The notes under the pieces: generated by a model
Databases searched by the model: none
The model's input: the letters and a program-made list of their open reading frames with translations, nothing else
What the model was told of the DNA's origin: nothing
Shown here: piece after piece, positions 1 to 64,000 of the stretch
How positions within the stretch are numbered: the stretch's first letter is position 1
How the letters are laid out: every line of letters begins with the position of its first letter
From: an uncultured Dehalococcoidia bacterium
GTDB lineage: Bacteria; Chloroflexota; Dehalococcoidia; Lucifugimonadales; UBA2962
DNA length: 64,000 nt
Assembly (NCBI GenBank): GCA_964637315.1
Contig: CAZWTT010000001.1
Span: 6,939 to 70,938 of the forward strand
Direction of reading: 5' to 3'
Translations under genes and position numbers: made by a program

Positions 1-1170
1 GAGAAGTTTGGGTCGGTCTATGGCGACGAGGTGATCATCGGCCACTCCAACGAGGGCGACTTCAACACGTTTGCTCAGGACGAGTCCTCAGAGGCACTGA
101 AGGACCGGATCATAGCGATAAAGATCCCCTACAACCTCCGGGTGTCCGAAGAGGTCAAGATCCTCTACAAGATGCTGGGGCAGAGCACCGTCCACAACGT
201 GGATATCGCACCGCTGACCATGCGTGTGGTGAGCACCTTCGCCATCCTGTCGCGGTTGGAGGCCCCCGCCAAGCAGGGGATGTCCCTGCTCGACAAGGTT
301 AAGCTCTATGACGGCCAGCAGGTCGGCGCCTACCGACGCCGGGACGTCATCGAGATGCAGCGGCGCCATCCCAACGAAGGTATGGGTGGGATATCCCCCC
401 GATACGTGATGAATCGCATCGGCGTCATCGCCAGCTCCCCGGCCGGCGTGGTCACGCCCCTGGCCGCCATCGATAGCCTGTGGCATGGCCTGAAAGAGAA
501 CATCAGCCTGGAACAGAAGGACATTCTGACCTACGTGGGGTTCATCTCCGACACCGTTAAGGAGTACAACCACCTGGCCGTCAAAGAGTTGCAGATGGCG
601 TTCGAGGACTCCTTCCACGAGAGCGCCAACATGCTTTTCCTAAACTACGTGTCGAATATCGGCGACTACTACGCCGCCACATCCAAAACCGGCAAGGTCA
701 GCGCTCGATCTCCCAACGAGCGGGACATGCAGGAGCTTGAGCGCGTCATCGGGCTGTCGGCGCGTGATAAGGGTCCCTTCCGACGGGAGTTGCACGAACT
801 CATCACTGGCTGGAAAAAGAACGGCAAGGAGTTCGACTACCGGTCCGAGCCCCGTCTGCGGGTCGCCGTCGAACAGCGTCTGCTACCCTCGCCTCGCGTC
901 GTCGAGCGCGCCCTTACCGAGCCCCGGTTTGCCCGCCAGAAGGTCGAGTGGCAAAGGCGGTACAGTGCGATCGTCAATCGGCTGGTCGAGTCGTTCGGGT
1001 ACTCGCGGTCCACCGCCGTCGACCTTGTCGAGTACGGGCTTCACGTAATCAAAAATAAGCCGGTCATGAAGACCCCTCGCAACGAGGGAGTCGAGTGGCT
1101 GTGGCCCGTTTACCCGCAGGCCAGACCCGAGCCAGGAGCTTCGGGTCAGGATGCGGGCGAAGAGTCTTAG
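1..1170 (+). CDS. prkA: PrkA-family serine protein kinase, C-terminal part (5' end cut by the window edge)
   Basis: Frame 1 is open from base 1. The product (…EALKDRIIAIKIPYNLRVSEEVKILYKML…GISPRYVMNRIG…) matches my memory of the PrkA AAA/C-terminal region. Confidence 0.8.
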   Translation, partial: EKFGSVYGDEVIIGHSNEGDFNTFAQDESSEALKDRIIAIKIPYNLRVSEEVKILYKMLGQSTVHNVDIAPLTMRVVSTFAILSRLEAPAKQGMSLLDKVKLYDGQQVGAYRRRDVIEMQRRHPNEGMGGISPRYVMNRIGVIASSPAGVVTPLAAIDSLWHGLKENISLEQKDILTYVGFISDTVKEYNHLAVKELQMAFEDSFHESANMLFLNYVSNIGDYYAATSKTGKVSARSPNERDMQELERVIGLSARDKGPFRRELHELITGWKKNGKEFDYRSEPRLRVAVEQRLLPSPRVVERALTEPRFARQKVEWQRRYSAIVNRLVESFGYSRSTAVDLVEYGLHVIKNKPVMKTPRNEGVEWLWPVYPQARPEPGASGQDAGEES

Positions 1171-1261
1171 CGGCGGCCGGGCCCGGGCTTGGCGCTCCTG
1201 ACGATTTCGGCGCTCTCGGTCGCGGGCCGGGCGTTAGCCGTCATGCTTATAACGCGGCTCC

Positions 1262-2419
1262 CTAGAGCCAGCGCTTCAGCCAGCGCTTTTCGAACACCAC
1301 CTTGACGACGTGCCAGAGGTGGGACGGGTTTCGCAGCCTGACCTGGGGGGTGGGCTCGGCGTAGAAGTTGCCGCTGCCGTAGCCGGCCCTGCCGCCGCCC
1401 ACTTCTACGAAACATTCGCCGTTACCCGAGAACGCACCCTCCTCACACCGGCCAGTGGCTCTAGCTGCAATGGTCCGGGCCACGGCCCGGCCCTGGTGGC
1501 GGGCGAAGACTCCGGCCTTGGGCAGGGGCAGGCCCATCGACAACGGGATGCTAACCACGTCCCCGATTGCGAAGACATCGGGGTGCTTCGTCTCCATAGA
1601 TTGGCGATCGACGGGCACCCAGCCGCCGGCCTTGGCCAATCCGGCTGCCTGGATAACCGGGGGAACGACGTGGGGTGGTATGTAAACAAGCAGGCCAAAA
1701 GGAACGTCCTCGGCGTTTTCAAACCGGAGGATTCGGCCCGCCGCGTCGACCTCGGTCAACAGGTGCTTGGGGTGGTAGGTGATGCCGCGATCCTCGATTA
1801 GGGTCTTTATACCTGCCGAAACGTCGGGACCGGCGACACCCATGGGCCCGGGCTCGGGAGAGTACAGGGACACGGAGACACTGTCTCTGGCACGGCGCCT
1901 GCGCAGATCGTGGTCGAGGAGCATTGCAGCCGCGTAAGGGGCGGCCGGGCACTTGAACGGCATCCGGGCGACCAGCAAAACCAGTCGGCCTTCGGACAAC
2001 TCCAAGCGGGCGTCGCGGATGGCGGTGGCGCCCTCTAGCGAATACAGGTTGTGGCCGGCCTCGGACAGCCCCGGAACCTGCTCCGGCGCCAGGTCGGCGC
2101 CGAGAGCGACCACCAGGTAGTCGGCTATTAGCTCGGCCCCATCAACCGCCACGGTTCGGCGGTCAGGGTCGATGGTGGTGATCTCGCCTTGGACGACCTC
2201 GATCCCCTTCTTGGTCAGACGCGAGAGATCGCTGACGATGGCCCCGGGCTCGCGCAGTCCCACCTGAAGCCAGATCAGCGAGGGTGAAAAAACGTGCTGA
2301 GGTCCTTTGTCCACCAGGATAATGCGATGCTCTCGGCCCAGCCGGGAGCGAAGCTCGTTGGCCGTTACCAGCCCACCAACACCGCCTCCGAGGATGACAA
2401 CACTTTTCCCAGCCATCAA
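1262..2419 (-). CDS. FAD-dependent pyridine-nucleotide-disulfide oxidoreductase, sulfide:quinone oxidoreductase-like
   Basis: 385-aa ORF with an N-terminal Rossmann motif VVILGGGVGG and a second dinucleotide motif. Length and pattern fit SQR-type flavoproteins. Confidence 0.75.
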   Translation of the reverse strand: MMAGKSVVILGGGVGGLVTANELRSRLGREHRIILVDKGPQHVFSPSLIWLQVGLREPGAIVSDLSRLTKKGIEVVQGEITTIDPDRRTVAVDGAELIADYLVVALGADLAPEQVPGLSEAGHNLYSLEGATAIRDARLELSEGRLVLLVARMPFKCPAAPYAAAMLLDHDLRRRRARDSVSVSLYSPEPGPMGVAGPDVSAGIKTLIEDRGITYHPKHLLTEVDAAGRILRFENAEDVPFGLLVYIPPHVVPPVIQAAGLAKAGGWVPVDRQSMETKHPDVFAIGDVVSIPLSMGLPLPKAGVFARHQGRAVARTIAARATGRCEEGAFSGNGECFVEVGGGRAGYGSGNFYAEPTPQVRLRNPSHLWHVVKVVFEKRWLKRWL

Positions 2420-2484
2420 ATTACCCTCCTGCTTAAAGTCGTCATTGGAGTGTAATCATGTCGTCCGTCGAGTTCCCTCGTCAC

Positions 2485-2853
2485 CTAGAATGTCGCCACC
2501 TTGTCGGCCCATCGGGTCCATTCCGCAAACGTGTCCAAGGAGCCTCTACTCACGCCCTGAGCCAGTTTCTCGACGCCGATACCACAGGTGTCCAGACAAC
2601 TTCCTCAGGTACCGACCAACACCCGTTGCCGTAGGGCCACCGTCAGCATACGCTCCACGTTGTAAAAGCCGTTTGGCGTCTTCTGGCCGATCTTACCGCA
2701 GGCGACCGCGCCACCGACGAGGAAGACCCCCACCTCGTCGTCTTCGTTCTTGCTCAGGGCGTTGACCAGGCGCATGCCGTCGTACGAGCGGTTCGTGTCG
2801 TAGGGTGGATCGTTGAGGATGATGGGCGTCTTGCGTCGCGTGTCCATTGTCAC
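2485..2853 (-). CDS. DsrE/YchN-family sulfur-relay-like protein with an in-frame TGA (2605-2607); candidate Sec (UxxC)
   Basis: The ORF stops at TGA but the same frame continues as GSCLDTCGIGVEKLAQGV…WADKVATF to TAG at 2485. SD AAGGAGGAG (2860-2868) lies 6 nt before GTG 2853. Confidence 0.6.
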
Positions 2854-2867
2854 AGCGGTCTCCTCCT

Positions 2868-3275
2868 TCAAGAATCCCAGAGGGCGGCGCCCATGCCCTC
2901 GACGGCCAGCAGGTCATGCATGGGCTGCTCCATGGCGCGGGCGACGTCGGCGTGGGAGATGAGGTCCACCACTTCCTCGTCCTCCATGACTAGGAGCCGC
3001 TTTATCTTAGCGTGGGTCATGAGGCGGGCGGCGTCAGTGATGTCGTCCGTGGGCTTTGCAGAATGAACCGGACTGGACACGATTTCGCCGATCGGGTTGA
3101 CGGCCGGAGCCTGGTGCTCGGCGACGCACCGGACGACTATATCGCGATCGGTGACTATGCCCTTGACCCTCTTTTCGTCGGTCACTATCAGGCATCCGAC
3201 CCCCTCCCTTGCCGTCGTGGAGCCGGCACTTGCCACCGTCTCGCCTTGGTAGACCTTGACGACTATGGCGGACAT
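2868..3275 (-). CDS. CBS-domain pair protein
   Basis: Two CBS-like repeats (…GVGCLIVTDEKRVKGIVTDRDIV… / …MTHAKIKRLLVMEDEEVVDLISHADV…). ATG 3275 is chosen; the long upstream extension of the 267-aa ORF looks non-coding. Confidence 0.7.
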   Translation of the reverse strand: MSAIVVKVYQGETVASAGSTTAREGVGCLIVTDEKRVKGIVTDRDIVVRCVAEHQAPAVNPIGEIVSSPVHSAKPTDDITDAARLMTHAKIKRLLVMEDEEVVDLISHADVARAMEQPMHDLLAVEGMGAALWDS

Positions 3276-3383
3276 CGTGTCCGGCTCGTGTCCGGCGAAA
3301 TCGGGGTGACTCCGGCCCTGTCGCAAACGGCACGATAAGTATCCATCGCGACCGTGAGACGAGCGTGACGCCTGCGGGAGGCC

Positions 3384-3774
3384 GTGTGTCGTTTGCATGA
3401 CGCCGATCGGCCGGCCCGGGAGGCGGAGAAATTCATTCTCGATGACATGGCCATGGAGAACCCGGCCGCCGAGGTCACGACCGAGTCTGAGGCCGAGCCG
3501 GCAGACATGGACGGACGAGGCCTCTACCTGAATAATTGTGGTGCCTGCCATGGCCCGGTCGGCGAGAGACAGGACGGCTGGTAGCAGCGCCCACACTTGG
3601 CACCACCCGGATGGCCTGCTGTCCCGTACCGTGCGTGAAGGAGGCAGGAACGTCCCCAACCTGGGGATCACCAGCGGGATGCCGGCCTTTGGGGACCGGC
3701 TGTCCGACGACCAGATCGTGGTCGTGATCGAGTACAGTAGGATTTTCTGGGAGCCCGACCAGCGCGACTTCTAG
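3384..3774 (+). pseudogene. Class I c-type cytochrome, frame-disrupted, with no visible signal peptide
   Basis: CGACH haem motif at 3537-3551 in one frame, which stops at 3582-3584. The conserved continuation HTWHHPDG…MPAFGDRLSDDQIVVVIEY is in the +1 frame from 3592. Confidence 0.6.
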
Positions 3775-3982
3775 GCCGAGATCAACGCCAACTCCGGGTG
3801 CCGAGACCTCCCGCCCGCTCACCTGTCGCCATCCAACGATCGACCTCGACTCGTCCGCACGAGAGCCGCGCAGCGCTGGCGCGGAGGCCTGTAAGCCCGG
3901 TAAAATACCGGTCTAGTTGTGATGGAAGCGAAGAAACGGTGACTGAGCAAGAGAGCCCGGGAGGCACAACGGCGGAATCCGT

Positions 3983-5758
3983 ATGTCGGATCAAGTCTTT
4001 GTGTTCGTCGTTGTCGGGGCGGCGTTTGCGCTCTTTCTGTGGGGTCGCTGGCGCTTCGATCTCGTCGCCCTCCTCACCCTTCTTGTCCTTGTAGTAGCCG
4101 GCCTAGTCCCCGCCGGGGACGCCTTCGCCGGCTTTGGACATCCCGCCGTGGTCACCGTGGCTGCGGTGCTTATCATCGGCCGCAGCCTCGCCAACTCCGG
4201 CGTCGTCGAGGTAATCAACCGGCGGTTGGCCAGACTCGGCGACGGTCGACTCATCCAACTCGGGGCACTGACCGGCCTCACCGTCGTGTTGTCTGCGTTT
4301 ATGAACAACGTCGGCGCCCTGGCGCTGATGATGCCCGTGGCCATCGACACCGCCCGTCGGACGGGCTGGTCCCCTTCCTACATCTTCATGCCACTAGCGT
4401 TCGGCTCCCTGCTGGGCGGGCTGCTAACAGCCATCGGCACACCTCCCAACATCGTCATCGCCACCTTCAGAGCGGAGACCGGCCAAGACCCGTTCCGCAT
4501 GTTCGACTTTTTGCCCGTGGGAGCGGCGGTGGCGGTGGCGGGACTCGTCTTTATCGTCCTCGTCGGCTGGAGACTGATACCCCGCCGCCAATCCACCGCT
4601 CTCGACCCACAGACCTTCAGCATTCAGACATACGTCACCGAGGTATACGTGCCCGCCAAGGCGCGCATGGCGGGTAGGCTCCTGGGAGAGATCAAAAACG
4701 CCATGGATGCAGAATGTAACGTGGTCGGTCTCATCCGCGAGGACAGGCGCTATGAAGCTCCTTCGACACTGCAAGAGATCAAGGCCGGGGACGTGCTTAT
4801 CGTCGAGACCAACCCCGAGGACCTTGATGAGCTGATCGCGGCGACGGGCTTCGAGATCGCCGGCAGTGACGGATCGGCCGGAAATGCGGATAGCGGCGAG
4901 GAGATCGTTACGACCGAGGCGGTCGTGTCACCCAGCTCCGAGCTGGAAGGGCGAACACCCGCCGAGATCGACATGCTGTCCAGGTACGGGATCAACCTGC
5001 TGGCCATCTCCCGGCAGGGCGAGCGCATTCAGGAACGGCTGGGGAACATGCGCCTGGCTGTGGGAGACGTGCTTTTGATCCAGGGCCGATTCGATGCCGT
5101 CATGGAAGGGCTGCGTCGTATGGGCGGCTTGCCGCTCGTCGAGCGCGACCTGCGCCTGGGCCGTGCCCGCCCAAAACCGCCCCTGGTGGTCGGCATTTTT
5201 TTGCTGGCCATCGTGCTCACCGCGACCGGAGTGCTCTCGATTCAGGTCGCATTCGTAGGAGCCGCCCTGCTTTTGGCCGTCTCCGGTTCCTTAACTCTGC
5301 GCGAGGCGTACCAGAGCATCAACTGGCCGGTGATCGTCCTGCTCGGCGCCATGATACCCATAGAGCAGGCACTGGTGAGCACAGGCGGCTCGGAGACGAT
5401 AGCAGACGCCCTCAATTTCGCCAAAGGAGACATGTCGCAGGCACTCACGCTGCTGATTGTACTGGGGGTGACCATGGTGCTCTCCGGGATCGTCAACAAC
5501 ACCGCCGCGGCCGTGATCATGGCGCCCATAGCGATCGACATGGCCGGGGGGTTGGGAGTGAGCGCTGACCCGTTCCTGATGGCGGTGGCGGTGGGGGCGT
5601 CGGCGGCGTTCCTGACGCCGATAGGCCACCAGTCCAATACGTTGGTGATGGGCCCGGGCGGATACCGCTTCACTGACTACTGGAGGATGGGACTGCCGCT
5701 GTCGATCGTGGTGGCCGTGGTGGCCGTGCCGGTAATTATGGCCGTCTGGCCGCCCTAA
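3983..5758 (+). CDS. SLC13/DASS-type anion permease with two central TrkA-C domains
   Basis: 591 aa with hydrophobic N- and C-terminal halves around two TrkA-C-like soluble repeats (…LLGEIKNAMDAECNVVGLIRED… / …GRTPAEIDMLSRYGINLLAISRQG…). Confidence 0.85.
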   Translation: MSDQVFVFVVVGAAFALFLWGRWRFDLVALLTLLVLVVAGLVPAGDAFAGFGHPAVVTVAAVLIIGRSLANSGVVEVINRRLARLGDGRLIQLGALTGLTVVLSAFMNNVGALALMMPVAIDTARRTGWSPSYIFMPLAFGSLLGGLLTAIGTPPNIVIATFRAETGQDPFRMFDFLPVGAAVAVAGLVFIVLVGWRLIPRRQSTALDPQTFSIQTYVTEVYVPAKARMAGRLLGEIKNAMDAECNVVGLIREDRRYEAPSTLQEIKAGDVLIVETNPEDLDELIAATGFEIAGSDGSAGNADSGEEIVTTEAVVSPSSELEGRTPAEIDMLSRYGINLLAISRQGERIQERLGNMRLAVGDVLLIQGRFDAVMEGLRRMGGLPLVERDLRLGRARPKPPLVVGIFLLAIVLTATGVLSIQVAFVGAALLLAVSGSLTLREAYQSINWPVIVLLGAMIPIEQALVSTGGSETIADALNFAKGDMSQALTLLIVLGVTMVLSGIVNNTAAAVIMAPIAIDMAGGLGVSADPFLMAVAVGASAAFLTPIGHQSNTLVMGPGGYRFTDYWRMGLPLSIVVAVVAVPVIMAVWPP

Positions 5759-6402
5759 TAGGTTCGGCGGACCGAGGCGCCCCGGGCCAGCGAATGGGCC
5801 GAGACGAGCCTAGCGAAGCCATAGCGAAAGGAGGGCTTGGCGATGGGTTCCGTCGTCATGATGACCGCGTCTTCGCGGTTGTCTGAGTAGTAGGCCTTGC
5901 GCAGGCCCCGCTCCGTGAAGCCGTACTTGCGGTAAAGGTTGCGGGCAATGAAGTTCGACTCGCGCACCTCCAGCGTCACGATACGGGAGCCCCGGTCTTG
6001 TGCGTGTTCGACGGCGCCGATGAGAAGTAGCTCTCCCAACCCCAGTCCGCGGTATGTGGCCGATACCCCAAGGTTGACGATGTGGGCCTCGTCCGCCATG
6101 TACCAGACTCCGATGAACCCCCCCACCTTGCTGGTCTCTGCCCTCGGGCGCCAGACGGCTGGGGCCGCACCGGAGATGGGCCGCTTGATCAGGGCCTCGC
6201 GCCCGGCTTCGCCATCCCCGTCGCCACAAGGCTCCACCACCAGGTAGCTGGCAAGCCGGTTCTTCAATTCGCGGCCGAATGACGTGGGCGGGAACAGGGT
6301 GGGGAAGGCCTCCTGCTCGACGCGCGCGCAGCGGTGTAGGTCCAATTCCGTCATCGGTCGAACCAGGAAGGGCATTGTGCGCTGTCGCTGGTCTATGGCC
6401 AC
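5755..6402 (-). CDS. rimI: GNAT N-acetyltransferase, RimI-like
   Basis: RimI-like N-terminus (RPMTELDLHRCARVEQEAFP) and acetyl-CoA motif (YRGLGLGELLL). The start is uncertain: GTG 6402, ATG 6375 or ATG 6354. Confidence 0.75.
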   Translation of the reverse strand: MAIDQRQRTMPFLVRPMTELDLHRCARVEQEAFPTLFPPTSFGRELKNRLASYLVVEPCGDGDGEAGREALIKRPISGAAPAVWRPRAETSKVGGFIGVWYMADEAHIVNLGVSATYRGLGLGELLLIGAVEHAQDRGSRIVTLEVRESNFIARNLYRKYGFTERGLRKAYYSDNREDAVIMTTEPIAKPSFRYGFARLVSAHSLARGASVRRTY

Positions 6403-6676
6403 GCACCGAGTTTAGCATCGACCCGTGCGCTCCGTATCACCAGCTAGGGTGAGTTCCGATGTGGATTTACTCGTCTTGATCGGAGTTGAGGAATCCGAAT
6501 ACTTAGGAACCCCGGGAAACAATCCCGGAATCTTCGGGTCGCCTTTGACGCCCTATCCTGAACGGGACATAGGGTGAGTCTTCCAGAAGTCGGAACAATC
6601 GGGAGCTAACCTCTGGTTGCATGCGCACGTTCCTTATAATTGATCCGTGTTGGGTTTAACGGGGAGGTCACCAACG

Positions 6677-7267
6677 ATGAGCGACGAGCGGTCGCCCACC
6701 AAAGAGCAGTTGGAAGCGCTGGTCGTAAGTGCACAGGGCGGGGATACGGCCGCGTTCGAGGCGCTCTACGACCACTTCTACGATCGCATCTACCGCTACG
6801 TCTCCTTCAAAGCCGGGGACGCCTCCGCAGCCGAGGACATCACCGAGGAAGTCTTCCTCCGTATGCTCAGGTCCATCGGCACCTACAAGCACCGCGGGCA
6901 CCCGTTCTCCTCGTGGCTCTTCCGCGTCGCACACAACCTAGTCGCGGACCATTTCCGAAAGCGCGGTCGCGACAAGAGCGTGCCGCTCGACAAGGTCGTG
7001 GCGGTGGTGGGCGAGTCGAGTGTCGATCTCGACGACTACGTACAGACCAAGCTGGCCATGAGGGAGGTCAACCGGGCAATGGAGGACCTGACCGACCTCC
7101 AACGCCAGATCATCTCCCTGCGGTTCGCTGGCGGGTTGTCGGTGAACGAGACGGCAAAGGCCGTCGGCCGCAACGAGAACGCGGTCAAGGCCCTTCAGCA
7201 CGCTGGCATCAAGAAGCTGCGTAAGATTCTGACGCCGGGTGGCGCCCCTTCTCGGCAGCCGATCTAG
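6677..7267 (+). CDS. ECF-type sigma-70 family RNA polymerase sigma factor
   Basis: Region 2 (FEALYDHFYDRIYRYV…EDITEEVFLRM) and region 4 HTH (LSVNETAKAVGRNENAVKALQHAGIKKLR). SD GGGGAGG lies 9 nt before ATG 6677. Confidence 0.85.
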   Translation: MSDERSPTKEQLEALVVSAQGGDTAAFEALYDHFYDRIYRYVSFKAGDASAAEDITEEVFLRMLRSIGTYKHRGHPFSSWLFRVAHNLVADHFRKRGRDKSVPLDKVVAVVGESSVDLDDYVQTKLAMREVNRAMEDLTDLQRQIISLRFAGGLSVNETAKAVGRNENAVKALQHAGIKKLRKILTPGGAPSRQPI

Positions 7268-7277
7268 GGTAGTCGCC

Positions 7278-8168
7278 GTGGCGCCATTGGAGATCGACAA
7301 GGAGCTCGACGAGATATTCGATGCTTGCCTCGACCGCATGGCCGAGGGTCGGAGCATCGAAGAGTGCCTCGGCGACTATCCAGAGCACCGCGAGCGCCTG
7401 CAGGCCCTGTTGGAGGCCGCAGACACGGCCCTTTCATCCGCCACCTTCGTAACGCCCGGGACTAGTGCGAAAGCGCGCGGAAGGGCCCGGCTGCGCCAGC
7501 AGCTCGAAGCCGGCCTCCCGGCCCCATCGGGGAAGCGGCGACTGTGGCGACGCATATCCGTTCCGGACCTAGTCACCGTGCCCTTGGCGGCCGTTCTGGG
7601 ATTCATGCTGGTCGTTCTGGCCGTTGGGAGCATTGCCGCGGTGGCGACAGACGACTCGGTGCCGGGCGACAGCCTGTACTGGGTAAAGCGCACCAGAGAG
7701 AACGTCATGCTCACGTTCTCTCGCTCCGACACCGGTAAGGCGGAGGCGCATGCCGAACTGGCGGGCGTGAGGGCCGAGGAGATGCGCAAACTCATCGAGC
7801 AAGGCCGCATAGCCGCCGCTGAGCAGCATCTGGACGCCGTGCGAGAACACCTGAGGGCGTCGGCGCAGCACGCGGGGATCGTTATTACCCTGAACCACAT
7901 CGAGATGCCGTCCACGCGCATTTCGATCGAGCGGTCGACGGAGCTTGGCACACTAGTCGTCACTTTGGAAAGGGACGGCGACCTGCTGAGGATCAAACCG
8001 GTCAGCGTAGACGGCCCCGGCCTGGAGGACAGGCAACAGCGTATCGACCGTATCAGGTGGGAGTTCGAGCTATCCTACCGGGTGCTCGTCGCCGCGCTGT
8101 ACCCGGACTCCGCAGCCGATCCACTGTGGCATACCGAGAGCATCGGCACACAGGCCTTCGACCGGTAA
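7278..8168 (+). CDS. Putative membrane anti-sigma factor (DUF5667-like)
   Basis: Lies immediately downstream of the ECF sigma gene. It has an N-terminal zinc-less anti-sigma-like helix (LDEIFDACLDRMAEGRSIEECL), one TM segment (VPLAAVLGFMLVVLAVGSIAAV) and an extracytoplasmic helical domain. Confidence 0.55.
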   Translation: MAPLEIDKELDEIFDACLDRMAEGRSIEECLGDYPEHRERLQALLEAADTALSSATFVTPGTSAKARGRARLRQQLEAGLPAPSGKRRLWRRISVPDLVTVPLAAVLGFMLVVLAVGSIAAVATDDSVPGDSLYWVKRTRENVMLTFSRSDTGKAEAHAELAGVRAEEMRKLIEQGRIAAAEQHLDAVREHLRASAQHAGIVITLNHIEMPSTRISIERSTELGTLVVTLERDGDLLRIKPVSVDGPGLEDRQQRIDRIRWEFELSYRVLVAALYPDSAADPLWHTESIGTQAFDR

Positions 8169-8187
8169 CCTTCGCGTCACCGAGCCG

Positions 8188-8720
8188 TTAGTCGATGGTC
8201 TGGATAAGGCCGATTGTGGCCGGAGTCACTCGCTTTACGATCATCACGCTGCCGGACGGGGGCTTGAGCGCGACTGAGAATATCTCGTCGGTGGTGAGCG
8301 GGATGGCGTCGGCCAGCCCGGTCATGAATATGGTGATCTCAGCCCGCTCATAGATCTCGATCAGATTGTCCCCGTTGTTGTCGCCGAGGTAGCTGAGGGA
8401 CCAGTAATGGTTGTGGACCAACTGATTGCGGTCGTAGTAGTTCACCGTCTCCGCCCCAGGCTGGTGGATGCCTCGTTCAGCCCGGCGTAGACTGTCTCCT
8501 TGCCCAGGCCAGTCGAAAACAAGCCCGTGGACAGGATCGTAAAGGTGAACACCGAGGCCACCACCACGAAGACGACGAGGATAATCGTGGTCTCCAGCCC
8601 GGTAACGCCCAACTGGTCCCCTGTCAGTCTGCGTAAGAGGACGAGCTTTAATGTAGCGCTCAGCCTATGTAGGCACGGCTCGTCCTCACGTGCGAGCACG
8701 CTTCTACCTGCTGAGACCAT
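8188..8720 (-). pseudogene. Archaeal-type flagellin (archaellin)/type IV pilin-like protein, split by a frameshift
   Basis: N-terminal class III signal-like [32 protein letters not shown]…EASTSL, then C-terminal …IFSVALKPPSGSVMIVKRVTPATI in another frame. The frames switch at the G4 run (plus-strand CCCC 8444-8447). Confidence 0.55.
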
Positions 8721-8847
8721 ACTCGCGATTGGATGGGACGATCGCGGTCATTTCGCCCGTGACACCGCCCAACCGTGGTGGATGTCCGCCCGCAGATTGT
8801 TACTCATTGGTTACTTACCGGACGGTTGTAGAATCAAATAGTCCCCT

Positions 8848-10647
8848 ATGAACGTAGCCCTCAGAATCACCCGCGCCATGCTGCGTTACCGTCTCCTCGC
8901 CGCTGCTGTTTACACCGCTACCCTCGCCGCCACCGCCGCGCAGTTGATGTTGCCGAGGTTCCTGGGAGACGCCGTCGATCGGATATCGGAGGCCGTCGCC
9001 GGAAACGGACTGGAGGAAGGGGCCGTTTTCACCATCGCGATCTGGCTGGTGGTGCTGAGCGTGCTGCGCGGGCTGTTCTCATACGGACAAACGTATTTGG
9101 GCGAGTCGGTGTCACAGCGCGTTGCTTACGACCTGCGCAACGCCTTCTACAACCGGGTGCAGAATCAGAGCTTCGCCTTCCACGACCGTCACCACACCGG
9201 CAACCTAATGTCCAGGGCGGTCACGGATGTGGAGAACGTACGCTTCTTCATCTTCATGGGCCTGCTCAGAGCGCCCTTCTTCCTCATCCAATTCGTGGCC
9301 GTGGCAGCCATTTTACTGGTGATCGACTGGCGGCTCGGCCTGCTGAGCGTGCTGCTCATGCCGATCGTGCTTTCGCTCTCGGTCGGCATGCGGGTGAGGA
9401 TGAGAGCGCTGTGGCAGCGCATACAAGAGGGGATGGCTGACCTCAGTATGGTTCTGCAGGAAAACCTGACGGGAGTGCGGGTGATCCGTGCGTTCGGCGC
9501 CGAGAGGCACGAAGAGGCCAAGTTCGACGCGGTCAACACTCAGGTCGCTGAAGACAACGTCAAGGCCACCGCACTGAGAACACAGTCCATAGCAATCACC
9601 GTATTCGGGTTCATGATTTCTATGGTCGCGATAATCGGTTACGGAGGGTTCCTCGTCGTAAGGGGCGAAATGACACCGGGCGAACTGGCCCAGTTCATCT
9701 TCTTCATGCAGATCCTGATGATGCCCGTCCGCATGGTCGGCTGGGTCATCAACACCGTCGCCCGTGGTCTCGCGGCCGGCCAACGCATGTACGAGATACT
9801 CGACGCCCCCTCCGCCGTAGCCGAGAGGCCTGGTGCTTCGGAGCTGGGCCGAGCCAAGGGCGAGGTTCGCTTCGAGGACGTCAGCTTCGGCTACGAGGGC
9901 AGCTCGCCCGCGCTGAGCGGCATCGAACTTGACGTTCAGCCTGGGCAGATAGTGGCGTTGATGGGAGCCCCGGGCTCGGGCAAGAGCACCCTGGTGAGCC
10001 TGATCCCCCGCTTCTACGACGTGGACTCTGGCCGCATCACGGTGGATGGTACCGACATAAGGGACGTGACCCTGAAATCTCTTCGTCGTAACATCGGCAT
10101 TGTGCAGCAGGACATCTTCCTGTTCTCCGCCTCCCTTGGAGAGAACATCGCCTACGGGCGCATGGACGCCAGCGTGGCTGAGCTTGGGAGGGCGGCCGAG
10201 CTCGCTAGGCTGGGAGAATTCGTGGACGGGCTTGACGCTGGCTTGGCTACACCCGTCGCCGAGAGAGGTGCGTCGCTGTCCGGCGGCCAGCGTCAGAGAG
10301 TGGCGATTGCCCGCACGTTGCTGCTCGATCCTCCGCTGCTGATACTCGACGACTCCACGTCCAGTGTGGACACCGAGACTGAGGACCAGTTGCAGCGGGC
10401 GCTGGAAACCGTTATGGAGGGCAGGACCACTTTCGTGATCGCCCACCGCCTGAGCACGGTCCATCGTGCCGACCTGATCGTCGTGTTGGACGAGGGTCGC
10501 ATAGTCGAGCGCGGCACTCACAGCGAACTGCTGGCCGCCGACGGCGCGTACAGGCGCATCTACGACATGCAGCTGCGCCCCGGTGAAGCGATGGTCGAGC
10601 AGGCTGAGCCCTCTCGACGCCCCACGCTGGGAGGTGCGCAGGCATGA
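8848..10647 (+). CDS. ABC exporter, fused permease/ATPase subunit with a degenerate Walker B (LILDD)
   Basis: Six-TM exporter domain plus NBD: Walker A GAPGSGKST, signature LSGGQRQ, Walker B LLILDDSTSSVD. Confidence 0.9.
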   Translation: MNVALRITRAMLRYRLLAAAVYTATLAATAAQLMLPRFLGDAVDRISEAVAGNGLEEGAVFTIAIWLVVLSVLRGLFSYGQTYLGESVSQRVAYDLRNAFYNRVQNQSFAFHDRHHTGNLMSRAVTDVENVRFFIFMGLLRAPFFLIQFVAVAAILLVIDWRLGLLSVLLMPIVLSLSVGMRVRMRALWQRIQEGMADLSMVLQENLTGVRVIRAFGAERHEEAKFDAVNTQVAEDNVKATALRTQSIAITVFGFMISMVAIIGYGGFLVVRGEMTPGELAQFIFFMQILMMPVRMVGWVINTVARGLAAGQRMYEILDAPSAVAERPGASELGRAKGEVRFEDVSFGYEGSSPALSGIELDVQPGQIVALMGAPGSGKSTLVSLIPRFYDVDSGRITVDGTDIRDVTLKSLRRNIGIVQQDIFLFSASLGENIAYGRMDASVAELGRAAELARLGEFVDGLDAGLATPVAERGASLSGGQRQRVAIARTLLLDPPLLILDDSTSSVDTETEDQLQRALETVMEGRTTFVIAHRLSTVHRADLIVVLDEGRIVERGTHSELLAADGAYRRIYDMQLRPGEAMVEQAEPSRRPTLGGAQA

Positions 10648-12449
10648 TGTCTGGGTGGATGCTGGGCGGCTCGACCGGCGCCCAGCGCGACGAGGAGGTA
10701 TTCGGCACCATCTACGACCCACGCGTCGTGGCTCGCATGGTGGCCTACATAAAGCCGTTCCGAAGACAGTTGATCATCGCGGTTCTGTCCATGCTCGCAT
10801 TCACCGCCTCGATGACGGCGGTGCCCTGGATCATCAAAATCGCCATCGACGACTTCATAGCCGAGGGGAACCTAGGCGGCCTGTGGTGGGTGGTGGGCGT
10901 GTTTGTGGGTATCGCCGTGGTCAACTGGGCGGCTAACTACACCCAGCAGATCGCGATGGAACGGGTCGGCCAAGGCCTACTCTACGGCCTGCGGCGGGAC
11001 ATGTTCGCCCACCTGCAAAGGCAGTCGGTCTCGTTCTTCGACCGCACCGAGACGGGTCGCTTGATTTCGCGAGTCATCGGTGACGTAGGCCAGATGCAAG
11101 AGATGACGTCCATTGTGGTGATGACCCTCGCCGACCTCGTGGGCTTGGTGTTTATTGTGGGAGCGGTACTGGCACTGGACGTTAGACTCGGCCTCATATC
11201 CATGGCGACCTTACCCGCGCTTGCCCTCGTCGTTATCGTCTGGCAACCATTCGCCAAGCGCGAGTTCCTCAAGGTCCGTCGCGCCATCTCCATAGTCAAC
11301 GCCGATCTCAACGAGAACATATCCGGCGTGCGGGTGGTGCAGGCGATGAACCGGCAGGCGACCAATCTAAGCCGGTTCGAGGGCAAGAACCGTGACCACT
11401 TGGAGGCCAACATGGTCGCCAGCAAGTGGTCGGCGGGACTCTTGCCGTCCGTGGACATACTTACCGGGGTGGCCATGGGGCTGATCGTCTTTTTCGGCGG
11501 CAGGATGGTCTCCGACGGGGGGATCGAAGTGGGGGCGCTGATCGCCTACGTGCTTTACATCCAGCGCTTTTTCGACCCCGTGCGCAACCTGACCATGCAG
11601 TACACACAGCTGCAGCGGGCGATGACCTCCGGGGCCCGTATCTTCGACCTGCTGGATGCCGAACCGGAGCTGGCCGACGCGCCGGGAGCTCTCGTGCTTC
11701 CGCCTATCGAAGGCCGTGTCGAGTTCAAGAAGGTCGGCTTTTCATACCAACCCGGCGTCGATGTTCTGACCGATGTCAGCTTCATCGCCGAGCCCGGCGA
11801 GACCATCGCCATCGCCGGACCGTCCGGCGCGGGCAAGACCACGATGGTCTCGCTGCTCTCGCGCTTCGCCGACGTCGAGAGAGGACGAGGCGGCATCGAG
11901 ATCGACGGCCATGACGTGAGGGACGTCACCCGCGCCTCCCTAGTTACCCAGATGAGCATGGTGTTGCAGGAGCCCTTCCTGTTTTCCGGCACCGTGGGAG
12001 ACAACATCAAGTTCAACCACCAGGACGTTTCCGACGACCAGATGGTCGAGGCGGCGCGTGCGGTCGGTGCACACGAGTTCATATCCGCGTTGTCGCAGGG
12101 ATATGACACGGAAGTTGCCGAGATGGGCATTACCCTGAGCCTGGGGCAGCGCCAGCTTGTCAGCTTTGCCCGTGCCGTAGTGGCCGACCCCCGCATCCTG
12201 ATACTGGACGAGGCGACCGCCTCTGTGGACAGCGAGACCGAGGCTCAGATCCAGTGTGCACTCGGAGTGGTGCTCGAGGGAAGGACGGCGATCGTGATCG
12301 CTCACCGCCTGAGCACCGTCAGGGATGCCGACCGGATTATCGTCATGGACGGCGGCAGGCTTGTGGAGGATGGCGACCACGAGAGTCTGGTCGCCGCCAA
12401 CGGCCTGTACGCTCACCTTTACGAGGTGAATCGACTGCTTCCAGCGTAG
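10644..12449 (+). CDS. ABC exporter, fused permease/ATPase subunit with a degenerate signature (LSLGQ)
   Basis: ATGA overlap with the upstream subunit. Walker A GPSGAGKTT, signature LSLGQRQ, Walker B ILILDEATASVD. Confidence 0.9.
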   Translation: MMSGWMLGGSTGAQRDEEVFGTIYDPRVVARMVAYIKPFRRQLIIAVLSMLAFTASMTAVPWIIKIAIDDFIAEGNLGGLWWVVGVFVGIAVVNWAANYTQQIAMERVGQGLLYGLRRDMFAHLQRQSVSFFDRTETGRLISRVIGDVGQMQEMTSIVVMTLADLVGLVFIVGAVLALDVRLGLISMATLPALALVVIVWQPFAKREFLKVRRAISIVNADLNENISGVRVVQAMNRQATNLSRFEGKNRDHLEANMVASKWSAGLLPSVDILTGVAMGLIVFFGGRMVSDGGIEVGALIAYVLYIQRFFDPVRNLTMQYTQLQRAMTSGARIFDLLDAEPELADAPGALVLPPIEGRVEFKKVGFSYQPGVDVLTDVSFIAEPGETIAIAGPSGAGKTTMVSLLSRFADVERGRGGIEIDGHDVRDVTRASLVTQMSMVLQEPFLFSGTVGDNIKFNHQDVSDDQMVEAARAVGAHEFISALSQGYDTEVAEMGITLSLGQRQLVSFARAVVADPRILILDEATASVDSETEAQIQCALGVVLEGRTAIVIAHRLSTVRDADRIIVMDGGRLVEDGDHESLVAANGLYAHLYEVNRLLPA

Positions 12450-12480
12450 CGTCAGGAGCCGTTTGGAGCGCCCTCTCCAG

Positions 12481-12489
12481 TGCTATAAT
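12481..12489 (+). promoter_or_regulatory. Extended -10 promoter element TGcTATAAT
   Basis: Perfect TGnTATAAT 29 nt upstream of ATG 12518, followed by SD GAGGAG (12505-12510). Confidence 0.4.
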
Positions 12490-12517
12490 CCCGGCCACGA
12501 ACGCGAGGAGAGCAAAT

Positions 12518-13804
12518 ATGTCCACCATTACCGAACGCTTTGTTGAGCTCCACCCAACGTCCGCTTCCCTGGCCGAGCGGGGTCGCCGCCTGTTTTCGGA
12601 CGGCGTTACCCACGACATCCGTCGATTCGACCCGTTCACCATGTACATGGACCACGGCTCCGGCCCGCGCAAGTGGGACGTGGACGGCAACGAGTACATC
12701 GACTACCGTACCGGCCACGGCTCCATGATCCTGGGTCAAGCCAATCCCAAAATCGTGGCGGCCGTGTCAGAAGCCATTTCCAAGGGCACCCACCTATCGG
12801 CCTCCTCCGAGATGGAGGTCAAGTGGGGCGAACTGGTTGCCGAGCTGGTGCCCTCGGCCGAGAAGATGCGCTTCCATAGCTCCGGCACCGAGGCCGTGAT
12901 GATGGCCTTCCGCATGGCCCGGACCTTCACGGGCAAAGAGAAGATCATCAAGTTCCAGAACGCCTTCCACGGTTGGGCGGACAACCCCTATGTGGGCACC
13001 GACACCGACCTTGGCAACAATGGAATCCCCCAGGGCGTGCGGGAAACCATGATCATGATCGACTACAATCTCGACCAGGTCGAAGACGCCCTCAAGACGC
13101 ACGATGACGTCGCCGCGCTGATCTACCAGGGCAACGTCATCGTCCGGCCGGAGTTCATTGGGGCCCTGCGTGCGCTGACGACCCGTTACGGTGTCCTGTT
13201 CATCATGGACGAGGTCGTCTCCGGGTTCCGCTGGTCGCTGGGCGGCAACCAGGGGCGAAACAACGTAACCCCCGACCTGACGACCATGGCTAAGATACTG
13301 GCCGGTGGGCTTCCCGGTGGTGCTGTGGCCGGTCGCGCCGATGTCGTCGACACCATCGGCAAGGGCAAGATCGCCCACCCCGGCACCTTCAACGCCAACC
13401 CACTGTCGGCGACTGCCGGCATGACCGCGCTCCAGATCGTGCGTGACGAGCCCATAATCGAGACGGCCGATGCCCGGGCCGAGCGCCTCAAGGCCGGGTT
13501 GAACGAAGTGTTGACGAGAGTCGAAGTGCCCGGTTATGCATACGGCGTGTCCTCGATTGTCAACACCAAGCTCGGCGTCGACCAGTCCTTCGACCCGGAG
13601 TTCGGAGGTATCGATGAAGCATCCGGCACGCCCTTCTCCGGTGCGGTGCACTCGATCCTCAACCAGGGCATGATCAATAACGGTGTCTACTGTTCCGTCG
13701 GCAGTTTCATCCTATCTGCCACTCACACTGAGGAAGATGTCGACCGCACGATCGACGCCTTCGAGACGACCCTGAGACAGGCCCGCGAAGAGGGCTTGAT
13801 CTAA
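12518..13804 (+). CDS. Class III (GSA-aminomutase-like) PLP aminotransferase
   Basis: ATG 12518 with an SD. N-terminus …SASLAERGRRLFSDGVTHD… and …DEVVSGFR…GGNQ…PDLTTMAKILAGGLP (PLP-Lys region). Confidence 0.85.
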   Translation: MSTITERFVELHPTSASLAERGRRLFSDGVTHDIRRFDPFTMYMDHGSGPRKWDVDGNEYIDYRTGHGSMILGQANPKIVAAVSEAISKGTHLSASSEMEVKWGELVAELVPSAEKMRFHSSGTEAVMMAFRMARTFTGKEKIIKFQNAFHGWADNPYVGTDTDLGNNGIPQGVRETMIMIDYNLDQVEDALKTHDDVAALIYQGNVIVRPEFIGALRALTTRYGVLFIMDEVVSGFRWSLGGNQGRNNVTPDLTTMAKILAGGLPGGAVAGRADVVDTIGKGKIAHPGTFNANPLSATAGMTALQIVRDEPIIETADARAERLKAGLNEVLTRVEVPGYAYGVSSIVNTKLGVDQSFDPEFGGIDEASGTPFSGAVHSILNQGMINNGVYCSVGSFILSATHTEEDVDRTIDAFETTLRQAREEGLI

Positions 13805-13809
13805 CCGGC

Positions 13810-15411
13810 GTGACCGTCTCCTTCCACAACCTGAATCCGGTCTCTTTCCTGGACCGCAGCGCCATGGTATATCCGAATAAAACTGCCGTGGTGTACAAGG
13901 ACGTCCAGTTCACCTACGCTGAATTCGACGATCGGGTAAACCGGCTGGCGGGTGCCCTGAAGGTCGCCGGTGTGAGCAAGGGCGATAGGGTCGGGTTCTT
14001 GTGCCCCAACATACCGGCCATGCTAGAGGGCCATTATGGACCTATGCGCCTGGGCGCTGTGCTCGTGGCCATCAACTTCCGCCTCTCGGCCCGCGAGATC
14101 GCCTATATCCTCAACCACTCCGGCGCCAAGGTTCTGGTCTTCGACTCTGAATTCGCCCCACAGGTGCGGGATATGAAAGACGACCTGGAGGCGGTCACGA
14201 CCTTCGTCCAGGTGGTGGATGAGGCGCCGCGTGCACTGGACATCCCGGGCCCGGACTATGAGTCGTTCCTCGCAGACGCACCCCCCGGTATTCATTACGA
14301 CGAGCTGGACTCGGAGCTGGACACGGTTGCGATTAACTACACCTCCGGCACGACCGGTCTCCCGAAAGGGGTCGAGTACCACGCCCGCGGCGCCTACCTC
14401 AACGGCCTCGGTGAAACACTCGAGATGGGCCTGAACTGGCGGAGCGTATACCTGTGGACCTTGCCGATGTTCCACTGCAATGGCTGGTGTTATACGTGGG
14501 GAGTCACGGCCGTGGGAGGGACGCACGTCTGCCTGCGTCGGGTGGACCCGGAGACCATATTCCGCCTGGTGCGGGACGAGGGCGTCACGCACATGTGCGG
14601 CGCACCCACGGTGCTTACCGGCATGTACGCGTCACCGACTGCCGAGGACCAGGACCTTTCGGGCCTGACGATTATGACCGGCGGGGCGCCGCCGGCCCCC
14701 CAGGTCATCCGCACGATCGAGGGCATGGGGGCCTTCATCCACCACATCTACGGTCTGACCGAGACCTACGGCCCTCACACCATCTACGCCATCCAGCCCG
14801 GCTGGGAGGCGCTGCCGGTGGCCGAGCGAGCCCGGCTCAAAGCGCGCCAGGGAGTGCCGTTCATCGTCGCCCAGACGGGCCTGCGCGTGGTCGACGAGAA
14901 CATGGCCGACGTGCCTCGTGACGGCGCGACCATGGGTGAGGTGGTCATGCAGGGGAACAACGTCGCCACCGGCTACTACGAAAACCCCGATGCCACGGCC
15001 GAGTCCTTCAGGGGTGGCTGGTTCCACTCCGGCGACCTGGCCGTGTGGCACCCGGACGGTTACATAGAGCTACAGGATCGGGCCAAGGACATCATCATCT
15101 CCGGTGGCGAGAACATCTCCAGTCAGGAGGTGGAAAAAGTCATCATGGAGCATCCCAGCGTCCTGGAGGTCTGCGTGGTGGGCGTCCCGGACGAGCAGTG
15201 GGGAGAGGCACCAAAGGCATTTGTGGTACTCCGGTCTGGCGCTGAGTTGGACGAGACGGAGTTGATCGAGTTTTGTCGGGAGCGTATCGCCCACTTCAAG
15301 GCCCCGAAGCACGTGGAGTTCGGGGACCTGCCCAAGACCGCCACCGGCAAGATTCAGAAGTACGTGTTGCGCGAGCGCGAGTGGCAGGGCGTCACCAAGC
15401 GAATTAACTAG
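13810..15411 (+). CDS. AMP-dependent acyl-CoA synthetase/ligase
   Basis: AMP-binding motif YTSGTTGLPKGV; C-terminal …GWFHSGDLAV…DRAKDIIISGGENIS…PKTATGKIQK. Confidence 0.85.
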   Translation: MTVSFHNLNPVSFLDRSAMVYPNKTAVVYKDVQFTYAEFDDRVNRLAGALKVAGVSKGDRVGFLCPNIPAMLEGHYGPMRLGAVLVAINFRLSAREIAYILNHSGAKVLVFDSEFAPQVRDMKDDLEAVTTFVQVVDEAPRALDIPGPDYESFLADAPPGIHYDELDSELDTVAINYTSGTTGLPKGVEYHARGAYLNGLGETLEMGLNWRSVYLWTLPMFHCNGWCYTWGVTAVGGTHVCLRRVDPETIFRLVRDEGVTHMCGAPTVLTGMYASPTAEDQDLSGLTIMTGGAPPAPQVIRTIEGMGAFIHHIYGLTETYGPHTIYAIQPGWEALPVAERARLKARQGVPFIVAQTGLRVVDENMADVPRDGATMGEVVMQGNNVATGYYENPDATAESFRGGWFHSGDLAVWHPDGYIELQDRAKDIIISGGENISSQEVEKVIMEHPSVLEVCVVGVPDEQWGEAPKAFVVLRSGAELDETELIEFCRERIAHFKAPKHVEFGDLPKTATGKIQKYVLREREWQGVTKRIN

Positions 15412-15456
15412 GCCGCTCGCATGCCTCGATCGGGGTCGTTAGGGAGACGGTATCCC

Positions 15457-15888
15457 CTACTTGAAAAAGCCCTTGATGCGGTCGGTGAGCGACCGGCTGC
15501 CCCCTCGGACACTCTTGTCCCAGGCCACCTGCGCCGACCCGGACCGCTTCAGGTCCTTAACCCGCTTGCGCATGAGTTCCAGGACCTGGTTCTCTTCCCC
15601 GGGGTCGAGCCAGAAGCCGTGCTCGTCGGGGCATAAGTCGATGGGCAGGTTGTAAGCTCGGTAGTTGAATGTCGTCATCTGCCTGCCACACTTGACGCAG
15701 TCGATGTCGCTTTCCCGCTGGGCGTACATGCGGGTGCCCTTGCGGTGGCCGCTGCCAAAGGCCTGGTCTTCCAGTTCGTCAAGCTCGTGATGGTCGAGCC
15801 ACCTACCCTTGCAGGCCGGGCACTCATCTACTTCAATGCCCTTGTAGTTCTTGACCTCAAGGGCGGCGTTGTCTCGGGGACAGTTCAT
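15457..15888 (-). CDS. Zinc-ribbon (zf-TFIIB-type) domain protein, two repeats
   Basis: MNCPRD…ECPACKGRWLDHHELD and CVKCGRQM…LCPDEHGFWLDPGE: duplicated CxxC…CxxC ribbons. Confidence 0.6.
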   Translation of the reverse strand: MNCPRDNAALEVKNYKGIEVDECPACKGRWLDHHELDELEDQAFGSGHRKGTRMYAQRESDIDCVKCGRQMTTFNYRAYNLPIDLCPDEHGFWLDPGEENQVLELMRKRVKDLKRSGSAQVAWDKSVRGGSRSLTDRIKGFFK

Positions 15889-15952
15889 GGGACTCCTCGT
15901 CGCCTGAATCTACGTTAGCACGAGCGGTCCGGATGGGGCCCGGTTCTGGCGG

Positions 15953-17236
15953 CTAGACGCCGCGGGTCTCTATCGCCTCGGCGACCTTGCTAACCGCCAG
16001 AAGCATCGCTCCCGAACGCATGTCGGTGGCGTGCTTTTGGGAGATCTCCCGGACCTCCTCGAAGGACCGGGTGAGGATCCGCTCCATCCTGGTGTTGACC
16101 TCTTGCAACTCCCAGGCGTAGCCTTGGAGGTTCTGCAACCACTCGAAGTAGGACACGACGACGCCGCCTGCGTTGGCCAGGATGTCCGGCACCACTAGGA
16201 TGCCCCTGTCCTTGAGTATGGGCTCGGCCTCGTGGGTCGTCGGGCCGTTGGCCCCCTCGACCAGGACCCTGGCCTTGATCGAGTCGGCGTTGCCCTCGTT
16301 GATCTGCCCCTCGAGTGCGGCAGGCACTAGGATGTCCAAGTCCAGGCCGGGAATGTCGTCCGGCGACAGGAAGTCGGCGTATGGGTAGTCCTTGAAGGAG
16401 CGGTTCTGTTGCTTGTATTCAAGTAGGCCGTCGGCGTCCATGCCGTTTGCCGAGTAGACGGCGCTGGTGCTGTCCGAGACGGCCACCAACCTCGCCCCCT
16501 CCTTGGCCAGCAGGTGCGCGGCCCAGTACCCGACGTTGCCGTACCCAATCACCCCGACACGAGCGTCGTCGAGCGCCATGCTCATGTGGCTGGCCGCCTG
16601 TTTGGACGCCACCAGCACACCTCGGCCCGTCGCCTCGGTACGGCCCAGCGAGCCGCCCAGATGGACCGGCTTGCCCGTAACCGTGGCGTAGCTGGGCGCC
16701 CCACGGCCCGGGCTGAGAGCGTCCATGAACCAGGCCATTGTCTGCGGGGTGGTGTTGACGTCGGGGGCCGGGATGTCCTGATCGGACCCGATTATCGGAG
16801 CGATCTCCCTGGCGTAGGAGCGGGTCAGCCTTTCCAGTTCCCCCTGCGACATCTGCTTTGGGTTGCAGGCGACACCTCCTTTGGCCCCTCCGTATGGGAT
16901 GCCGGTGATCGCGCCTTTCCAGGTCATCCACATGGCCAGAGCGCGAACCTCGTCCAGGGACACGTCCGGGTGGTATCTGAAGCCGCCCTTGGCCGGCCCC
17001 CTAGCCAGGCTGTGCTGGACGCGGTGGCCGGTGAATATCTCCATGCTGCCATCGTCCATTCTGACCGGGAGGCTGACGGTCAATTCCCGTCTCGGCTGCC
17101 GCAGCCGCGCGTGCACCCCGGGATCGATGCCCAGCCGCTCGGCGGCGTCGTCAAGCTGGTGAACGGCACGTCTGTAGACGGACTCGTGCTCGGAAGCCTG
17201 TTCCACTATCGTCTCGATCCTAGGTTTCGTGGCCAT
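15953..17236 (-). CDS. gdhA: Glu/Leu/Phe/Val-family dehydrogenase (glutamate dehydrogenase)
   Basis: 427 aa with the catalytic-Lys region GPAKGGFRYHP and …IPYGGAKGGV…, plus the NAD-binding motif GYGNVGYWAA. Confidence 0.9.
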   Translation of the reverse strand: MATKPRIETIVEQASEHESVYRRAVHQLDDAAERLGIDPGVHARLRQPRRELTVSLPVRMDDGSMEIFTGHRVQHSLARGPAKGGFRYHPDVSLDEVRALAMWMTWKGAITGIPYGGAKGGVACNPKQMSQGELERLTRSYAREIAPIIGSDQDIPAPDVNTTPQTMAWFMDALSPGRGAPSYATVTGKPVHLGGSLGRTEATGRGVLVASKQAASHMSMALDDARVGVIGYGNVGYWAAHLLAKEGARLVAVSDSTSAVYSANGMDADGLLEYKQQNRSFKDYPYADFLSPDDIPGLDLDILVPAALEGQINEGNADSIKARVLVEGANGPTTHEAEPILKDRGILVVPDILANAGGVVVSYFEWLQNLQGYAWELQEVNTRMERILTRSFEEVREISQKHATDMRSGAMLLAVSKVAEAIETRGV

Positions 17237-17306
17237 TTCTACCTCGGGTAGGATTGTGCTGCACTTTAGCTAATCTGATGCGGTCCGACGTCAAACCGAA
17301 CCATGC

Positions 17307-18167
17307 TCATGAACCCAGACGTTGGATGATAGTGCTGATCGTGCTGTCGCCCAGTCCCGGAGCCTGAGACTCGGCAAAGACCTTCAGGTCGGACAGCGCC
17401 TGCGCCCGGTTACCCAGCTTGAAGTGGACCAGACCCCTGTCCCGGCGCTCTTCCGGCGAAATTGGGTGCATCGCCACCAGCATGTCCATGACGCTGACGG
17501 CGCGGCCGAAGTCCTGGAACCGCAGGTGAATGCCTTTGAGGTTCCGCAGCATTCGGGTCACGAAGTCCCTATTGGTGACGGGAGTCAGGTAGGAGTCGTC
17601 CCAGGCGACCTCGCCACCAGTGGGGCTATTCATAGGCGCGTCGGCCATCATGCGGGCGAAGAGCGCCTTTGCCTCCTCCCGTGAAATCAGGGTGCCGCTG
17701 TGGAACGGGTCGATGTAGTGGTCGTCGATGCCGCTGTGGCCGACGAGGAAATGCCCCGGCATGCCGATGCCCACCAGCGGCACCTCGGCACGCCGGCCGA
17801 CCTCGATGTAGATCAGTGAGAGGCTGATGGGGATGCCTGTGTGGCGGTCGAGTACGTCGTTGATGTAGCTGTTGCGAGCGTCGTAATAGTTGTCGTGGTT
17901 GCCGGAGAAGCGCAGGTCGTCGGCCAGCCATCGGCTGATAACGTTCATCCTGTGTAGTGCCCCTTCGTCGCCGTCCTCCTCGATGCGCTGACGGACCACC
18001 GCCGCCATGCCGTCCAGCGCTTCCAGTTCGGACTCCCCTTCGAGATCCGGGTACTCCGACTGGGCGATGAAGAGGGCGGCGACCGCCAGGTCGATGTCCT
18101 CGTCCGGCATGTGTCCAAGCCGCTCGAAGTCGGCGGTCCAGGCCGGTTCTCTGGTTACGCGGTCCAA
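17307..18167 (-). CDS. SirB1/transglutaminase-like plus TPR family protein
   Basis: N-terminus …EDIDLAVAALFIAQSEYPDL…, core …RHTGIPISLSLIYIEVGRR…GMPGHFLV, and a C-terminal TPR-like repeat. Confidence 0.6.
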   Translation of the reverse strand: MDRVTREPAWTADFERLGHMPDEDIDLAVAALFIAQSEYPDLEGESELEALDGMAAVVRQRIEEDGDEGALHRMNVISRWLADDLRFSGNHDNYYDARNSYINDVLDRHTGIPISLSLIYIEVGRRAEVPLVGIGMPGHFLVGHSGIDDHYIDPFHSGTLISREEAKALFARMMADAPMNSPTGGEVAWDDSYLTPVTNRDFVTRMLRNLKGIHLRFQDFGRAVSVMDMLVAMHPISPEERRDRGLVHFKLGNRAQALSDLKVFAESQAPGLGDSTISTIIQRLGS

Positions 18168-18215
18168 CTTCAGTCGTCTCTCAGTCGTCCGTCGATTTGG
18201 CCATGGGGCAAGAGG

Positions 18216-19037
18216 TCAGATGCCGAGGCAGTCGGCAAACCCCTCCCTGTACGTGGGGAAGCGGTACCCGCCGTCCAGGAGCCCTGCTGTGTACCTGCTG
18301 ACGACCCGGCGGCCGACCGGCTGAGCTGTGCGCCATTCGCCGGGCACCGTGAAGCCCAGTACGGTTTCGAGGTGTCCGAACGTCTCACGGTTGGAGGAAG
18401 ACCGTTCGTCCACGGCATTCACCGTGGCTGTGCCTATGTCGGCGCCGGCGGCGCCGAAGGCCAGTATCAGCCTGCAAAGGTCGTGGACGTGTATCCGCGT
18501 CACCATTCGGTTTCCGGAACCGGCTCTGGAGAAGTCGCCGTCGCGAAAGCGCGTCGCGACGCACCTGCCCGGGCCGTAGATGCCTCCGCACCTGAGTATT
18601 CGCGCCTCAGCGTAAGTAGAGATGATGGCTTGTTCAAGCACTAGACGGTCCTTGGCGCGATCAGAATTTGGACCGGTGGGTGTGTCCTCGTCTTGAGTCG
18701 GCAGGCCGTCTTCGCACTCGGCGGTGAAATTGGAAGGGTAGACTGATGTCGTCGAAAGGTGCAGAAACACGGGCCGATCGGGGCCGTCCATCAACGGCGC
18801 CAGAGCAGAGCGGTAGGGAAGTCGGATCTTCCCGTCTCGCTTCACCGTCGGCACCGTGTCGAGCACCAGGTCGATCGTGACGTCGGCTGCCACGGTGCCC
18901 CCGGCCGGCTGGAAGACACGAAGGCCCCCGGTAATTAGCCGCTCCGGGTTGCGGGTCAGGAACGTCACGTCCACCTCGTGAAAGTTGTGAGCGAGGTAAG
19001 TGCTAGTATAGCCGCCACCCAGGCACAGGACTCTCAT
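18216..19037 (-). CDS. NAD(P)-binding Rossmann-fold protein (atypical SDR/epimerase-like)
   Basis: Start MRVLCLGGGYTS at ATG 19037, which overlaps the upstream stop (ATGA). The rest of the 369-aa ORF upstream is Arg/Pro-rich and looks non-coding. Confidence 0.6.
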   Translation of the reverse strand: MRVLCLGGGYTSTYLAHNFHEVDVTFLTRNPERLITGGLRVFQPAGGTVAADVTIDLVLDTVPTVKRDGKIRLPYRSALAPLMDGPDRPVFLHLSTTSVYPSNFTAECEDGLPTQDEDTPTGPNSDRAKDRLVLEQAIISTYAEARILRCGGIYGPGRCVATRFRDGDFSRAGSGNRMVTRIHVHDLCRLILAFGAAGADIGTATVNAVDERSSSNRETFGHLETVLGFTVPGEWRTAQPVGRRVVSRYTAGLLDGGYRFPTYREGFADCLGI

Positions 19038-20009
19038 ACGCCGCTTTGGCATGCGTCGCTGAGTCCGAGCACCCGCATCGCGTTTTCCTTCAGGAGCAGC
19101 GGCATCACGCCTTCCCGCATCTCGATCGAGCGCGAAAGGTCTTCGAGCCACCTGTCGGGGATGAGGTGCGGGTAGTCCGAGCCAAACATCGCCTTTTCCC
19201 TGAGACGGGTATTGGCCTCTCGCATGAGCCCTTCCGGGATGTAAGGGGGAAGCCAGCCCGACAGGTCGATGAAGACGTTCGGCTTGTGTAGAGCCACGGC
19301 GATCTGGTGCTCGACCCACGGCCATGCCGGGTGTGCCAGGACGATGTTCAGGCCGGGAAAGCTTGCCGCCACCTCGTCCGCCCAGGGGATGGGGCAGGCC
19401 TGCTCCAGGGTCATACCCGCGCCGCCGGGCATACCGGCTCCTGACGCGGCGAATCCAGAGTGGAAGACTACCGGCACACCGTGTGCGACGCAGGTCTCGT
19501 AGAGGGGGTAGAAGCGACGCTCATTTGGAAAGAAGTTCTGCTGCACCGGGTGGAGCTTCAATCCTGACAACCGCAACTCGCCCAGCGCCCGCTCCAATTC
19601 GGTCACGGCGTCGTCGCCTTTGTGCGGGTCGACCGAAGCGAAGCCAACGAACCTGCTCGGGTATGCGGCGACGATTCCTGCAACGTAATCATTGCCATCT
19701 AGAGCTTCGCCGGTCGTCGTCTCAGAGTCGATCGTCAGCAGCACTCCGACCATGTCCAACTCCTCAATAGCGGGCGGCCATGGCCTCGACCGTCTCCGGG
19801 GGCCCGTCTATCTTGAAGAACCGTCGGAGACTGTCGTCTATCTCCGACCCTGGTAAATCCGGCCGTTGGGGCGGGTGGACGTGCATGTCGATGGCCCGCA
19901 TGGATACATTGTCCCACTCTTCGCCAGCCGCAGTGTGGCTTGTCAGGGCTTCTTCGCACAAGCGCTCATCGCTTTGGTAATTCGCGGGGCTTACTGGCTT
20001 CGTTGACAC
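19034..20009 (-). pseudogene. Amidohydrolase-2 (ACMSD-like) family hydrolase, split by one frameshift
   Basis: N-terminal ORF has MRAIDMHVHPP… (HxH metal motif); the downstream ORF has …FVGFASVDPHKGDD…LKLHP…VVFHSG…. The frames switch at the CCC run (plus-strand GGG 19762-19764). Confidence 0.65.
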
Positions 20010-20073
20010 GCGAAATCGGCGACGGTACGCTCCTCGACGAACCCCTGAGCCCGGGTTTCATGAGGAGATTTCA

Positions 20074-21264
20074 ATGACCGCCTACGCGCGCTACAAAGAC
20101 CAACTCGACACCGAGATGGCCAACATCCGCCAGTCCGGCCTGTTCAAAGAGGAGAAGGTCATCACCTCCGCTCAGAGCCCGGACGTTCACACGGTCCGGG
20201 GCGACCTGGTCAATTTCTGCGCCAACAACTACCTCGGTTTGGCCCACTCGCCCGAGGTGGAGGAAGGGGCCATGGCGGCCATGCGCTCGCACGGATTCGG
20301 CATGGCGTCCGTCCGTTTCATCTGCGGTACCCAGGACATCCATCTGGAGCTTGAAAGTGAGATCACCCGCTTCATGGGCACCGAGGACACCATCCTCTAC
20401 ACTTCCTGTTTCGACGCCAACGCGGGGTTATTCGAGACACTCTTGGGCCCCGAAGACGCCATCATCTCCGACGCTCTCAACCACGCTTCCATCATCGACG
20501 GGGTGCGCCTGTGCAAGGCGACGCGCAAGGTCTACCGGCACTCGGATGTGGCTGATCTCGAAGAGAAATTGAAGGAGACGGCCGACTCCCGCTTTCGCAT
20601 GATCGCTACCGACGGTGTCTTCTCCATGCAGGGTGACCTAGCGCTTCTGTCCGAGATATGCGACCTGGCAGAGCGCTACGATGCCATGGTCATGGTCGAC
20701 GACTCCCACGCCACCGGCTTCATCGGCCCGAACGGCCGTGGCACCGCCGAGGAGATGGAGGTGATGGACCGCATCGACGTCACCACCTCCACCATGGGCA
20801 AGACCATCGGTGGGGCGTCAGGGGGTTTCACGACGGGACGGCGAGAGATCGTGGAGTTTCTGCGGCAGCGCTCGCGGCCCTACTTGTTCTCCAACTCTTT
20901 GCCGCCGGCGATCGTGGGCGGGGCGACCAAGGCGCTGCAGATCCTGCAGGAGCGGCCGGAACTGCGCGAGAAACTGCACGAGAATACGCGCTACTTCCGG
21001 TCCGAGATCGTGAAGCTGGGCTTCGACGTGATCCCCGGACCGCACCCCATCGTGCCGGTGATGATCGGCGACGAGATAAAGAACGTGGCCCTGGCGAAGG
21101 CGGTGAACGAACGTGGCATCTTCTGTGTCGGGTTCTCCTTCCCGGTCGTGCCCAGGGGCGAGGCTCGCATCAGACTGCAAATGTCTGCGGCGCATACAAG
21201 GGATCAGATGGATCGGGCGCTCGCGGCCTTCGAGGAGGCCGGCAAAGAGCAGGGGATCATCTGA
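20074..21264 (+). CDS. kbl: Glycine C-acetyltransferase (2-amino-3-ketobutyrate CoA ligase)
   Basis: 396 aa with …NFCANNYLGL…, …DDSHATGF… and …STMGKTIGG (PLP-Lys), typical of Kbl/AONS. SD GAGGAG upstream. Confidence 0.9.
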   Translation: MTAYARYKDQLDTEMANIRQSGLFKEEKVITSAQSPDVHTVRGDLVNFCANNYLGLAHSPEVEEGAMAAMRSHGFGMASVRFICGTQDIHLELESEITRFMGTEDTILYTSCFDANAGLFETLLGPEDAIISDALNHASIIDGVRLCKATRKVYRHSDVADLEEKLKETADSRFRMIATDGVFSMQGDLALLSEICDLAERYDAMVMVDDSHATGFIGPNGRGTAEEMEVMDRIDVTTSTMGKTIGGASGGFTTGRREIVEFLRQRSRPYLFSNSLPPAIVGGATKALQILQERPELREKLHENTRYFRSEIVKLGFDVIPGPHPIVPVMIGDEIKNVALAKAVNERGIFCVGFSFPVVPRGEARIRLQMSAAHTRDQMDRALAAFEEAGKEQGII

Positions 21265-21327
21265 ACGGCGTCACCCAGACCGACTGAGAAATCTTTACGG
21301 CCAATTGCGACCCGAGGAGCTGGCGAA

Positions 21328-22092
21328 ATGAATATTGACCCCAATGAGTTGGGCGGCCGCGTCGCCATCGTCACCGGCGCAGGCCAGGGCATGGGCCGCG
21401 AGGTGGCTGGGAGACTGGCGGCGGCGGGTGCGTCGGTCGTGGTCAACGACGTGCGGCAGGAAGCGGTCGAGGCGGTGGCTGAGGAGCTCCGATCTGCAGG
21501 GAGCCAAGCAGTTGGTGTAGCCGGGGACGTGACGGTGAAGGCCGACGTCGAGCGGGTGGCGAACGCCGCGCTGGACCGCTTTGGAAAGATAAACGTGCTG
21601 GTGAACAACGCAGGCGTGCTGCGGCCGACTAGGGTCATCGACATTCCTGAAGACGAGTGGGACTGGGTGGTGGCGGTCAATCTCAAGGGCACCTTCCTGT
21701 GCTCGCAGGCCGTGCTCCCAGCCATGCGCGAGGAGGGTTGGGGCCGAATCGTCAACTTCTCCTCCACCGCGGGCAAGAATATCTCCACCGTCGGGGGCGC
21801 CCACTACACTTCTGCCAAGGCCGGTATACTCGGGTTCACTCGTCACTTGGCGAAGGAGGAAGCCGGCTACGGCATCACCGTGAACGCCGTCTGCCCCGGC
21901 CTGATCGACACCGAGATGGTGCGCACCACCATCGACGACGCCCGCACAGAGACCTACGCCAACTCGTTCCCAATACAGAGACTTGGCGAACCGGGAGAGG
22001 TGGCGGAGTTGGTGGCGTTCCTAGCATCCGACAGGGCCGCCTACATCACCGGCGCCTCTCTCGACATCAACGGCGGCGACCTCATGATCTGA
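21328..22092 (+). CDS. SDR-family oxidoreductase (FabG-like)
   Basis: TGAGQGMG cofactor motif, NNAG, and the catalytic YTSAK. Confidence 0.85.
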   Translation: MNIDPNELGGRVAIVTGAGQGMGREVAGRLAAAGASVVVNDVRQEAVEAVAEELRSAGSQAVGVAGDVTVKADVERVANAALDRFGKINVLVNNAGVLRPTRVIDIPEDEWDWVVAVNLKGTFLCSQAVLPAMREEGWGRIVNFSSTAGKNISTVGGAHYTSAKAGILGFTRHLAKEEAGYGITVNAVCPGLIDTEMVRTTIDDARTETYANSFPIQRLGEPGEVAELVAFLASDRAAYITGASLDINGGDLMI

Positions 22093-22220
22093 GTCTTTGA
22101 CTCCTTAGGACCGACCCGCACGGGCTCTTGGCCCGCCAAAGTGGCCATGGATCGGTTGGAGATTGAACCCCGGATGGCCGAGCCGTGCTAATATGCCGCC
22201 AATTCGGCGAGGAGGGCCAA

Positions 22221-23342
22221 ATGAACGCTGCTGAGATTCGAGACCTTTTCCCCATAACCAAAAAGCGCGCTTACATGTTCAGCGGAGGCATTGCGCCGGT
22301 GTCCACTAGGCACGAGACAGCGATGCAGGCGCATATGGACTGGCTCCGTAACGACCCGGACGACATGTACGCTAACGGACTGGACGCGGACGCGTCCGAC
22401 TGTAGGCGCATGTTCGCAGAGTTGATGGGCTGCGACGAGGGCGAGGTGGCCATCGTCAGCTCCACCGGCGAGGGTTCATCTATCTCGATCGACGTCATCC
22501 CGCCGAGGCCCGGCGCCAACGTCGTCTTGGACGATTTCTCCTACCCCTCGTCGGTCTTCCCCTGGCACCTGCCCCCGCACGAGGACGTGACCAAGCGCTT
22601 CGTACACGCGCGGGATGGCATCATGCACCTGGAGGATTTCGAGGCCGCCATCGACGAAAATACGCTGGCCGTCTGCATCTCGCACGTAACGCCCATCGAA
22701 GGCTTTCGGCAGGATATCGGCGCGCTCGCGAAGATCGCTCATGCCAAGGGAGCGCTGATCATGGTGGACGGGGCCCAGAGTGCCGGCGCCATGCATATCG
22801 ACCTGCACGAGACGGATGTTGACTTCTATTCCTCTACCGCCATGAAGTGGCTACTGGGGGCCGCGGGCGTGGGCTTCATGTACTCTGCGAAGCGGCACCA
22901 CGACCGGCTGCCGTCCCGGGCGGCCTACGAGGGTACCTACGACTTCGATATTCACAACTTCAAGCTGCGCGATAACGCCAGAAGGTTCGAACTCGGCATG
23001 CCCTCTCTGATGGGGCTGGCATTCACCAAGCCCGGACTGGAGATCTTGCTGGAGACGGACATGCACATGGTTCAGTCCCATAACCTCGGCCTGTCCGGTC
23101 GTTGCATCTCCGGTATGAAGGAGCAGGGCATGGATGTGACCACCTCCGACGACCCCCAGTACCGGCTGGGCGTTGTCGCGGCCATCGACGACAATGCCGA
23201 GGATCTGTGGAAGTTCCTGCATGACCGGGAGGTGGACACCTACTTCAGCGGCAACCTGTTCCGGGTGGACCCGCACGTGTTCAACAACGAAGATGACGTG
23301 GACCGCTTCCTGGACGGCCTGGAAGCCTACAACAGCCAGTAG
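22221..23342 (+). CDS. Class V PLP aminotransferase / cysteine-desulfurase-like protein
   Basis: SD GAGGAGGG before ATG 22221. …ISHVTPIEGF…, …VDGAQSAG…, …YSSTAMKWL (PLP-Lys region). Confidence 0.8.
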   Translation: MNAAEIRDLFPITKKRAYMFSGGIAPVSTRHETAMQAHMDWLRNDPDDMYANGLDADASDCRRMFAELMGCDEGEVAIVSSTGEGSSISIDVIPPRPGANVVLDDFSYPSSVFPWHLPPHEDVTKRFVHARDGIMHLEDFEAAIDENTLAVCISHVTPIEGFRQDIGALAKIAHAKGALIMVDGAQSAGAMHIDLHETDVDFYSSTAMKWLLGAAGVGFMYSAKRHHDRLPSRAAYEGTYDFDIHNFKLRDNARRFELGMPSLMGLAFTKPGLEILLETDMHMVQSHNLGLSGRCISGMKEQGMDVTTSDDPQYRLGVVAAIDDNAEDLWKFLHDREVDTYFSGNLFRVDPHVFNNEDDVDRFLDGLEAYNSQ

Positions 23343-23357
23343 CGGTTCCAGAAAACG

Positions 23358-24154
23358 GTGGAGGACGCGAACGACCCAGTTGCCGAGAAGTGGCGCCACG
23401 TCCTGGTGCATGGGCACTGGATCGGCCTGTCGTATCTGCCCGGCCAGGCGCGCTGTTCGCTTTGCGCCCTGCCGTTCGACGGCGTGGGCGGCGTGGCTAC
23501 GTGAATGGCCGGCCGTACCACCTTCCCGCGCAACCCGCACCTGTGTATCTACTGAGACGGTGTGCTGCACCCGGACGGGGCTGAGATCGACCTCTCCACA
23601 ACCTCCGCCATGGACATCGCGTTGTTGGCACTGGTGTTGTCGGCGGGGATAGGACTGCTCTTCGGCATATACCTGGCGGTGAGAGTGGCCGCGCGAATTC
23701 GCCAGGCTGCTCGAAAAACACTCCGGCGTCAACTCCGACATGGTCGTCGCCCATCGCGGGGTGATCGACAAGATGACAGGCGACGAGGTGATGGAACTTT
23801 TCATCCCCTCGACCGTGGACGGCGATCTGGGCAAGGCGGTGGTGGAGACGGCCGTAGACATAGTCGGCGCGGTCAGGGGCAAGGGTGACGACGCGGACAT
23901 TCCGGTCGGCATCGTACTCCACTTGGTCTCGCATACGTGGGCAAGGTGGGCACCGCGGAGGTCTTTGACCCCGAAACCGGCGAATGGTCGGAGGTCGCCG
24001 AGATGCAGGCGAGCAGGCAAAGGCCGGGGAGATCGTGATGAACGATTCGGTATACGCCTCGGTTGCAGACACCTACCCGGAACTGGAGTTCTGCAGCATC
24101 GAGGTCAGGGGCGAGGAGGAGCCGGTGGAGATCCGGGTGCTGCGACCCGACTAG
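23358..24154 (+). pseudogene. Zn-ribbon plus class III adenylate/guanylate cyclase, multiply disrupted
   Basis: CSLCALPFDG…NPHLCIY[TGA]DGVLHPDGAEIDLS with in-frame TGAs at 23502 and 23553. The cyclase core REFARLLEKH…HRGVIDKMTGDEVMELF…, then LGLAYVGKVGTAE…, then …AKAGEIVMNDSVY…EIRVLRPD lie in three different frames. Confidence 0.6.
23951..24022 (+). repeat. 72-nt direct repeat copy A (inside the broken cyclase gene)
   Basis: 61 nt are identical to 29100-29160, followed by 1 mismatch and 10 more identical nt. Confidence 0.9.
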
Positions 24155-24362
24155 GCTAGCCGCGTTCGCAGGGCCTCAAGGACTTCGCCGATCTCTGCAT
24201 CGGTGAGCCGCACGAACGGGTGAGCGGCCACCTCGGCCTTGATCTTGGAGCATGGCGACCAGCCGCCGTCAGTGGTGCGAATACCCGAAATACTCCGTCA
24301 GTTCGCGAACCGCCATTTGACTGTCCACTTGCTCTCCGCTCACTTCGTCCAAGGTCTCATCG

Positions 24363-25142
24363 TCAGTGCGTCACCCATCCGGCGGAGACGTTGATCGCCT
24401 GACCCGTTATCGCCTGGGCCTTGTCTGATGCGAGGTAGACAACGAAGTCGGCGATCTCGTGCGGCTCCATGATCCGTTTCTGTGGGATGTCGGGATAGAA
24501 GATCTGTCGAAGCACCTCTTCACGGTCGATGCCGTGAGTTCGCGCGAGTCCGTCCAACTGGCCCTCGACGAGAGCGGTCCCCGTCACGCCGGGGCAGACG
24601 GCATTTACGGTGATGCCACATTCGGCGACTTCGAGCGCCATGGACCTGGTCAGTCCGATGATCCCGTGCTTGGCTGCAGTGTAAGCGGGTTTGAACTTGG
24701 CGCCGACCTTGCCGAGCACCGAAGAGATGTTGACGATGCGTCCGCTCCCCTGGGGGATCATAGACCGTAATGCGGCCTGTGAGCAGAGGAATGTTCCGGT
24801 GAGGTTAATGGCGATCAGCCGGTGCCATTGCTCTTCTGGGAACTCCAGGATGGACGCCACGAACTGCACCCCGGCGGCGTTGACCAAAATGTCCACCTGG
24901 CCGAAGCTCTCTAGAGCCCGGCCGACCATCTCCTCGGCGCTGGACCGGCTGGTCACGTCGGTTGCCACGGCGATGCTTAGGCCGCCGGCCGCCCTGACCT
25001 CTTCGGCCACTATGGTGGCGGCGTTCTCGTTGATGTCCGCGACCGCGACCGCGACCCCCACGTCGGCCAGCGCCAGGGCGACGGCGCGCCCAATGCCGCC
25101 GCCGCCTCCGGTAATAATCGCCGCCCTGCCTTGCTGTGTCAC
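24363..25142 (-). CDS. SDR-family oxidoreductase, 3-hydroxybutyrate-dehydrogenase-like
   Basis: ITGGGGGIG, NAAG and the catalytic YTAAKHG. GTG 25142 is preceded by GGAG. Confidence 0.8.
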   Translation of the reverse strand: MTQQGRAAIITGGGGGIGRAVALALADVGVAVAVADINENAATIVAEEVRAAGGLSIAVATDVTSRSSAEEMVGRALESFGQVDILVNAAGVQFVASILEFPEEQWHRLIAINLTGTFLCSQAALRSMIPQGSGRIVNISSVLGKVGAKFKPAYTAAKHGIIGLTRSMALEVAECGITVNAVCPGVTGTALVEGQLDGLARTHGIDREEVLRQIFYPDIPQKRIMEPHEIADFVVYLASDKAQAITGQAINVSAGWVTH

Positions 25143-25235
25143 TGGGTCGGGTGCTCCTAGTGGTTGAAGTCCGCCTGGCCGGTCATTTCGCACACCATGG
25201 CCACCTCGCTCGCCAGTTCGTGGAGTTGAACCGGT

Positions 25236-25679
25236 TTATTGAGCTAGGACAGGCCGGTGTCCGTCAGGAAATCGCGAGTCCGTGGCGACACCGTGTCCCA
25301 GGTCATGAACATGACGCGCCATCGAGCCAGAGTCGACCGCGGTACAGTCCCGGCCGCAACGTTCCAGCACATCGGCTAGGTACTCTCGCACCCCATCGTC
25401 GTCGATGGCCAACGTCCTGGGGCAGCGCGTGTCGGGCTTGACGGCGAAGGTGCCGTCGCCCACCCTGCGGACCACGTAACCCTCGGCCTCGAGAATGTTC
25501 AGCGCCGCCTTGAAGGTGTTGAAGGCCACGTCGAACTCGCGGGCCATCCGGTGTTGAGAGGGCAGGCGCTCTCCCTCGCTGTAGTATCCGGCGAGTATTC
25601 GCTCTTTGATCGTGTCAGCCACCTGCTGGAAGTGATACCGATGTTCTCCGCTCACGCTTAGTGCCATTGCTCGAGCCAT
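25236..25679 (-). CDS. GntR-family HTH regulator whose C-terminal part is a degenerate or truncated receiver-like domain
   Basis: GntR wHTH (GERLPSQHRMAREFDVAFNTFKAALNILEAEGYVVRRVGDGTFV-like), then RTLAIDDDGVREYLADVLERCGRDCTAVDSGSMA (receiver N-terminus). The remaining receiver fragments lie in another frame. Confidence 0.6.
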   Translation of the reverse strand: MARAMALSVSGEHRYHFQQVADTIKERILAGYYSEGERLPSQHRMAREFDVAFNTFKAALNILEAEGYVVRRVGDGTFAVKPDTRCPRTLAIDDDGVREYLADVLERCGRDCTAVDSGSMARHVHDLGHGVATDSRFPDGHRPVLAQ

Positions 25680-25805
25680 ACTGGCCGTGTACTAGTATGC
25701 CACCAACATGCGGTCGGATGATTGCAGCGACCCTGCGACCAGCGCTTGAACGGCAAATCTGGGTGACGGGTGGGAAAGAGAGTTGCCGCGCTCTAGAATG
25801 CGGCC

Positions 25806-26720
25806 ATGCATGAGGTCATGACCGTCACCGGTCCGGTCGCCGCAGACCGGTTGGGCTTTACGCTGATGCACGAGCACCTGCTGCTCGACCTTACGAAGGA
25901 CTCCTGGGCGGTTAACAGCCTCCTCTACGAGCCCGAACTGGCGTTGCTTGAGGTTAGCCGTTACAAAGACTCTGGCGGGGTGACACTTGTGGACCAGACC
26001 AGTCGTGGCCTGGGTCAACAGCCCCTGACAGTCAAGGCCATTGCGGAGGAAACGGGTCTACAGATCGTGCTCGGATGCGGTTGGTACAGGGAGCCGTACT
26101 ATGAGCCGTACCTGAACCGGTGGTACGCTGACCAAATCGCCGAGCAGATGGTCGCCGACCTCACGGAGGGGATAGACAATACCGGTGTCCGCGCCGGCAT
26201 CATCGGAGAGTTGGGCGCTCACGACAGGTGGGTTTCCCCGGTCGAAGAGCGCGTGCTGCGGGCCGGTGCGCGGGCCCAGAAAAAGACAGGCGTAACCCTC
26301 ACCACTCACGGCACCAAGAGCCCGGTGGCGCTGCAGCAGCTAGACATCCTGTCTGAAGAGGGCGTCGATCTCGGGCGCGTGGTGGTGGGCCACTCGCACA
26401 GCTGGCCCTATCCCGATTTCCATGAGGAGATCGTGCGAAGGGGTGCATGGCTGTCGTTCGATACCCTTTCGGACAGCAACGAGTACGAGCTTAGTAAGGC
26501 CGTACGCCTGATAAAGGCGGTCTTGGACGCCGGAAACATAGGCCGGCTGCTGCTGTCCCACGACGTGTGCTACCGGACCCACTACGTCGCCTACGGTGGG
26601 AGTGGCTACGACTTCATACCGACTCGCCTGTTCTCCCATCTGGCGAAGATCGGAATCACCGAGGATATGTTCGCCCAGATCATGGTCGACAACCCCCGCA
26701 GGGCCCTGACGGGTGAGTAG
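25806..26720 (+). CDS. Phosphotriesterase-family (PTE/PHP-type) metal hydrolase, copy 1
   Basis: TVTGPV…LGFTLMHEHLLLDL (HxH), …GVRAGIIGELGAH…, …LTTHG…, …VVGHSH…, …LSHDV…. Confidence 0.85.
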   Translation: MHEVMTVTGPVAADRLGFTLMHEHLLLDLTKDSWAVNSLLYEPELALLEVSRYKDSGGVTLVDQTSRGLGQQPLTVKAIAEETGLQIVLGCGWYREPYYEPYLNRWYADQIAEQMVADLTEGIDNTGVRAGIIGELGAHDRWVSPVEERVLRAGARAQKKTGVTLTTHGTKSPVALQQLDILSEEGVDLGRVVVGHSHSWPYPDFHEEIVRRGAWLSFDTLSDSNEYELSKAVRLIKAVLDAGNIGRLLLSHDVCYRTHYVAYGGSGYDFIPTRLFSHLAKIGITEDMFAQIMVDNPRRALTGE

Positions 26721-27627
26721 CGTCAACACCGTCACCGGCCCCGTACCTGCCGAAGAGTTGGGCAGGACCCTGCCGCATGAGCACCTCTTCATCGACCACA
26801 TGCTCGACAATTGGATGGCGTCCAATCTGCTCAATGACCCCGTCGTGGCGGAGCGCGAGATCGCTGTCGCCGTCGATGCGGGGGTGGTGACGGTAGTCGA
26901 TCAGACCGGTCGCGGCGTCCACCGTGATCCCATCATGCTCAAGGCACTTTCGGAAAAGACAGGAATGAATATCGTGACCGGCACCGGCTGGTTCAAAGAG
27001 CGTTTTTACGATCTTGATTTTCCCAAGATCAATGTTGACGGCCTCGCAGCGATCATGGTCAGTGATATCACCGAAGGGGTAGACGATACCGGCGTTCGCG
27101 CCGGTCTGATCGGTGAGATAAACGTCCACACCCGCTGGGTGACTCCCGGCGAGGAGCGCATGCACCGGGCCGCCGCGCGCGCGCAGACAGCGACCGGGGT
27201 GGCGCTGGCGATCACCGGCACACACACCTCCACCGCAATGGAGCAGCTCGACATCCTCGCCGAAGAGAGAATCGATCTGACCCGAGTCATCGTCGACCAC
27301 GTTAACGGAGTTGCCGACCATGACCTGCACACCGCCATAGCGAACCGAGGCCCGTTCACCTGCTTCAATACTTTTCCGGTGGCGAGCGACGAGTTGATGG
27401 ATCGCGACGCCCGCATGATCGGAGCGATGGTGGATGCGGGGCTGACCTGTCACGTTCTCGTTTCCACCGGGGTGTCCACTAAAAAGCACCTTTCCGCTTA
27501 CGGTGGTAAAGGGTACTCGTTCGCGGTCACCGGACTCCGTGAGCGCGTCCTCGCTGCCGGTGTGTCTGAGCAGGCCTGGGATCAGATCACCGTGGAAAAC
27601 CCACGAAGGGCGCTGGCTGGTGAATAA
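26713..27627 (+). CDS. Phosphotriesterase-family hydrolase, copy 2 (most divergent of the three)
   Basis: The GTG start overlaps the copy-1 stop by 8 nt. LPHEHLFIDH, …AGLIGEINVH…, …IVDHVN…. Confidence 0.85.
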   Translation: MSSVNTVTGPVPAEELGRTLPHEHLFIDHMLDNWMASNLLNDPVVAEREIAVAVDAGVVTVVDQTGRGVHRDPIMLKALSEKTGMNIVTGTGWFKERFYDLDFPKINVDGLAAIMVSDITEGVDDTGVRAGLIGEINVHTRWVTPGEERMHRAAARAQTATGVALAITGTHTSTAMEQLDILAEERIDLTRVIVDHVNGVADHDLHTAIANRGPFTCFNTFPVASDELMDRDARMIGAMVDAGLTCHVLVSTGVSTKKHLSAYGGKGYSFAVTGLRERVLAAGVSEQAWDQITVENPRRALAGE

Positions 27628-28555
27628 CGCCAATCCGCTGTCAGAGGTGATGACCGTGACCGGGCCGGTGAGTCCCGAGGACCTTGGCTTTACGCTCATG
27701 CACGAGCACGTGTTCCTGTCCATACTGGCCGACTACCTCGACACTGACCGGGTGCTTGACGACCCGGACTCGGCACGGACCGAGCTCCAGCTATTCAAGG
27801 ACGCCGGGGGTGGCACCGTGGTCGACCAGACCAACAGAGGGCTGGAGCAGAACCCGGCGGGCGTGCGGGAGATGGCGCGGAACACGGGGCTGAACATCGT
27901 GCTCGGGTGTGGCTGGTACCGGGAGCCTTTCTACGAGCCCCGTCTCCACCGTGAGACCACTGACCAGGTTGCCGACGAGATGATCCGCGATATCACCGAC
28001 GGCATCGACGGCACCGGCGTGCGCGCCGGGATCATCGGGGAGTTGGGCGCCCACGAGACCTGGGTGTCCCCGGTCGAAGAAAGAGTACTGCGAGCAGGCG
28101 CCCGCGCACACCTGCAGACCGGGCTGACCGTCACCACGCACGGCCTTTTCGCGCCGGTCGGCCTCGACCAGCTCGACGTGTTATACGAAGAGGGAGTCGA
28201 TGCGAAAAGGGTTGTCGTGGGCCATGCGCACGACTACCCGGCGCATGAGTACCATGCCGAGATCGCCCGGCGGGGGGCCTTCATCTCCTTCGACGGCATG
28301 GGTGAACGCAACTGCTATCTGTTGGAGCGAGACCTGGGCAATATCCGCAAAATAGTGGCCGCCGGCTATATCGACCACCTGCTCCTGTCTCACGACGTAT
28401 GCCTCAAGTCGGCCTACGTCACCAGCGGGGGAGGTGGCTATCAGTTCATCTCGACCAGGTTGTACCCGTATCTAAAGGAAATCGGCCTGACGGAGCAGCA
28501 GTTCGAGCAGATCATGGTGGACAATCCCCGTCGGGCTTTGACGGGCGAAGATTGA
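27620..28555 (+). CDS. Phosphotriesterase-family hydrolase, copy 3 (closest to copy 1)
   Basis: GTG 27620 repeats the 8-nt overlap geometry of the copy 1/2 junction; ATG 27650 is the alternative. LMHEHVFLS, …AGIIGELGAH…, …VVGHAH…. Confidence 0.85.
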   Translation: MNNANPLSEVMTVTGPVSPEDLGFTLMHEHVFLSILADYLDTDRVLDDPDSARTELQLFKDAGGGTVVDQTNRGLEQNPAGVREMARNTGLNIVLGCGWYREPFYEPRLHRETTDQVADEMIRDITDGIDGTGVRAGIIGELGAHETWVSPVEERVLRAGARAHLQTGLTVTTHGLFAPVGLDQLDVLYEEGVDAKRVVVGHAHDYPAHEYHAEIARRGAFISFDGMGERNCYLLERDLGNIRKIVAAGYIDHLLLSHDVCLKSAYVTSGGGGYQFISTRLYPYLKEIGLTEQQFEQIMVDNPRRALTGED

Positions 28556-29877
28556 CTCGGGTCCCCTCGCCCCCCGCACCTCGTCTCATCGCGCTGACGA
28601 CCTTGCTCGTCGCTGTGACATCGGCGGCGCTTGCGTGTACCCAGGCCGCCGGCGCCGACGCCTATGCGACCCCGACGGCCGTATGGGCGTTCACGGTCGT
28701 GCCGGTGGGCACACCCGTCCCAACCCCGACCCCGACCCCGGAGCCGACCCCGGTCAGCAATGAGCCTGACGTTATTCTCGGCCCCGGCTTTGAGCTGGCA
28801 GGTAACCTGTCGCAGGGCCGGTGGGGCCTGACGGCGACGGTGCTTGATGACGGGACGGTGATCGTGGTCGGAGGTCAGGAGCGCAGGAGCTTCTCCCGTA
28901 ACGCACCGATCGAGGCCGAGCTGCTGGCGGCTGGCGGCAACGAGTGGGTAAAGACCGAGCCGATGCAATATGAGCGGAGCTTTCACGTGGCCGCATCCCT
29001 TCCCGACGGGAGGCTGCTGGTCGCCGGTGGCTCCGGCCGCGAGGTGCTTACCGAGGAGGAGGCGCGGGACCGGCCCTTCAGGGGCAGGCAGGATCTTGAC
29101 ACCGCGGAGGTCTTTGACCCCGAAACCGGCGAATGGTCGGAGGTCGCCGAGATGCAGGCGGGCAGGCAAAGCGGCGGGGGAGCGCGGCTCCAGGACGGCC
29201 GCGTACTGGTGGTCGGCGGCGCCTCCGGGATCGACGTGATCGCCGATGCGGAAATGTACGTTCCGGACGAGGACGTGTGGATAGAGATCGCACCCATGGC
29301 GCAGGCCCGCAAGTTCCTCACCGCCACGTTGCTGGTCGATGGGAGGGTGTTGGTGGCGGGTGGGCAGACGCGAGAGACCGCGCTGGCATCAGCCGAGATC
29401 TACGATCCTGCCGACGGTTCATGGACATCCGTGGCCAATCTTGTCCGGCCCAGGTCGGGCCACTCCGCGTCGCTGATGCGTGATGGTCGGGTGGTGGTGG
29501 TCGGGGGGTCGGACCTCGGTGCCTCCAACGTGCTCGGCCCAGAGACCTCCGCCGAGATATACGACCCGGTTGCGGACGAGTGGACCCTGGTGACGGGCGA
29601 CCTGCGGCCGAGGCGGGGCCACGCGTCGGTCACGCTCTCCGACGGCAGGGTGGTGGTGGTCGGGGGCGAGGACCTGGTTGGCCTTTCAATCGCCGCCGTC
29701 GAAGTCTACGACCCCGCCGCCGACAGCTGGAAGATCGCTGCTTCACTCCCGGATGGGCGCAGCCTGCTGGCGGCCGCACTGCTGCCCGACGGCTCGGTTT
29801 TGATAGCCGGGGGAGGCACGGCCTCCGGGTTCGTCGACTTCCCGGACTACACGCTGCGGTTCCGAGTCCCGAACTAG
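28552..29877 (+). CDS. Kelch-repeat beta-propeller protein with a signal peptide and lipobox-like Cys
   Basis: TTG 28552 overlaps the PTE-3 stop. LLVAVTSAALAC, then a Thr/Pro linker, then repeated …AE(I/V)YDP…W…DGRV(L/V)V(V/A)GG units. Confidence 0.75.
   Translation: MTRVPSPPAPRLIALTTLLVAVTSAALACTQAAGADAYATPTAVWAFTVVPVGTPVPTPTPTPEPTPVSNEPDVILGPGFELAGNLSQGRWGLTATVLDDGTVIVVGGQERRSFSRNAPIEAELLAAGGNEWVKTEPMQYERSFHVAASLPDGRLLVAGGSGREVLTEEEARDRPFRGRQDLDTAEVFDPETGEWSEVAEMQAGRQSGGGARLQDGRVLVVGGASGIDVIADAEMYVPDEDVWIEIAPMAQARKFLTATLLVDGRVLVAGGQTRETALASAEIYDPADGSWTSVANLVRPRSGHSASLMRDGRVVVVGGSDLGASNVLGPETSAEIYDPVADEWTLVTGDLRPRRGHASVTLSDGRVVVVGGEDLVGLSIAAVEVYDPAADSWKIAASLPDGRSLLAAALLPDGSVLIAGGGTASGFVDFPDYTLRFRVPN
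29100..29171 (+). repeat. 72-nt direct repeat copy B (native Kelch-repeat coding sequence)
   Basis: Matches 23951-24022. Here it is in frame and encodes TAEVFDPETGEWSEVAEMQAGRQ, a normal Kelch blade. Confidence 0.9.
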
Positions 29878-29916
29878 CGCCGCCGCTGGATCGGCGGACG
29901 GCGCACCGGGCCGGCT

Positions 29917-30327
29917 TCAGAGGACGCGAAGTTCGGCTTCGACGATCTCGCCTTCGGGCGTAATTCTGTAGAGGAGCACTTCCGGGCTTTCGTTGTTCTC
30001 AAGGGAGACCAGGATGTAAAACGGGTCCAGCCACCCGCTCTCCATGGCCATGCGCACATCGGTTTGCGACGGGTAGGGGGCGCTGTGGGTGTGGGAGTGG
30101 TAAAAGGCGACCAGGGACAGTCCGCGACTCTCGGCATCCTTGTCGGCGTCGAGGAACTCCTGGGGGTCCATCAGGTATCGGAACGGACTCCGGGCGGTGT
30201 TGGTAATCCGATACCCACGCTCGGCATCGGAGTCTTTTCCGGCGATAAGACCGCAGCACTCGTTCGGGTCCTCGGCACGGGCGTGGGCGATCATGTCATC
30301 GACCACCTCGCGGGGTATCTTAAGCAC
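29917..30327 (-). CDS. JAMM/MPN+ metallopeptidase (Mec+-like)
   Basis: 136 aa with …PNECCGLIAG… and HSHTHSAPYPSQTD (ExnHxHx7Sx2D JAMM motif). Confidence 0.8.
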   Translation of the reverse strand: MLKIPREVVDDMIAHARAEDPNECCGLIAGKDSDAERGYRITNTARSPFRYLMDPQEFLDADKDAESRGLSLVAFYHSHTHSAPYPSQTDVRMAMESGWLDPFYILVSLENNESPEVLLYRITPEGEIVEAELRVL

Positions 30328-30395
30328 GTGACCGCCTCATCCAAAAAATCAGGAGATGCGGTCGACGGAGGGCGCGGACGGGGGATACCGGCGTC

Positions 30396-31133
30396 TTATA
30401 CTCCGCTCGGAACCCCTGTTCTCAACTGGCCGGGGGCGAGACCCTCCGCCGCCCTGACCACCAGGCCGGCGGCGTATTCGAAACCGACGACGCTGGTGTT
30501 GATGCAGAGGTGGAACTGGCGCACGTCCTCGGGGTTGTCGAGGTCGAAGAAGCGTTTGAAGTGGTACTCCTTGGCCCTGTCCCTGCCCGCGATGATGTCG
30601 GCGGCCTCACTGCGGCCTACGCGGTTGCGCTCCATGATGCGGGCCAGGCGGTCGTCGTACTCGGCGAAGACCCCGATGCGCAGCACACGGGGGTCCCCTT
30701 TGAGAATGGCGGAGCCGCTGCGCCCGACGATCACCACGTTGCCAGACGACGCCGCGTCGTTGAGCACGTGGCGCAGCCCCTCGAGATAGGCTCCGTCCTC
30801 CACCTCGTGGCCCTTGGTAATGGTGGGTTGAGGCAGGTCTTCATACTCCTGGGTGAGGAAGGCCACCGCGCCGGGGCCGAAGTACGGGTCACCGCCCGCG
30901 CCGCTGACGGCCGAGCGCTCGAGTATGCGTTGGATCAGCCTGGAGATTAGCTCGCCCCTGGTGGGAGGGCGCTCCTCCCGTTCGAGCAGGGCCTCGACCG
31001 TCGCTCCGACCTCTTTGGCGGCGCCGGTGAGTATCAGCCGGTCCACGTAGTCGGCCTCCAGGCGGTCGGCAACCATCTGGCCCAACTGCCTGCCCCCGCA
31101 GCCTGTGAGTCCACCCATCGTGATTACGGCCAT
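30396..31133 (-). CDS. Cytidylate-kinase-like family (P-loop) protein
   Basis: N-terminal ITMGGLTGCGGRQLG…LEADYVD; size and pattern fit the Cytidylate_kin2-type family. Confidence 0.65.
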   Translation of the reverse strand: MAVITMGGLTGCGGRQLGQMVADRLEADYVDRLILTGAAKEVGATVEALLEREERPPTRGELISRLIQRILERSAVSGAGGDPYFGPGAVAFLTQEYEDLPQPTITKGHEVEDGAYLEGLRHVLNDAASSGNVVIVGRSGSAILKGDPRVLRIGVFAEYDDRLARIMERNRVGRSEAADIIAGRDRAKEYHFKRFFDLDNPEDVRQFHLCINTSVVGFEYAAGLVVRAAEGLAPGQLRTGVPSGV

Positions 31134-31300
31134 GGCTCCCTCCTCGTCATCTCGGCCGGCTCAATTCGGCCGGCTTAGCCCGGGTAACGGGTCTGAAAGT
31201 GCGGGGCTTGTCCGAGAGGTGCTAAATGGTGACAGCGTGGCTCGCCGGATGTCAACAGCCGACTCGGCTCACGATCGGGCGCGGTCGGAGCGCAAGGCCG

Positions 31301-31813
31301 TCAGAGAGTGAGGAAGGTATGGATTGGCCATCCATTCAAACGACTGCGCCCCCCAAGAGCCTCCAACTCGACGAGAACACCAAGTTCGGCCACCTTACCG
31401 CCTCCGCTTTCGACCAACTCGGCCGCGGCGGCGAGGGTTCCTCCGGTGGCCAGCAGGTCGTCCATGATCACCACCCGGTGCCCGTTGGAGATGGCATCGA
31501 CGTGCATTTCGACCACGCTGCTGCCGTACTCTAGTTCATACGCTACCGAGTGGGTCTGGAAGGGCAACTTGCCCTCTTTCCTTACCGGCACCAGGGGGAT
31601 GGAAAGGCGGTACGCGATCGGCGCCGCCAGCAGGAATCCGCGGGCGTCGATGCCAACCACGGCGTCGACCGGGTCACGTCTATAGCGGTCCACGAAGTAG
31701 TCTATCACCGCTGCGAAGGCGTCCGGATTCGCTAGCACCGGCGTTATGTCCTTAAAAACGACCCCCGGCTCCGGGAAGTCCGGGATATCGCGTATGAAGT
31801 GCTCAATGTCCAT
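31301..31813 (-). CDS. apt: Adenine phosphoribosyltransferase
   Basis: IRDIPDFPEPGVVFKDITP…, PRPP motif VVIMDDLLATGGT. ATG 31813 gives the canonical ~170 aa. Confidence 0.85.
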   Translation of the reverse strand: MDIEHFIRDIPDFPEPGVVFKDITPVLANPDAFAAVIDYFVDRYRRDPVDAVVGIDARGFLLAAPIAYRLSIPLVPVRKEGKLPFQTHSVAYELEYGSSVVEMHVDAISNGHRVVIMDDLLATGGTLAAAAELVESGGGKVAELGVLVELEALGGRSRLNGWPIHTFLTL

Positions 31814-31889
31814 CGCCAGAAATGGTATATCAACGACCCGTATAATGCCGCTCGTCGCGGGCTTCATCGGCGGCGCAGCGAGGAGGGAC

Positions 31890-32225
31890 ATGTTTGCCAT
31901 ATTTGTCACAATCGACGTAAAGAGTGAGTTCACCGACCGCTTCATCGAGGCCAGCTACGGCGACGCACGAGGGTCGGTGAGAGACGAGCCGGGATGCTTC
32001 CGATTTGACATCGCCAAGGATGGGGCGAACCCGGACCGCTTCTACTTGTACGAGGTTTACGCCGACGAGGATGCGTTCGCGGCGCACCAGACATATCCGC
32101 ACTACCTGACTTGGCGCGCCACCGTGGAGGACTGGTTCTACGGGGCTCCGCAGGTGGTTCGTATGGCGACGCTGTTTCCCTCAGACGAGGGCTGGTGCGC
32201 CCAGAAACCACACCTGCTGGACTGA
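31890..32225 (+). CDS. Antibiotic-biosynthesis-monooxygenase (ABM) domain protein
   Basis: SD AGGAGGG before ATG 31890. MFAIFVTIDVK…EPGCFRFDI…FYLYEVYADEDAFAAH is a typical ABM ferredoxin-like fold pattern. Confidence 0.7.
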   Translation: MFAIFVTIDVKSEFTDRFIEASYGDARGSVRDEPGCFRFDIAKDGANPDRFYLYEVYADEDAFAAHQTYPHYLTWRATVEDWFYGAPQVVRMATLFPSDEGWCAQKPHLLD

Positions 32226-32228
32226 CTG

Positions 32229-33818
32229 TTGCTCCGACGCCACATCTTGCTTGTAGCGGCCTTGGCGGCGGCGCTGACCGTGGCAGTCGCTTGCGGAGGC
32301 GGCGGATCTGGGAATCCCGCCAGTGAGGCCGTCGGCGAGGATTCAGCCCCGACGCTCGGGTTGACGGCTGTAATCATGCAGGTGGAGGACTCCACCACCG
32401 GTTCCGAGCCGACGCCGGCCACAGGGGACGGCGTCGACACCGCATCTGAGGGGTCGCCGTCGCTCGGACCTGCTGACGCACCGTCGGCGACACCGGAGCC
32501 GTTCCCGACGGCCGTCCCGACCGCCACCGCCACCCCGATCCCGGTGCACACTTTGAGCCAGACCGAGCGGGAGGCTATCGCGATCCGGTTCATCGAGGTA
32601 CTCGCGACCGGCGACTACGAGGGAGCCGCGGGCCACTTCGATGACACCGTTCGCGAGGCCCTGCCGCCCGATGAGTTGAAAGACCTATGGACCCGGCTGA
32701 CTGAGAAGGCCGGGGAGTACCTGGCGGTGGAGAGCGTCAGCGAAAGCGACGTGCAGTTCCATAAGTTGCTGGTCATCGAGGCCCTGTTCCAGACCTTCGT
32801 CGTCGACTTTCGTTTCACCTTCGACGTGGATGGCCGGATCGCGGGTCTGTTTTTCGGGGCCAGCCGCCCGACCGAGGGCTTTCCCGTCCCCGACTACGCC
32901 GATGAAGATGCGTTCACCGAGAGCGACGTGATCGTCGGGGGGGGAGGTGACTGGCGCCTTCCCGGTACGCTCACCCTGCCGCTCGGGCAGGGACCGTTCC
33001 CCGTGGTGATTCTGGTGCATGGCTACGGACGGCAGGACCGGGACGCGACGTTTGGCCTGGTCAAGCCCTTCCGCGACCTTGCGTGGGGCCTCGCTACTCG
33101 CGAAGTGGCGGTGCTGAGGTACGAAAAGCGTACCTTCGCGTACCGGGACCAGTTTCTCGAGATGGCGGCTTCGTTCACTCTTGCCGACGATACGGTCGAC
33201 GACGCTCTTGCCGCCGTCGATCTGCTCGGCAGGATAGGACGAGTCGACCCCGACCGGATCTTCGTTCTGGGTCACAGCCTGGGTGGGTACGCCATCCCAC
33301 GCATAGCGGCGAGGACAGAGGGTGTGGCCGGCTATATCCTGCTGGCTGGAGCCGCCCGCCCCATCCCCGAACTGCGCGTGGAACAATTGGAGTACATTGC
33401 GACCCTGGACGGCGCGGTCACCCCCGACGAACGGGCGGCAATAGACGACGCCCGTGCGGCGGCCGTCTGCATCTCAGCGAAGGTCTCGTGCAGATTCCAT
33501 GAACTGCTGGTCATCGGCCTTGGCCCGGCGTACTTGCTGGACTTGGACGGCTACGACCCGGCCGACGAGGCGCGTGCAATGGAGGCGCCGATGCTGATAC
33601 TGCAGGGAGGCTCTGACTACCAGGTAACCGTGCAGGACTACAGGCTATGGCGGGACGCGCTGGCCGAGCGTCACAATGTGGAGTTCGAGCTTTACCCGGG
33701 CCTCAACCACTTCTTCGTGGAGATCGACGGTCAATCCACCCCCGACGACGTGCTGAACCCCGCCAACATCTCTCAGCGGGTAATCGACGACATCGCCGCC
33801 TGGGTGGCCGAGCGTTGA
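32229..33818 (+). CDS. Secreted/lipoprotein alpha/beta hydrolase with an N-terminal DUF3887-like domain
   Basis: Signal LLVAALAAALTVAVAC plus a Gly/Ser/Thr/Pro linker. Nucleophile elbow GHSLGG; C-terminal …LILQGGSDYQV…LNHFF. Confidence 0.75.
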   Translation: MLRRHILLVAALAAALTVAVACGGGGSGNPASEAVGEDSAPTLGLTAVIMQVEDSTTGSEPTPATGDGVDTASEGSPSLGPADAPSATPEPFPTAVPTATATPIPVHTLSQTEREAIAIRFIEVLATGDYEGAAGHFDDTVREALPPDELKDLWTRLTEKAGEYLAVESVSESDVQFHKLLVIEALFQTFVVDFRFTFDVDGRIAGLFFGASRPTEGFPVPDYADEDAFTESDVIVGGGGDWRLPGTLTLPLGQGPFPVVILVHGYGRQDRDATFGLVKPFRDLAWGLATREVAVLRYEKRTFAYRDQFLEMAASFTLADDTVDDALAAVDLLGRIGRVDPDRIFVLGHSLGGYAIPRIAARTEGVAGYILLAGAARPIPELRVEQLEYIATLDGAVTPDERAAIDDARAAAVCISAKVSCRFHELLVIGLGPAYLLDLDGYDPADEARAMEAPMLILQGGSDYQVTVQDYRLWRDALAERHNVEFELYPGLNHFFVEIDGQSTPDDVLNPANISQRVIDDIAAWVAER

Positions 33819-33861
33819 TCTTGAAAAAAAGAGCCTGAGTCCCTAGCTAACCCCTACTCGA

Positions 33862-35505
33862 TTACTCCATGCGGGAGCCGCCCCAGGCGGCGGAGACGCC
33901 AGCGGCCGTGGGTTCGACGATGACGTTGATCACTGCGGGCTTGCCCGAGTCGAAGGCTCGCCCCAGCGCCGGGGCGATGTCGTCTGGGTCTTCGACCAGC
34001 TCTCCATGGGCTCCCAGGGCCTGCGCCATCTTGTGGAAAGCCGTGAATCCCAACTCCCGGCCCGGCTTGCGTGAGTACGGCGTGCGGACGGTCCAGCCGG
34101 CGTTGTTCGAGACGACAGTAACTACTGGGAGATTGAATCGGATGAGGGTGTCCAGCTCCATCGCATTCATGCCCATGGAGCCGTCTCCGTGTAACACCAG
34201 GACCTGCTTGTCGGGCCTAGCCAGCTTGGCACCTATCCCATAAGGCAACCCAACACCCATGGTCCCTGTGACGCCGGAGTTGAGCCGGTGGCCGGGCAGG
34301 TAGGTGTTGATCGACTGGCGGCCGAAGTGGAGTATCTCGTTGCCGTCAACCGACACGATGGCGTCCCGGTCGATGAAGTTGTTGATCTCGTTGCATAGCC
34401 GCAGCGGATGGATGGGGGTCAGTGACGAGTTCAGCAGTTCCTGCATCTGGGCGGCCTTTTTGTCCTGGTAGTCGGATAACTTGGCGACCCAGGGCGACTC
34501 GCGCCTGCCCGCGAAGTCGGCGGCCCGCTCCTCGGCCTCGTCATTGAGCTGGCGCAGTGCCAGCCGGGCGTCGGCGACGATGCCCAACTCGCAGGCCCGG
34601 TTGTGGCCTATCTCGGAGGCGTCGATGTCTAACTGGATGATCTTCGCGTCGGGGGAGAAGCGGTGGCCGTACTGCATCATCCAGTTGAGGCGGGTGCCGA
34701 CCACCAGAACGACGTCTGCCTCCCTTATGGCGGTGCTGCGCGAGGCGGGGAAGGCCAGCGGATGATCTTCCGGCGCCAGTCCTCGGGACATAGGAGCGGT
34801 GTAGAAGGGCGTGCTGGTAACGTCCACGAACCGCTTGAACTCCGGCGCACCACCGGAGAAGAACACGCCCCCGCCGCCGAACACTATTGGGCGCTCGGCC
34901 CCCGCCAGCATGTCGACCGCCCGGTCGATGGCGGCCGGGTCTGCGGCCGGTCTGGATCTCTCAGTGGCTCGGCTCGGCCGGATGGCTTTGTCCTCTTCGA
35001 CCTCTTCATAGAGGACGTCGGCGCCGCAGTCGATGTAGACTACTCCCGGGCGACCGGATGTGGCCTGCCTGAAAGCGGTGCTGACGATCTCCGGGTAGCG
35101 TGCGGCCTGGGTGGGCTGGTGGACGTACTTGCATAGCGGCTCAAAGATGCCCGTCTGATCAACCTCTTGAAAGGCGCCGCGGCTGATTTCGTGCACGGGT
35201 CCGGAGCCGCCGAGGATGACCATCGGAGCGCAGTCGATGGAGGCCGTGTAGGCGCCTGTCAGTAGGTTCAAGGTGCCGGGGCCGGAGGCGGCCGTGCAGA
35301 CGCCGGGCTTGCCGGTGACGCGGGCATAGGCGTGGGCGGCGAAGGCGGCGGCCTGCTCGTGCCGGAAGTCGACAGTCTTGATGTCAAGGTCCTGGGCGGC
35401 CATGACGAGATCGAAGTTCGGGCCGCCCATCAGATAGAAAAGCACCTCGACGCCTTCCTCTTTCAGAGTGCGTGCTATCAGATAGCTGCCGGTCACGGTG
35501 CCCAT
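33862..35505 (-). CDS. Thiamine-pyrophosphate enzyme (acetolactate-synthase / 2-hydroxyacyl-CoA-lyase-like)
   Basis: 547 aa with the N-terminal PYR domain (…FRHEQAAAFAAHAYARVTGKPGVC…GPGTLN) and the TPP motif GDGSMGMN…NN. Confidence 0.85.
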   Translation of the reverse strand: MGTVTGSYLIARTLKEEGVEVLFYLMGGPNFDLVMAAQDLDIKTVDFRHEQAAAFAAHAYARVTGKPGVCTAASGPGTLNLLTGAYTASIDCAPMVILGGSGPVHEISRGAFQEVDQTGIFEPLCKYVHQPTQAARYPEIVSTAFRQATSGRPGVVYIDCGADVLYEEVEEDKAIRPSRATERSRPAADPAAIDRAVDMLAGAERPIVFGGGGVFFSGGAPEFKRFVDVTSTPFYTAPMSRGLAPEDHPLAFPASRSTAIREADVVLVVGTRLNWMMQYGHRFSPDAKIIQLDIDASEIGHNRACELGIVADARLALRQLNDEAEERAADFAGRRESPWVAKLSDYQDKKAAQMQELLNSSLTPIHPLRLCNEINNFIDRDAIVSVDGNEILHFGRQSINTYLPGHRLNSGVTGTMGVGLPYGIGAKLARPDKQVLVLHGDGSMGMNAMELDTLIRFNLPVVTVVSNNAGWTVRTPYSRKPGRELGFTAFHKMAQALGAHGELVEDPDDIAPALGRAFDSGKPAVINVIVEPTAAGVSAAWGGSRME

Positions 35506-35707
35506 GGGCTCCTCCAGATCGCCGAAATTGGCCGAAAGCGTATCACAGGATGGGCCACCGACCCCTGTTTAGTCGGGCGCGGACGAGTCGCGCCCTGAAT
35601 GGGTTAGACTACGCACGCTCACGAAGTCTGTTCCCAAAAAGATTAATGGGATGGTCCGTTCCCGACCCTTTACAGTGGGCGGCAGGCACACACACCAAGA
35701 GGTGGAT

Positions 35708-36907
35708 ATGCGCAGGCTCGCGCCCCACGCGTCGTTACTGATACTGGCCCTTGCTCTGACGGTCGCCGCCTCATGCGCCGGCGACGCGGCGGCTCCTTCA
35801 CCATCGTCAGGTGGTGAGGTAGCCGCGGAAACCGGAGGCGCCAGCGAGACCGCCAAGGTAACAACCGCCGCCGGGCCCGGCAAGTTCTCAGTCACCGACA
35901 AGATGGTCGACGCTCGCGGTTACCACGCCGCCGTCAAAATGGCGGACGGCAGGGTGATGGCAATCGCCGGTAAGAGTCGGGGAGGCGCGTCGGCCTGGAA
36001 GGCGTCGTCCATCGAGGCCACCGCCATCTACGATCCGACCACCGGCAAGTGGACCGACTCGGCCCTCCTGTCGACAGTGCGGGAGCATCCAACAGGCCAC
36101 CTCCTGCTCGACGGCCGGGTTATCGTGATCGGTGGCTCCGCCCTGCGCCAGTTGCCGTTGGCCAGCGTCGAGGTCTACGACGTGGCCGCCGATTCTTGGA
36201 CCGAGGTCGCTCCCATGTCGATCGGGCGGTGGCGACACAGCTCGGTGATGTTCGAAGACGGCCGCATCATGGTGGTCGCCGGTGAGACGGTGGACCTCGT
36301 GCTCGTTGCAGGGGCGGAGATCTACGATCCGACAACCGACACGTGGACGCCCGCCGGATCGCTTACCGAGGCCCGCGCACTGCACACCGTGACGTTGCTT
36401 CAGGACGGCCGGGTTCTGGCGGTGGGTGGGGGCAAGCGCGACTCACCTTACATTAAGACGCCGGAGATCTACGACCCGGCCACCGGCGAGTGGACTCAGG
36501 GGGCGCCGACCCAGGTCGCGCACTCGGCGCATGCAGCCACGCTGCTTCCCGACGGCCGGGTGCTGATCACGGGCGGCAAGGGGAAAGTGACCCTGACGGA
36601 GATCTATGACCCCGAGGCCGACGCCTGGACGACCCTGGGTCCAATGTCCGAGTGGCGCGCCGAGCACGCCGCCGTCCTGCTTGCCGACGGCCGCGTCATG
36701 GTCACCGGAGGCATTGGCAAGGTTGCGACATCCGATATTTTTGATCCGGCGACCGATACTTGGTCCACTGGAGCCAACATGGTCGAGACGCGCTACGCAC
36801 ACTCGATGACGCTGCTCGACGATGGCAGGGTCCTCGTCATCGGCGGTAACTCCACCGACGGCGACCAGCGGGGAGTGACCACGGAGGTCGAGGTGTGGGA
36901 GCCTTAG
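35708..36907 (+). CDS. Kelch-repeat beta-propeller protein with a signal peptide and lipobox-like Cys
   Basis: SD AAGAGGTGG before ATG 35708. LLILALALTVAASC, then six or more …(I/V)YDP…W…DGRV(L/M)V(I/T)GG blades. Confidence 0.75.
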   Translation: MRRLAPHASLLILALALTVAASCAGDAAAPSPSSGGEVAAETGGASETAKVTTAAGPGKFSVTDKMVDARGYHAAVKMADGRVMAIAGKSRGGASAWKASSIEATAIYDPTTGKWTDSALLSTVREHPTGHLLLDGRVIVIGGSALRQLPLASVEVYDVAADSWTEVAPMSIGRWRHSSVMFEDGRIMVVAGETVDLVLVAGAEIYDPTTDTWTPAGSLTEARALHTVTLLQDGRVLAVGGGKRDSPYIKTPEIYDPATGEWTQGAPTQVAHSAHAATLLPDGRVLITGGKGKVTLTEIYDPEADAWTTLGPMSEWRAEHAAVLLADGRVMVTGGIGKVATSDIFDPATDTWSTGANMVETRYAHSMTLLDDGRVLVIGGNSTDGDQRGVTTEVEVWEP

Positions 36908-36922
36908 GCTCCCGGGCCCGCA

Positions 36923-37237
36923 TTACTGGCGGTCGACAGTCTCAGCCAGGTCGTGGAGGATTGAATGGACCTCGTCCCGGCCAAAGGGCTTGGCCAGCAA
37001 CCTGTCCGGATCGAAACTGCGGGCGTCCATCATGAGGGCGGATTTGGGGTAGCCGGTAACGATCATGACTTTCGTGGCCGGGTCGGCCACCCTTATCTCG
37101 ATCAGCGCCCCGGCGCTGCCCACCCCGGGCATCACGAGGTCGAGGAACACGGCGTCGAAATGGGTTCTTCGGACCTCCTCGACCGCCCATTCGCCAGACT
37201 CCACGGCCACGCACCGCCACCCCTCCCCTGTGACCAT
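36923..37237 (-). CDS. Single-domain response-regulator receiver; N-terminus unresolved
   Basis: …FDAVFLDLVMPG… (phospho-Asp), …VMIVTGYP…, …LAKPF…. Receiver homology (ALVVDGEPRIRERLEA) continues upstream of ATG 37237 to about 37293 with no ATG/GTG/TTG before the in-frame stop. Confidence 0.6.
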   Translation of the reverse strand: MVTGEGWRCVAVESGEWAVEEVRRTHFDAVFLDLVMPGVGSAGALIEIRVADPATKVMIVTGYPKSALMMDARSFDPDRLLAKPFGRDEVHSILHDLAETVDRQ

Positions 37238-37539
37238 GGCTTCCAGGCGCTCTCGAATGCGTGGTTCGCCATCGACGACTAGGGCCGAGGAGGTCCCGGG
37301 CGATGTGTAGAATCTAACTGTAATTTGCCGTCGTCAGCGTGGTCGGCAATTGGCACAATACCGGGCAGCCAAAACGAATCAATGGCGGGAGGGCCGGCTT
37401 TTGTCTGCATTTCGTGTGCGTGTTGGCCGTCCCGTCGGCGCCGGTCGCTCGACGACATCGTCATGCACGGAGTCTGCACGCCTCATGCCGGTCCAACAGG
37501 ACTGCCCTTGCCGCCCGAAAGACCCACGTAAACGCTCCA

Positions 37540-37569
37540 TTGTTGTGGCCTCAATCCGTCTGTTATACT
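37540..37569 (+). promoter_or_regulatory. Candidate sigma-70 promoter: TTGTTG, 18 nt spacer, (TGt)TATACT
   Basis: -35 TTGTTG at 37540-37545 and extended -10 TGtTATACT at 37561-37569, about 140 nt upstream of the Mo-hydroxylase operon start. Confidence 0.3.
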
Positions 37570-37575
37570 GGCCAC

Positions 37576-37708
37576 GGTTTTTGGGTCCGAGGAGGGCCCG
37601 GCACGGCGGTAAGGGGTACTTCTCCATGCGCTCCCGGCTGACTTGGGTCGCCTTGGCGAAGGCGCCGCATCGCTGAATCTGTGAGAACCACCCCAAGGAG
37701 GCGGACCA
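37576..37708 (+). promoter_or_regulatory. Structured 5' leader enclosing the ribosome-binding site (candidate riboswitch or attenuator)
   Basis: GGUCCG 37584-89 pairs with CGGACC 37702-07. GGGGU 37613-17 pairs with ACCCC 37690-94. There is a CGCCUU/AAGGCG hairpin at 37649-64, and two CUCC anti-SD elements oppose SD AAGGAGG at 37695-701. Confidence 0.3.
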
Positions 37709-38581
37709 TTGAAGTGGATCGATTATCACAGGCCCACGTCCGTCGATGAAGCCGTAGGGCTGCTGAGCCGGTACAACGGGAAGGCCCGAATAATGGCCGG
37801 CGGTACCGACCTTCTCGTTCAATTACGGGTAGGCCGGTACGAGCTTGATGCGGTCATCGACGCTAAGCACATCGGCGAACTGAACGAACTCAAGTACGAC
37901 CCGTCCGGCGGCCTGACGCTTGGGGCGGCGGTGCCCTGTTTCAAGGTGTACGGTAACAAAGCCGTGGCCGCGGCTTATCCAGGGTTGATGGACTCGGCGA
38001 CGCTGATCGGAGGCGTCCAGATCCAGGGCCGAGCGAGTCTTGGAGGCAACCTGGTCAACGCGGCTCCGAGCGGCGACAGTATTCCCTCGCTGATCGCCCA
38101 CAGCGCCGTGGCGAGGGTCGTCGGCTCCAAGGGCGCGCGGGAAATTCCGGTCGAGGAGGTCTGCACCGGCCCCGGACAGACCCAGTTGGCCGATGACGAG
38201 ATACTGGTGTCCATACACGTGCCCGCCCCCTCCAAGGGATTCGGGGCACGCTACGTAAGATTCACTCCAAGGAACGAGATGGACATCGCCGTTGTAGGCG
38301 CGGGCGTCTCGGTGGTCCTGAGCAACGGAACCATCGAATCGGCGAAGGTAGCCCTCTCCGCGGTCGCGCCCACCCCCCTGTTCGTCGAGGCCGCCGGTGC
38401 GGCCCTGGCCGGCAAGGATCCCACAGACGCCAATATCCAGGCCGCGGCGAACGCGGCGAAAGACGCCGCCACCCCGATTACGGACATGCGCGGCACAGTC
38501 GAGTACCGAAAGCACCTCTGCGAGGTCCTCACCCGCAGGGCGCTTCACACCGCCATTGAGCGCGCGCGGGAGGCCAAGTAG
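37709..38581 (+). CDS. Molybdenum-hydroxylase FAD-binding (medium, CoxM/XdhB-like) subunit
   Basis: 290 aa; …ARIMAGGTDLLVQLR… and …GGVQIQGRASLGGNLVNAAPSGD… are FAD-binding-5 domain motifs. Confidence 0.85.
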   Translation: MKWIDYHRPTSVDEAVGLLSRYNGKARIMAGGTDLLVQLRVGRYELDAVIDAKHIGELNELKYDPSGGLTLGAAVPCFKVYGNKAVAAAYPGLMDSATLIGGVQIQGRASLGGNLVNAAPSGDSIPSLIAHSAVARVVGSKGAREIPVEEVCTGPGQTQLADDEILVSIHVPAPSKGFGARYVRFTPRNEMDIAVVGAGVSVVLSNGTIESAKVALSAVAPTPLFVEAAGAALAGKDPTDANIQAAANAAKDAATPITDMRGTVEYRKHLCEVLTRRALHTAIERAREAK

Positions 38582-39070
38582 ATGTCCGGCAAGAAGGTAC
38601 ACGTAACGACGACGATCAACGGAGAGGCCGTGGAGTTCCTCTGCGAGCCACGACAAAGTCTATTGGAGGTCCTGCGGGACGTCGTGCAACTCACCGGCTC
38701 GAAAGAGGGTTGCAACGACGGTAACTGCGGTGCTTGCACGGTCAATCTGGACGGCAGGATAGTCGATAGCTGCCTGGTCCTCGGCGTCGAGGCCGAGGGC
38801 GCAAACATTGGGACGGTCGAGGGCATCGCTTCTCCGGACGGACTGCACCCTATCCAGCAGGCGTTCCTAGAGCACGCCGCCCTGCAGTGCGGCATCTGCA
38901 CGCCGGGCTTCCTCGTAGCCTCCAAGGCTCTGCTTGAAAAGGAGCCTAACCCGTCGGAGGAGCGCATTCGCATGTGGCTCGCCGGCAACCTGTGTCGTTG
39001 TACCGGCTACGACAAGATCGTACGCGCGGTGATCGACGCGGCGAGCCGAATGTCGGGTGCGGCAGCCTGA
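38582..39070 (+). CDS. Molybdenum-hydroxylase [2Fe-2S] (small, CoxS-like) subunit
   Basis: 162 aa with cluster motifs CNDGNCGACTV and CGICTPGF…NLCRCTGY. Confidence 0.9.
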   Translation: MSGKKVHVTTTINGEAVEFLCEPRQSLLEVLRDVVQLTGSKEGCNDGNCGACTVNLDGRIVDSCLVLGVEAEGANIGTVEGIASPDGLHPIQQAFLEHAALQCGICTPGFLVASKALLEKEPNPSEERIRMWLAGNLCRCTGYDKIVRAVIDAASRMSGAAA

Positions 39071-39179
39071 TTTGGTGGATATTAGACCAAACGAGTAAAG
39101 AATTGCTCGGAGGAGAGAGCGTCGACGCAGTCGAGGCGGAAGTGGCCCCGGCGGGGCCCAAGCTAGTACAGGGGAGACG

Positions 39180-41483
39180 ATGACAACCACCTACGAGCCA
39201 AACCAGGTTCTTTCGAATCAGTCCTTCAACGTGGTCGGGACCCGGCCGATTCGGCACGACGGCGCCGACAAGGTCACGGGCCGGGCCAAGTACGGCGCCG
39301 ACTACACGGCCGTGGGATTGCTACACGCCAAGACGTTGCGCAGTCCCCACGCCCACGCTCGAATCAAGTCGGTCGACACGTCCAAGGCCGAGGCGCTTGC
39401 CGGGGTAAGAGCCGTTGTTACGTCAAAGGACTTCCCGCCAGCCAAGGACACCGCCGACTTCGGTCTGGGCGGACAGCCGATGGACAGGTTCCGGGGCAAT
39501 CTGCTGGCTGGCGACAAGGCGCTTTACCGGGGCCATGCGATCGCCGCAGTGGCGGCCACCAACCCTCATATAGCGGAAGAGGCGGTCGGGTTGATCGAGG
39601 TGGACTACGAAGTGCTGCCAGCCATACTAACGGCTCCGGAAGGCATGGCCGACGACGCTCCCATCCTCATACCCGACCTGACCACCCAGGAGTTCGGCAA
39701 CGACACCGGTCGCAACTCCAACATCGCCGACCATTTCCAGCACAAGTTGGGCGACATTGACAAGGGTTTCGCCGACGCCGACGTGGTGGTGGAACGCACC
39801 TTTGACACCAAGACCGTGCACCAGGGCTACATCGAGCCTCACAACGTGACGGCGCTTTGGAACGACGACGATCGTATCCACGTGTACTGCAGTACCCAGG
39901 GCTCGTTCACGGTTCGGGCGGCGATTTCCGAAGCCTTGGCGATCCCCGTCTCCAAGATCAGATGTACGCCGATGGAGATCGGCGGTGGCTTCGGGGGGAA
40001 GATCGCTGTTTACAGTGAACCGGTTGCCGCGATGCTCTCCAAAAAGGCAGGCCACAGGCCGGTGAAGATGGTCATGTCAAGGTCCGAGGTCTTCGAGGGC
40101 ACGGGCCCAACCAGCGGCTCGCACATGATTATCAAGATGGGCGCCACCAAGGACGGCAAGATAGTCGCAGCCCTGGCCGACCTGCAAATGGAGGCGGGTG
40201 CATACCCCGGCTCTCCCGTGGGAGCGGCGGCCATGTGTATCTTTTCCGCCTACGACGTGGACAACGTCGTGATCGACGGCTACGACGTCGTGGTCAACAA
40301 GCCCAAGGCGGGCGCCTACCGGGCACCCGGGGCGCCCAACGCGGCGTTCGCGGCCGAGCAAGTGGTCGACGAACTGGCGCAGAGGTTGGGTATCGACCCC
40401 TTGGAGCTTCGCCTGAAAAACGCGGCCAAAGAGGGGGTCCGCCGTCCGGACGGACCCGTCCACCCGCGTATCGGCTGTGTCGAGGTGCTGGAGGCCATGC
40501 GCGACCATGACCACTACAGTTCACCCATCGCCCCCGCTAGGCGCGGCGGCAATACCGGGCGCGGGGTGGCCGTTGGGTACTGGTTTAACATCGGCTTCGC
40601 CTCCGCGTGCAACATCGCCGTCAACAACGACGGCACCGTCAACCTGATAGAAGGCTCCACCGACATCGGCGGAAGCAGGGCTTCCATCGCTATGCAGGCG
40701 GCCGAGGTGCTCGGAATCGCGGCTGAGGAGGTCATTCCCCAGGTCGTGGACACCGACTCCATCGGATACACAGCCATCACCGGCGGCAGCCGGACTACCT
40801 TCGCCACCGGTTGGGCGGCCTACGAGGCGGCCCAAGACGTAAAGCGGCAGGTCGTCGAGCGAGCGGCCCAGATCTGGGGCGTGGAGCCCGACTCGGTGGA
40901 GATGCAAGACGGGGTCGTTCGCTCCAAGACTGACACCGAGCTGAACATGACGTTCAAGGAACTGGCTGGGCAGATCAACGACACCGGAGGACCCATCGTC
41001 GGTCGCGCGGCGGTCGACCCCGCCGGGGCCGGTGGTTCCTACTCCGGCCAGATCGTCGACGTCGAGGTGGATCCGGAGACGGGCAAGACCGACGTGTTGC
41101 GATTCACCATTGTCCAGGATGCGGGCAAGGCCATCCACCCCGCCTACGTCGAGGGCCAGATGCAAGGCGCCGCCGCCCAGGGCATCGGTTGGGCGCTGAA
41201 CGAGGAGTACTATTACTCCGAGGACGGCAAAATGGACAATGCCAGCTTCCTCGACTATCGCATGCCGACCACCCTCGACCTGCCCATGATTGATACGGTC
41301 ATCGTCGAGGTCGCCAACCCGGGCCATCCGTTCGGGGTCAGAGGCGTAGGCGAGGCCCCCATCGTCTCGCCGCAAGCCGCGGTGGCCAACGCCATCGCGG
41401 ACGCCACGGGCCTGCGCATGGCCTACCTTCCGATCAACTCCACGGCAATAATGGAGGCGAGCTGGGTCGAAGGTGCGAGCTAG
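39180..41483 (+). CDS. Molybdopterin-binding large subunit, xanthine-dehydrogenase/aldehyde-oxidase family, paralogue 1
   Basis: 767 aa; …RPIRHDGADKVTGRAKYGADY…, …GGGFGGK…, …AGAYRAPGAPN…, …VRGVGEAPI…. Confidence 0.9.
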   Translation: MTTTYEPNQVLSNQSFNVVGTRPIRHDGADKVTGRAKYGADYTAVGLLHAKTLRSPHAHARIKSVDTSKAEALAGVRAVVTSKDFPPAKDTADFGLGGQPMDRFRGNLLAGDKALYRGHAIAAVAATNPHIAEEAVGLIEVDYEVLPAILTAPEGMADDAPILIPDLTTQEFGNDTGRNSNIADHFQHKLGDIDKGFADADVVVERTFDTKTVHQGYIEPHNVTALWNDDDRIHVYCSTQGSFTVRAAISEALAIPVSKIRCTPMEIGGGFGGKIAVYSEPVAAMLSKKAGHRPVKMVMSRSEVFEGTGPTSGSHMIIKMGATKDGKIVAALADLQMEAGAYPGSPVGAAAMCIFSAYDVDNVVIDGYDVVVNKPKAGAYRAPGAPNAAFAAEQVVDELAQRLGIDPLELRLKNAAKEGVRRPDGPVHPRIGCVEVLEAMRDHDHYSSPIAPARRGGNTGRGVAVGYWFNIGFASACNIAVNNDGTVNLIEGSTDIGGSRASIAMQAAEVLGIAAEEVIPQVVDTDSIGYTAITGGSRTTFATGWAAYEAAQDVKRQVVERAAQIWGVEPDSVEMQDGVVRSKTDTELNMTFKELAGQINDTGGPIVGRAAVDPAGAGGSYSGQIVDVEVDPETGKTDVLRFTIVQDAGKAIHPAYVEGQMQGAAAQGIGWALNEEYYYSEDGKMDNASFLDYRMPTTLDLPMIDTVIVEVANPGHPFGVRGVGEAPIVSPQAAVANAIADATGLRMAYLPINSTAIMEASWVEGAS

Positions 41484-41519
41484 GAGGCGGTCCGGGCGGG
41501 CCCGGATCGGCCGGAGTAG

Positions 41520-41876
41520 ATGGCAACGGTCTTCATACCATCACTCATGCAGGATCTGACGGATGGTGAAAAGACCGTCGAGGTGCCCGGTGGCACGGTG
41601 CGTGAGATCGTCAACGGCCTGGAGGGCAAATACCCTGGAGTGAAGGACCGCCTGATGGACGGCTTTCGTCTGAAGGGAAACATTAACGTTGCGGTAGATG
41701 GCGAGATCAGCCCCGTAGGTGTCCTCGGCGAGGTCGGAGAGAGTAGCGAGGTGCATTTTCTGCCCGCGATAGCTGGCGGGTCACTGCGTGATAGCGAATG
41801 CCAGCCCGTATCGACCATCAGTCTTTTCAGGCGGTCGCGGGCCGGCGCGGAGCATTACTACGGGGAGAAGCTATGA
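41520..41876 (+). CDS. ThiS/MoaD/CysO-family beta-grasp sulfur-carrier protein with a 31-codon extension after Gly-Gly
   Basis: MATVFIPSLMQDLTDGEKTVEV…KYPGVKDRLMDG…VHFLPAIAGG (GG at 41775-41780). The frame stays open to TGA 41874-41876, which overlaps the next ATG. Confidence 0.7.
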   Translation: MATVFIPSLMQDLTDGEKTVEVPGGTVREIVNGLEGKYPGVKDRLMDGFRLKGNINVAVDGEISPVGVLGEVGESSEVHFLPAIAGGSLRDSECQPVSTISLFRRSRAGAEHYYGEKL

Positions 41877-44179
41877 CCACTATTTACGAGCCGAACGTCG
41901 TACTGGCCACCGACGAATACAACGTCGTCGGGACTAGGCCCATCCGTCCCGACGGCGCGGACAAGGTGACCGGCAAGGCCAAGTACGGTGCCGACTACAA
42001 CGCCACCGGGCTACTGTACGCCAAGGTGCTGCACAGTCCGCATGCCCATGCCCGCATCAAGTCGATAGACACCTCCAAGGCGGAGGCGTTTCTCGGCGTG
42101 GCGGCGGTGGTGACCGGCGCCGACATGCCCACCACTAGGGAGTCCGACCCGGCCGACTTCGGCCTCGGCCCTCAGCCGATGAAGTACCTGCGCAACAACG
42201 CCATCGCCAGGGGCAAGGTCCTCTATAGCGGCCATGCGGTGGCCGCCGTTGCTGCCGTCAACACCCACGTGGCGGAAGAGGCTATGGGTCTGATCGAGGT
42301 GGATTACGAAGTCTTGCCGTCCGTCCTGACGGTGCAGGATGCGATGAAGGACGACGCGCCGGTTCTGCACGACGATCTGTTCACCACCGAGTTCGGCAAT
42401 AAGACCGACCGTAACACCAATATCGCCAACCACTTCCAACACAAGATGGGCGATCTGGAGAAGGGCTTCGCCGAGGCCGACGTGGTAGTGGAACGCGAGT
42501 TCGACACCGCCACCGTCCACCAGGGCTACATAGAGCCCATGAACGTCACCGCGCTGTGGAACGACGACGACCGGGTGCACGTGTGGATGAGCACTCAGGG
42601 CCCGTTCCAGTTCCGCGACGCCATCGCGATAGCCCTGGAACTGCCCCAGTCGCAGGTTAAGGTGACGCCGATGGAGATCGGCGGCGGATTCGGCGGCAAG
42701 TTCCCCCTGTACCACGAGATCGCTGCGGTCCTGCTGTCCAAGAAGGCGGGTCGCCCGGTCAAGATCGCGATGACTCGCAAAGAGGCCTTCGAGAGTTCGG
42801 GGCCGACCTCTGGCTCGCATATGCGCATGAAGATCGGTGCGACCAAAGAGGGTAAAATCACCGCTGCCGAGACCGAGTTGATCTTCGAAGCGGGGGGCTT
42901 CCCCGGTTCGCCGGTGGACGCCGGGGCGATGTGTGTGTTCTCGGCCTATGACATTCCCAATGTCGTTATCGACGGCTACGACGTCGTCGTCAACAAGCCG
43001 AAGACAGCGGCCTATCGGGCTCCCGGCGCGACGCATGCGGCGATGGCGGCCGAGACGGTGGTGGACGAGTTGTGTGAAAAGCTTGGTCTCGACGTTCTCG
43101 ACTTCAGGCTGCAAAACTGCGCCAAGGAGGGCACACGACGAGCGGACGGCCCGGTGAACCCAAAGATCGGCGGTTTGGAGACCCTGGAGGCGGTCAAGGC
43201 CCACGCGCACTGGAACGCTCCTCTCACCCCCGCCAAGCGCGGCGGCAAGGTTGGTAGGGGAATCGCCCTCGGCTACTGGTTCAATGCCGGTATGCAGTCG
43301 GCCGCCACCATCAGCGTCAACGGTGATGGGACCATCAACCTGGTTGAGGGCTGTCCCGACATCGGTGGTAGCAGGGCCTCCATCGCCATGCAGGCGGCTG
43401 AGGTGCTCGGTATCAGCGCCGAGGAGGTCAACCCGCAGGTAGTGGACACCGACTCCATCGGTTTCACCTTCGGCACCGGCGGCTCGCGCACCACGTTTGC
43501 GACGGGCTGGGCGGCCTATGAGGCGGCCAACGACGTCAAGCGTCAACTGGTCGATAGGGCGGCCAAGATCTGGGGCGTCGACCCCGATTCGGTGGAGATG
43601 GCGGAAGGTATGGTCCGTTCCAAGACCGACACCGAGCTGAACATGACATTTAAGGCCCTTTCGGCCCAGCTCAACGACACCGGCGGCCCGATCGTCGGTC
43701 GCGGTGCCGTGAATCCGTCCGGCGTGGGCGGCGCCTTAGCCGCAACCGTAGCCGATGTAGAAGTAGACCCGGAGACGGGCAAGGTCGACTTGCTTCGTTT
43801 CACCATCGCTCAGGACGCCGGCAAGGCCGTCCACCCCGCCTATGTCGAGGGACAGCTACAGGGAGGAGCCGCGCAGGGCATTGGGTGGGCTCTGAACGAG
43901 GAGTACTATTACTCCGAGGACGGTCGCTTGGACAACCCCACGTTCCTGGACTACCGTATTCCGACTGCCCTCGACTTGCCGATGATCGACACCATCGTCG
44001 TCGAGGTGCCCAACCCCGGCCATCCGTACGGTGTCCGCGGCGTGGGTGAGGTCTGCATCGTGCCGCCACCGGCGGCGCTGGCAAACGCCATCCACGACGC
44101 CGTCGGAGTGCGCATGGACGTACTTCCAATGAACCCCGCAGCGGTCATGAGCGCCCTGTGGAAGCAGGGTGGCTCCTAG
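41873..44179 (+). CDS. Molybdopterin-binding large subunit, paralogue 2
   Basis: ATG 41873 gives MTTIYEPNVV…, parallel to paralogue 1 (MTTTYEPNQV…), and the two are colinear throughout. …TAAYRAPGATH…, …VRGVGEVCI…. Confidence 0.9.
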   Translation: MTTIYEPNVVLATDEYNVVGTRPIRPDGADKVTGKAKYGADYNATGLLYAKVLHSPHAHARIKSIDTSKAEAFLGVAAVVTGADMPTTRESDPADFGLGPQPMKYLRNNAIARGKVLYSGHAVAAVAAVNTHVAEEAMGLIEVDYEVLPSVLTVQDAMKDDAPVLHDDLFTTEFGNKTDRNTNIANHFQHKMGDLEKGFAEADVVVEREFDTATVHQGYIEPMNVTALWNDDDRVHVWMSTQGPFQFRDAIAIALELPQSQVKVTPMEIGGGFGGKFPLYHEIAAVLLSKKAGRPVKIAMTRKEAFESSGPTSGSHMRMKIGATKEGKITAAETELIFEAGGFPGSPVDAGAMCVFSAYDIPNVVIDGYDVVVNKPKTAAYRAPGATHAAMAAETVVDELCEKLGLDVLDFRLQNCAKEGTRRADGPVNPKIGGLETLEAVKAHAHWNAPLTPAKRGGKVGRGIALGYWFNAGMQSAATISVNGDGTINLVEGCPDIGGSRASIAMQAAEVLGISAEEVNPQVVDTDSIGFTFGTGGSRTTFATGWAAYEAANDVKRQLVDRAAKIWGVDPDSVEMAEGMVRSKTDTELNMTFKALSAQLNDTGGPIVGRGAVNPSGVGGALAATVADVEVDPETGKVDLLRFTIAQDAGKAVHPAYVEGQLQGGAAQGIGWALNEEYYYSEDGRLDNPTFLDYRIPTALDLPMIDTIVVEVPNPGHPYGVRGVGEVCIVPPPAALANAIHDAVGVRMDVLPMNPAAVMSALWKQGGS

Positions 44180-44213
44180 CCGTCCGATACATACGATAAC
44201 GGTTCGACCGCAA

Positions 44214-44247
44214 GGGGGGCCGGGGCATCGTCCCGGCTCCCCGTTTT
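44214..44247 (+). terminator. Rho-independent terminator after the Mo-hydroxylase operon
   Basis: 11-bp GC-rich stem (44214-44224 pairs with 44232-44242, one G-U) with a 7-nt loop, followed by GUUUU. Confidence 0.6.
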
Positions 44248-44262
44248 CACGCAGGAGCGCAG

Positions 44263-45192
44263 ATGTCTAGCAACGGCTACAGCGGGGTGATCACGCCGCT
44301 TCTCACACCCATTTCCGCCGACGAGCGGGTGCACGAATCCTCCCTACGCAGCCTTGTTGACTACCAGCTCGACAACGGTGTCTCCGGCCTCTGGGTCTCG
44401 GGTACCACGGCCGAGTTCGCCTCACTGTCCGAGTCCGAGCGCATTGCTGGTATCGAGATCGTGATCGACCAGGCGGCGGGTCGCGTCCCAGTTATCGCCA
44501 ACATAACCATGCCAGGCACCGTCCTCACCATCGATCTGGGCCGCAAAGTGGCCGGCAAGGTCAGGGCGGTGGCGGCCACGCCACCCTACTATTACCCTCA
44601 CTCTCAGGAAGAGTTGAAGATACACTACCGGTGTATCCGAGAGGCGCTGGACGCCCCGGTATGGGTCTACAACATTCCCCAGATGCACAAGACCGCCGTG
44701 GCCCCGGCCACCGTGGCCGACCTCGCCGACGAGGGCGTCGTCGAGGGCATCAAGGACAGCTCCGGAGCGGGCGAGTTGCTGGCCGAGTTGCACGCGCTTC
44801 GCACCGTTCGCGAGTTCGAGTTGGTGTCGACCCTGGGAACCATGCTGCGCGCAACCACCGCGGTGACGCTCGGCGCCCAGGGCATCATCCCAGGCCTGGC
44901 GAACGCCCTCCCGGCCATCATGGCCCGTGCCTGGGAGGCCGGGCGGATCGGCGACGTCGAGACGGCCCGTGCATGCGACGCTCAGATAGTGGCCGGCCTG
45001 AGATTGCAGACGCTTGGTAAGAGCGGCAGTGGGGTTCAGGGCTCGGTCTACTCCGGTTTGAAAGCCGCCCTTTTGCATATGGGCGTTATCAAGACCGATC
45101 ACGTCACGGCGCCCTTCAAGCCTCTGACCGACGAAGAGCGAGGGCAGATTCCCGGCATCCTCGCGGGATTGGGCCTCGGTAAGAGTCGGTAG
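44263..45192 (+). CDS. DapA-family class I aldolase (dihydrodipicolinate synthase / N-acetylneuraminate-lyase-like)
   Basis: …GVITPLLTP…VSGLWVSGTTAEFASLS…, …YNIPQ…, …GIKDSSG (Schiff-base Lys region). Confidence 0.85.
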   Translation: MSSNGYSGVITPLLTPISADERVHESSLRSLVDYQLDNGVSGLWVSGTTAEFASLSESERIAGIEIVIDQAAGRVPVIANITMPGTVLTIDLGRKVAGKVRAVAATPPYYYPHSQEELKIHYRCIREALDAPVWVYNIPQMHKTAVAPATVADLADEGVVEGIKDSSGAGELLAELHALRTVREFELVSTLGTMLRATTAVTLGAQGIIPGLANALPAIMARAWEAGRIGDVETARACDAQIVAGLRLQTLGKSGSGVQGSVYSGLKAALLHMGVIKTDHVTAPFKPLTDEERGQIPGILAGLGLGKSR

Positions 45193-45293
45193 TATCCGGA
45201 TCGGGCCTGAGGTCGGGTTATAATCGGGTCAGACCCGCGACCCCGAATTGGTCTGGACGCGGATTGGCGGTACAGGCGGGCACCAGGAGTTAT

Positions 45294-46112
45294 ATGAGCG
45301 ACGAAGAGTTCAACTTCGCGGCATTTTCCAGCAACCCCTTCTACCAGAAACTCACCGACAAGCTCATTGAGCTTGCCGAAGTCAAGAACGGCGAGCGCAT
45401 CGTCGACTTGGCCTGCGGCACCGGCCTGGTCACCCGTCGCATCATCGCCAACCTGCGAGACGCCCGCGACACGGTGATTATCGGAGTCGACCATTCGGCG
45501 ACCGCCCTGAAGCAGGCCGTAACCGACCTCAAGGACGTTCGCGAAACCGCGGTCATGTTCGTGCACAGCCAGGTCGAGAACGTCTCCGACGCGATAAAGG
45601 ATAAGGTGGACGTCGTCTTTTTCTGCAACGCTATCCACTACGTCCCCGACAAGGGCGAGTTGCTGGACCGCATCGCCGGCGCCATCAAGCCGGGCGGCAA
45701 GCTGGTCTTTAACACCTCCTTCTACGACGGGCCGGTCGACGAGGAGACCCGGCTCTTTTTCCGCAAGTGGATGTTTAAGGCGCAGCGCACACTTCGCCGA
45801 GAGCACGGCCTGTCGATCCAGCGACTGGAGAAGGTCGAGTCGCGTAAGCAGCTAACGGCGCAGGAGTACCGGGACCTCCTCGAAGATCACGGCTTCAAGA
45901 TAGCGAAGGAAAAGATCGACGCGGTCAAGGTGCCCCTGCAGGGGTGGCTGGACATCTCGTCGTTCTCCGACTTCATCGAAGGCGCCATGCCGGGCGTACC
46001 TCTCGATAAGGCCAGCGAAGCGCTGAAAAAGGCCGTCCGGGAGACCTTCGACGAGATGAAGATCACTTACACAACCCGCAACTGGCTCGACGTAGTAGCC
46101 GTCCGGGTCTAG
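45294..46112 (+). CDS. Class I SAM-dependent methyltransferase
   Basis: SD AGGAG before ATG 45294; motif I IVDLACGTG. Confidence 0.75.
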   Translation: MSDEEFNFAAFSSNPFYQKLTDKLIELAEVKNGERIVDLACGTGLVTRRIIANLRDARDTVIIGVDHSATALKQAVTDLKDVRETAVMFVHSQVENVSDAIKDKVDVVFFCNAIHYVPDKGELLDRIAGAIKPGGKLVFNTSFYDGPVDEETRLFFRKWMFKAQRTLRREHGLSIQRLEKVESRKQLTAQEYRDLLEDHGFKIAKEKIDAVKVPLQGWLDISSFSDFIEGAMPGVPLDKASEALKKAVRETFDEMKITYTTRNWLDVVAVRV

Positions 46113-46192
46113 GAAGGCTCTCCGCGGGGCAAAACCCCGCTCGTCAAGGTTTCTTCGCGCAAAGCCGCTCATCGCTTTGGCAAATCACAGGG

Positions 46193-47251
46193 CTATATGG
46201 ATTGAGGTATTAGTACTACCTTGCCGGCTTCGCCGCTGGCGAGCAGGTCCATCGCGTCGCCAATGCCTTCCAACGGCATGCGGTGCGTGACCAGCGGGGA
46301 CAGGTCCACGACGCCGGTCTCCAATAGCAGCCTGGTCTTGTACCAGGTCTCGAAAATACGCCTGCCGTTGAGCGCCAGGACGGTAAGGTTTTTGAAGATC
46401 ATGTCCTCGGCCACGTCGATGAGGACCGGCTTGGACGGTATCCCGAAAAGATTGACGTGGCCTCCTCTACGCACACCTTTGAACGCCCCGTCGATGGCGG
46501 CCGGGGCACCACTCATCTCCAAGACGATGTCCACCCCGTAGCTGTCCGATTGCGACAACCACATGGCCGTCTCCTCCCCCGTCCCCTCCGTGGGCTTGAA
46601 GACCTCGTCCGCCCCCATCTTGCGGGCGAGGGAGAGGCGGTAGTCGTTGACGTCAGATGCCACCACACGGGACGCCCCGGACGCCTTGGCGATGGCGATG
46701 GAAAATAGACCGATCGGACCGCAGCCCAACACGCCGACGCTCTGACCCGTCAGGTCGTTGGCAAGTGTGGAGAACACCGCGTTGCCGAACGGCTCCTGCA
46801 GCGTGGCGATCTCCGGCGGTAGCCGATCCCTGTCGGTATGCCACAGGACCTTCTCCGGCACCGCGATGTACTCGGCGAAACAGCCGTCCCGGTCGACTCC
46901 GAGTATCGACGTCTCAGGGCACATATGGGCCTGGCCGGTGCGGCACTGGAAGCACACCCCGCAGGTAATGTGGCTCTCGGCGGATACGAAGTCGCCGACG
47001 GCGGCGCGCTCAATGCCGGTGCCCGTCTCCACCACCGTACCGGCCAGCTCGTGGCCCAGGGTGATGGGCGGTCGGACACGAGCGGCGCTCCAGTCGTCCC
47101 ACAGCCAGATGTGCAGGTCGGTCCCGCAGATGCTTGCCGCCTCCACCTTGATCAGCACCTCGCCGGTCCCGATGGCCGGGATAGGTACTTCCAATACCTG
47201 GGCCCCCGGGCCTGGGCCCAGCTTGCGCACCGCTCGCATCGTCCCCTTCAT
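46193..47251 (-). CDS. tdh: Zn-dependent L-threonine 3-dehydrogenase
   Basis: …ASICGTDLHIWLWDDWS…ITLGHELAG…, structural Zn CGVCFQCRTGQAHMC, and GCGPIG. Confidence 0.85.
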   Translation of the reverse strand: MKGTMRAVRKLGPGPGAQVLEVPIPAIGTGEVLIKVEAASICGTDLHIWLWDDWSAARVRPPITLGHELAGTVVETGTGIERAAVGDFVSAESHITCGVCFQCRTGQAHMCPETSILGVDRDGCFAEYIAVPEKVLWHTDRDRLPPEIATLQEPFGNAVFSTLANDLTGQSVGVLGCGPIGLFSIAIAKASGASRVVASDVNDYRLSLARKMGADEVFKPTEGTGEETAMWLSQSDSYGVDIVLEMSGAPAAIDGAFKGVRRGGHVNLFGIPSKPVLIDVAEDMIFKNLTVLALNGRRIFETWYKTRLLLETGVVDLSPLVTHRMPLEGIGDAMDLLASGEAGKVVLIPQSI

Positions 47252-47295
47252 CGGCAGTTACAGTCCATTGCTGGTTGCCTTCATGTTTCCCAGCA

Positions 47296-48213
47296 CTACA
47301 AAAGAGCCAGTGGGTTGACCGGCGAGCCCGTGCCGCCCTCGAATACGAGGGGAGCGCACACCAGCATAAAATCATAACGTCCGAGCGCGGCGCACACCCG
47401 GGCCAGCGGCTCGATCAAGGCGTTGTCCACCATCGCCAGACCGTAGGCGTTGATGGCGCCGTGCACGGTCACCGGCAGGTCGTACTGGTTGGGCGCAGCG
47501 TCCTCCATGTCCCACACCAGCAGCCCGACGTCGTTGTCCTTAAAGAACGGCAGCGTCGAGCCGTCCAGGCCGGGGTACGGCTCGCCGATCGGCGCGTAGT
47601 AGCCGCCGTTGGCGGCTGCGTACTGCTCCCTGCCGCAGTGGATGACGACGGCGTCGCCCGGCTCCAGCTCAATCCCCTCGGCGGCCGCGATCTCCGCCAG
47701 TTCCCAGCCGTGCACCGGTGTGTCCATGTCGACATGGACGCCTCCCCGGTGCTTGGGCACGTCCAGCAGCACGCCCCGCGTCACTATCCCGTCGCGCCAC
47801 GCGTCGACACCGCCGAACTTGGCACCGTCGAATGTCAGTGTTGTGTTGGAGTCGTGCCCCTCGAACATGCCGTCGGCGTCCCAGAAGTGGCTCAGGGCGT
47901 CGATGTGAGTGATCACGAATCCGTGCTGGAATACGCCGAGGTGGTCCATAGCCGCGCCCACGTTCTCATCGACGTCGACGGTCTTAATGAACTGCTGCAC
48001 CGGCTGCGGGTTGTCGGGCGCCGGCTCGGTCGGCAGCGGACGACTGAGTGATACCGTCTGCCCCGTCCGCACCAACCCGGCCGCGGCCAGCCGCTTCTCG
48101 GCCGTGATCAGGTTCACCGTCCCGGCGCTCGGGTTGTCCGGCCACCTGCCCCAGTTGCTGCGATCCTTAAGATAGGCGGCGATTTCGTCTCTATGCGGAA
48201 TTCGTCTGTCCAA
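47296..48213 (-). CDS. 'Putative cyclase' family protein (kynurenine-formamidase-like), paralogue B
   Basis: TTG 48213 with GGAGTGGAG upstream gives MDRRIPHRDEIAAYLKDRSNWGRW…, parallel to paralogue A. …THIDALSHFW…. Confidence 0.75.
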   Translation of the reverse strand: MDRRIPHRDEIAAYLKDRSNWGRWPDNPSAGTVNLITAEKRLAAAGLVRTGQTVSLSRPLPTEPAPDNPQPVQQFIKTVDVDENVGAAMDHLGVFQHGFVITHIDALSHFWDADGMFEGHDSNTTLTFDGAKFGGVDAWRDGIVTRGVLLDVPKHRGGVHVDMDTPVHGWELAEIAAAEGIELEPGDAVVIHCGREQYAAANGGYYAPIGEPYPGLDGSTLPFFKDNDVGLLVWDMEDAAPNQYDLPVTVHGAINAYGLAMVDNALIEPLARVCAALGRYDFMLVCAPLVFEGGTGSPVNPLALL

Positions 48214-48326
48214 GTCGTTACTCCACTCCCGTGCGACCCGATCCACTTTATGGAGGGGCTGGCAAGTCACCCTAACAGGCCCACCAAATGATGGTGGGTA
48301 TTCGCCGTCGCAACGACGGCGCAGTT

Positions 48327-49586
48327 CTATGTCATGTCCACCACGAGCGTCGTCCAGCCGAAGCCCTGCGCACCCTGACCGACGCCGGTGTGGGGGTGGT
48401 AGAATTCCCGGAAGCCAGATCGCTCGACTAGCCCCACCGACTTGCGCTCTATTTGTCCGGCTAGGTCTGCGTAGCCGTGTCGCCGGAGTCCGCGGGCGAC
48501 AAACCAGTTGGTGTTGATCCAGCTCGACCCTCGCCATATCAGAGGGTGCTTACCTGCGCCGGGGTTGGCATCGAAGGACGGCTCGGAGACGGCCACGGTG
48601 GGAAGTGGATACTCGGTCCAGAACTCCCCCGGAACGGTGAGATGCCCGTCAACAAGGCCATCGGCAATCTTACCGGGCAGCGACTCCAGCAAAAGCGGAA
48701 AGAGACCCGCCACCGTCAGGACCCGGCTGGTGCGCCGGTCGGCGCCATAGGTGGGGAAGAAGGCTCCGGTCTCCTCGTCGAACAGTGCCCCGACGATCGC
48801 CGTTTCTACCTGTCCGGCAATAGTCGTCCACCTGACCGCGTCCGCTGGACGCCCGGCCTCTGCCGCTATGCGCGACATGGTTCTGATCGCCTCGGCGTAG
48901 ATGCAGTTGACCGCGACGTCCTTCACGTTGAACCTGCCCAGCCGGTAGATGCGGGCGAGGTCGTAGTTGCCCCCGCGCAGCAGGTGAGAGACGTGCAACC
49001 CGGCCACCCGAAGTCGGACCCTCCACCAGCCCGGCCGCCGCCGTCGAATCCCCAACGCTGGATCATAGGTGGGCGTGTTGTCCATGCCCGACTCGAACGG
49101 GCTTATGAGGACGATTAATCCGTCGCCGTCGGGACACCGATTCTCCGCGAGCCACCTATAGTGGGCGGCGAGGCGAGGATAGACGCGGCCGAGAAACTCC
49201 CGATCCCCCGTCAGGTTGAAGACCCGCTCGACGGCCTGTGCCAGCAGCGGCGGATGGATGAGCGCCGAATGGTGAGGGCTCGGGGCCCATTTGCTCTCCA
49301 ATTGCCGCAGGTGGGGGAATCGCGCCGCGCCGCGCCAGTAGATGACGTGGCCCATGAAGCCGTCGGGGTCCTGGGCGGCGAGCAGCGACTCCAGTTCGGA
49401 CCTCGCTAAGTCGGGCTCCACATGAGCGAGGGCGATGGCATGGAAGCACGAATCCCAGTACCACTGCCAAGGGTACTTGTGCAGCGACGGACAGACGTAC
49501 TGGTAGTCGAACCTGAAGTGCGGGTCGTAGCCGTGTTGCACGTTCGACAACAGAAGCTGCCGCGCGTGCCCCCGCAGGTCCGTCAA
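48327..49586 (-). CDS. Six-hairpin glycoside hydrolase (GH63 / MGH1-like)
   Basis: 419 aa; …YPWQWYWDSCFHAIAL…, …DPDGFMGHVIYW…, …IWRGSSWINTNWF… resemble glucosidase/mannosylglycerate-hydrolase-type (alpha/alpha)6 enzymes. Confidence 0.6.
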   Translation of the reverse strand: MTDLRGHARQLLLSNVQHGYDPHFRFDYQYVCPSLHKYPWQWYWDSCFHAIALAHVEPDLARSELESLLAAQDPDGFMGHVIYWRGAARFPHLRQLESKWAPSPHHSALIHPPLLAQAVERVFNLTGDREFLGRVYPRLAAHYRWLAENRCPDGDGLIVLISPFESGMDNTPTYDPALGIRRRRPGWWRVRLRVAGLHVSHLLRGGNYDLARIYRLGRFNVKDVAVNCIYAEAIRTMSRIAAEAGRPADAVRWTTIAGQVETAIVGALFDEETGAFFPTYGADRRTSRVLTVAGLFPLLLESLPGKIADGLVDGHLTVPGEFWTEYPLPTVAVSEPSFDANPGAGKHPLIWRGSSWINTNWFVARGLRRHGYADLAGQIERKSVGLVERSGFREFYHPHTGVGQGAQGFGWTTLVVDMT

Positions 49587-49614
49587 ACTTCCCTGAACCG
49601 TGCTTGGAATCGGA

Positions 49615-50547
49615 CTAGAGGATCGCTACTGGGTTGGCGGGGGAGCCGGTCGCACCGGGGATCACCAGCGGGTTGAGGGTTAGCATGAACTCGTAGCGGC
49701 CCTCTTGTGCACAGGCTCCGGCAAGCGGCTCCAGCAGCGCGTTGTCGAGCAGCGCCAACCCGAAATAAAACAGCGCCGCGTGTACGCTCATCGACAGGCC
49801 GTACTCGTTCGGCCACTGGTCCATCATGTCCCATCCCAGTACCGCCGCGTCCGTCTCACGAATGAACGGCAGGCAGCTGGAGTGCAGCCCGGCCCAGTTG
49901 CCCGGCCACTCGGGATGCCCGGCCCACCGGCCGTCGTTGTCCCGGGCGAAATTTTCTCTTCCCGAGTAAACGAGTACCGCGTCACCCGGGCGAACCGTCA
50001 CACCCTGTGCTTTCGCTGCCTCTTCGAGCTCGTGCCCGTGCACCGGCTCGTCATAGGTAACGTAGGGGACGCACCTGAGCTTGGGAATGTCGAGCAGCAC
50101 CCCCCGGGTCGTAATGCCCTGGGCCCACTCTTCGATGCCGCCGTAGCGGACCCCTTCGCCTTGCACCTCGACCTCGGGGTCGCGTCCGTCCCACATGCCG
50201 TCGGGACCCCACATGTGCCCGAGCCCGTCCACGTGAGTGTGAGAAGTACCGTGGAAGGCGACGCCAACGTAGTCATGGGCCGAGCGCCAGTCGCCGATGA
50301 ACTCGTCGATGGTGTAAGTGAAGCGCTGGGCCGGTTGTTGATTCTCGGCGTTCGGCTCAGTCGCCCACGGCCGACTGAGTGACACTGCCCGTCCGCTGCG
50401 CACCAGTCCGGCGGCCTCCCGCCTTTTTTCATCCGTGATCAGGTTGATCGCCCCGGCCGCTCCACGGTCTCCCCACCTGCCCCAGTTGCTGTTCGCCCGC
50501 AGGTAGGACATTATTTCGTCCCCGCTAGCAAAGATCTTCGAGTCCAA
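49615..50547 (-). CDS. 'Putative cyclase' family protein (kynurenine-formamidase-like), paralogue A
   Basis: TTG 50547 with AAGGGGG upstream. MDSKIFASGDEIMSYLRANSNWGRW…, …THVDGLGHMW…. Confidence 0.8.
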   Translation of the reverse strand: MDSKIFASGDEIMSYLRANSNWGRWGDRGAAGAINLITDEKRREAAGLVRSGRAVSLSRPWATEPNAENQQPAQRFTYTIDEFIGDWRSAHDYVGVAFHGTSHTHVDGLGHMWGPDGMWDGRDPEVEVQGEGVRYGGIEEWAQGITTRGVLLDIPKLRCVPYVTYDEPVHGHELEEAAKAQGVTVRPGDAVLVYSGRENFARDNDGRWAGHPEWPGNWAGLHSSCLPFIRETDAAVLGWDMMDQWPNEYGLSMSVHAALFYFGLALLDNALLEPLAGACAQEGRYEFMLTLNPLVIPGATGSPANPVAIL

Positions 50548-50683
50548 TGTCGTCGCCCCCTTTTGACTCTTTCTAGAGCATCGGGGCGAGGCTACGACCG
50601 GGCGACTGGCCTGTCAAACGGACCGCCGTCAACGCGGGGACTGGCGGGGACTGGTAGAAACGCGAGTTCGGATAAAAGTCCTC

Positions 50684-51062
50684 CTAGGCCCAGTCGAACG
50701 ACGACGCGCACGCCAGTCTCGCCAGGCGGCTGCCCTTGAGTGGGCCCAATGTCGCCTCGTCCGTAAACGGATCCCACTCCGTCCCGGTCCGGGGAAGTCG
50801 CGAGGTAGACGTTGACCTCTCGGGTGTCGGAGTTGACGAAAACGACGACGGGAACATCCACGATCCGGTCGTTGACGATACCGACCTCGGCGACGTCGGC
50901 ATAGCGATAGGCGCGGGAGTTACCGTTGATAGAGACCCCCATCACCAGATCGTTCGGCTCCATACCGATGGCCAAGAAGACGGCTGCGGCCGGTCCGAGT
51001 CGAGCAGAGTCTTCGCGATGCCCTGCGCTCTCAAGAGGTCCGTTCATGGGTATCACATCCAT
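50684..51062 (-). pseudogene. DUF3179-like protein, short and frameshifted
   Basis: …GMEPNDLVMGVSINGNSRAYRY…IVNDRIVDVPVVVF…, then TGTEWDPFTDEATLGPLKGSRL in another frame. The switch is at the C4 run (plus-strand GGGG 50791-50794). Confidence 0.5.
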
Positions 51063-51142
51063 TGGATGATGTACGGTCGAAAAAAGGTATTCAAAATGCC
51101 CGTTTACCGGCGCCGCTGCTCCCCGGGTGGACTAGGGAAGCG

Positions 51143-51151
51143 TGATATAAT
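51143..51151 (+). promoter_or_regulatory. Extended -10 promoter element TGaTATAAT upstream of rpsF
   Basis: Perfect TGnTATAAT, followed by a ~70-nt leader containing the GUUGUC/GACAAC hairpin (51157-51202). Confidence 0.35.
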
Positions 51152-51222
51152 CTGCGGTTGTCACACGGGTGGCAAACTCCCGCATCGGCACCTTTCGACA
51201 ACAAGAGACTAGAGATAGAGAT

Positions 51223-51519
51223 TTGGCATCCGATAAACCCAGAGACTACGAACTCGTCGTGATCCTCAGCCCAGAGGCCTCCGAGGCCGAGATGGACGTG
51301 GCGAACCAGAGCACCGCGAGCTTCATTACAGAGCGTGGCGGCTCGGTTGGCGACACCGATAATTGGGGCTTGCGTCGATTGGCCTACCCCATCAAGAAGT
51401 TCCAAGAGGGCAACTATGCCGTTACGCGGTTCACCCTCGACCCTCAGGGCGCCCACGACCTGGGACATACGCTGGAAACGTCCGAGCAGGTCCTGCGTCA
51501 CCTGATCGTGAAGGTGTGA
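51223..51519 (+). CDS. rpsF: 30S ribosomal protein S6
   Basis: …RDYELVVILSPE…WGLRRLAYPIKK…GNYAV…. TTG 51223 is preferred because GTG 51169 lies inside the leader hairpin. Confidence 0.85.
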   Translation: MASDKPRDYELVVILSPEASEAEMDVANQSTASFITERGGSVGDTDNWGLRRLAYPIKKFQEGNYAVTRFTLDPQGAHDLGHTLETSEQVLRHLIVKV

Positions 51520-51523
51520 GCCG

Positions 51524-51970
51524 GTGAGCATGAACAAGATCCTCGTGATCGGGAACGTCGGCACCGACCCCGAAATGAGGTACACCCCCAACGGCGCCGC
51601 GGTGACCTCCTTCCGCCTTGCCACTAACCGGGTTTATAACACCTCGGATGGGGAGCGACACGAGGAGACTGAGTGGTTCACCATCAGCGCCTGGGGTCGG
51701 CTGGCCGAGCAGTGCAACAACTACGTCACCAAGGGAATGAAGATCTACGCCGAGGGCAGGCTCAAGTCCGACACATGGACCGGCAACGACGGGCAGACTC
51801 GCGTCCGCTTGGATATCAATGCCGACAAGGTCCTGTTCCTCGACCGCGCCGGAGATTCGGGCAGCGGAGAGTTCGGCGGGGCGACGAGAGAGGGCCGTCC
51901 GGCCGGAGATGTGCCCGGCGCGACCCCTGCGACCGAGGGGGCCGACAACCTCGAAGACCTACCTTGGTAA
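51524..51970 (+). CDS. ssb: Single-stranded DNA-binding protein
   Basis: NKILVIGNVGTDPEMRYTPNGAAVTSFRLA…TEWFTISAWGRLAE…, a Gly-rich tail and an acidic C-terminus …LEDLPW. Confidence 0.9.
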   Translation: MSMNKILVIGNVGTDPEMRYTPNGAAVTSFRLATNRVYNTSDGERHEETEWFTISAWGRLAEQCNNYVTKGMKIYAEGRLKSDTWTGNDGQTRVRLDINADKVLFLDRAGDSGSGEFGGATREGRPAGDVPGATPATEGADNLEDLPW

Positions 51971-52063
51971 GATCTGACCGGAGTAGCCCTGAACCGGGAT
52001 TCAACTTACACGGGGCAGTGGCCCGGGCGGCCACGATTACGACAAATACGAGGAGTTGACTAT

Positions 52064-52363
52064 ATGACACAGCAAAGGAGCGGCGGGGGCGGGCGCCGTG
52101 GTGGCGGAGGACGAGGCCGGTTCTACGCTCGCAGGAAGGTGTGCGGCTTCTGTGTGAACAAGGTCAAGCACATCGACTATAAGAACATCGAGGTTCTCAA
52201 GAATTACGTCTCGGACAGGTTTAAGATGGACGCGCGGCGCAAGTCCGGCACCTGCTCGCGGCACCAGCGGATCCTGGCGGGAGCCATCAAACGGGCGCGC
52301 ATCGTCGCGCTGCTCCCGTTCAGCCCGAACCACGCCGGTATGTACGCCTCTCCCCGTCGGTAG
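52064..52363 (+). CDS. rpsR: 30S ribosomal protein S18
   Basis: …RKVCGFCVNKVKHIDYKNIEVLKNYVSDRFKM…RRKSGTCSRHQR…AIKRAR…. Confidence 0.9.
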   Translation: MTQQRSGGGGRRGGGGRGRFYARRKVCGFCVNKVKHIDYKNIEVLKNYVSDRFKMDARRKSGTCSRHQRILAGAIKRARIVALLPFSPNHAGMYASPRR

Positions 52364-52526
52364 TCGGCGAATCGAAACTGCATCCCGACCGAAACTGCAC
52401 CCCAACCAGAACTACTCGGGGTACGTATTATCTCCAGAGACAACCGACCGGGCCAAGACTCCGAGTGGAGTTGAACCCGAACCACCCGTTGCATAGAGGT
52501 GGCCGCGTCCGGGCAGGAGCGTAGGC

Positions 52527-53678
52527 GTGGAAGATAATCCCACCGATAGACACCGCGAAGGGTCGGACTCTCGACGCTCCGGCCTGAGGAACCTCTCCGG
52601 CGATCGCCGCCGGCTGTCCGTGCTGCGGCGCACCAACCAGGCCAGGCAGCGCCTTACGCTCATGGCGATCGGTCTGGCCCTGCTGGTCGTCGCCGGAATC
52701 CTGACCGCTGGTTTTGTCATCGTGTTCGTCCTGCCCCCCATGCAGGCCATCGTTCGCGTCAACGACGTCACCTACTCGCGAGGAGACCTAGTCAATGCGC
52801 TTCGGGCCCAGCAGGCGCAGTCACGGCTGTTCGGTCTGGAATTCCAGGCCAGCCAGGAAATCTTTGACGCGCTACGGCTGTTCGTTGAGGATGAGATACT
52901 GTCGCAGGTTGCGGCCAAGTACGGCATCGTGGTCGAAGAGGAAGAGATCGACCGGCTTATCGAGAGTGACCTGCTAGCCACCGATCTGCACCTCGATCCG
53001 GAGACCATCCGGATCGGATTCGACGAGTTGTACGGTCAGCGTCTTAACGAACTGCAGGTGTCTGAGGCCGACCACCGCAAACTCACCGGCAGGTCCATCC
53101 TCCGAGCCAAGTTTCGCGAGTTTGTGGGGGAGCAGGTTCCCCGCATCGCCGAGCAGGTCCACTACCACCGGATCATGATGACGGTCGGCGCCGAAGTGGA
53201 CATCATGCTGGTCAAACTCAAGGACGGCCTCGCGGAGGCCACTACCCCGGAGGAGCGCCAGGCGGTGTGGTGGGAGATCGTTCGAGAGTTCTCACTGGAC
53301 GACCCCGAGACCGTGCGGATGGGGGGAGACGCCGGCTGGATGCCGTTGGGTTCCACCGATGTCTACGCCGAAACCATCCTCAACCTCGAGATGGGAGAGG
53401 TCAGCGCCCCGATCACCGACTTCGAAAGTCCCAAAGCGGTCCTGTTTTTCATGGTCTCCGAGCGTGACGCCGCACGGGAGTTGTCGCCATCCGACCTTGA
53501 GGACATGAAGTCGCGCGCCCTCCAAAACTGGATCAACGACGAGCGGGACAACCACGACATAGACGCGGCCTTCGACTCCGAAATATACTCGTGGATGCTG
53601 GAGCAACTCCAGCAGACCGCGATTGCCACGCCGACCATCCAGGCCAACCCCTTCGCCAACTCCGGCGGAGGCTTCTAG
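52527..53678 (+). CDS. Membrane-anchored SurA-N / PpiC-type peptidyl-prolyl isomerase
   Basis: Basic N-terminal tail, one TM segment (LMAIGLALLVVAGILTAGFVIVFVL), a chaperone-like helical region and a parvulin-like segment (…HYHRIMM…GGDAGWMPLGS…GEVSAPI…). Confidence 0.7.
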   Translation: MEDNPTDRHREGSDSRRSGLRNLSGDRRRLSVLRRTNQARQRLTLMAIGLALLVVAGILTAGFVIVFVLPPMQAIVRVNDVTYSRGDLVNALRAQQAQSRLFGLEFQASQEIFDALRLFVEDEILSQVAAKYGIVVEEEEIDRLIESDLLATDLHLDPETIRIGFDELYGQRLNELQVSEADHRKLTGRSILRAKFREFVGEQVPRIAEQVHYHRIMMTVGAEVDIMLVKLKDGLAEATTPEERQAVWWEIVREFSLDDPETVRMGGDAGWMPLGSTDVYAETILNLEMGEVSAPITDFESPKAVLFFMVSERDAARELSPSDLEDMKSRALQNWINDERDNHDIDAAFDSEIYSWMLEQLQQTAIATPTIQANPFANSGGGF

Positions 53679-53688
53679 GCGCTGTGAC

Positions 53689-54036
53689 ATGAAGGCCAAA
53701 CTTCTACTGCAAGCGAGGCTGAACCACCTGCAAGAGGGCGCGTGAGACGCTCTCGGGCCTAGGGAGTGACCTCGTCGAGTGCGACCCTTTCTTAAGGAAC
53801 CGTTGACGGGATTCGAGCTGCGGGCGCTGATCGGAGGCCGGCCGGTGCGTGAATTTTTCTCGCTCAAGAGCCCGTCATTCCCCAAGTTGGGGCTCGACCC
53901 CGACGGCCTCACTGAAGCTCAGATGATCGCCTTGATGACCGATGCGCCACGGTTCAAACGGCGGGCGCTGGTTGTCGCGGGCGACCGCGTAATCATGGGC
54001 AATGATGGGACCGCCTTCAAACAGGCCCTCGGATAA
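53689..54036 (+). pseudogene. ArsC/Spx/YffB-family thiol-redox protein: TGA at the first Cys of CxxC plus two compensating frameshifts
   Basis: ATG 53689 is in frame 1. Frame 2 reads FYCKRG[TGA 53720-22]TTCKRARETLSGLGSDLVECD. Frame 1 resumes at 53779 with PFLKEPLTGFELRAL…FKRRALVVAGDRVIMG…. Confidence 0.55.
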
Positions 54037-54095
54037 TAACCGCACCGTTCGGCGCGGTTATTGGTGCCAACTCTGGGCGGCGAACCGCCTACTTT

Positions 54096-54704
54096 CTACT
54101 TTACGGCGTTGCCGTTGACGGAGGGCTCGACCACGGGCTTTTCGGGTTCCTCGACCTGCGCGCCCAGCGCATCGATGCCCCTGCGCACCTGGCCGAGCAT
54201 CTGCGACAGACGCTCCTCGATGCTGAACAGTACCTCGCGAGAGTACTGGTCGGCTCCCTCGCGGCGGACGGCGGCGGTCGCCTCGGCGTCGTCGATCGTG
54301 CGGAAGACCTGCTGCTGCGCCTCTTGGACGATGTCATTGGCCTGCCGGTGGGCTTCGTCCTTGATCTCCTGAGCTTTGATCTCGGCCGACTTGACGATCT
54401 CGGTCTCTGCGACCAGTGACTCATACTCGTTGCGAGCCGCCGTGGTGATGGCCGCGACCTCCTGATTGGCCGACTCTCGCAGGCGTTTGGCCTCGAGATA
54501 CGCCTGGTTGACGATGCTCTCTTTTTGCTTGAGAACCTCTCCGGCCTCCAGCACGTCGTGGGGGACCGACTCCCGAAGATCAGCCGCGATGGCGGTCAGC
54601 TTCCCAGAGTCGACCATCACCTTCTTGCGCATGCCCAGGACCTTTGTCGAGTTCCTGGCAAGCTCGTTCAGCTCGTCGAGAATGTTGTCTATCGCGTGGG
54701 ACAT
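54096..54704 (-). CDS. Coiled-coil protein of unknown function (ATPase-stalk-subunit-like repeats)
   Basis: Ala/Glu/Gln/Lys-rich heptad-like sequence. SD AAGGAGAG precedes ATG 54704. The gene is co-directional with and downstream of coaD. Confidence 0.55.
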   Translation of the reverse strand: MSHAIDNILDELNELARNSTKVLGMRKKVMVDSGKLTAIAADLRESVPHDVLEAGEVLKQKESIVNQAYLEAKRLRESANQEVAAITTAARNEYESLVAETEIVKSAEIKAQEIKDEAHRQANDIVQEAQQQVFRTIDDAEATAAVRREGADQYSREVLFSIEERLSQMLGQVRRGIDALGAQVEEPEKPVVEPSVNGNAVK

Positions 54705-54725
54705 CCGGCTCTCCTTCATTCGTAC

Positions 54726-55205
54726 TCAGTTGCTCAGTTTCTGCCGCAGCAGGTCGGCGACCCCGGGGGGCACCAGGCCTTGCACGTCGCCGCCCAGTCG
54801 GGCGACCTCCTTGATTCGCGAAGAACGCATGAACTGGTGATCCAGGGCGCTCATCACACACACTACGTCCACGTCGGGGGCCAAGCTCCTCCACATGTGA
54901 GCCATCTCGAACTCAACCTCGAAGTCCAAACCCGCTCGCAGGCCACGAAGGATGAATCCGGCGCCCACGGTGCGAGCGAAATCGACTGCCAGGCCTGAAA
55001 AGGCTCGAATCTCCACGTTGGTTGTCTCTTTCACGGAGTCGGCGAACATGCTCGCCCGTTCGTCAGTCGTGAACATAAGCGACTTGGGCGGACTGTCGTA
55101 GACCCCCACCACCAAGTGGTCGAAAAGCTTGGCCGCCCTCTTTGTGACGTCTACATGTCCTTTGTGGACCGGGTCGAACGTGCCAGGGTAAACGGCCTTA
55201 GCCAT
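54726..55205 (-). CDS. coaD: Pantetheine-phosphate adenylyltransferase
   Basis: MAKAVYPGTFDPVHKGHVDV… (T/HxGH motif); 159 aa. Confidence 0.9.
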   Translation of the reverse strand: MAKAVYPGTFDPVHKGHVDVTKRAAKLFDHLVVGVYDSPPKSLMFTTDERASMFADSVKETTNVEIRAFSGLAVDFARTVGAGFILRGLRAGLDFEVEFEMAHMWRSLAPDVDVVCVMSALDHQFMRSSRIKEVARLGGDVQGLVPPGVADLLRQKLSN

Positions 55206-55800
55206 TGATGGCCGCCAATGTGAATATCGAGATCGACGAGTCCCCGTAACGCCTAGTTCTGGAGAGGTCCAGTCGCCTGTATGAAGCCTCCAACGCGCGG
55301 CCGGACCCGTACTCGGCGACCACCGTACCGTCCGGACTCAAGAGCGGACTGTCACTCAAGCCCGCTAGGAGCCCTTCCCAGGGGTCGTCATCGTACGGCG
55401 GGTCTATGAAGACCAAGTCGTATCGTCCTCCATCGCGGCCACCCTTGTTGGAGCCAGGTAGGGTGGCCGGTGAACCAGCCACCTTTTCTGCTCTGGCCCT
55501 TACCACCGTCGCTCGGTCGTCGTATCCGAGCGACTTGATATTGGCGTTGATCGTGTTGCATGCTTTGGCATCCTCCTCTACAAAGTCGGCCCGAGCCGCC
55601 CCTCGACTGAGTGCCTCCAGCCCCATTGCCCCGGTCCCGGCATACAGGTCCAAGACCCTGGCCCCCTCTACGCAGTCTCCCAGCATCGAGAAGATGGCGG
55701 CCCTAACCTTTTCGGTGGTCGGCCTCAATCGACCCTTTGGCGTCTGGAGCCTCCGGCCCCTATCCTTACCGCCGGAGATTCGGGTGCTCATCAGCCTCAC
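55198..55800 (-). CDS. rsmD: 16S rRNA (guanine966-N2)-methyltransferase
   Basis: …ISGGKDRGRRL…RPTTEKVRAAIFSML…VLDLYAGTGAMG…DLVFIDPPY…. The gene overlaps coaD. Confidence 0.85.
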   Translation of the reverse strand: MRLMSTRISGGKDRGRRLQTPKGRLRPTTEKVRAAIFSMLGDCVEGARVLDLYAGTGAMGLEALSRGAARADFVEEDAKACNTINANIKSLGYDDRATVVRARAEKVAGSPATLPGSNKGGRDGGRYDLVFIDPPYDDDPWEGLLAGLSDSPLLSPDGTVVAEYGSGRALEASYRRLDLSRTRRYGDSSISIFTLAAING

Positions 55801-56069
55801 TTCGCCGGTCGAGACTTCAGCGCGGCCCGGTAACCAGCCATCGAGAGTGACGCGATGTTAGCAGCGAGGCCACCGGCATAGAAGTAGTTTTTGTACAAGT
55901 TTTAGAAAAAGTCTAGTAAATGTCCTTGTGCTCAAGAGGCGGTGGTCGGTTAGAATTGGATTCCGGGCTGAGTGGGGAGCCACCGGGGCAGGGCGTTCAG
56001 CCCCTTCGTTTCTAAATGGCGACCGGTGTGGTTCATCAGCCGCCGACAACCGGAACCGGGGGCCGAAGA

Positions 56070-56549
56070 ATGACCAGTAGAAACCACACTGTCCACTACC
56101 TGACCGAAGACGGCGTCAGGAAGCTTGAGGACGAACTGCAGCACCTTCGCAACGTGCGCCGCCACGAGGTGGCGTCCAGAATTCACGAAGCCGTCGCCTC
56201 CGGCGAGGGAACCGACACCGCCGACTACGAAGAGGCGAAAAATGAGCAGGCGTTCGCCGAAGGACGCATACAGGATGTCGAGAACATTCTGGCCACCCCG
56301 CGTGTCTCGAACCACGATCCCAAGTCGCGAAAAGCCGTCGAGATCGGGTCCGCCGTAACGGTTGCCGACCACAAAGGAAAAAGCCACCGTTACAAGATCG
56401 TTGGCAGCGCCGAGGCTGCCCCACTGGAGAATCGGATCTCCAACGAGTCCCCCTTGGGCCACGCCCTGGTGGGCTGCAACAAGGGCGACGAGGTGGTTTA
56501 CGAGACCCCCTCCGGGCACCAGACGCTGACGATAGAGAAGATTCAGTAA
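56070..56549 (+). CDS. greA: Transcription elongation factor GreA
   Basis: …YLTEDGVRKLEDELQHLRNVRR…DYEEAKNEQAFAEGRI…VEIGSAVTV…YKIVGSAEA…ISNESPLGHAL…. ATG 56016 is the alternative start. Confidence 0.85.
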   Translation: MTSRNHTVHYLTEDGVRKLEDELQHLRNVRRHEVASRIHEAVASGEGTDTADYEEAKNEQAFAEGRIQDVENILATPRVSNHDPKSRKAVEIGSAVTVADHKGKSHRYKIVGSAEAAPLENRISNESPLGHALVGCNKGDEVVYETPSGHQTLTIEKIQ

Positions 56550-58078
56550 TGGCTGGTGATGGCGATGCTCCGGCACCCAGCGACCTTATACAGGTCAGGC
56601 GGGACAAGCTAAGCAGGCTGCGTGCGCGGGGTATCGACCCATACCCGCACTCCTTTACGCGGACACATACCAGCTCCGGGGCGCGGGAATTCCTAGCCGC
56701 CGCCGAAGCGACATCGACCAACCCGGATGTCTCCGTTCGCACCGAACCCGTGACGGTCGCCGGCCGTTTGATGGCGGTCCGAGGCATGGGTAAGGCCACC
56801 TTTGTGGACCTGAAGGATGCCGACGGCCGAATTCAGGCCCTGCTGCGACGCAACGCCCTCACCGAGTCGTACGAACTGCTCGACGATCTCGACATCGGCG
56901 ACTGGATAGGTGTCAGTGGGCCGGTCATGCGGACGAGGAAGGGGGAGGTTACGGTCGAGGCAGAGTCGCTGACCGTTCTCTCCAAGTCGCTTCGGCCGCT
57001 ACCCGAAAAATGGCACGGCCTCGCGGACACCGAGGTGAGGTTCCGCCGGCGCTACCTCGACCTGATCGCCAACGACGATGCTCAACGGGTGGCGGTGCTG
57101 CGCGCGAAAGTGGTCTCCTGCATGCGCCGCTTTCTCGACGGACAGGGCTTCATGGAGGTCGAGACCCCGGTGTTGGTGCCGGTTGCGGCCGGCGCGATGG
57201 CGCGGCCGTTCGTTACCCACCACAACCAACTCAACACTGACCTGTTTCTGCGCATCGCTACGGAGTTGTATCTTAAACGACTAATCGTTGGTGGGCTGGA
57301 GAAGGTCTACGAGATCGGCAGAGTGTTCCGCAACGAGGGCGTGGACTTCTACCATAACCCCGAGTTCACCATGATGGAGAGCTATCAGGCTTTCGCCGAC
57401 TACAACGACGTGATGGAAATGGTGGAGCAGATGGTTGGCGCCATCGCAAAAGAAGCGCTGGGCAACATGACCGTCGAGTTCGACGGCGACGAGATCGACC
57501 TCACCCCGCCCTGGCCGAGGCTCAGCCTGCGCGACCAGCTCATCGAGCACGCCGGGATCGACTTCCTCGAATACCCAAATCTTGATTCCCTCGCTGACAA
57601 GATGCGGGGTCAAGGCCTCGATACGTCACAGCAAAACAGCTGGGCCGGGCTGCTGGACAAGCTTGTGTCGGACACCGTAGAGCCGAAACTCATCCAGCCG
57701 TCCTTCCTTGTCGATTACCCCATAGAGATGTCGCCCCTGGCAAAGCGACATCGCCAGGACCCGGGGGTAGCCGAGCGCTTTGAGGGGTTTATTGCGGGCA
57801 TGGAGTTCTGTAACTCCTTTACTGAGCTTAACGACCCGGTCGACCAGCGGGCTCGATTCGAAGAGCAGGAAGCCCTTCGCACCGCCTTGCAGGTACAGGA
57901 AGATGACGAGGCCGAAGAGGTTTACGACCGCCTGGATGAGGACTTCCTGGTGGCGGTCGAACACGGCATGCCCCCGACCGGGGGGCTGGGTGTGGGTGTG
58001 GACCGCCTGGCGATGTTGCTGTCGGGCCACCGCTCCATCCGCGAGGTCATCCTCTTCCCACAACTGCGTCCCCGATAG
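56549..58078 (+). CDS. lysS: Lysine--tRNA ligase (class II)
   Basis: 509 aa with an OB-fold N-terminal domain and class II motifs …FMEVETPVL…, …YEIGRVFRNEG…, …GLGVGVDRLAMLL…. Confidence 0.95.
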   Translation: MAGDGDAPAPSDLIQVRRDKLSRLRARGIDPYPHSFTRTHTSSGAREFLAAAEATSTNPDVSVRTEPVTVAGRLMAVRGMGKATFVDLKDADGRIQALLRRNALTESYELLDDLDIGDWIGVSGPVMRTRKGEVTVEAESLTVLSKSLRPLPEKWHGLADTEVRFRRRYLDLIANDDAQRVAVLRAKVVSCMRRFLDGQGFMEVETPVLVPVAAGAMARPFVTHHNQLNTDLFLRIATELYLKRLIVGGLEKVYEIGRVFRNEGVDFYHNPEFTMMESYQAFADYNDVMEMVEQMVGAIAKEALGNMTVEFDGDEIDLTPPWPRLSLRDQLIEHAGIDFLEYPNLDSLADKMRGQGLDTSQQNSWAGLLDKLVSDTVEPKLIQPSFLVDYPIEMSPLAKRHRQDPGVAERFEGFIAGMEFCNSFTELNDPVDQRARFEEQEALRTALQVQEDDEAEEVYDRLDEDFLVAVEHGMPPTGGLGVGVDRLAMLLSGHRSIREVILFPQLRPR

Positions 58079-58087
58079 GCGAGGCCG

Positions 58088-58391
58088 TCAACGACTAGGA
58101 GTATCCACCAGAATCACTTCACGGATCTCGCTAAGACGGTTCGGATAACGGAGTATATCTAGCGGAACGATTGCGCCATTTTCAACGTAGTTACCGACTT
58201 GCCAACAGATGCTGCCGTTCTCACTGACTACTCCGACACACACCTCGATTACCCGAGGTTGTTCCGCGATGTAAGTTCTAAGTCGCCACGCGTTTTATAC
58301 GGCTTCCCTAGGGGGAGGGCACAGCCAGTTTGACGGTACCGGCCGGAATCGGCGACGGCAAATCGAGACAATCACCTTCGTAAAGGACCAT
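58088..58391 (-). pseudogene. Relic of an N4/N6 DNA methyltransferase (N-terminal third only; stops and frameshifts)
   Basis: MVLYEGDCLDLPSPIPAGTVKLAVPSP[stop] (SPPY motif region), then in another frame …ENGSICWQVGNYVENGAIVPLDIL…. It lies in a visibly AT-richer spacer with no long ORF. Confidence 0.5.
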
Positions 58392-58454
58392 GTCCGCAGA
58401 GGGATCATATTTATTTGATAGTTGGACATTGCTCGACTGATTGCAGCTTTTAAA

Positions 58455-59219
58455 CTAACGGTCTATTAGAGGGAGATCCTTGTTGACTGCTGGCGCTCTG
58501 TCAACCGCCGCCTTTTCCCCGACCAGGATTGCGACGGTACCAAACGCCAGTCGATGGCTCTTCGCTACCGGCAGACCGGCTGCATCCATGTCGCGCGCCA
58601 GGCCGTCGCGTGTGAAGTCGGCGGCCGACTCAGGCAGGTAGGTGTAGGCATCGCTATCACCGGCAAACGCCAGTCCCAAAACCGGAGCGACGGTCCTGAA
58701 GACGGTGCCGAAAAGGCTTGCTGCGAGGCCCGAGTTACTGGAGGAGAAGATATCCAGCATAGCCAGTCGGCCACCCGGCTTCAGGACGCGATGGACCTCC
58801 AGTAGAGCGGTGGGCCGGTCGATGAAGTTGCGCATCCCGAAGCCGACCGTGACTAGGGTGAAGCTATCGTCGTCGAATGGTAGTGAGTGTGCGTCCGATA
58901 GGGCTACGGCGACCCGGTCCGCCATCCCCGCCCGCCGCAACTTGTCCATTCCGATTGCCAGCATCGGTGCTGAGAAGTCAACAGCCGTCCACCTCATTGG
59001 ACCGGCGGCATTCAATACGAAGTCGAGAGTACCGGTGGCGAGGTCCAGCGCCGGGCCCTCGGCCGTCAGGCCGTCCAGTGCCATGTCCAGGGCACTGCGA
59101 CGCCAGGCGTGGTGTCGACCGCCGGACATGAGGGTGTTGAGCAGGTCGTAACGGCCAGATATGCGGCCGAACATGCAGGCGACGTAGTCGGCCCGCTCGG
59201 GGCCTCGAAGCGAGGCCAT
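58455..59219 (-). CDS. ubiE: UbiE/MenG-type (demethyl)menaquinone/ubiquinone C-methyltransferase
   Basis: …VACMFGRISGRYDLLNTLMSGGRHHAWRR…LDLATGT…FGMRN…. Confidence 0.8.
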   Translation of the reverse strand: MASLRGPERADYVACMFGRISGRYDLLNTLMSGGRHHAWRRSALDMALDGLTAEGPALDLATGTLDFVLNAAGPMRWTAVDFSAPMLAIGMDKLRRAGMADRVAVALSDAHSLPFDDDSFTLVTVGFGMRNFIDRPTALLEVHRVLKPGGRLAMLDIFSSSNSGLAASLFGTVFRTVAPVLGLAFAGDSDAYTYLPESAADFTRDGLARDMDAAGLPVAKSHRLAFGTVAILVGEKAAVDRAPAVNKDLPLIDR

Positions 59220-59222
59220 CTG

Positions 59223-60788
59223 CTAGCCCTCGACTAGGCTCTTGATGGCCGGGGGTAGCTCGGACAGCAGGTCCCCGGCGATGACGCCCGCCTCCCCCAT
59301 CTGCGACCGGACGATCTCTCCCGCCGACCCGTGCAGGAAGACGCCGAGGGCCGCCGCCTCGAACAGCGGCACGCCCTGCGCAAGTAGTCCAACGATTACG
59401 CCGGCCAGGACGTCACCCGTACCTGCAGTGGCCAGGGCGGGGTTGGCGAACGGGCTCACCATCGCTCGGTCATCCGGGTCGGCGACAACGGTGTAGGCGC
59501 CCTTCAGCACCACCGTCTTGTCCCACTCGTACGCTGCGCGCCGAGCCTGCTCAATGCGTTCGGCGCCCTGTGGCAGCGCGACGGAGCCGGTCAGTCGTGA
59601 CATCTCACCCGCGTGCGGCGTGACGATCGCCGGTGCCAAGAAGCGCTTGTGCCAGTCGGTCACCTCGGATAGCAGGTTGAGCCCGTCAGCGTCCACTACA
59701 GTGGGCGGTAGCTCGGCCCCTGACAGGAGCAACCTCGATACCATCTCACCGGTGCCAGCAGCGCGACCGAGGCCACAGCCCAATAGCAGGGCGGAGTAAC
59801 CGGATAGGGCGGCGAGGATTTCGCTCGCCCCGTCGGCCGCGATGCCCCCCTCGGACGTCTCGGGCATGGGCAGGTAGGTGACGTGCGGTGCCGCCGTGGC
59901 GACCGCCATCTGGATGCCCGACGGCACCGCCGCCGTGACCAGGCCCGCGCCCGCTCTCGTGGCGGCCGTCGCACAAAGGTACGCCGCACCAACGTAGTTG
60001 CGGCACCCGGAGACGACGAGTGCCCTACCGAAAGTCCCCTTGTGACCACTCGTGGACCGGTTCGGCAGTTTCGATTCAGCCCAGTCTGGAGTGATGAGGG
60101 ACAGCTTCACGTCCGCATCTAGGCCGGGCGGCAGTCCGATGTCCTCCACCGACACCAGTCCGCACAGGTCGGCCCCCGGCAGTGCGCAGTGGCCGATCTT
60201 GGGGTACCCGAGGGCGATGGTGATATCTGTCTGGACGGAGGCCGGATCGGCTTCGGCCGTATCGGAGTTCACGCCGGAGGGCAGGTCGATCGCGACGAGC
60301 AGCAGTTCCGGACGGTCCTCTCTGGCGCTGGCAAGTGCGGTAAGTCGACTGGTGAGGCTGCCGGTAATGGGGCGGGACGCCCCCGTCCCAAGCACAGCGT
60401 CGACGACCAGTGCGGCCTCAGATAGCTCCCGCTTCAGAACACTCAGGTCGGCGTCGTCTTTGGCGCGAACCAGGTGGACCTGCTCCGGTAGGTCGGCGGT
60501 CTTTGGATGTGGCGCCCTGTCGGTCGCGGTCAGGTAAACGGTGGTGCGGGCCCCCCAGCCCGACAGGTGGCGGGCGGCCACCAGGCCGTCGCCCCCGTTG
60601 TTGCCGGACCCGACTAACACCAGTACTGACGTTTCAGACAGGCCGCCCTCGTCGTCCGGGCCGAGCGTCCGGCGACACGTCTCCGCTACTGCCAGGCCCG
60701 CGTTCTCCATGAGGGCGTCGGTGCTGATTACGGACGCTTCCGATCGCCGTTCGATCTCGCCCATCTGCCTGGATGTAAGAATCTTCAT
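59223..60788 (-). CDS. nnr: Bifunctional NAD(P)H-hydrate repair enzyme (epimerase/dehydratase)
   Basis: 521 aa with a YjeF-N domain (…LVGSGNNGGDGL…) and a carbohydrate-kinase-like C-terminus (…GTGDVLAG…). Confidence 0.9.
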   Translation of the reverse strand: MKILTSRQMGEIERRSEASVISTDALMENAGLAVAETCRRTLGPDDEGGLSETSVLVLVGSGNNGGDGLVAARHLSGWGARTTVYLTATDRAPHPKTADLPEQVHLVRAKDDADLSVLKRELSEAALVVDAVLGTGASRPITGSLTSRLTALASAREDRPELLLVAIDLPSGVNSDTAEADPASVQTDITIALGYPKIGHCALPGADLCGLVSVEDIGLPPGLDADVKLSLITPDWAESKLPNRSTSGHKGTFGRALVVSGCRNYVGAAYLCATAATRAGAGLVTAAVPSGIQMAVATAAPHVTYLPMPETSEGGIAADGASEILAALSGYSALLLGCGLGRAAGTGEMVSRLLLSGAELPPTVVDADGLNLLSEVTDWHKRFLAPAIVTPHAGEMSRLTGSVALPQGAERIEQARRAAYEWDKTVVLKGAYTVVADPDDRAMVSPFANPALATAGTGDVLAGVIVGLLAQGVPLFEAAALGVFLHGSAGEIVRSQMGEAGVIAGDLLSELPPAIKSLVEG

Positions 60789-60824
60789 TGAGCTTTGTAC
60801 GGTGACTGGTTGGGGTAACAGGCT

Positions 60825-61202
60825 CTAATAATTTGGAAGGGTACTCTCGGCCACCACGAAGGCGATGGCGAACTCGTTGGAATGGGACAGGGAGACGGCG
60901 ATCTGGTCGATACCCATGCGCTCGGCCTGTGCTGCCGCCTTGCCGTGGAGCGCGATCGTCGGCGCACGACCCGGTCGCCGCACCACCTCGACGTCCTTCC
61001 ACGGGACACCCCGTATCCCGGTGCCGAGGGCCTTCATTACCGCCTCCTTGGCGGCGAAGCGGGTGGCGAGTTGAGGCGCACGATCCCTGCAGTACCGTTG
61101 TTCCCGCTCTGTGTAAACACGGTTGAAAAAGCGTTGTCCGTACCGCTCGGCCACGCGTTTGACCCGCGGAATCTCGATCATGTCCACACCGTTTACCAGC
61201 AT
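60825..61202 (-). CDS. acpS: Holo-[acyl-carrier-protein] synthase
   Basis: MLVNGVDMIEIPRV…RFAAKEAVMKALGTG…VSLSHSNEFAIAFVV. GTG 61229 is the alternative start. Confidence 0.8.
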   Translation of the reverse strand: MLVNGVDMIEIPRVKRVAERYGQRFFNRVYTEREQRYCRDRAPQLATRFAAKEAVMKALGTGIRGVPWKDVEVVRRPGRAPTIALHGKAAAQAERMGIDQIAVSLSHSNEFAIAFVVAESTLPNY

Positions 61203-61288
61203 CTTCGCACCGTCAGATTCTACGCCCACCGGTTTCCCGACCCCATTTCTTGGTCGCGGCCGTATAATTTGCGCGTCTGGAGAGTCTA

Positions 61289-62173
61289 ATGACGGCAGAG
61301 ATCATTGACGGCAAGGCGATCGCCGCCGAGGTGAGATCGGAGGTGGCCGACGGCGTGGCCCGGCTCAAGGTCGACACCGGTGTGACGCCATGCCTCGCGG
61401 TAGTGCTTGTGGGCGAGGACCCGGCGTCGCAGGTGTACGTGAGCAACAAGCAGAAAGCCGCCGCCGAAACTGGCATGGTGGCCGAAGACCATACGATGTC
61501 CGCCGACACATCGGCCGAGGTGCTCAGGGCGAAGATCGATGGCCTGAACGCCGACCCCGCAGTACACGGAATCCTCGTCCAGTTGCCGTTGCCCGATCAC
61601 CTGGACGAAAAGGAGTTCATCCAGCGCATCGCCTCCGAGAAGGACGTGGACGGCCTGCATCCCGTGAACATGGGGCTGCTGCTGGCTGGCACGCCCCGCT
61701 TCGTGTCCGCCACTCCGGCGGGGGTGCAGCAGATGCTGCTGCGAACCGGCAACGCGCCTGCAGGCAAGCATGTAGTGGTGTGCGGCCGCTCAGACATCGT
61801 CGGCAAGCCGGTCACGGCCCTGCTCATGCAGCGCAATGACGACGCCAACGCCACGGTAACCGTGTGTCACACGAGAACGGCCGACATCGGCGTCATTACC
61901 CGCCAGGCCGATATCCTCATAGCGGCCGTCGGGTTGGCACGGTTCGTTACGGCCGACATGGTGACGGACGGCGCCGTGGTCATTGACGTAGGCATCAACC
62001 GGGTGGACGCGCCGGAGCGCAAGCGCGGCTACAGGCTGGTGGGGGACGTCGACTACGAGCCCGTGGCCGAGAAAGCGTCGGCGATCACGCCGGTGCCCGG
62101 CGGTGTGGGCCCCATGACCATTGCTATGCTGCTGGTCAACACCCTCAAGGCAGCCCGGCTTTCCGCGGACTAG
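61289..62173 (+). CDS. folD: Bifunctional methylenetetrahydrofolate dehydrogenase/cyclohydrolase
   Basis: …IIDGKAIA…PCLAVVLVGEDPASQVYV…GILVQLPLP…VVCGRSDIVGKP…PVPGGVGPMT…. Confidence 0.95.
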   Translation: MTAEIIDGKAIAAEVRSEVADGVARLKVDTGVTPCLAVVLVGEDPASQVYVSNKQKAAAETGMVAEDHTMSADTSAEVLRAKIDGLNADPAVHGILVQLPLPDHLDEKEFIQRIASEKDVDGLHPVNMGLLLAGTPRFVSATPAGVQQMLLRTGNAPAGKHVVVCGRSDIVGKPVTALLMQRNDDANATVTVCHTRTADIGVITRQADILIAAVGLARFVTADMVTDGAVVIDVGINRVDAPERKRGYRLVGDVDYEPVAEKASAITPVPGGVGPMTIAMLLVNTLKAARLSAD

Positions 62174-62179
62174 CGCCCG

Positions 62180-63241
62180 CTAAGCGAAAGTGAGTGCCCT
62201 TGCCGGGTTGTGGATCAGGATGTTGTCGAGATGGTCCTGTGTGAACCCACGATTGCGCATGCGTCGCACGATGCTTTCGAGTATGTGGGCGTAACCCTTG
62301 CCTCCGTAGGCGGTGTTGTCCACCTTTAGGCACACGTCGTGGGCGATGGTGATCCGCTCGCCGTAGCCTTCGGATAGCAGGTACTCGATCGAGTCCATGC
62401 GCTGTACGTCGCTGACGCTGCTCGTCTCGATGTCTCCCGACCGGTAAGTCCCGCTGGTGTCCTCCGAGCCAAATCTGTCGTACTCGAGGTAGCAGCCGGT
62501 GTCGGCCAGTTCCTTGATGGCGGACATGGGCCGGATGTTATCCAGATGGCCCATGATGACATTTTCGGCATCGGCCCCAGCGTCCGTCAGGATCTTGATG
62601 ATCTCCAGCGGAGTGTCGGGGTGGATGCCGGGATGGATGAGGATAGGAGCGCCAGTCTCCACCTGGGCCTGTGCTGAGGCACGAAGCACCTTGCGCATGT
62701 TCTCGGTCAGCGGCGTGTGGTTGCCCACCTCGCCGATGACGCCGGACTTGACCCCGGTGTCGTTCACCCCGACGGTGACGTCGTCGATGATGTGCTGGGC
62801 GATCGACTCCTCGCTGCGCTCATCCATGTCGGCAGGGTGCGCCTGGGGGACGTAATGGCTGGCCCCCATGACCACGTTGAGCCCGGTGGCGCGTGAGATG
62901 CGGGCCAGCGCGAGAGGGTCTCGGGCGATACCGATGCTCGTTGTATCGACAAGGCTCTGACCGCCGGCGTAGCGGTATTTAAGCACTTCCTCGATTGCGA
63001 AGCGCTCGTCCAGAAGCTGCTGGTTGTGTTTGCTAGTGTAGAATCTGGACCTGATTTTTCCCAGCTTGTCCATCGTCACCGGCTGGTCGACGTACCAGCG
63101 CTCGCTGGCCTCCTCCGGCATCTGGAAGTAGCAGCGCAAGTCGATCAGCAGGTGTTCGTGTGTCAAGGTGATGCCGAGCGACCCCGGCTCCAACTCGCCG
63201 AGAACGGTCTGGACTCTTCCCGTCGGTCCCTTTGGGCTCAT
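62180..63241 (-). CDS. Phosphotriesterase-family hydrolase, copy 4 (unlinked, longer)
   Basis: LGITLTHEHLLIDL, …SGVIGEVGNH…, …ILIHPG…, …IMGHLD…, …IAHDV…. Confidence 0.85.
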   Translation of the reverse strand: MSPKGPTGRVQTVLGELEPGSLGITLTHEHLLIDLRCYFQMPEEASERWYVDQPVTMDKLGKIRSRFYTSKHNQQLLDERFAIEEVLKYRYAGGQSLVDTTSIGIARDPLALARISRATGLNVVMGASHYVPQAHPADMDERSEESIAQHIIDDVTVGVNDTGVKSGVIGEVGNHTPLTENMRKVLRASAQAQVETGAPILIHPGIHPDTPLEIIKILTDAGADAENVIMGHLDNIRPMSAIKELADTGCYLEYDRFGSEDTSGTYRSGDIETSSVSDVQRMDSIEYLLSEGYGERITIAHDVCLKVDNTAYGGKGYAHILESIVRRMRNRGFTQDHLDNILIHNPARALTFA

Positions 63242-63403
63242 TCCTTCATCCTCCCCGATGCTGAAATTCGCCTAAGCCTAGCACCCGCCGTCGTCTGGCG
63301 CCATGCTGGCACTGGTCGGTCGTCCGGTTGCCTGTGTACCGGCTCACGACCACCATGCGCGAGGGCGAGGGTTGCGGGCCGGTCTTTACTCGCATTCAAT
63401 GCG

Positions 63404-64000
63404 TTATTTAGCGGTGCGGCCTCCATCTAGGAGGACGATCTGCCCGGTCATGTAGTCGGATGCCGGGCTCGCCAGGTAGACCGCCAGCACGCCCAGTTCC
63501 CGTAGATTGCCATGCCGCCCCATAGGAATGGTGGCTAGGTTTTCAGCCGCTCCCTCCTCGCTCGTCCACACGCCATCTGTCATGCGTGTGTGAAACGCCC
63601 CGGGGGCCAGGGCGTTGACGTTGATGCCGTGCGGCGCCCACTCCAAAGCCAACACCCTGGTCAGCATATTCACCGCTGCCTTGGACACGTTGTACAGCGA
63701 CATGTAGGGTACGCCCATCTGGCCGTTCGTCGACGAGACGTTGATGACCTTGCCCGATCCTCGCTCAAGCATGTGTGGACCGATCGCGCGACAGCCGTAC
63801 ATGACCCCGGCGACGTTCACTTCCATCATGTGTTGCCACTCGTCGTCGGTGACGGGTGAGATGGGCGGCCGGGTCAAGCGTACGGAATCGGGCCCGCCGT
63901 CGGGCATGGGGACGAGCGGCAGGAAGTGCACCGTTCCGGCGTTGTTGACCATGATGTCGACTCTTCCGAATTGTGCAATGGCAGTCGATACAAGCCGGTC
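63404..64000 (-). CDS. SDR-family oxidoreductase (5' end beyond the window edge)
   Basis: The frame stays open to base 64000 (…FGRVDIMVNNAGT…). Catalytic YNVSKAA; C-terminal …ITGQIVLLDGG…. Confidence 0.8.
   Translation of the reverse strand, partial: DRLVSTAIAQFGRVDIMVNNAGTVHFLPLVPMPDGGPDSVRLTRPPISPVTDDEWQHMMEVNVAGVMYGCRAIGPHMLERGSGKVINVSSTNGQMGVPYMSLYNVSKAAVNMLTRVLALEWAPHGINVNALAPGAFHTRMTDGVWTSEEGAAENLATIPMGRHGNLRELGVLAVYLASPASDYMTGQIVLLDGGRTAK

What the first reader, a model, noticed from the sequence alone, without database searches (positions are those of the whole stretch)
2485..2871. DsrE-like gene with an in-frame TGA at the first Cys of its CxxC motif: candidate selenoprotein (UxxC)
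**What the sequence shows**
- The minus-strand ORF ends at TGA (2605-2607).
- The same frame runs 39 more codons to TAG (2485-2487).
- That extension reads GSCLDTCGIGVEKLAQGVSRGSLDTFAEWTRWADKVATF, the expected C-terminal half of a DsrE/YchN-type protein.
- The junction is …RVLVGT-[TGA]-G-S-C-LD…. Family members normally have C-G-x-C here, so the TGA replaces the first redox Cys, giving U-x-x-C.

**Downstream hairpin**
- Thirteen nt after the TGA there is an imperfect hairpin: GACACC / GGCGUC with one A-C mismatch.
- Its 9-nt loop is UGUGGUAUC. The loop starts 18 nt after UGA and has G in its second position, which fits the bacterial SECIS geometry as I remember it.

**Context**
- The gene sits between an SQR-like flavoprotein and a CBS protein, a sulfur-redox setting.
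- From memory, DsrE-like Sec proteins were reported in marine metagenome selenoproteome surveys. I cannot verify that here.
Basis: partly seen in the sequence, partly recalled or inferred. Interest (0 to 1): 0.75.

Follow-up and report, generated by a model that had tools for sequence, protein, structure and literature searches.

The report
Selenocysteine-containing YchN/DsrE-like sulfur-relay gene
A small sulfur-carrier gene in a marine Chloroflexota-type genome uses an in-frame TGA to put selenocysteine in place of its active-site cysteine; this is a real but already known kind of selenoprotein that gene callers cut short.

Summary
The minus-strand gene (best model 2485-2853, GTG start) has an in-frame TGA at 2605-2607. 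Thirty-nine more in-frame codons complete a full-length DsrE/YchN-type domain.

- **Cys/Sec column:** Homologues have an invariant C-G-x-C there.
- **Other TGA forms:** Fourteen other distinct sequences carry TGA at exactly that column with the same conserved extension. Four come from Dehalococcoidia MAGs and two from more distant clades.
- **Selection:** The extension is under purifying selection (dN/dS about 0.16).
- **Hairpin:** A hairpin whose loop starts 18 nt after the UGA is kept in all 13 close TGA forms, and the four-fold sites in its arms are frozen. It is mostly absent from Cys forms.
- **Sequence reliability:** The TGA is identical in contigs from four independent marine metagenome studies. 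TGA ends about 30% of the other genes in the window.

Caveats:
- No selA, selB, selD or tRNA-Sec could be looked for beyond the DNA held.
- The window's own hairpin has an A·C mismatch and is not above chance by itself.
- The window's protein carries nine lineage-specific changes at conserved sites.

"DsrE-like, UxxC" selenoproteins have been published since 2004-2005, so this is a new member of a known kind.

The parts
2485..2853 (-). Complete coding sequence of the YchN/DsrE-like selenoprotein: 122 codons plus TAG, GTG start, Sec at codon 83
   Evidence: Searches give the sequence and frame. Pfam PF02635 at 54.1 bits, residues 9-120; a profile of the family hits E. coli YchN (1JX7) at E 7e-29; the database holds only the truncated 82-aa product (P0006).
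2605..2607 (-). In-frame UGA, read as selenocysteine (U83), first residue of the U-G-S-C motif
   Evidence: It aligns with the invariant Cys of C-G-x-C in homologues and with the cysteine at position 78 of DsrE chain 2HY5_A. The same TGA is found in 14 other distinct orthologues. It is confirmed in 4 independent metagenome assemblies.
2596..2598 (-). UGU codon for Cys86, the second (resolving) residue of the UxxC motif
   Evidence: Invariant C86 in 48 aligned sequences.
2572..2592 (-). Apical SECIS-like hairpin: arms GACACC and GGCGUC with one A·C mismatch, and the 9-nt loop UGUGGUAUC (2578-2586)
   Evidence: The orthologous GACGCC-N9-GGYGUC hairpin is kept in 13 of 13 close Sec forms. Four-fold sites in the arms are invariant. 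Twelve of 12 non-window forms pass the strict bSECIS test. Mean pairing is 5.9 of 6 in 10 Sec forms against 2.5 of 6 in 120 Cys forms.
2556..2609 (-). Extended predicted stem-loop in the window's copy. Its base pairs CCUGAG (which includes the UGA) with CUCAGG.
   Evidence: MFE -26.4 kcal/mol, z -1.9. The lower helices are not conserved across orthologues, so this part is a prediction only.
2485..2604 (-). The 39-codon C-terminal extension after the UGA plus the TAG stop; it supplies the C-terminal third of the DsrE fold
   Evidence: dN/dS is 0.16 among Sec forms, with dS about 1.1. The ...WTRWADKVxxF* ending is conserved in all forms.
2868..3275 (-). Upstream CBS-domain gene. Its TGA stop lies 14 nt before the selenoprotein start, so the two are probably co-transcribed.
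   Evidence: 135-aa CBS protein called on identical contigs.
1262..2416 (-). Downstream type III sulfide:quinone reductase-like flavoprotein, conserved partner of the gene in many lineages
   Evidence: NF049943 at 213 bits, below the 525-bit cut-off for the selenoprotein subtype, and there is no in-frame TGA. The same neighbour occurs in L001, L005, L009, L093, L149 and L172. Metatranscriptome contigs cover 1262-1963.

Best explanation
The gene encodes a 122-residue YchN-type member of the DsrE/DsrF sulfur-relay superfamily. Its active-site cysteine, the first Cys of an invariant C-G-x-C, is replaced by selenocysteine, giving U-G-S-C.

**Shown:**
- The UGA sits at the Cys column.
- The downstream 39 codons are translated and selected as protein in this clade.
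- A hairpin 18 nt downstream is conserved beyond what the protein sequence requires.

**Inferred:**
- During translation the hairpin binds SelB·GTP·Sec-tRNA(Sec). This recodes the UGA as Sec, as in other bacterial selenoprotein genes.
- The product acts as a carrier or reductant of sulfane sulfur, possibly also of selenium. The selenolate attacks a persulfide or polysulfide. The likely source is the co-transcribed type III SQR-like flavoprotein, or in relatives a NifS-like desulfurase. Cys86 then resolves the adduct through a selenenylsulfide.
- In relatives an ArsR/BigR-type sensor controls the module; in the window a CBS-domain protein sits upstream.

The window's copy is the most diverged member of the clade and has a weakened apical stem.
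For: - **Full-length fold.** The DsrE domain is complete only if the UGA is read through. The closest solved relative is E. coli YchN, with C-K-T-C at the same place. The U column aligns with the cysteine at position 78 of DsrE chain 2HY5_A.
- **Sec/Cys pairing.** 125 Cys codons against 16 TGA at one column. There are 15 distinct TGA forms in three clades, four of them in Dehalococcoidia MAGs.
- **Translation of the tail.** dN/dS is 0.16 downstream and 0.11 upstream, with dS about 1.1.
- **RNA element.** Twelve of 12 non-window close forms pass the published bSECIS constraints (loop 3-9 nt, stem at least 4 bp, G in the first two loop positions, 16-37 nt spacing, at most -7.5 kcal/mol; PMC13188914). 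The background rate is 8.8%.
- **Frozen synonymous sites.** The third positions of Ala+6, Gly+10 and Val+11 have the three lowest entropies (0, 0.39, 0) of 52 comparable columns.
- **Covariation.** One outer pair covaries: C-G in 4 sequences, G-C in 3, U·G in 1.
- **Distant forms.** L183 and L184 have different hairpins at the same distance.
- **Cys forms.** They average 2.5 of 6 pairs. Three of the five nearest have amino-acid changes in the 3' arm that are never seen in Sec forms.
- **Not an error and not a reassigned code.** Four independent assemblies agree. TGA ends 19 other genes in the window.
- **Published precedent.** The DsrE-like UxxC family is published. Dehalococcoidia MAGs with 46-49 selenoproteins are listed in BSepDB.
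Against: - No selA, selB, selD or tRNA-Sec was found in the window or in any Sec-form locus. Only 64 kb plus flanks of at most 10 kb could be searched.
- Rfam gives no SECIS hit.
- The core stem hardly varies, so classical covariation is not significant: 98 of 500 shuffles reach the observed score.
- The window's hairpin has an A·C mismatch and fails the strict test.
- The window's protein has nine unique substitutions at otherwise conserved positions. G19, E21, N25, D48 and R90 are shared even with E. coli YchN. A neighbouring cytochrome c gene is a pseudogene. This particular copy may therefore be under relaxed or altered selection.
- No transcript contig covers the gene.
- The biochemical role is inferred from family and neighbours only. 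YchN itself is uncharacterised.
Confidence: 0.85

Rival explanations
1. The family is a selenoprotein family, but the window's own copy is decaying or has changed function. Selection on the active site and on the SECIS is relaxed in this lineage. The UGA may now be decoded poorly, leaving mostly an 82-aa fragment.
For: - Nine lineage-specific substitutions at conserved sites, against 0-3 in most relatives (6 in L016).
- The longest branch in the tree.
- A89T is the very change that creates the A·C mismatch in the stem.
- The strict bSECIS test fails only for the window.
- The adjacent cytochrome c gene is a pseudogene, and the cation-efflux and DUF3179 genes of the syntenic L001 are missing.
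Against: - The 122-codon frame is intact, with no extra stop or frameshift.
- dN/dS of the window against the others is still 0.17-0.20.
- The loop G, the 18-nt spacing and five of six stem pairs are kept. Window-specific changes lengthen the lower helix, for a total of -26.4 kcal/mol.
- The sequence is fixed and identical in several independent marine metagenomes.
- R90C adds a third Cys next to the motif, which could be adaptive.
Confidence: 0.15
2. The UGA is read through without selenocysteine: a near-cognate Cys- or Trp-tRNA, or a suppressor, inserts a standard amino acid. The hairpin merely slows termination.
For: Sec machinery was not found in the DNA available. Hairpins after UGA are common in this GC-rich DNA (26% under relaxed rules).
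Against: - The recoded position is exactly the redox or relay Cys, the signature of Sec/Cys pairs.
- TGA is kept in 15 diverged sequences, although a single base change to TGC or TGT would give Cys directly. Some nested lineages did make that change.
- The hairpin matches the SelB-type consensus in geometry and in the loop G.
- Relatives of this class are rich in selenoproteins.
Confidence: 0.07
3. The TGA is a true stop. The gene makes an 82-aa protein and the downstream similarity is a relic, or the TGA is a sequencing or assembly error.
For: Gene callers and public databases hold only the 82-aa product.
Against: - An 82-aa product lacks the active-site motif and a third of the fold.
- The tail is under purifying selection across lineages whose synonymous sites are near saturation.
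- The TGA is identical in four independent assemblies and present in 14 other sequences.
Confidence: 0.03

Closest known systems
DsrE-like selenoprotein family (PF02635, UxxC). Published by Kryukov & Gladyshev 2004 as cited in PMC13188914 (example WP_014524487.1), with Sargasso Sea sequences in PMC1088965 and Desulfovibrio vulgaris in PMC1794560.
   Same: Same Pfam family, same UxxC redox motif, a Sec/Cys pair with Cys homologues, and a bacterial SECIS-like hairpin just after the UGA.
   Different: The present clade is Dehalococcoidia-like and marine, is held in the databases only as 82-aa truncated proteins, and matched no dedicated NCBIfam model.
E. coli YchN (PDB 1JX7), a DsrE-superfamily protein of unknown function
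   Same: Full-length similarity (profile E 7e-29). Same length class. C-x-x-C at the same place (CKTC against UGSC). The PYG-E...N and D motifs are conserved in the family.
   Different: YchN has Cys, not Sec. The window's copy has lost G19, E21, N25, D48 and R90, which YchN and the rest of the clade share. The E. coli gene context was not compared.
DsrE of DsrEFH (PDB 2HY5) and TusD of TusBCD (PDB 2D1P), persulfide relay proteins
   Same: Same fold family. The U column aligns with the cysteine at position 78 of DsrE chain 2HY5_A. From established knowledge, that cysteine carries the persulfide.
   Different: The similarity is remote (E 0.01-0.013). TIGR03012 (TusD/DsrE) scores 13.5 bits against a cut-off of 89. 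The protein is a single stand-alone subunit with no DsrF/H or TusB/C partners nearby, and it has a second Cys (CxxC) that DsrE lacks.
YedF (TIGR03527), a SelD-associated protein with a SirA/TusA-like domain fused to a DsrE-like domain that carries CGXC (PMC5322559)
   Same: A DsrE-like domain with a C-G-x-C motif. Cys forms of the present family sit next to Sec-type selD in L099 and L149.
   Different: There is no SirA-like domain and no NCBIfam hit to TIGR03527 at E up to 1. The window has no selD nearby.

Membership tests
Bacterial selenoprotein gene (SelB/SECIS-dependent UGA recoding) | In-frame UGA aligned with a conserved Cys in homologues | tested here: met
   C83 is invariant in 47 full-length relatives. 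At that column there are 125 TGC/TGT and 16 TGA codons in 142 loci.
Bacterial selenoprotein gene (SelB/SECIS-dependent UGA recoding) | Sequence after the UGA is conserved as protein (purifying selection) up to a shared stop | tested here: met
   All forms have a 39-codon tail ending ...WTRWADKVxxF*. dN/dS is 0.16 with dS about 1.1.
Bacterial selenoprotein gene (SelB/SECIS-dependent UGA recoding) | Stem-loop after the UGA meeting the bSECIS consensus: loop 3-9 nt, upper stem 4-16 bp, G in the first two loop positions, 16-37 nt spacing, MFE at most -7.5 kcal/mol (PMC13188914) | tested here: inconclusive
   Twelve of 12 other close Sec forms pass a strict implementation; the null rate is 8.8%. 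The window's own hairpin has the right loop (9 nt), G at position 2 and 18-nt spacing. An A·C mismatch leaves only 2 contiguous pairs next to the loop. It passes only when mismatches are allowed (-11.0 kcal/mol), and that rule has a 26% null rate.
Bacterial selenoprotein gene (SelB/SECIS-dependent UGA recoding) | RNA structure conserved beyond the coding constraint | tested here: met
   Four-fold sites in the stem arms have the lowest entropies of 52 columns. One outer pair covaries. Cys forms average 2.5 of 6 pairs against 5.9 of 6 in Sec forms.
Bacterial selenoprotein gene (SelB/SECIS-dependent UGA recoding) | selA, selB, selC (tRNA-Sec) and selD present in the same genome | not testable with these tools
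   None was found in the 64-kb window or in any Sec-form locus, by tblastn with the E. coli proteins and by ARAGORN. The literature reports selenoprotein-rich Dehalococcoidia.
Bacterial selenoprotein gene (SelB/SECIS-dependent UGA recoding) | UGA is otherwise a stop in this organism (no global reassignment) | tested here: met
   Stop usage over 63 predicted genes is TAG 31, TGA 20, TAA 12.
DsrE/DsrF-like family PF02635, YchN subgroup | Pfam match above the gathering score over the full domain | tested here: met
   54.1 bits against 22.7; residues 9-120 on profile positions 5-116 of 116.
DsrE/DsrF-like family PF02635, YchN subgroup | Full-length similarity to YchN with CxxC at the same position | tested here: met
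   The profile against 1JX7 gives E 7e-29, query 7-122 on chain 2-117, with CKTC aligned to C/U-G-S-C.
Published DsrE-like UxxC selenoprotein family | PF02635 domain with a UxxC motif | tested here: met
   family definition.
Published DsrE-like UxxC selenoprotein family | Orthology to the reference sequences (WP_014524487.1, AACY01486889) | not tested
   The reference sequences could not be retrieved with the tools at hand.
TusD/DsrE proper (TIGR03012) | Score above the NCBIfam cut-off | tested here: not met
   13.5 bits against a cut-off of 89.25.
YedF selenium-metabolism protein (TIGR03527) | SirA-like plus DsrE-like two-domain architecture and a model match | tested here: not met
   The protein has a single domain, and there is no NCBIfam hit at E up to 1 apart from TusD.

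The most novel reading that the evidence does not exclude
The YchN-type C/U-G-x-C proteins may be carriers of selenium rather than, or as well as, sulfur.

They recur next to a set of genes that could together form an unrecognised selenide/persulfide handling and delivery module:
- ArsR/BigR-type sensors
- type III SQR-like flavoproteins
- NifS/selenocysteine-lyase-like enzymes
- SAM methyltransferases
- in Firmicutes, Sec-type selD and the selenoprotein TsoY

On this reading the Sec forms of marine Dehalococcoidia-like bacteria are its most reactive version. This would give the long-uncharacterised YchN a function.
Probability: 0.15. Interest if true: 0.6.

Novelty: new member of a known kind. 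Interest (0 to 1): 0.3.

Why it matters
- **Annotation.** The gene and at least 14 relatives are stored in public databases as 82-aa (or 76- and 84-aa) truncated 'DsrE' proteins. The true products are about 120 residues with Sec at the active site.
- **Selenium use.** The finding adds a selenoprotein to a marine Dehalococcoidia-like lineage. It also gives a clean example of Sec/Cys turnover: Cys forms nest among Sec forms and still carry relic hairpins.
- **Function.** Sec sits at the position equivalent to the persulfide-carrying Cys of DsrE/TusD, and the gene lies in an operon with an SQR-like enzyme. This points to a testable role in sulfane-sulfur or selenium trafficking for the uncharacterised YchN subgroup.

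It does not change what is known about how selenoproteins are made.

Tried and rejected
- **Rfam.** Scans at gathering threshold over the window and at E up to 10 over 2400-2950 gave no SECIS family, only chance hits.
- **tRNA search.** ARAGORN found no tRNA in the window and no tRNA-Sec in 1.57 Mb of fetched loci.
- **Sec machinery.** tblastn with E. coli SelA, SelB and SelD found selD only beside Cys forms (L099, L149). A hit in L093 proved to be ThiL.
- **Other selenoproteins.** A scan for other in-frame-TGA genes in the window found only adjacent genes that share a frame.
- **The SQR-like neighbour.** It is not the selenoprotein subtype. It has no in-frame TGA, only 4 codons follow its stop, and it scores below the cut-off.
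- **Covariation statistics.** Not significant on the 8-bp helix, because the core is invariant. I therefore relied on synonymous-site conservation.
- **Representative search.** It returned mostly fragments. Two candidates, P0198 and P0209, were followed up and confirmed as TGA forms.
- **Metatranscriptomes.** Contigs covered only the SQR-like gene.
- **Literature.** Searches for YchN and TsoY gave nothing useful on function.

Full report
**Observation.**
On the minus strand an ORF ends at TGA 2605-2607. The same frame continues for 39 codons (GSCLDTCGIGVEKLAQGVSRGSLDTFAEWTRWADKVATF) to TAG 2485-2487. The most likely start is GTG 2853-2851, 8 nt after a GGAGG and 14 nt after the stop of the upstream CBS gene. 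This gives a 122-codon gene, and the public protein collection holds only its first 82 residues (P0006). With the TGA read as Cys, Pfam DsrE (PF02635) matches residues 9-120 over profile positions 5-116 of 116 (54.1 bits, cut-off 22.7). The tail is therefore the missing third of the domain and not random sequence.

**The Sec/Cys column.**
- Forty-seven full-length relatives have invariant C83, G84 and C86 (C-G-x-C) at the junction.
- Five other 82-aa proteins in the first search all end one residue before that Cys. On their contigs each ends in TGA followed in frame by G-[STA]-C-[LI]-D-A-R-G... and 39 codons to ...WTRWADKVxxF-stop.
- Scans of metagenome and GTDB genome contigs added more. Among 142 loci the codon at this column is TGC or TGT in 125, TGA in 16 and AGC in 1.
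- Three further top hits missed by my first pattern are also TGA forms.
- Two more distant truncated representatives (84 and 76 aa) also proved to be TGA-G-S-C forms with conserved tails.
- In all there are 15 distinct TGA sequences. Thirteen form one close clade that includes four Dehalococcoidia MAGs.

**Not an error, not a reassigned codon, not a dead tail.**
- Contigs from four runs of four separate marine or seawater metagenome studies cover the TGA with no differences.
- The exact 82-aa product was called on nine other contigs with the same neighbours.
- TGA ends 19 of the other 62 predicted genes in the window.
- Among the 13 close Sec forms, median dN/dS is 0.11 upstream of the UGA and 0.16 downstream, with dS about 1.1. 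For the window against the others it is 0.20 and 0.17.

**The hairpin.**
In the window the 21-nt apical hairpin GACACC-UGUGGUAUC-GGCGUC (2572-2592) has one A·C mismatch. By itself it is weak evidence:
- The 71-nt fold has z = -1.9.
- It fails a strict version of the published consensus.
- A mismatch-tolerant version is satisfied by 26% of all UGA triplets in this 63% GC window.

The comparison is what counts:
- All 12 other close Sec forms have GACGCC-N9-GGYGUC at the same place and pass the strict test, against 8.8% of background UGAs.
- In the 13 Sec forms the third positions of the Ala, Gly and Val codons that build the arms read C in 12 of 12, C in 12 and U in 1 (U still pairs), and C in 13 of 13. 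Their entropies are 0, 0.39 and 0. These are the three lowest of 52 comparable columns. Neighbouring four-fold sites in the loop have entropies of 1.2-1.8.
- The pair just outside the core changes between C-G (4), G-C (3) and U·G (1), with amino-acid changes on both sides. It is unpaired in 5 sequences.
- Because the core never varies, the formal covariation score is not significant (98 of 500 shuffles). RNAalifold recovers only the 6-bp core and a weak outer helix.
- Ten Sec forms average 5.9 of 6 core pairs, against 2.5 of 6 for 120 Cys forms.
- Of the five nearest Cys forms, two keep the hairpin. Three have replacements in the 3' arm (V to E, G to R, V to I) that no Sec form shows.
- A rough NJ tree without support values places these Cys forms among the Sec forms, which fits Sec-to-Cys replacement leaving relic hairpins.
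- The two distant Sec forms have different sequences but again a strong hairpin. In L183 the stem is 5 bp, the loop is CGGGCU and the spacing is 20 nt.

**What the protein is.**
- A profile of the family hits E. coli YchN (PDB 1JX7) at E 7e-29 over the whole length, with CKTC at the motif. More remotely it hits DsrE (2HY5_A) and TusD (2D1P_A). The Sec column aligns with the cysteine at position 78 of DsrE chain 2HY5_A. From established knowledge of DsrEFH and TusBCD, that is the persulfide-carrying residue.
- The NCBIfam TusD/DsrE model is far below its cut-off and no other model hits. The protein is therefore a YchN-type stand-alone member and not DsrE or TusD proper.

**Context.**
- In the window the order is CBS-domain gene, selenoprotein gene, type III SQR-like flavoprotein, all on the minus strand.
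- In relatives the recurrent neighbours are an ArsR/BigR-type regulator, a SHOCT protein, a SAM methyltransferase, a NifS-like cysteine desulfurase and the same SQR-like flavoprotein.
- L184 has an ArsR-rhodanese fusion. L183 has ArsR, a thioredoxin and an ArsP permease.
- The most likely role is therefore a carrier or reductant of sulfane sulfur made by the flavoprotein or a desulfurase. Sec would be the attacking nucleophile and Cys86 the resolving residue. This step is inference.

**Caveats specific to the window.**
- Its protein has nine substitutions at positions that at least 16 of the 17 other clade members share: G19D, E21N, N25D, R42G, D48G, A89T, R90C, E96K and L109F. Most relatives have 0-3 such changes, and L016 has 6.
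- Five of the nine positions are conserved as far as E. coli YchN.
- A89T is the base change that breaks the stem pair.
- Next to the operon, a cytochrome c gene is a pseudogene, and genes present in the syntenic L001 are missing.
- The frame is intact and still looks selected. Even so, this copy may be changing function or slowly decaying.
- No transcript contig covered it. Only the SQR-like gene was seen in metatranscriptome contigs.

**Sec machinery.**
None was found in the window or in any Sec-form locus, and the tools give no access to the rest of these genomes. The literature supports plausibility only. Chloroflexi have selenoproteins, and two Dehalococcoidia MAGs with 46 and 49 selenoproteins are listed in BSepDB.

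**Comparison with what is known.**
'DsrE-like protein, PF02635, UxxC' has been a listed prokaryotic selenoprotein family since the first selenoproteome surveys. Examples include Desulfovibrio vulgaris and two Sargasso Sea sequences with a predicted SECIS. The finding is therefore a new member, possibly a new clade, of a known kind. I could not align it with the published examples.

**Verdict.**
The result is useful for annotation and as a lead on YchN function, but it is not surprising to a specialist. Interest is 0.3.

Noticed in passing
window 3384-3774 (+): Degraded cytochrome c gene. The CGACH heme motif is kept, but a TAG replaces a Gln codon (GW*QQR). A deletion and frameshift removes about 15 residues relative to the intact 155-aa orthologue in L001. 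The same split (74-aa and 63-aa ORFs) is seen on independent contigs L177-L179. The cation-efflux and DUF3179 genes of L001 are absent here.
   Followed up: partly
L099 7568-12258 (Neobacillus sp. SM06): Gene row selD, tsoY, Cys-form YchN-like gene, SAM methyltransferase, NifS-like desulfurase. selD has an in-frame TGA (GSG*ACK). tsoY has an in-frame TGA (WGMV*AFVG) and matches NF047643, 'selenoprotein TsoY'. This links the family to selenium metabolism.
   Followed up: partly
L149 1520-7051 (Bacillota MAG): Gene row Sec-type selD (GSG*ACK), NifS-like desulfurase, Cys-form YchN-like gene, type III SQR-like flavoprotein, methionine gamma-lyase-like enzyme.
   Followed up: partly
L183 371-745 and L184 1751-2101: Two more distant TGA forms of the family (TGA-GSCCEARG... 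and TGA-GSCLDARGLRD...). Their downstream hairpins differ in sequence from those of the main clade. The neighbours are ArsR, thioredoxin and an ArsP permease in L183, and an ArsR-rhodanese fusion in L184.
   Followed up: partly
L096 1221-1583 (Chloroflexi MAG, protein P0012): A close relative has ...TLSS-GACLD: a one-residue deletion and/or Ser (AGC) at the Sec/Cys column. It is neither a Cys form nor a Sec form.
   Followed up: no
window 2485-2853 (-), residues 19, 21, 25, 42, 48, 89, 90, 96, 109: The window's protein has nine lineage-specific substitutions at conserved sites. R90C turns the motif into U-G-S-C-L-D-T-C. Window-specific codons (AGU Ser, AAA Lys, CAG Gln) lengthen the lower part of the predicted stem, which may compensate for the A·C mismatch.
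   Followed up: partly
window 39180-41483 and 41798-44179 (+); 28399-29877 and 35651-36907 (+): Two paralogous large subunits of the xanthine dehydrogenase / CO dehydrogenase family of molybdenum hydroxylases, and two Kelch-repeat beta-propeller proteins.
   Followed up: no
window 1262-1963 (-): Metatranscriptome contigs from four runs in three studies (hydrothermal vent, seawater and an unspecified metagenome) match the SQR-like gene exactly. None covers the selenoprotein gene, but contigs show presence only.
   Followed up: partly

What the first reader, a model, noticed from the sequence alone, without database searches (positions are those of the whole stretch)
41520..41876. CysO/MoaD-type sulfur carrier whose reading frame continues 31 codons past Gly-Gly, inserted between two Mo-hydroxylase catalytic subunits
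**What the sequence shows**
- The 87-residue core (MATVFIPSLMQDLTDGEKTVEV…VHFLPAIAGG) is a typical ThiS/MoaD/CysO beta-grasp ending in GG (41775-41780).
- Instead of a stop, the frame continues as SLRDSECQPVSTISLFRRSRAGAEHYYGEKL.
- It ends at a TGA that overlaps the ATG of the second large subunit (ATGA at 41873-41876).

**Why it matters**
- Sulfur carriers need a free C-terminal Gly-Gly for adenylation and thiocarboxylation.
- Carriers with extra residues are known to be trimmed by JAMM peptidases; the QbsE/QbsD type is an example from memory, and Mec+ acts on CysO adducts.
- A JAMM gene is present at 29917-30327, but it is not adjacent.
- No E1-like (MoeB/ThiF) or XdhC-type maturation gene is visible in the operon.
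- I do not recognise a beta-grasp carrier placed between two hydroxylase L subunits as a described arrangement.

**Simpler explanation**
- A single substitution (TGA or TAA to TCA at 41781-41783) would also create the extension, so it may be trivial.
Basis: partly seen in the sequence, partly recalled or inferred. Interest (0 to 1): 0.65.

Follow-up and report, generated by a model that had tools for sequence, protein, structure and literature searches.

The report
Capped CysO-like sulfur carrier in Mo-hydroxylase operon
A small ubiquitin-like sulfur-carrier gene of a marine SAR202 bacterium is really translated 31 residues past its Gly-Gly end, but non-conserved tails are normal for this family, so the long tail is ordinary read-through of a spacer; the carrier's conserved place in a molybdenum-enzyme operon is the more interesting part.

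Summary
ORF 41520-41876 encodes an 87-residue CysO-type beta-grasp ending in Gly86-Gly87, then 31 more codons, and stops at a TGA inside ATGA, the start of the second large subunit. Assembled contigs from three independent metagenome studies and a 99%-identical protein carry the same tail.

The tail is not a one-off. In 91 related loci (SAR202/Dehalococcoidia), 82% of carriers continue past Gly-Gly:
- 47% by one variable residue.
- The rest by 2-57 residues.

The core is under strong purifying selection (dN/dS 0.05-0.14). The GG-to-next-gene spacer is unalignable, 15-131 nt long, and the tail is predicted disordered. A stop-free run of 31 codons has a chance probability of about 0.4. So this tail is translated spacer in a family made as capped pro-proteins.

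The likely mechanism resembles QbsE/QbsD and CxnE/CxnF: a GG-specific hydrolase exposes Gly-Gly, then an E1 encoded elsewhere activates it. The candidate hydrolase is the intact JAMM at 29917-30327, which is syntenic in relatives.

Gene order FAD subunit, 2Fe-2S subunit, large subunit, carrier, then a DHDPS-family gene recurs in about 85% of species-level loci. The second large subunit is a duplication specific to this clade. The sulfur acceptor is unknown. I rate this a new variant of a known kind, of moderate interest.

The parts
41520..41780 (+). Core of the CysO-type ubiquitin-like sulfur carrier (87 residues, beta-grasp), ending in Gly86-Gly87.
   Evidence: Pfam ThiS covers residues 11-87. 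The family profile matches CysO 4N6E_B at 1e-15 and 3DWG_C at 1.5e-10. The AF2 core has pLDDT about 85. Foldseek places CysO first, with TM-score 0.85-0.89 normalised to the target. dN/dS against relatives is 0.05-0.14.
41775..41780 (+). Gly-Gly codons (GGC GGG), the predicted maturation and activation site.
   Evidence: G86 and G87 are invariant in the 22-sequence alignment and in all 91 loci.
41781..41873 (+). 31-codon C-terminal cap (SLRDSECQPVSTISLFRRSRAGAEHYYGEKL). It is the translated carrier-to-L2 spacer.
   Evidence: It cannot be aligned with the spacers of relatives, which are 15-131 nt long. pLDDT is below 50 with no secondary structure. The chance of being stop-free is 0.42. The RNA fold is not significant, z=-0.66.
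41873..41876 (+). ATGA overlap: the carrier's stop codon (TGA, 41874-41876) overlaps the L2 start codon (ATG, 41873-41875).
   Evidence: Direct reading. The same read-through to an ATGA overlap occurs in L011.
41862..41867 (+). Shine-Dalgarno-like GGGGAG for L2, lying inside the cap-coding stretch.
   Evidence: Direct reading.
37709..38581 (+). FAD-binding medium subunit (M) of the Mo hydroxylase.
   Evidence: Pfam FAD_binding_5 plus CO_deh_flav_C.
38582..39070 (+). 2Fe-2S small subunit (S).
   Evidence: Pfam Fer2 plus Fer2_2.
39180..41483 (+). Molybdopterin-binding large subunit L1. The carrier gene follows it after 36 nt.
   Evidence: Pfam Ald_Xan_dh_C, MoCoBD_1 and MoCoBD_2. The closest solved structures are 4-hydroxybenzoyl-CoA reductase alpha and CoxL. 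It is below every NCBIfam equivalog cut-off.
41873..44179 (+). Large subunit L2, a paralogue of L1 (71% identity) present only in this clade.
44263..45192 (+). DHDPS/N-acetylneuraminate-lyase family protein, not DapA. It is the most constant downstream partner of the carrier.
   Evidence: Pfam DHDPS. The dapA equivalog scores 124 bits against a cut-off of 206. Present downstream in 56 of 66 loci.
45264..46112 (+). SAM-dependent methyltransferase, syntenic in the window's clade and a few others.
29917..30327 (-). Stand-alone JAMM/MPN+ metallopeptidase (136 residues), the candidate GG-specific hydrolase. It lies 11.2 kb upstream.
   Evidence: Prok-JAB at 6e-26. It scores 80 bits on the desampylase model, below that model's cut-off. 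PDB relatives are 2KKS and PfJAMM1. The motif E22...H77-S-H79-x7-S88-x2-D91 is intact. It holds the same syntenic position in L002, L009, L012-14, L016, L020 and L022-24, and lies within 7-8 kb in other arrangements (L048, L057, L058, L078, L086).

Best explanation
The gene encodes a CysO-type ubiquitin-like sulfur-carrier protein made as a pro-protein.

**Why there is a tail**
- The 87-residue beta-grasp core ends in an invariant Gly-Gly. Everything after it is an unconstrained cap.
- In this GC-rich genome no stop occurs in the 93-nt spacer before L2. The ribosome therefore reads through to the ATGA overlap and adds a disordered 31-residue tail.

**How it is matured (inferred)**
- Before use, the cap is cut off after Gly87 by a GG-specific amidohydrolase.
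- The best candidate is the stand-alone JAMM peptidase at 29917-30327.
- Such an enzyme is expected in a CysO-type cycle anyway, since Mec+ hydrolyses the CysO-Gly-Gly-Cys amide. That would explain why selection for a stop exactly after Gly-Gly is relaxed across the whole family.
- The exposed Gly-Gly is then adenylated and thiocarboxylated by a MoeZ/MoeB-type E1 encoded outside this 64-kb window.

**What the thiocarboxylate is for (unresolved)**
- It donates sulfur in a process tied to the conserved operon of Mo hydroxylase (M-S-L), carrier and DHDPS-family enzyme.
- The acceptor could be the pterin cofactor or its sulfido ligand, a small 2-oxo-acid-type metabolite, or a general thiol amino-acid cycle.

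**Shown:** gene, fold, family, the tail's reality, its non-conservation, operon conservation, an intact syntenic JAMM.
**Inferred:** cleavage, the identity of the protease, activation in trans, the sulfur acceptor.
For: **The carrier and its tail**
- Fold and family.
- The tail is real.
- Tails are the family norm: 0 residues in 16 loci, 1 residue in 43, 2-57 residues in 32, out of 91.
- Within single clades the +1 residue varies (A/S/T/Y/H/F/C...) while the length stays at one. This looks like selection on a short cap and not on its sequence.
- The core is under purifying selection (dN/dS 0.05-0.14), with invariant G86-G87.
- The spacer is unalignable, and the tail is disordered.
- Read-through is unsurprising by chance (p=0.42).

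**The JAMM candidate**
- JAMM intact and syntenic.
- In other clades different hydrolase genes sit directly next to the carrier. A PIG-L/LmbE-type gene overlaps the carrier's stop in 29 loci, and a retropepsin-like ORF occurs in 12 loci.

**Precedents**
- CxnE (Gly-Gly plus a decapeptide) with the JAMM CxnF and MoeZ in trans, and QbsE (Gly-Gly-Cys-Phe) with QbsD (PMC5925218).
- HcyS-Ala/HcyD in Wolinella. The paper is cited in PMC5764234; the detail of the extra alanine is from my memory.

**Operon linkage**
- An L subunit lies upstream in 55 of 66 species-level loci with full flanks, within 300 nt in 39 of them. A DHDPS-like gene lies downstream in 56 of 66.
- No terminator-like site was found across 37000-46500.
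Against: - No biochemical evidence exists for cleavage, thiocarboxylation or any acceptor.
- The JAMM is 11 kb away on the other strand, with unrelated genes between. It lies within 10 kb in only 13 of 66 loci.
- The JAMM is kept in the AT-rich clade whose carriers have no tail (L020, L022-24). Tail removal therefore cannot be its only role.
- No E1, rhodanese, CysM, MoaE or XdhC gene was found in the window or among recurrent neighbours in 16 divergent loci. The rest of the pathway is assumed.
- One monophyletic clade keeps the carrier next to tdh with no Mo hydroxylase or DHDPS-like gene within 10 kb. This weakens an exclusive functional tie to the operon.
Confidence: 0.6

Rival explanations
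1. A dedicated cofactor-maturation carrier. The protein acts like a private MoaD, supplying dithiolene sulfur to molybdopterin, or it delivers the terminal sulfido ligand in place of an XdhC-type chaperone, specifically for the adjacent hydroxylase. Cap removal would still be needed.
For: - The carrier gene is tightly linked to the L gene, 8-50 nt downstream in many loci.
- No XdhC gene lies in any examined neighbourhood.
- JGI names the protein a molybdopterin synthase sulfur carrier subunit.
- Precedent in an unrelated pterin enzyme: the tungsten AOR operon of A. aromaticum carries two MoaD-like genes, absent from the purified enzyme and proposed to act in cofactor biosynthesis (PMC6365974).
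- There are weak NCBIfam hits to moaD_arch and SAMP1.
Against: - By sequence and by fold the protein is CysO-type, not MoaD-type. E. coli MoaD appears only at Foldseek rank 13, and no bacterial moaD equivalog hit was found.
- No MoaE gene is nearby.
- One clade keeps the carrier without the hydroxylase.
- I know of no case where a protein thiocarboxylate supplies Mo=S.
Confidence: 0.22
2. A housekeeping CysO-like cycle with merely inherited synteny. The carrier serves general thiol amino-acid or cofactor synthesis together with the JAMM, as in Mec+/CysO/CysM or HcyS/HcyD/MetY. It sits after the hydroxylase genes only for historical or regulatory reasons.
For: - The closest relatives are genuine CysO proteins.
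- A one-residue tail is chemically the same bond as the CysO-Cys adduct that Mec+ cleaves (established knowledge of the M. tuberculosis pathway).
- A whole clade retains the gene beside tdh, among housekeeping genes such as SelA, AhpC, Dxr and RseP.
- The JAMM is retained where there is no tail.
Against: - No CysM or MetY-type PLP enzyme lies near the carrier in any of the contexts examined.
- The M-S-L-carrier-DHDPS order is kept across carriers only 65-70% identical and through several rearrangements. That is more than passive synteny usually gives.
Confidence: 0.2
3. Not a C-terminally activated carrier at all. The beta-grasp protein is a structural or assembly subunit, or a chaperone, of the Mo hydroxylase, so extra C-terminal residues do not matter and are never removed.
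For: - Tails of very different length are tolerated.
- No E1 gene is nearby.
- Beta-grasp domains are widely reused as adaptors (PMC1949818).
Against: - Gly86-Gly87 and the preceding HFLPA motif are invariant across the family, while everything after is free. That is the signature of a functional Gly-Gly terminus.
- Tails of 0-1 residue are strongly over-represented (59 of 91). A free-running frame would give only a few percent per codon.
Confidence: 0.1
4. Loss of function or artefact. The stop after Gly-Gly was lost by mutation or assembly error in this genome, leaving a disabled carrier.
For: - The 31-residue tail is the second longest of 91.
- It has no detectable conservation or structure.
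Against: - The same sequence appears in assembled contigs of three independent studies and in a 99%-identical protein.
- The core is intact and under strong purifying selection.
- Sense codons at position 88 are the rule in the clade.
- The region is represented in a metatranscriptome.
Confidence: 0.05
5. A SAMP/TtuB-like protein modifier. After trimming, the carrier is conjugated to lysines of target proteins, for example the hydroxylase subunits, and the JAMM acts as the deconjugase.
For: - The best NCBIfam hits are SAMP1 for the carrier and desampylase for the JAMM.
- Capped precursors are typical of conjugating ubiquitin-like proteins (general knowledge).
Against: - Both hits are far below their cut-offs: 31.6 against 60 bits, and 80.5 against 130 bits.
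- No E2- or E3-like genes were found.
- CysO relatives are much closer.
Confidence: 0.08

Closest known systems
CysO / Mec+ / CysM system of Mycobacterium tuberculosis, and CysO of Amycolatopsis orientalis (PDB 3DWG, 4N6E)
   Same: - Closest by sequence profile (1.5e-10 and 1e-15).
- Closest by predicted fold (33-39% identity, TM-score 0.85-0.89 normalised to the target).
- Same length class and the same Gly-Gly end of the fold.
- A small JAMM hydrolase exists in the genome region.
   Different: - Both solved CysO proteins end exactly at Gly-Gly.
- Here 31 residues follow, and 1-57 residues follow in 82% of the family.
- There is no cysM next to it.
- The JAMM is 11 kb away instead of in the same operon.
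- The constant neighbours are a Mo hydroxylase and a DHDPS-family enzyme.
Capped sulfur carriers with a cognate JAMM: QbsE/QbsD (thioquinolobactin), CxnE/CxnF (chuangxinmycin), HcyS-Ala/HcyD (Wolinella methionine synthesis)
   Same: - Residues follow Gly-Gly: 2 in QbsE, 10 in CxnE, 1 in HcyS.
- A JAMM is proposed or shown to expose Gly-Gly.
- The E1 may act in trans, as MoeZ does for CxnE (PMC5925218).
   Different: - In those systems the JAMM is encoded beside the carrier, within a defined biosynthetic cluster.
- Here the cap length is free-running (0-57 residues).
- The JAMM is only loosely linked.
- The surrounding operon is a Mo hydroxylase of the xanthine dehydrogenase/CoxL family, which I did not find described with such a carrier (literature searches).
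MoaD-like genes aorD/aorE in the tungsten aldehyde oxidoreductase operon of Aromatoleum aromaticum
   Same: A ThiS/MoaD-superfamily gene is co-transcribed with a pterin-dependent oxidoreductase. It is not part of the purified enzyme, and a cofactor-maturation role is suspected (PMC6365974).
   Different: - The enzyme family is unrelated (tungsten AOR against Mo hydroxylase).
- Those proteins are described as MoaD-like, whereas this one is CysO-like.
- The passage read does not mention a C-terminal cap for them.
Thermus thermophilus MoaD-related protein (PDB 1V8C), and fused MoaX of M. tuberculosis
   Same: - A MoaD-like fold with Gly-Gly at about residue 87, followed by further polypeptide.
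- MoaX must be cleaved at Gly-Gly to be active (PMC4326299, by its title).
   Different: Those extensions are folded, conserved domains: a second domain in 1V8C and MoaE in MoaX. Here the extension is disordered and non-conserved.

Membership tests
ThiS/MoaD/CysO beta-grasp sulfur-carrier superfamily (PF02597) | Beta-grasp fold and a profile match above the family threshold. | tested here: met
   Pfam ThiS scores 27.4 bits against a cut-off of 22.5, over residues 11-87. The AF2 core has pLDDT about 85. The top 30 or so Foldseek hits are sulfur carriers and Urm1/SAMP proteins.
ThiS/MoaD/CysO beta-grasp sulfur-carrier superfamily (PF02597) | Gly-Gly at the end of the fold. | tested here: met
   G86-G87 are invariant in the alignment and in 91 loci.
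ThiS/MoaD/CysO beta-grasp sulfur-carrier superfamily (PF02597) | Gly-Gly is the free C-terminus of the translated product. | tested here: not met
   31 codons follow Gly87. This is met only after a presumed processing step. 16 of 91 relatives do end at Gly-Gly.
ThiS/MoaD/CysO beta-grasp sulfur-carrier superfamily (PF02597) | C-terminal adenylation and thiocarboxylation by a ThiF/MoeB-type E1. | not testable with these tools
   No E1 gene lies in the window or among recurrent neighbours. Whole genomes could not be searched.
CysO (protein-thiocarboxylate cysteine synthesis) | Closest sequence and structure relatives are CysO proteins. | tested here: met
   4N6E_B at 1e-15 and 3DWG_C at 1.5e-10. 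Foldseek ranks 1-3.
CysO (protein-thiocarboxylate cysteine synthesis) | Operon with CysM (a PLP O-phosphoserine sulfhydrylase) and Mec+. | tested here: not met
   No PALP/CysM-type gene lies in the operon, in the window, or in five annotated contexts. The JAMM is 11 kb away.
Capped carrier plus JAMM systems (QbsE/QbsD, CxnE/CxnF, HcyS/HcyD) | Extra residues after Gly-Gly. | tested here: met
Capped carrier plus JAMM systems (QbsE/QbsD, CxnE/CxnF, HcyS/HcyD) | A catalytically intact JAMM encoded with the carrier. | tested here: inconclusive
   The JAMM is intact (motif read directly) and syntenic in the clade. However, it is 11.2 kb upstream on the opposite strand, and lies within 10 kb in only 13 of 66 loci.
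Capped carrier plus JAMM systems (QbsE/QbsD, CxnE/CxnF, HcyS/HcyD) | The JAMM cleaves the cap after Gly-Gly. | not testable with these tools
   This needs an enzyme assay or proteomics.
MoaD (molybdopterin synthase small subunit) | A match to the MoaD equivalog models, and a MoaE partner. | tested here: not met
   Only moaD_arch was hit, at 28 bits against a cut-off of 49.5. No bacterial moaD model was hit. E. coli MoaD is a distant structural match, Foldseek rank 13 at 21% identity. No MoaE gene was found nearby.
SAMP-type protein modifiers | A match to the SAMP1 model, and a desampylase partner. | tested here: not met
   SAMP1 scores 31.6 bits against a cut-off of 60. The desampylase model scores 80.5 bits against 130.

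The most novel reading that the evidence does not exclude
The carrier is the sulfur donor of a so far undescribed SAR202 pathway. A protein thiocarboxylate would work together with the DHDPS-family enzyme and the Mo hydroxylase on a 2-oxo-acid or aldehyde-type metabolite.
- The DHDPS-family enzyme is a Schiff-base-forming TIM barrel. That is the same mechanistic class as ThiG and BexX, the known partners of ThiS and CysO.
- Alternatively, the carrier replaces XdhC-type chaperones by delivering the sulfido ligand of the molybdenum centre.
- In either case the variable caps, and the clade-specific hydrolases beside the carrier (JAMM, PIG-L/LmbE-type, retropepsin-like), would form a maturation or recycling layer.
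Probability: 0.15. Interest if true: 0.8.

Novelty: new variant of a known kind. Interest (0 to 1): 0.45.

Why it matters
**What is not new**
- Sulfur carriers made as capped precursors and opened by JAMM peptidases are known from a few secondary-metabolite and amino-acid pathways.

**What is new here**
- A whole, abundant marine lineage carries such a carrier. 468 species-level genomes gave matches, and the 80 best are all Dehalococcoidia, SAR202 or other Chloroflexota.
- Cap length in this family is free-running.
- The gene is fixed inside an operon for a xanthine-dehydrogenase-family Mo hydroxylase plus a DHDPS-family enzyme. I found no description of this pairing in the literature.

**If the link is functional**
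- It would point either to a new route of molybdenum-cofactor maturation or to a new sulfur-transfer step in the metabolism of SAR202. This group is thought to oxidise recalcitrant dissolved organic matter (PMC5395668).

**For genome annotation**
- ThiS-family ORFs that run past Gly-Gly in this group should not be 'corrected' or called pseudogenes.

Tried and rejected
1. **Single lost stop codon.** Rejected: codon 88 is a sense codon throughout the clade, and the spacer is hypervariable.
2. **Sequencing or assembly error.** Rejected at the level of assembled contigs from three studies and by P0001.
3. **Longer L2 starting at the ATG at 41798, so that the region would be L2 coding.** Rejected: L1 and the orthologous L2 proteins start at the MTT(T/I)YEPN motif.
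4. **A conserved RNA structure or terminator in the spacer.** None found: z=-0.66, and no terminator-like sites.
5. **GC content as the driver of tail length across the family.** No overall correlation (Spearman rho 0.04). The AT-rich clade does always stop at once.
6. **Codon-position GC of the tail as a coding test.** Uninformative with 31 codons.
7. **Search for E1, rhodanese, MoaE, XdhC or CysM in the window and in neighbours of 16 divergent loci.** Nothing recurrent. The census lists only the 25 most frequent families, so single occurrences could be missed.
8. **DHDPS-like gene as a true DapA.** Rejected: it is below the equivalog cut-off, and the Arg138 position holds Met.
9. **Literature.**
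   - A search for 'HcyS' returned only homocysteine papers.
   - The Wolinella papers are not held in the library.
   - No paper was found linking SAR202, or any Mo hydroxylase operon, with a ThiS/CysO-type carrier.
Full report
**1. What is in the sequence**

- The ORF 41520-41876 (plus strand, 118 codons) is as described.
- Codons 86-87 are GGC GGG (41775-41780). Codon 88 is TCA. The frame stays open for 31 codons and ends at TGA 41874-41876.
- That TGA overlaps the ATG at 41873 of the next gene (ATGA).
- A GGAG precedes the carrier's ATG, at 41513-41516. A GGGGAG at 41862-41867 precedes the next ATG.

Pfam and NCBIfam give the following operon:

| Coordinates | Product |
|---|---|
| 37709-38581 | FAD-binding subunit (M) |
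| 38582-39070 | 2Fe-2S subunit (S) |
| 39180-41483 | large molybdopterin subunit L1 |
| 41520-41876 | the ThiS-family carrier |
| 41873-44179 | second large subunit L2 (71% identical to L1) |
| 44263-45192 | DHDPS/NAL-family protein |
| 45264-46112 | methyltransferase |
| 46193-47251 (minus) | L-threonine 3-dehydrogenase (convergent) |

No promoter-like or terminator-like site was found across 37000-46500.

**2. The carrier is CysO-type**

- The Pfam ThiS profile ends exactly at Gly87.
- A profile of 22 family members finds CysO of A. orientalis (4N6E_B, 1e-15) and of M. tuberculosis (3DWG_C, 1.5e-10). These rank well ahead of MoaD-related and SAMP proteins. Both CysO chains end at Gly-Gly.
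- AlphaFold2 gives a confident beta-grasp for residues 1-85. Residues 86-118 have pLDDT below 50 and no secondary structure.
- Foldseek ranks the two CysO structures first (33-39% identity, TM-score 0.85-0.89 normalised to the target). E. coli MoaD is only at rank 13.

**3. The tail is real**

- Assembled contigs of three independent marine metagenome studies are identical to the window over 41300-42100.
- A metatranscriptome has contigs over part of the gene.
- A 99%-identical protein from a JGI assembly has the same 118 residues apart from D15G.
- These are assemblies, so rare variants cannot be excluded.

**4. The tail is not special**

The protein search returned 627 homologues. A scan of species-representative genomes found 468 matches. 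The best 80 are all Dehalococcoidia, SAR202 or Chloroflexota MAGs.

Tail lengths after Gly-Gly in 91 loci:

| Tail length | Loci |
|---|---|
| 0 | 16 |
| 1 | 43 |
| 2-8 | 17 |
| 12-16 | 12 |
| 23 | 1 |
| 31 (this window) | 1 |
| 57 | 1 |

- Tails share no sequence. In the clade next to tdh the single extra residue is T, Y, S, H, A, F or C, while its length stays at one.
- The core has invariant G86-G87 and an almost invariant SEVHFLPA motif. Its dN/dS against relatives is 0.05-0.14, with synonymous sites near saturation.
- The DNA from the Gly-Gly codons to the next gene is 15-131 nt long and cannot be aligned, even among close relatives.
- AT-rich relatives hit a stop at once. The GC-rich window and L011 both read through the whole spacer to an ATGA overlap.
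- At local base composition, 42% of random 31-codon stretches lack a stop.

Conclusion: the 31 residues are translated spacer. The notable fact is that the family as a whole does not keep a stop directly after Gly-Gly, yet it does keep tails short (59 of 91 are 0-1 residue). That is the pattern of capped ubiquitin-like precursors.

**5. Gene neighbourhood**

- The close relatives L001-L004 and L009-L024 have the same order as the window, including L2.
- More distant loci have M-S-L-carrier-DHDPS-like, M-S-L-L-carrier, or M-S-L-x-carrier-PIG-L-(retropepsin-like)-DHDPS-like.

Counts among the 66 species-level loci with full 10-kb flanks:

| Feature | Loci |
|---|---|
| L gene upstream | 55 (39 within 300 nt) |
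| DHDPS-like gene downstream | 56 |
| Second L between carrier and DHDPS-like | 11 (only the window's clade) |
| Neither L nor DHDPS-like | 9 |

- The 9 loci with neither form one clade. There the carrier sits next to tdh among housekeeping genes.
- So the carrier was not inserted between two L genes. L2 is a lineage-specific duplicate placed after the carrier.
- The DHDPS-like protein is not DapA. It is below the equivalog cut-off.

**6. Candidate processing enzymes**

- The JAMM at 29917-30327 is a 136-residue Prok-JAB protein.
- Its E...HSHx7Sx2D motif is intact. The consensus for this motif is quoted in PMC5925218.
- It resembles PfJAMM1 and 2KKS.
- It keeps the same syntenic place, next to a cytidylate-kinase-like gene, throughout the window's clade. 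That includes the AT-rich relatives whose carriers have no tail.
- It also lies 6.6-8.2 kb upstream of the carrier in three other arrangements. In all it is within 10 kb in 13 of 66 loci.
- This is suggestive linkage, not adjacency. Retention of the JAMM without tails implies a role beyond trimming, such as hydrolysis of Gly-Gly-X adducts as Mec+ does.
- In other clades a PIG-L/LmbE-type hydrolase gene overlaps the carrier's stop (29 loci). A 120-residue retropepsin-like ORF lies between the carrier and the DHDPS-like gene (12 loci).

**7. What is missing**

- No ThiF/MoeB, rhodanese, MoaE, XdhC or CysM-type gene was found in the window.
- None was found in five Pfam-annotated contexts.
- None was among the recurrent families in 137 neighbour ORFs from 16 divergent loci.
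- Activation must therefore happen in trans, as proposed for CxnE with MoeZ (PMC5925218).

**8. Mechanism and comparison**

- The best-supported reading is a capped CysO-type carrier.
- It would be opened by a GG-specific hydrolase, probably the JAMM. It would then be thiocarboxylated by a distant E1 and used in a process linked to the Mo hydroxylase/DHDPS-like operon.
- Published precedents for caps plus a JAMM are CxnE/CxnF and QbsE/QbsD, and HcyS-Ala/HcyD (from memory; the paper is cited).
- A precedent for a MoaD-like gene inside a pterin-enzyme operon is aorD/aorE.
- It fails membership of CysO proper (no CysM), of MoaD (no model hit, no MoaE) and of SAMP (below cut-offs). It fits 'works like a capped sulfur carrier' best.
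- The sulfur acceptor is open. The options are cofactor maturation, a small-molecule step with the Schiff-base enzyme, a housekeeping thiol cycle, or protein modification. They are listed as rivals with rough weights.

**9. Verdict**

- The specific oddity, the 31-residue tail, is ordinary for this family and needs no special event.
- The family-level picture is a new variant of a known kind and is moderately interesting. It comprises capped carriers of free-running length, fixed in a Mo-hydroxylase operon of an abundant uncultured marine lineage, with different hydrolases beside them in different clades.

Noticed in passing
window 39180-41483 and 41873-44179: Two large (Mo-binding) subunit paralogues, 71% identical, share a single FAD subunit gene and a single 2Fe-2S subunit gene. 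Both keep the GGGFGGK and GVGE motifs. This suggests either two isoenzymes or a mixed L1/L2 complex. The duplication is confined to this clade (11 of 66 loci).
   Followed up: partly
L007 10264-10989; same position in 29 loci (for example L045, L073, L036): In two other SAR202 clades a PIG-L/LmbE-family zinc hydrolase gene starts inside the stop codon of the carrier gene. This is a possible alternative enzyme for trimming the cap or releasing an adduct.
   Followed up: partly
L007 11092-11457; L058 10440-10799; 12 loci in all: A retropepsin-like ORF of about 120 residues (weak Pfam Asp_protease_2 and gag-asp_proteas hits) lies between the carrier and the DHDPS-like gene. A ubiquitin-like protein next to a retropepsin-like protease recalls eukaryotic Ddi1 (a comparison from memory).
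   Followed up: partly
L018, L019 and L021, spacer after the carrier gene: The spacers of some relatives contain long GC-rich inverted repeats, for example GGCTCGGCTCAGCCGAGCC and TATAGGGGCGCAC...GTGCGCCCCTATA. These may be REP-like or attenuator hairpins. The window's spacer has none (z=-0.66).
   Followed up: no
window 25806-28555 and 62180-63241: There are three tandem, partly overlapping phosphotriesterase-family (PTE) paralogues and a fourth copy 34 kb away. The fourth was confirmed by Pfam. The first three were read from their translations.
   Followed up: no
window 23951-24035 and 29100-29184: An 85-nt direct repeat (92% identity) copies a fragment of the Kelch-repeat gene 28399-29877 to a site 5 kb upstream. 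Two full Kelch-repeat (GlxA-like) genes lie at 28399-29877 and 35651-36907.
   Followed up: partly
window 1262-2419 (minus strand): A sulfide:quinone reductase-like flavoprotein. Its best NCBIfam hit is type III SQR at 213 bits, below the cut-off. It is sulfur-related but 39 kb from the carrier.
   Followed up: no
window 22185-23342 (plus strand): A class-V aminotransferase-family protein (Pfam Aminotran_5, 7e-33). This family includes the NifS/IscS cysteine desulfurases as well as AGXT-type aminotransferases. Which of the two it is was not resolved.
   Followed up: no
window 47296-48537 and 49615-50547 (minus strand): Two paralogous Cyclase-family (PF04199, kynurenine-formamidase-like) genes flank a GH63-like gene. 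The arrangement is syntenic in close relatives.
   Followed up: no
window 30396-31133 (minus strand): A cytidylate-kinase-like gene (PF13189) is the constant neighbour of the JAMM gene across clades (the JAB-CK2 pair in the window's clade and in L048). Mo hydroxylases of this type often use the cytosine dinucleotide form of the cofactor, but no link was tested.
   Followed up: no
window 46193-47251 (minus strand) and 20074-21264 (plus strand): L-threonine 3-dehydrogenase scores above its NCBIfam cut-off. A glycine C-acetyltransferase (Kbl)-like gene, read from its translation, lies 25 kb away. The tdh gene is the conserved downstream landmark of the carrier, even in the clade that lacks the hydroxylase.
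   Followed up: partly

What the first reader, a model, noticed from the sequence alone, without database searches (positions are those of the whole stretch)
53689..54036. ArsC/Spx-family gene with TGA at the catalytic-Cys position and a clean hairpin 12 nt downstream: second candidate selenoprotein
**What the sequence shows**
- Frame 2 reads FYCKRG-[TGA 53720-53722]-TTCKRARETLSGLGSDLVECD.
- This lines up residue by residue with the ArsC/Spx/YffB N-terminal pattern (aromatic-Y-x4-C-x-T-C-K-K/R-A-R-x-x-L…D).
- The TGA falls on the first Cys, giving U-T-T-C.

**Downstream hairpin**
- Stem GAGGGCG (53734-53740) pairs with CGCUCUC (53748-53754): 7 bp with one G-U.
- The 7-nt loop is CGUGAGA. The loop starts 18 nt after UGA and has G in its second position.
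- This spacing and the NGUG loop start are the same as in the DsrE-like candidate 51 kb away.

**Complication**
- The ATG (53689) and the C-terminal ORF (53779-54036) are both in frame 1, while the Sec-containing segment is in frame 2.
- Two compensating indels are therefore needed: one at the AAA run (53698-53700) and one at the CCC run (53785-53787).
- That points to homopolymer miscalls, but real decay is also possible.
Basis: partly seen in the sequence, partly recalled or inferred. Interest (0 to 1): 0.75.

Follow-up and report, generated by a model that had tools for sequence, protein, structure and literature searches.

The report
Broken selenoprotein gene (ArsC/Spx-like)
This is a real but frame-broken, apparently decaying copy of a known selenocysteine-containing ArsC/Spx-like redox gene that is intact in about 80 related marine Dehalococcoidia species, so it is most likely a young pseudogene and not a working selenoprotein or a sequencing error.

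Summary
An ATG lies in frame 1. A frame-2 stretch reads FYCKRG-TGA-TTCKRARETLSGLGSDLVECD. A 7-bp hairpin starts 11 nt after the TGA. An 85-aa ArsC C-terminal ORF lies back in frame 1.

The gene descends from a known selenoprotein family, the Spx-like "arsenate reductase 2" with a UxxC motif. In 79 of 80 Dehalococcoidia/SAR202 species genomes the homologue has TGA at this Cys position, in one unbroken frame. Eleven of these are positional orthologues.

The two frame breaks are real. Ten independent assemblies, and contigs from five further studies, show no indel differences. Homopolymer miscalls are excluded.

A sister lineage (about 5% diverged) is also broken, but at different places. The ancestor was therefore intact.

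Both lineages also show other signs of decay:
- they have lost the family-invariant Pro (125/125 homologues keep it);
- they lack the family's covarying SECIS hairpin (12-15 bits against 39-69 bits);
- they score low against family HMMs;
- they evolve faster than intact orthologues, with dN/dS about 0.58.

Best reading: a recently inactivated selenoprotein gene. Recoding by frameshifting is unsupported but cannot be fully excluded.

The parts
53689..53700 (+). Ancestral start codon and first codons (ATG AAG GCC AA[A]) in frame 1. One extra base within AAAC (53698-53701) throws the following codons into frame 2. This lesion is specific to the window lineage.
   Evidence: The sister lineage L011 has GCC GAC TTC TAT in frame with its GTG start. 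Orthologues start M-x-(E)-A-D-F-Y.
53702..53784 (+). Frame-2 segment FYCKRG-U-TTCKRARETLSGLGSDLVECD. It corresponds to strand beta1, the UxxC redox motif, helix alpha1 and strand beta2 of the ArsC/Spx fold.
   Evidence: It adds about 10 bits to the PF03960 match. It aligns with the UxxC and CxxC homologues.
53720..53722 (+). TGA at the first Cys of the CxxC motif: the former selenocysteine codon.
   Evidence: TGA stands at the same column in 79 of 80 Dehalococcoidia genomes and in 5 of 5 metagenome homologues checked.
53734..53754 (+). SECIS-like hairpin GAGGGCG / loop CGUGAGA / CGCUCUC. Its 3' arm sits where the family SECIS 3' arm sits. Its 5' arm lies 6 nt upstream of the family position. 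It does not fit the family consensus.
   Evidence: fold; family model R1: window 12.2 bits, with the stem skipped.
53785..53792 (+). CCCTTTCT. It carries 2 extra bases relative to the family spacing (D-[LF]-F-K) and to the sister lineage (GACCTTTTTAAG). This shifts the reading back to frame 1. By position it is also an in-phase X XXY YYZ heptamer (C CCT TTC).
   Evidence: There is no stimulatory structure downstream.
53779..54036 (+). Frame-1 ORF of 85 aa (P0001): the C-terminal two thirds of the ArsC/Spx domain, ending in TAA TAA.
   Evidence: (PF03960, 28.7 bits), and (127 homologues).
53965..53967 (+). GCG (Ala) where every homologue has the Pro of the [RK]-R-P motif.
   Evidence: Pro in 125 of 125 homologues that cover the site; the window has Ala and the sister lineage has Val.

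Best explanation
The locus is the positional orthologue of a selenocysteine-containing, Spx-like ArsC-family thiol/selenol oxidoreductase (UxxC motif). That gene is nearly universal in marine Dehalococcoidia/SAR202.

In this lineage the gene has recently been inactivated. One extra base after codon 3 puts the Sec-containing N-terminal third into the +1 frame. Two extra bases at CCCTTTCT put the rest back into the frame of the start codon. As the sequence stands, translation from the ATG would stop after 18 codons, at the frame-1 TGA (53743-45).

**Shown:**
- the sequence is real;
- the family is Sec-containing and intact elsewhere;
- the lesions are lineage-specific;
- conserved protein and RNA features have been lost.

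**Inferred:**
- no functional full-length protein is made;
- constraint was already relaxed before the split from the sister lineage.
For: 1. **The sequence is real.** Ten assemblies from different samples are identical over 53660-53830. They differ from the window at 0-1 positions over 3-6 kb. Contigs of runs from five other studies cover the break points with no gaps.
2. **The family is Sec-containing and intact.** 79 of 80 species genomes have TGA at this column, and all are in a single frame from start to stop. Eleven share the order ArsC-like / 207-aa gene / CoaD / RsmD, and one of them also has the SurA-like gene upstream. Five of five truncated metagenome homologues are also UxxC in one frame.
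3. **The sister lineage is broken elsewhere.** L011/L012 (about 5% diverged) carries +13 nt after FY and -1 nt at CTAGGG. The common ancestor was therefore intact and the lesions are independent.
4. **The invariant Pro is lost.** It is Ala in the window and Val in the sister lineage, against Pro in 125 of 125 homologues.
5. **The family SECIS is missing.** The family element is an 8-bp stem with a GNN triloop, 15 nt after the UGA. It is 90.5% paired, 6 of 8 pairs show compensatory changes, and 0 of 500 shuffles reach the observed values. The model gives 39-69 bits for intact members, 12.2 for the window and 15.0 for the sister lineage.
6. **Family HMM scores are low.** TIGR01617 gives 27 bits (window), 45 (sister) and 60-76 (intact).
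7. **Evolution is faster.** dN/dS of the C-terminal ORF is 0.58, not distinguishable from neutral (p = 0.2). The neighbouring SurA-like gene gives 0.15. At equal CoaD divergence (about 63.5% identity), window pairs share 37-45% ArsC identity, against 46-58% for intact pairs.
Against: - The 84-nt frame-2 segment has only 2 substitutions between the two lineages (2.4%). The C-terminal ORF has 8.2%, and dS is about 0.12-0.15.
- All indels cluster in the first ~100 nt, with none in the 245-nt C-terminal ORF (Fisher p = 0.003).
- In both lineages the frameshifts sum to a multiple of 3, so the start codon and the C-terminal ORF stay in one frame.
- The only two SNPs seen in the window population lie in the C-terminal ORF, and both are synonymous.
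- These points are compatible with very recent inactivation. They would also fit some residual use of the C-terminal ORF.
- Expression could not be tested: no RNA run holds the gene.
Confidence: 0.78

Rival explanations
1. The C-terminal 85-aa ORF (GTG 53779, with GGGAG 11 nt upstream) is still translated on its own. It would be a truncated ArsC-like protein without the redox centre, with a residual or new function. The N-terminal Sec part would be dead.
For: There are no indels and no stops in the 245-nt C-terminal ORF in either lineage, while at least 4 indel events lie in the first ~100 nt. Both population SNPs are synonymous. Gene callers predict it as a gene.
Against: It would lack strand beta1, helix alpha1 and strand beta2 of the fold. 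The invariant Pro is lost. dN/dS of 0.58 is not different from neutral. The upstream GGGAG reads GGGGG in the sister lineage, where the gene caller picks another start. No expression data exist.
Confidence: 0.12
2. The gene is functional through recoding. The ribosome would shift +1 near AAA-C, insert Sec at UGA 53720 using the 53734-53754 hairpin, and shift -1 at the in-phase heptamer C CCU UUC (53785-91). The product would be the full 115-aa selenoprotein.
For: C CCT TTC is in the correct phase for an X XXY YYZ -1 slip. I estimate about a 4% chance of this in the 34-nt overlap of the two open frames. The sister lineage has a G5 run at its own shift site. The Sec/hairpin core is the best conserved part. 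The frames stay net-compensated in both lineages.
Against: The shift sites differ between the two lineages and are absent from all 80 intact relatives. There is no stimulatory structure downstream of the heptamer (z = +0.77). There is no recognisable +1 site. Runs of identical bases are also where indel mutations arise. The loss of the Pro, the off-consensus SECIS and the faster rate all point to decay.
Confidence: 0.04
3. Sequencing or assembly error (homopolymer miscalls) in an otherwise intact selenoprotein gene.
For: Both lesions lie at 3-base runs.
Against: The same sequence is found in 10 independent assemblies and in contigs from five further studies. The sister lineage is broken in two independent assemblies. 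Runs of 3 bases are not prone to error in short-read data.
Confidence: 0.02

Closest known systems
'Arsenate reductase 2' (ArsC 2; cd03032 ArsC_Spx; UxxC), a selenoprotein family of the Global Ocean Sampling selenoproteome (Zhang and Gladyshev 2008, PMC2398784)
   Same: ArsC/Spx fold, a UxxC motif with Sec at the first Cys, and marine origin. The intact relatives found here score closest to the Spx-like model TIGR01617 (60-76 bits) and are UxxC.
   Different: The window copy is split over two frames. It lacks the family's SECIS consensus and the invariant Pro. I did not align it to the published GOS sequences, so identity of the two families is inferred from the motif and the domain model.
NCBIfam NF041106 'ArsC family (seleno)protein' (arsenate reductase-like, UxxC; PMC13188914)
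   Same: It is an ArsC-family UxxC selenoprotein.
   Different: The window scores 16 bits and the intact relatives 20-47 bits, against a cut-off of 85. This is a different subfamily.
Arsenate reductase ArsC selenoprotein, UxxS (TIGR00014; Sargasso Sea, PMC1088965)
   Same: It has the same Pfam family, PF03960, and Sec at the catalytic Cys position.
   Different: Its motif is UxxS, not UxxC. TIGR00014 scores 25 bits against a cut-off of 106.
Spx / MgsR / YffB-type ArsC-family proteins (Cys forms)
   Same: They share the N-terminal Y-x4-C-x-x-C-[KR]-[KR]-A pattern and the domain length of about 115 aa.
   Different: There is no evidence here for RNA-polymerase binding. The relatives are Sec forms from Dehalococcoidia.

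Membership tests
ArsC/Spx superfamily (Pfam PF03960) | Domain match above the gathering score | tested here: met
   The stitched protein scores 38.1 bits and the C-terminal ORF alone 28.7 bits, against a cut-off of 24.
ArsC/Spx superfamily (Pfam PF03960) | N-terminal C/U-x-x-C after strand beta1 | tested here: met
   Frame 2 reads FYCKRG-U-TTC-KRA. It aligns with the CxxC and UxxC homologues.
ArsC/Spx superfamily (Pfam PF03960) | Conserved Pro of the [RK]-R-P motif | tested here: not met
   The window has RRA and the sister lineage RRV, against Pro in 125 of 125 homologues.
Sec-containing Spx-like ArsC ('ArsC 2', UxxC) of Dehalococcoidia | TGA at the first Cys column | tested here: met
   TGA is at 53720-22, the same column as in 79 of 80 genomes.
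Sec-containing Spx-like ArsC ('ArsC 2', UxxC) of Dehalococcoidia | One continuous reading frame from start codon through the UGA to the stop | tested here: not met
   The start and the C-terminus are in frame 1 and the Sec segment is in frame 2. This is confirmed in independent assemblies. All 80 relatives are continuous.
Sec-containing Spx-like ArsC ('ArsC 2', UxxC) of Dehalococcoidia | Family SECIS: 8-bp stem plus GNN triloop starting 15 nt after the UGA | tested here: not met
   Model R1 gives 12.2 bits for the window, with the stem skipped, against 39-69 bits for intact members. An alternative hairpin exists at 53734-53754.
Sec-containing Spx-like ArsC ('ArsC 2', UxxC) of Dehalococcoidia | Positional orthology | tested here: met
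   The same neighbours (207-aa gene, CoaD, RsmD) flank the gene in 11 genomes, and the SurA-like gene lies upstream in L049.
NCBIfam TIGR01617 (Spx/MgsR) and NF041106 (ArsC_rel_Se_1) | Score above the curated cut-off | tested here: not met
   TIGR01617 gives 26.6 bits against 75.05. NF041106 gives 16.2 bits against 85.
Active bacterial selenoprotein gene | Sec machinery (selA, selB, selC, selD) in the genome | not testable with these tools
   The window holds no tRNA gene at all. None of the 29 large ORFs scanned carries a SelA, SelB or SelD domain. The rest of the genome is not available. An intact DsrE-like Sec candidate suggests the machinery exists.
Programmed -1 ribosomal frameshift site | In-phase slippery heptamer, a stimulatory element and conservation | tested here: not met
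   The heptamer C CCT TTC is in phase. There is no downstream structure. The site is absent from the sister lineage and from 80 relatives.

The most novel reading that the evidence does not exclude
Two sister lineages independently ended up with the same odd layout: the start codon and the C-terminal domain in one frame, and the Sec/SECIS segment in the +1 frame. That segment is the best conserved stretch.

The layout would then be maintained and not decaying. Either the selenoprotein is made by double frameshifting plus Sec insertion, or the UGA-hairpin segment has become a regulatory leader (for example selenium-responsive) for the C-terminal ORF.
Probability: 0.04. Interest if true: 0.85.

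Novelty: already known. Interest (0 to 1): 0.25.

Why it matters
For annotation, this locus should be called a disrupted (pseudo)gene of a selenoprotein. It should not be called an 85-aa 'ArsC' protein, a new selenoprotein or an assembly error.

More broadly, the comparison shows that marine Dehalococcoidia/SAR202 almost universally encode this Spx-like ArsC as a Sec (UxxC) protein. Its SECIS is sharply defined and shows covariation. Gene callers systematically truncate the gene: many of the 127 database homologues start just after the TGA.

A lineage that is losing one selenoprotein, while apparently keeping another (the DsrE-like gene), is a small natural example of selenoproteome erosion. 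It is not a new kind of system.

Tried and rejected
1. **Homopolymer miscalls.** Rejected by independent assemblies and runs.
2. **Frame-1 read-through with Sec at 53743.** The sister lineage has a single TGA in frame 1. However, this reading adds no ArsC signal (41.5 bits against 42.2 for the C-terminal part alone, and 51.9 for the frame-2 stitch). The window also has a second TGA at 53767.
3. **Start at GTG 53684 in frame 2.** It is followed by TGA at codon 3 in both lineages. The orthologues' N-termini (M-x-(E)-A-D-F-Y) match the ATG/frame-1 start instead.
4. **TGA reassigned as a sense codon.** TGA ends 48 of the 135 long open frames in the window. Reading it as sense in frame 2 would lose the ArsC C-terminus.
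5. **-1 programmed frameshift at C CCT TTC.** See the rival explanations.
6. **The 51-nt stretch identical between the two lineages as a sign of special constraint.** Gaps of similar length between substitutions occur in the neighbouring gene. The excess conservation of the segment is only marginal (my estimate, p about 0.03 against the C-terminal rate).
7. **Searches that found nothing.**
   - The first genome-contig scan with the stitched protein.
   - Both metagenome-contig scans.
   - The word-based protein search, which found only the window's ORF and one relative.
   - The search for RNA runs.
   - Two family alignments too diverse for the search for related loci.

Full report
**1. The observation**

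The window reads exactly as described.
- ATG lies at 53689 and opens frame 1, which reads MKAKLLLQARLNHLQEGA and stops at TGA 53743-45.
- Frame 2 reads RPNFYCKRG-TGA(53720-22)-TTCKRARETLSGLGSDLVECDPFLRNR-stop.
- Frame 1 reopens and gives an 85-aa ORF at 53779-54036.
- The hairpin GAGGGCG (53734-40) / CGCUCUC (53748-54), with loop CGUGAGA, is part of the minimum-free-energy fold. By itself it is only modestly better than shuffles (z = -1.65).

A protein stitched across the two frame changes, with C in place of U, hits Pfam ArsC (PF03960) at 38.1 bits. The C-terminal ORF alone gives 28.7 bits. A straight frame-1 read-through adds nothing over the C-terminal ORF (27.9 bits). Frame 2 is therefore the original coding frame of the N-terminal third.

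**2. Is the sequence right?**

Yes.
- The exact 85-aa product is on record on 23 contigs. Ten of them, from different samples and two assembly efforts, are identical to the window over 53660-53830. Over 3-6 kb they differ from it at 0-1 positions.
- Contigs of public marine runs from five further studies cover 53570-53847 in pieces, with no gaps.
- The idea of homopolymer miscalls is refuted.

**3. What family is it?**

A HMMER search with the 85-aa ORF against 1.84 billion representatives gave 127 relatives, the best at 49% identity. Many are about 98 aa long and start at [MV]-[RK]-A-x-L, just after the position of the Cys pair.

On the DNA, five of five such genes continue upstream through a TGA in the same frame to a start codon. 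One example is MPKATLYWWTR-U-STCSKVRAWL.

A scan of one genome per species returned 80 loci. Nearly all are marine Dehalococcoidia/SAR202 MAGs.
- 79 have TGA at the first Cys (UxxC) and one has Cys.
- All are continuous from start to stop.
- Eleven have the same neighbours as the window (a 207-aa gene, CoaD and RsmD). One of them also has the SurA-like gene upstream. These are positional orthologues, and all are intact.

The intact proteins score nearest to the Spx-like model TIGR01617 (60-76 bits). They fall well below the cut-off of NF041106. This corresponds to the 'Arsenate reductase 2, cd03032, UxxC' selenoprotein family of the GOS study (PMC2398784). ArsC selenoproteins with UxxS, and NF041106 with UxxC, are also in the literature (PMC1088965, PMC13188914). 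The kind is therefore known.

**4. The family SECIS**

The 60 nt around the UGA align without gaps in 76 distinct sequences. An 8-bp stem with a GNN triloop starts 15 nt after the UGA.
- 90.5% of cells are paired.
- 6 of 8 pairs show compensatory changes.
- 0 of 500 shuffles reach the observed values, and slid registers collapse.

A covariance model of the element gives 39-69 bits for intact members, including five that were not used to build it. It gives only 12.2 bits for the window and 15.0 bits for the sister lineage, and in both the stem is skipped.

The cause is visible in the sequence. The Arg codon that forms the 5' arm is AGA or AGG in all but one of the 76 family sequences, but CGT here. 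Whether it could still bind SelB is unknown.

**5. The sister lineage and the history of the lesions**

L011/L012 come from two independent assemblies, one of them TARA. They differ from the window at about 5% of positions.

I aligned both lineages on the conserved GCC-RAC-TTC-TAY and on the family spacing D-[LF]-F-K.
- The window has +1 base (AAAC) and +2 bases (CCCTTTCT).
- The sister lineage has +13 nt after TTC TAT and -1 nt at CTAGGG.
- None of these lesions is shared.

The common ancestor therefore had an intact gene: MKA[ND]FY[CY]KRG-U-TTCKRARETLSGLGSDLVECDLFKEPLTG... This step is inference from the alignments.

Two features are shared by both lineages and so are older than their split:
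- loss of the Pro of [RK]-R-P, which is Ala or Val here against Pro in 125 of 125 homologues;
- loss of the consensus SECIS.

**6. Rates**

Between the two lineages, the C-terminal ORF has 12 nonsynonymous and 7 synonymous differences. This gives dN/dS of 0.58, not distinguishable from neutral (p = 0.2). The neighbouring SurA-like gene gives 0.15.

At the same CoaD divergence (about 63.5% identity), intact orthologue pairs share 46-58% identity in this protein. Pairs that include the window share 37-45%.

TIGR01617 scores fall from 60-76 bits (intact) to 45 (sister lineage) and 27 (window).

**7. Conclusion and what remains odd**

The simplest account is a selenoprotein gene whose constraint relaxed in this clade and which was then broken independently in two sublineages.

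Four things do not fit perfectly.
- The frame-2 segment has only 2 substitutions in 84 nt.
- All indel events lie in the first ~100 nt and none in the C-terminal 245 nt (Fisher p = 0.003).
- The frameshifts sum to a multiple of three in both lineages. I estimate the chance of this at about 1/4.
- The only two SNPs in the window population lie in the C-terminal ORF, and both are synonymous.

These points leave room for residual use of the C-terminal ORF (about 12%). They leave much less room for recoding (about 4%). C CCT TTC is in phase as a -1 slippery heptamer. Against that, there is no stimulatory structure, the site is not conserved in the sister lineage, and all 80 intact relatives need no shift.

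**8. Sec machinery**

The window holds no tRNA gene. None of the 29 large ORFs scanned carries a SelA, SelB or SelD domain. The rest of the genome is out of reach.

The DsrE-like gene on the minus strand (about 2470-2871) reads through its TGA (2605-2607) in one frame and covers PF02635 positions 5-116 of 116. This suggests, but does not prove, that the organism still decodes Sec.

By orthology and habitat, the organism is a marine (deep-sea or vent) Dehalococcoidia/SAR202-type bacterium. This is inference.

Noticed in passing
window 2470-2871 (minus strand); TGA at 2605-2607: A DsrE-like gene reads ...VLVGT-U-GSCLDTCGIGVEKLAQG...ATF* in one frame. The joined protein covers Pfam DsrE positions 5-116 of 116 across the TGA, so it is an apparently intact Sec candidate. 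It lies next to a pyridine-nucleotide-disulphide oxidoreductase (1262-2419, minus strand) and a CBS-domain protein (2868-3671, minus strand).
   Followed up: partly
L019-L098 (80 Dehalococcoidia/SAR202 genomes), about 25-90 nt into each match: 79 of 80 species carry this Spx-like ArsC gene with TGA (UxxC). Its SECIS is ungapped and shows covariation: an 8-bp stem and a GNN triloop, 15 nt after the UGA. Public gene calls are mostly truncated to start after the TGA.
   Followed up: yes
window 53961 and 54000 (also 53792 in run X6): Ten assemblies cover 3-6 kb each. The only differences from the window are G53961A and C54000A. Both lie inside the ArsC C-terminal ORF and both are synonymous third positions. 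The neighbouring genes show none.
   Followed up: partly
window 53684-53692: A mini-ORF GTG ACA TGA has a stop that overlaps the ATG at 53689 (ATGA). It is preceded by GGAGG at 53668-72. The arrangement is conserved in the sister lineage as GTG ACG TGA / GTG. It might be a translational-coupling arrangement after the SurA-like gene.
   Followed up: no
window 27503-28555 and 62180-63241; 28399-29877 and 35651-36907; 39180-41483 and 41798-44179: Three gene families occur in pairs: two phosphotriesterase-family proteins, two Kelch-repeat proteins, and two molybdopterin (xanthine/CO-dehydrogenase-type) large subunits.
   Followed up: no
window 54096-54719 (minus strand): A 207-aa protein has no Pfam match, yet it is conserved (44-51% identity) and syntenic next to CoaD in 11 Dehalococcoidia genomes.
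   Followed up: no
L011 353-712: In the sister lineage, frame 1 is open from the GTG start to the stop with a single TGA (418-420). This looks like a one-frame selenoprotein gene. However, the N-terminal part adds no ArsC signal in that frame, so it is a trap for annotation.
   Followed up: yes
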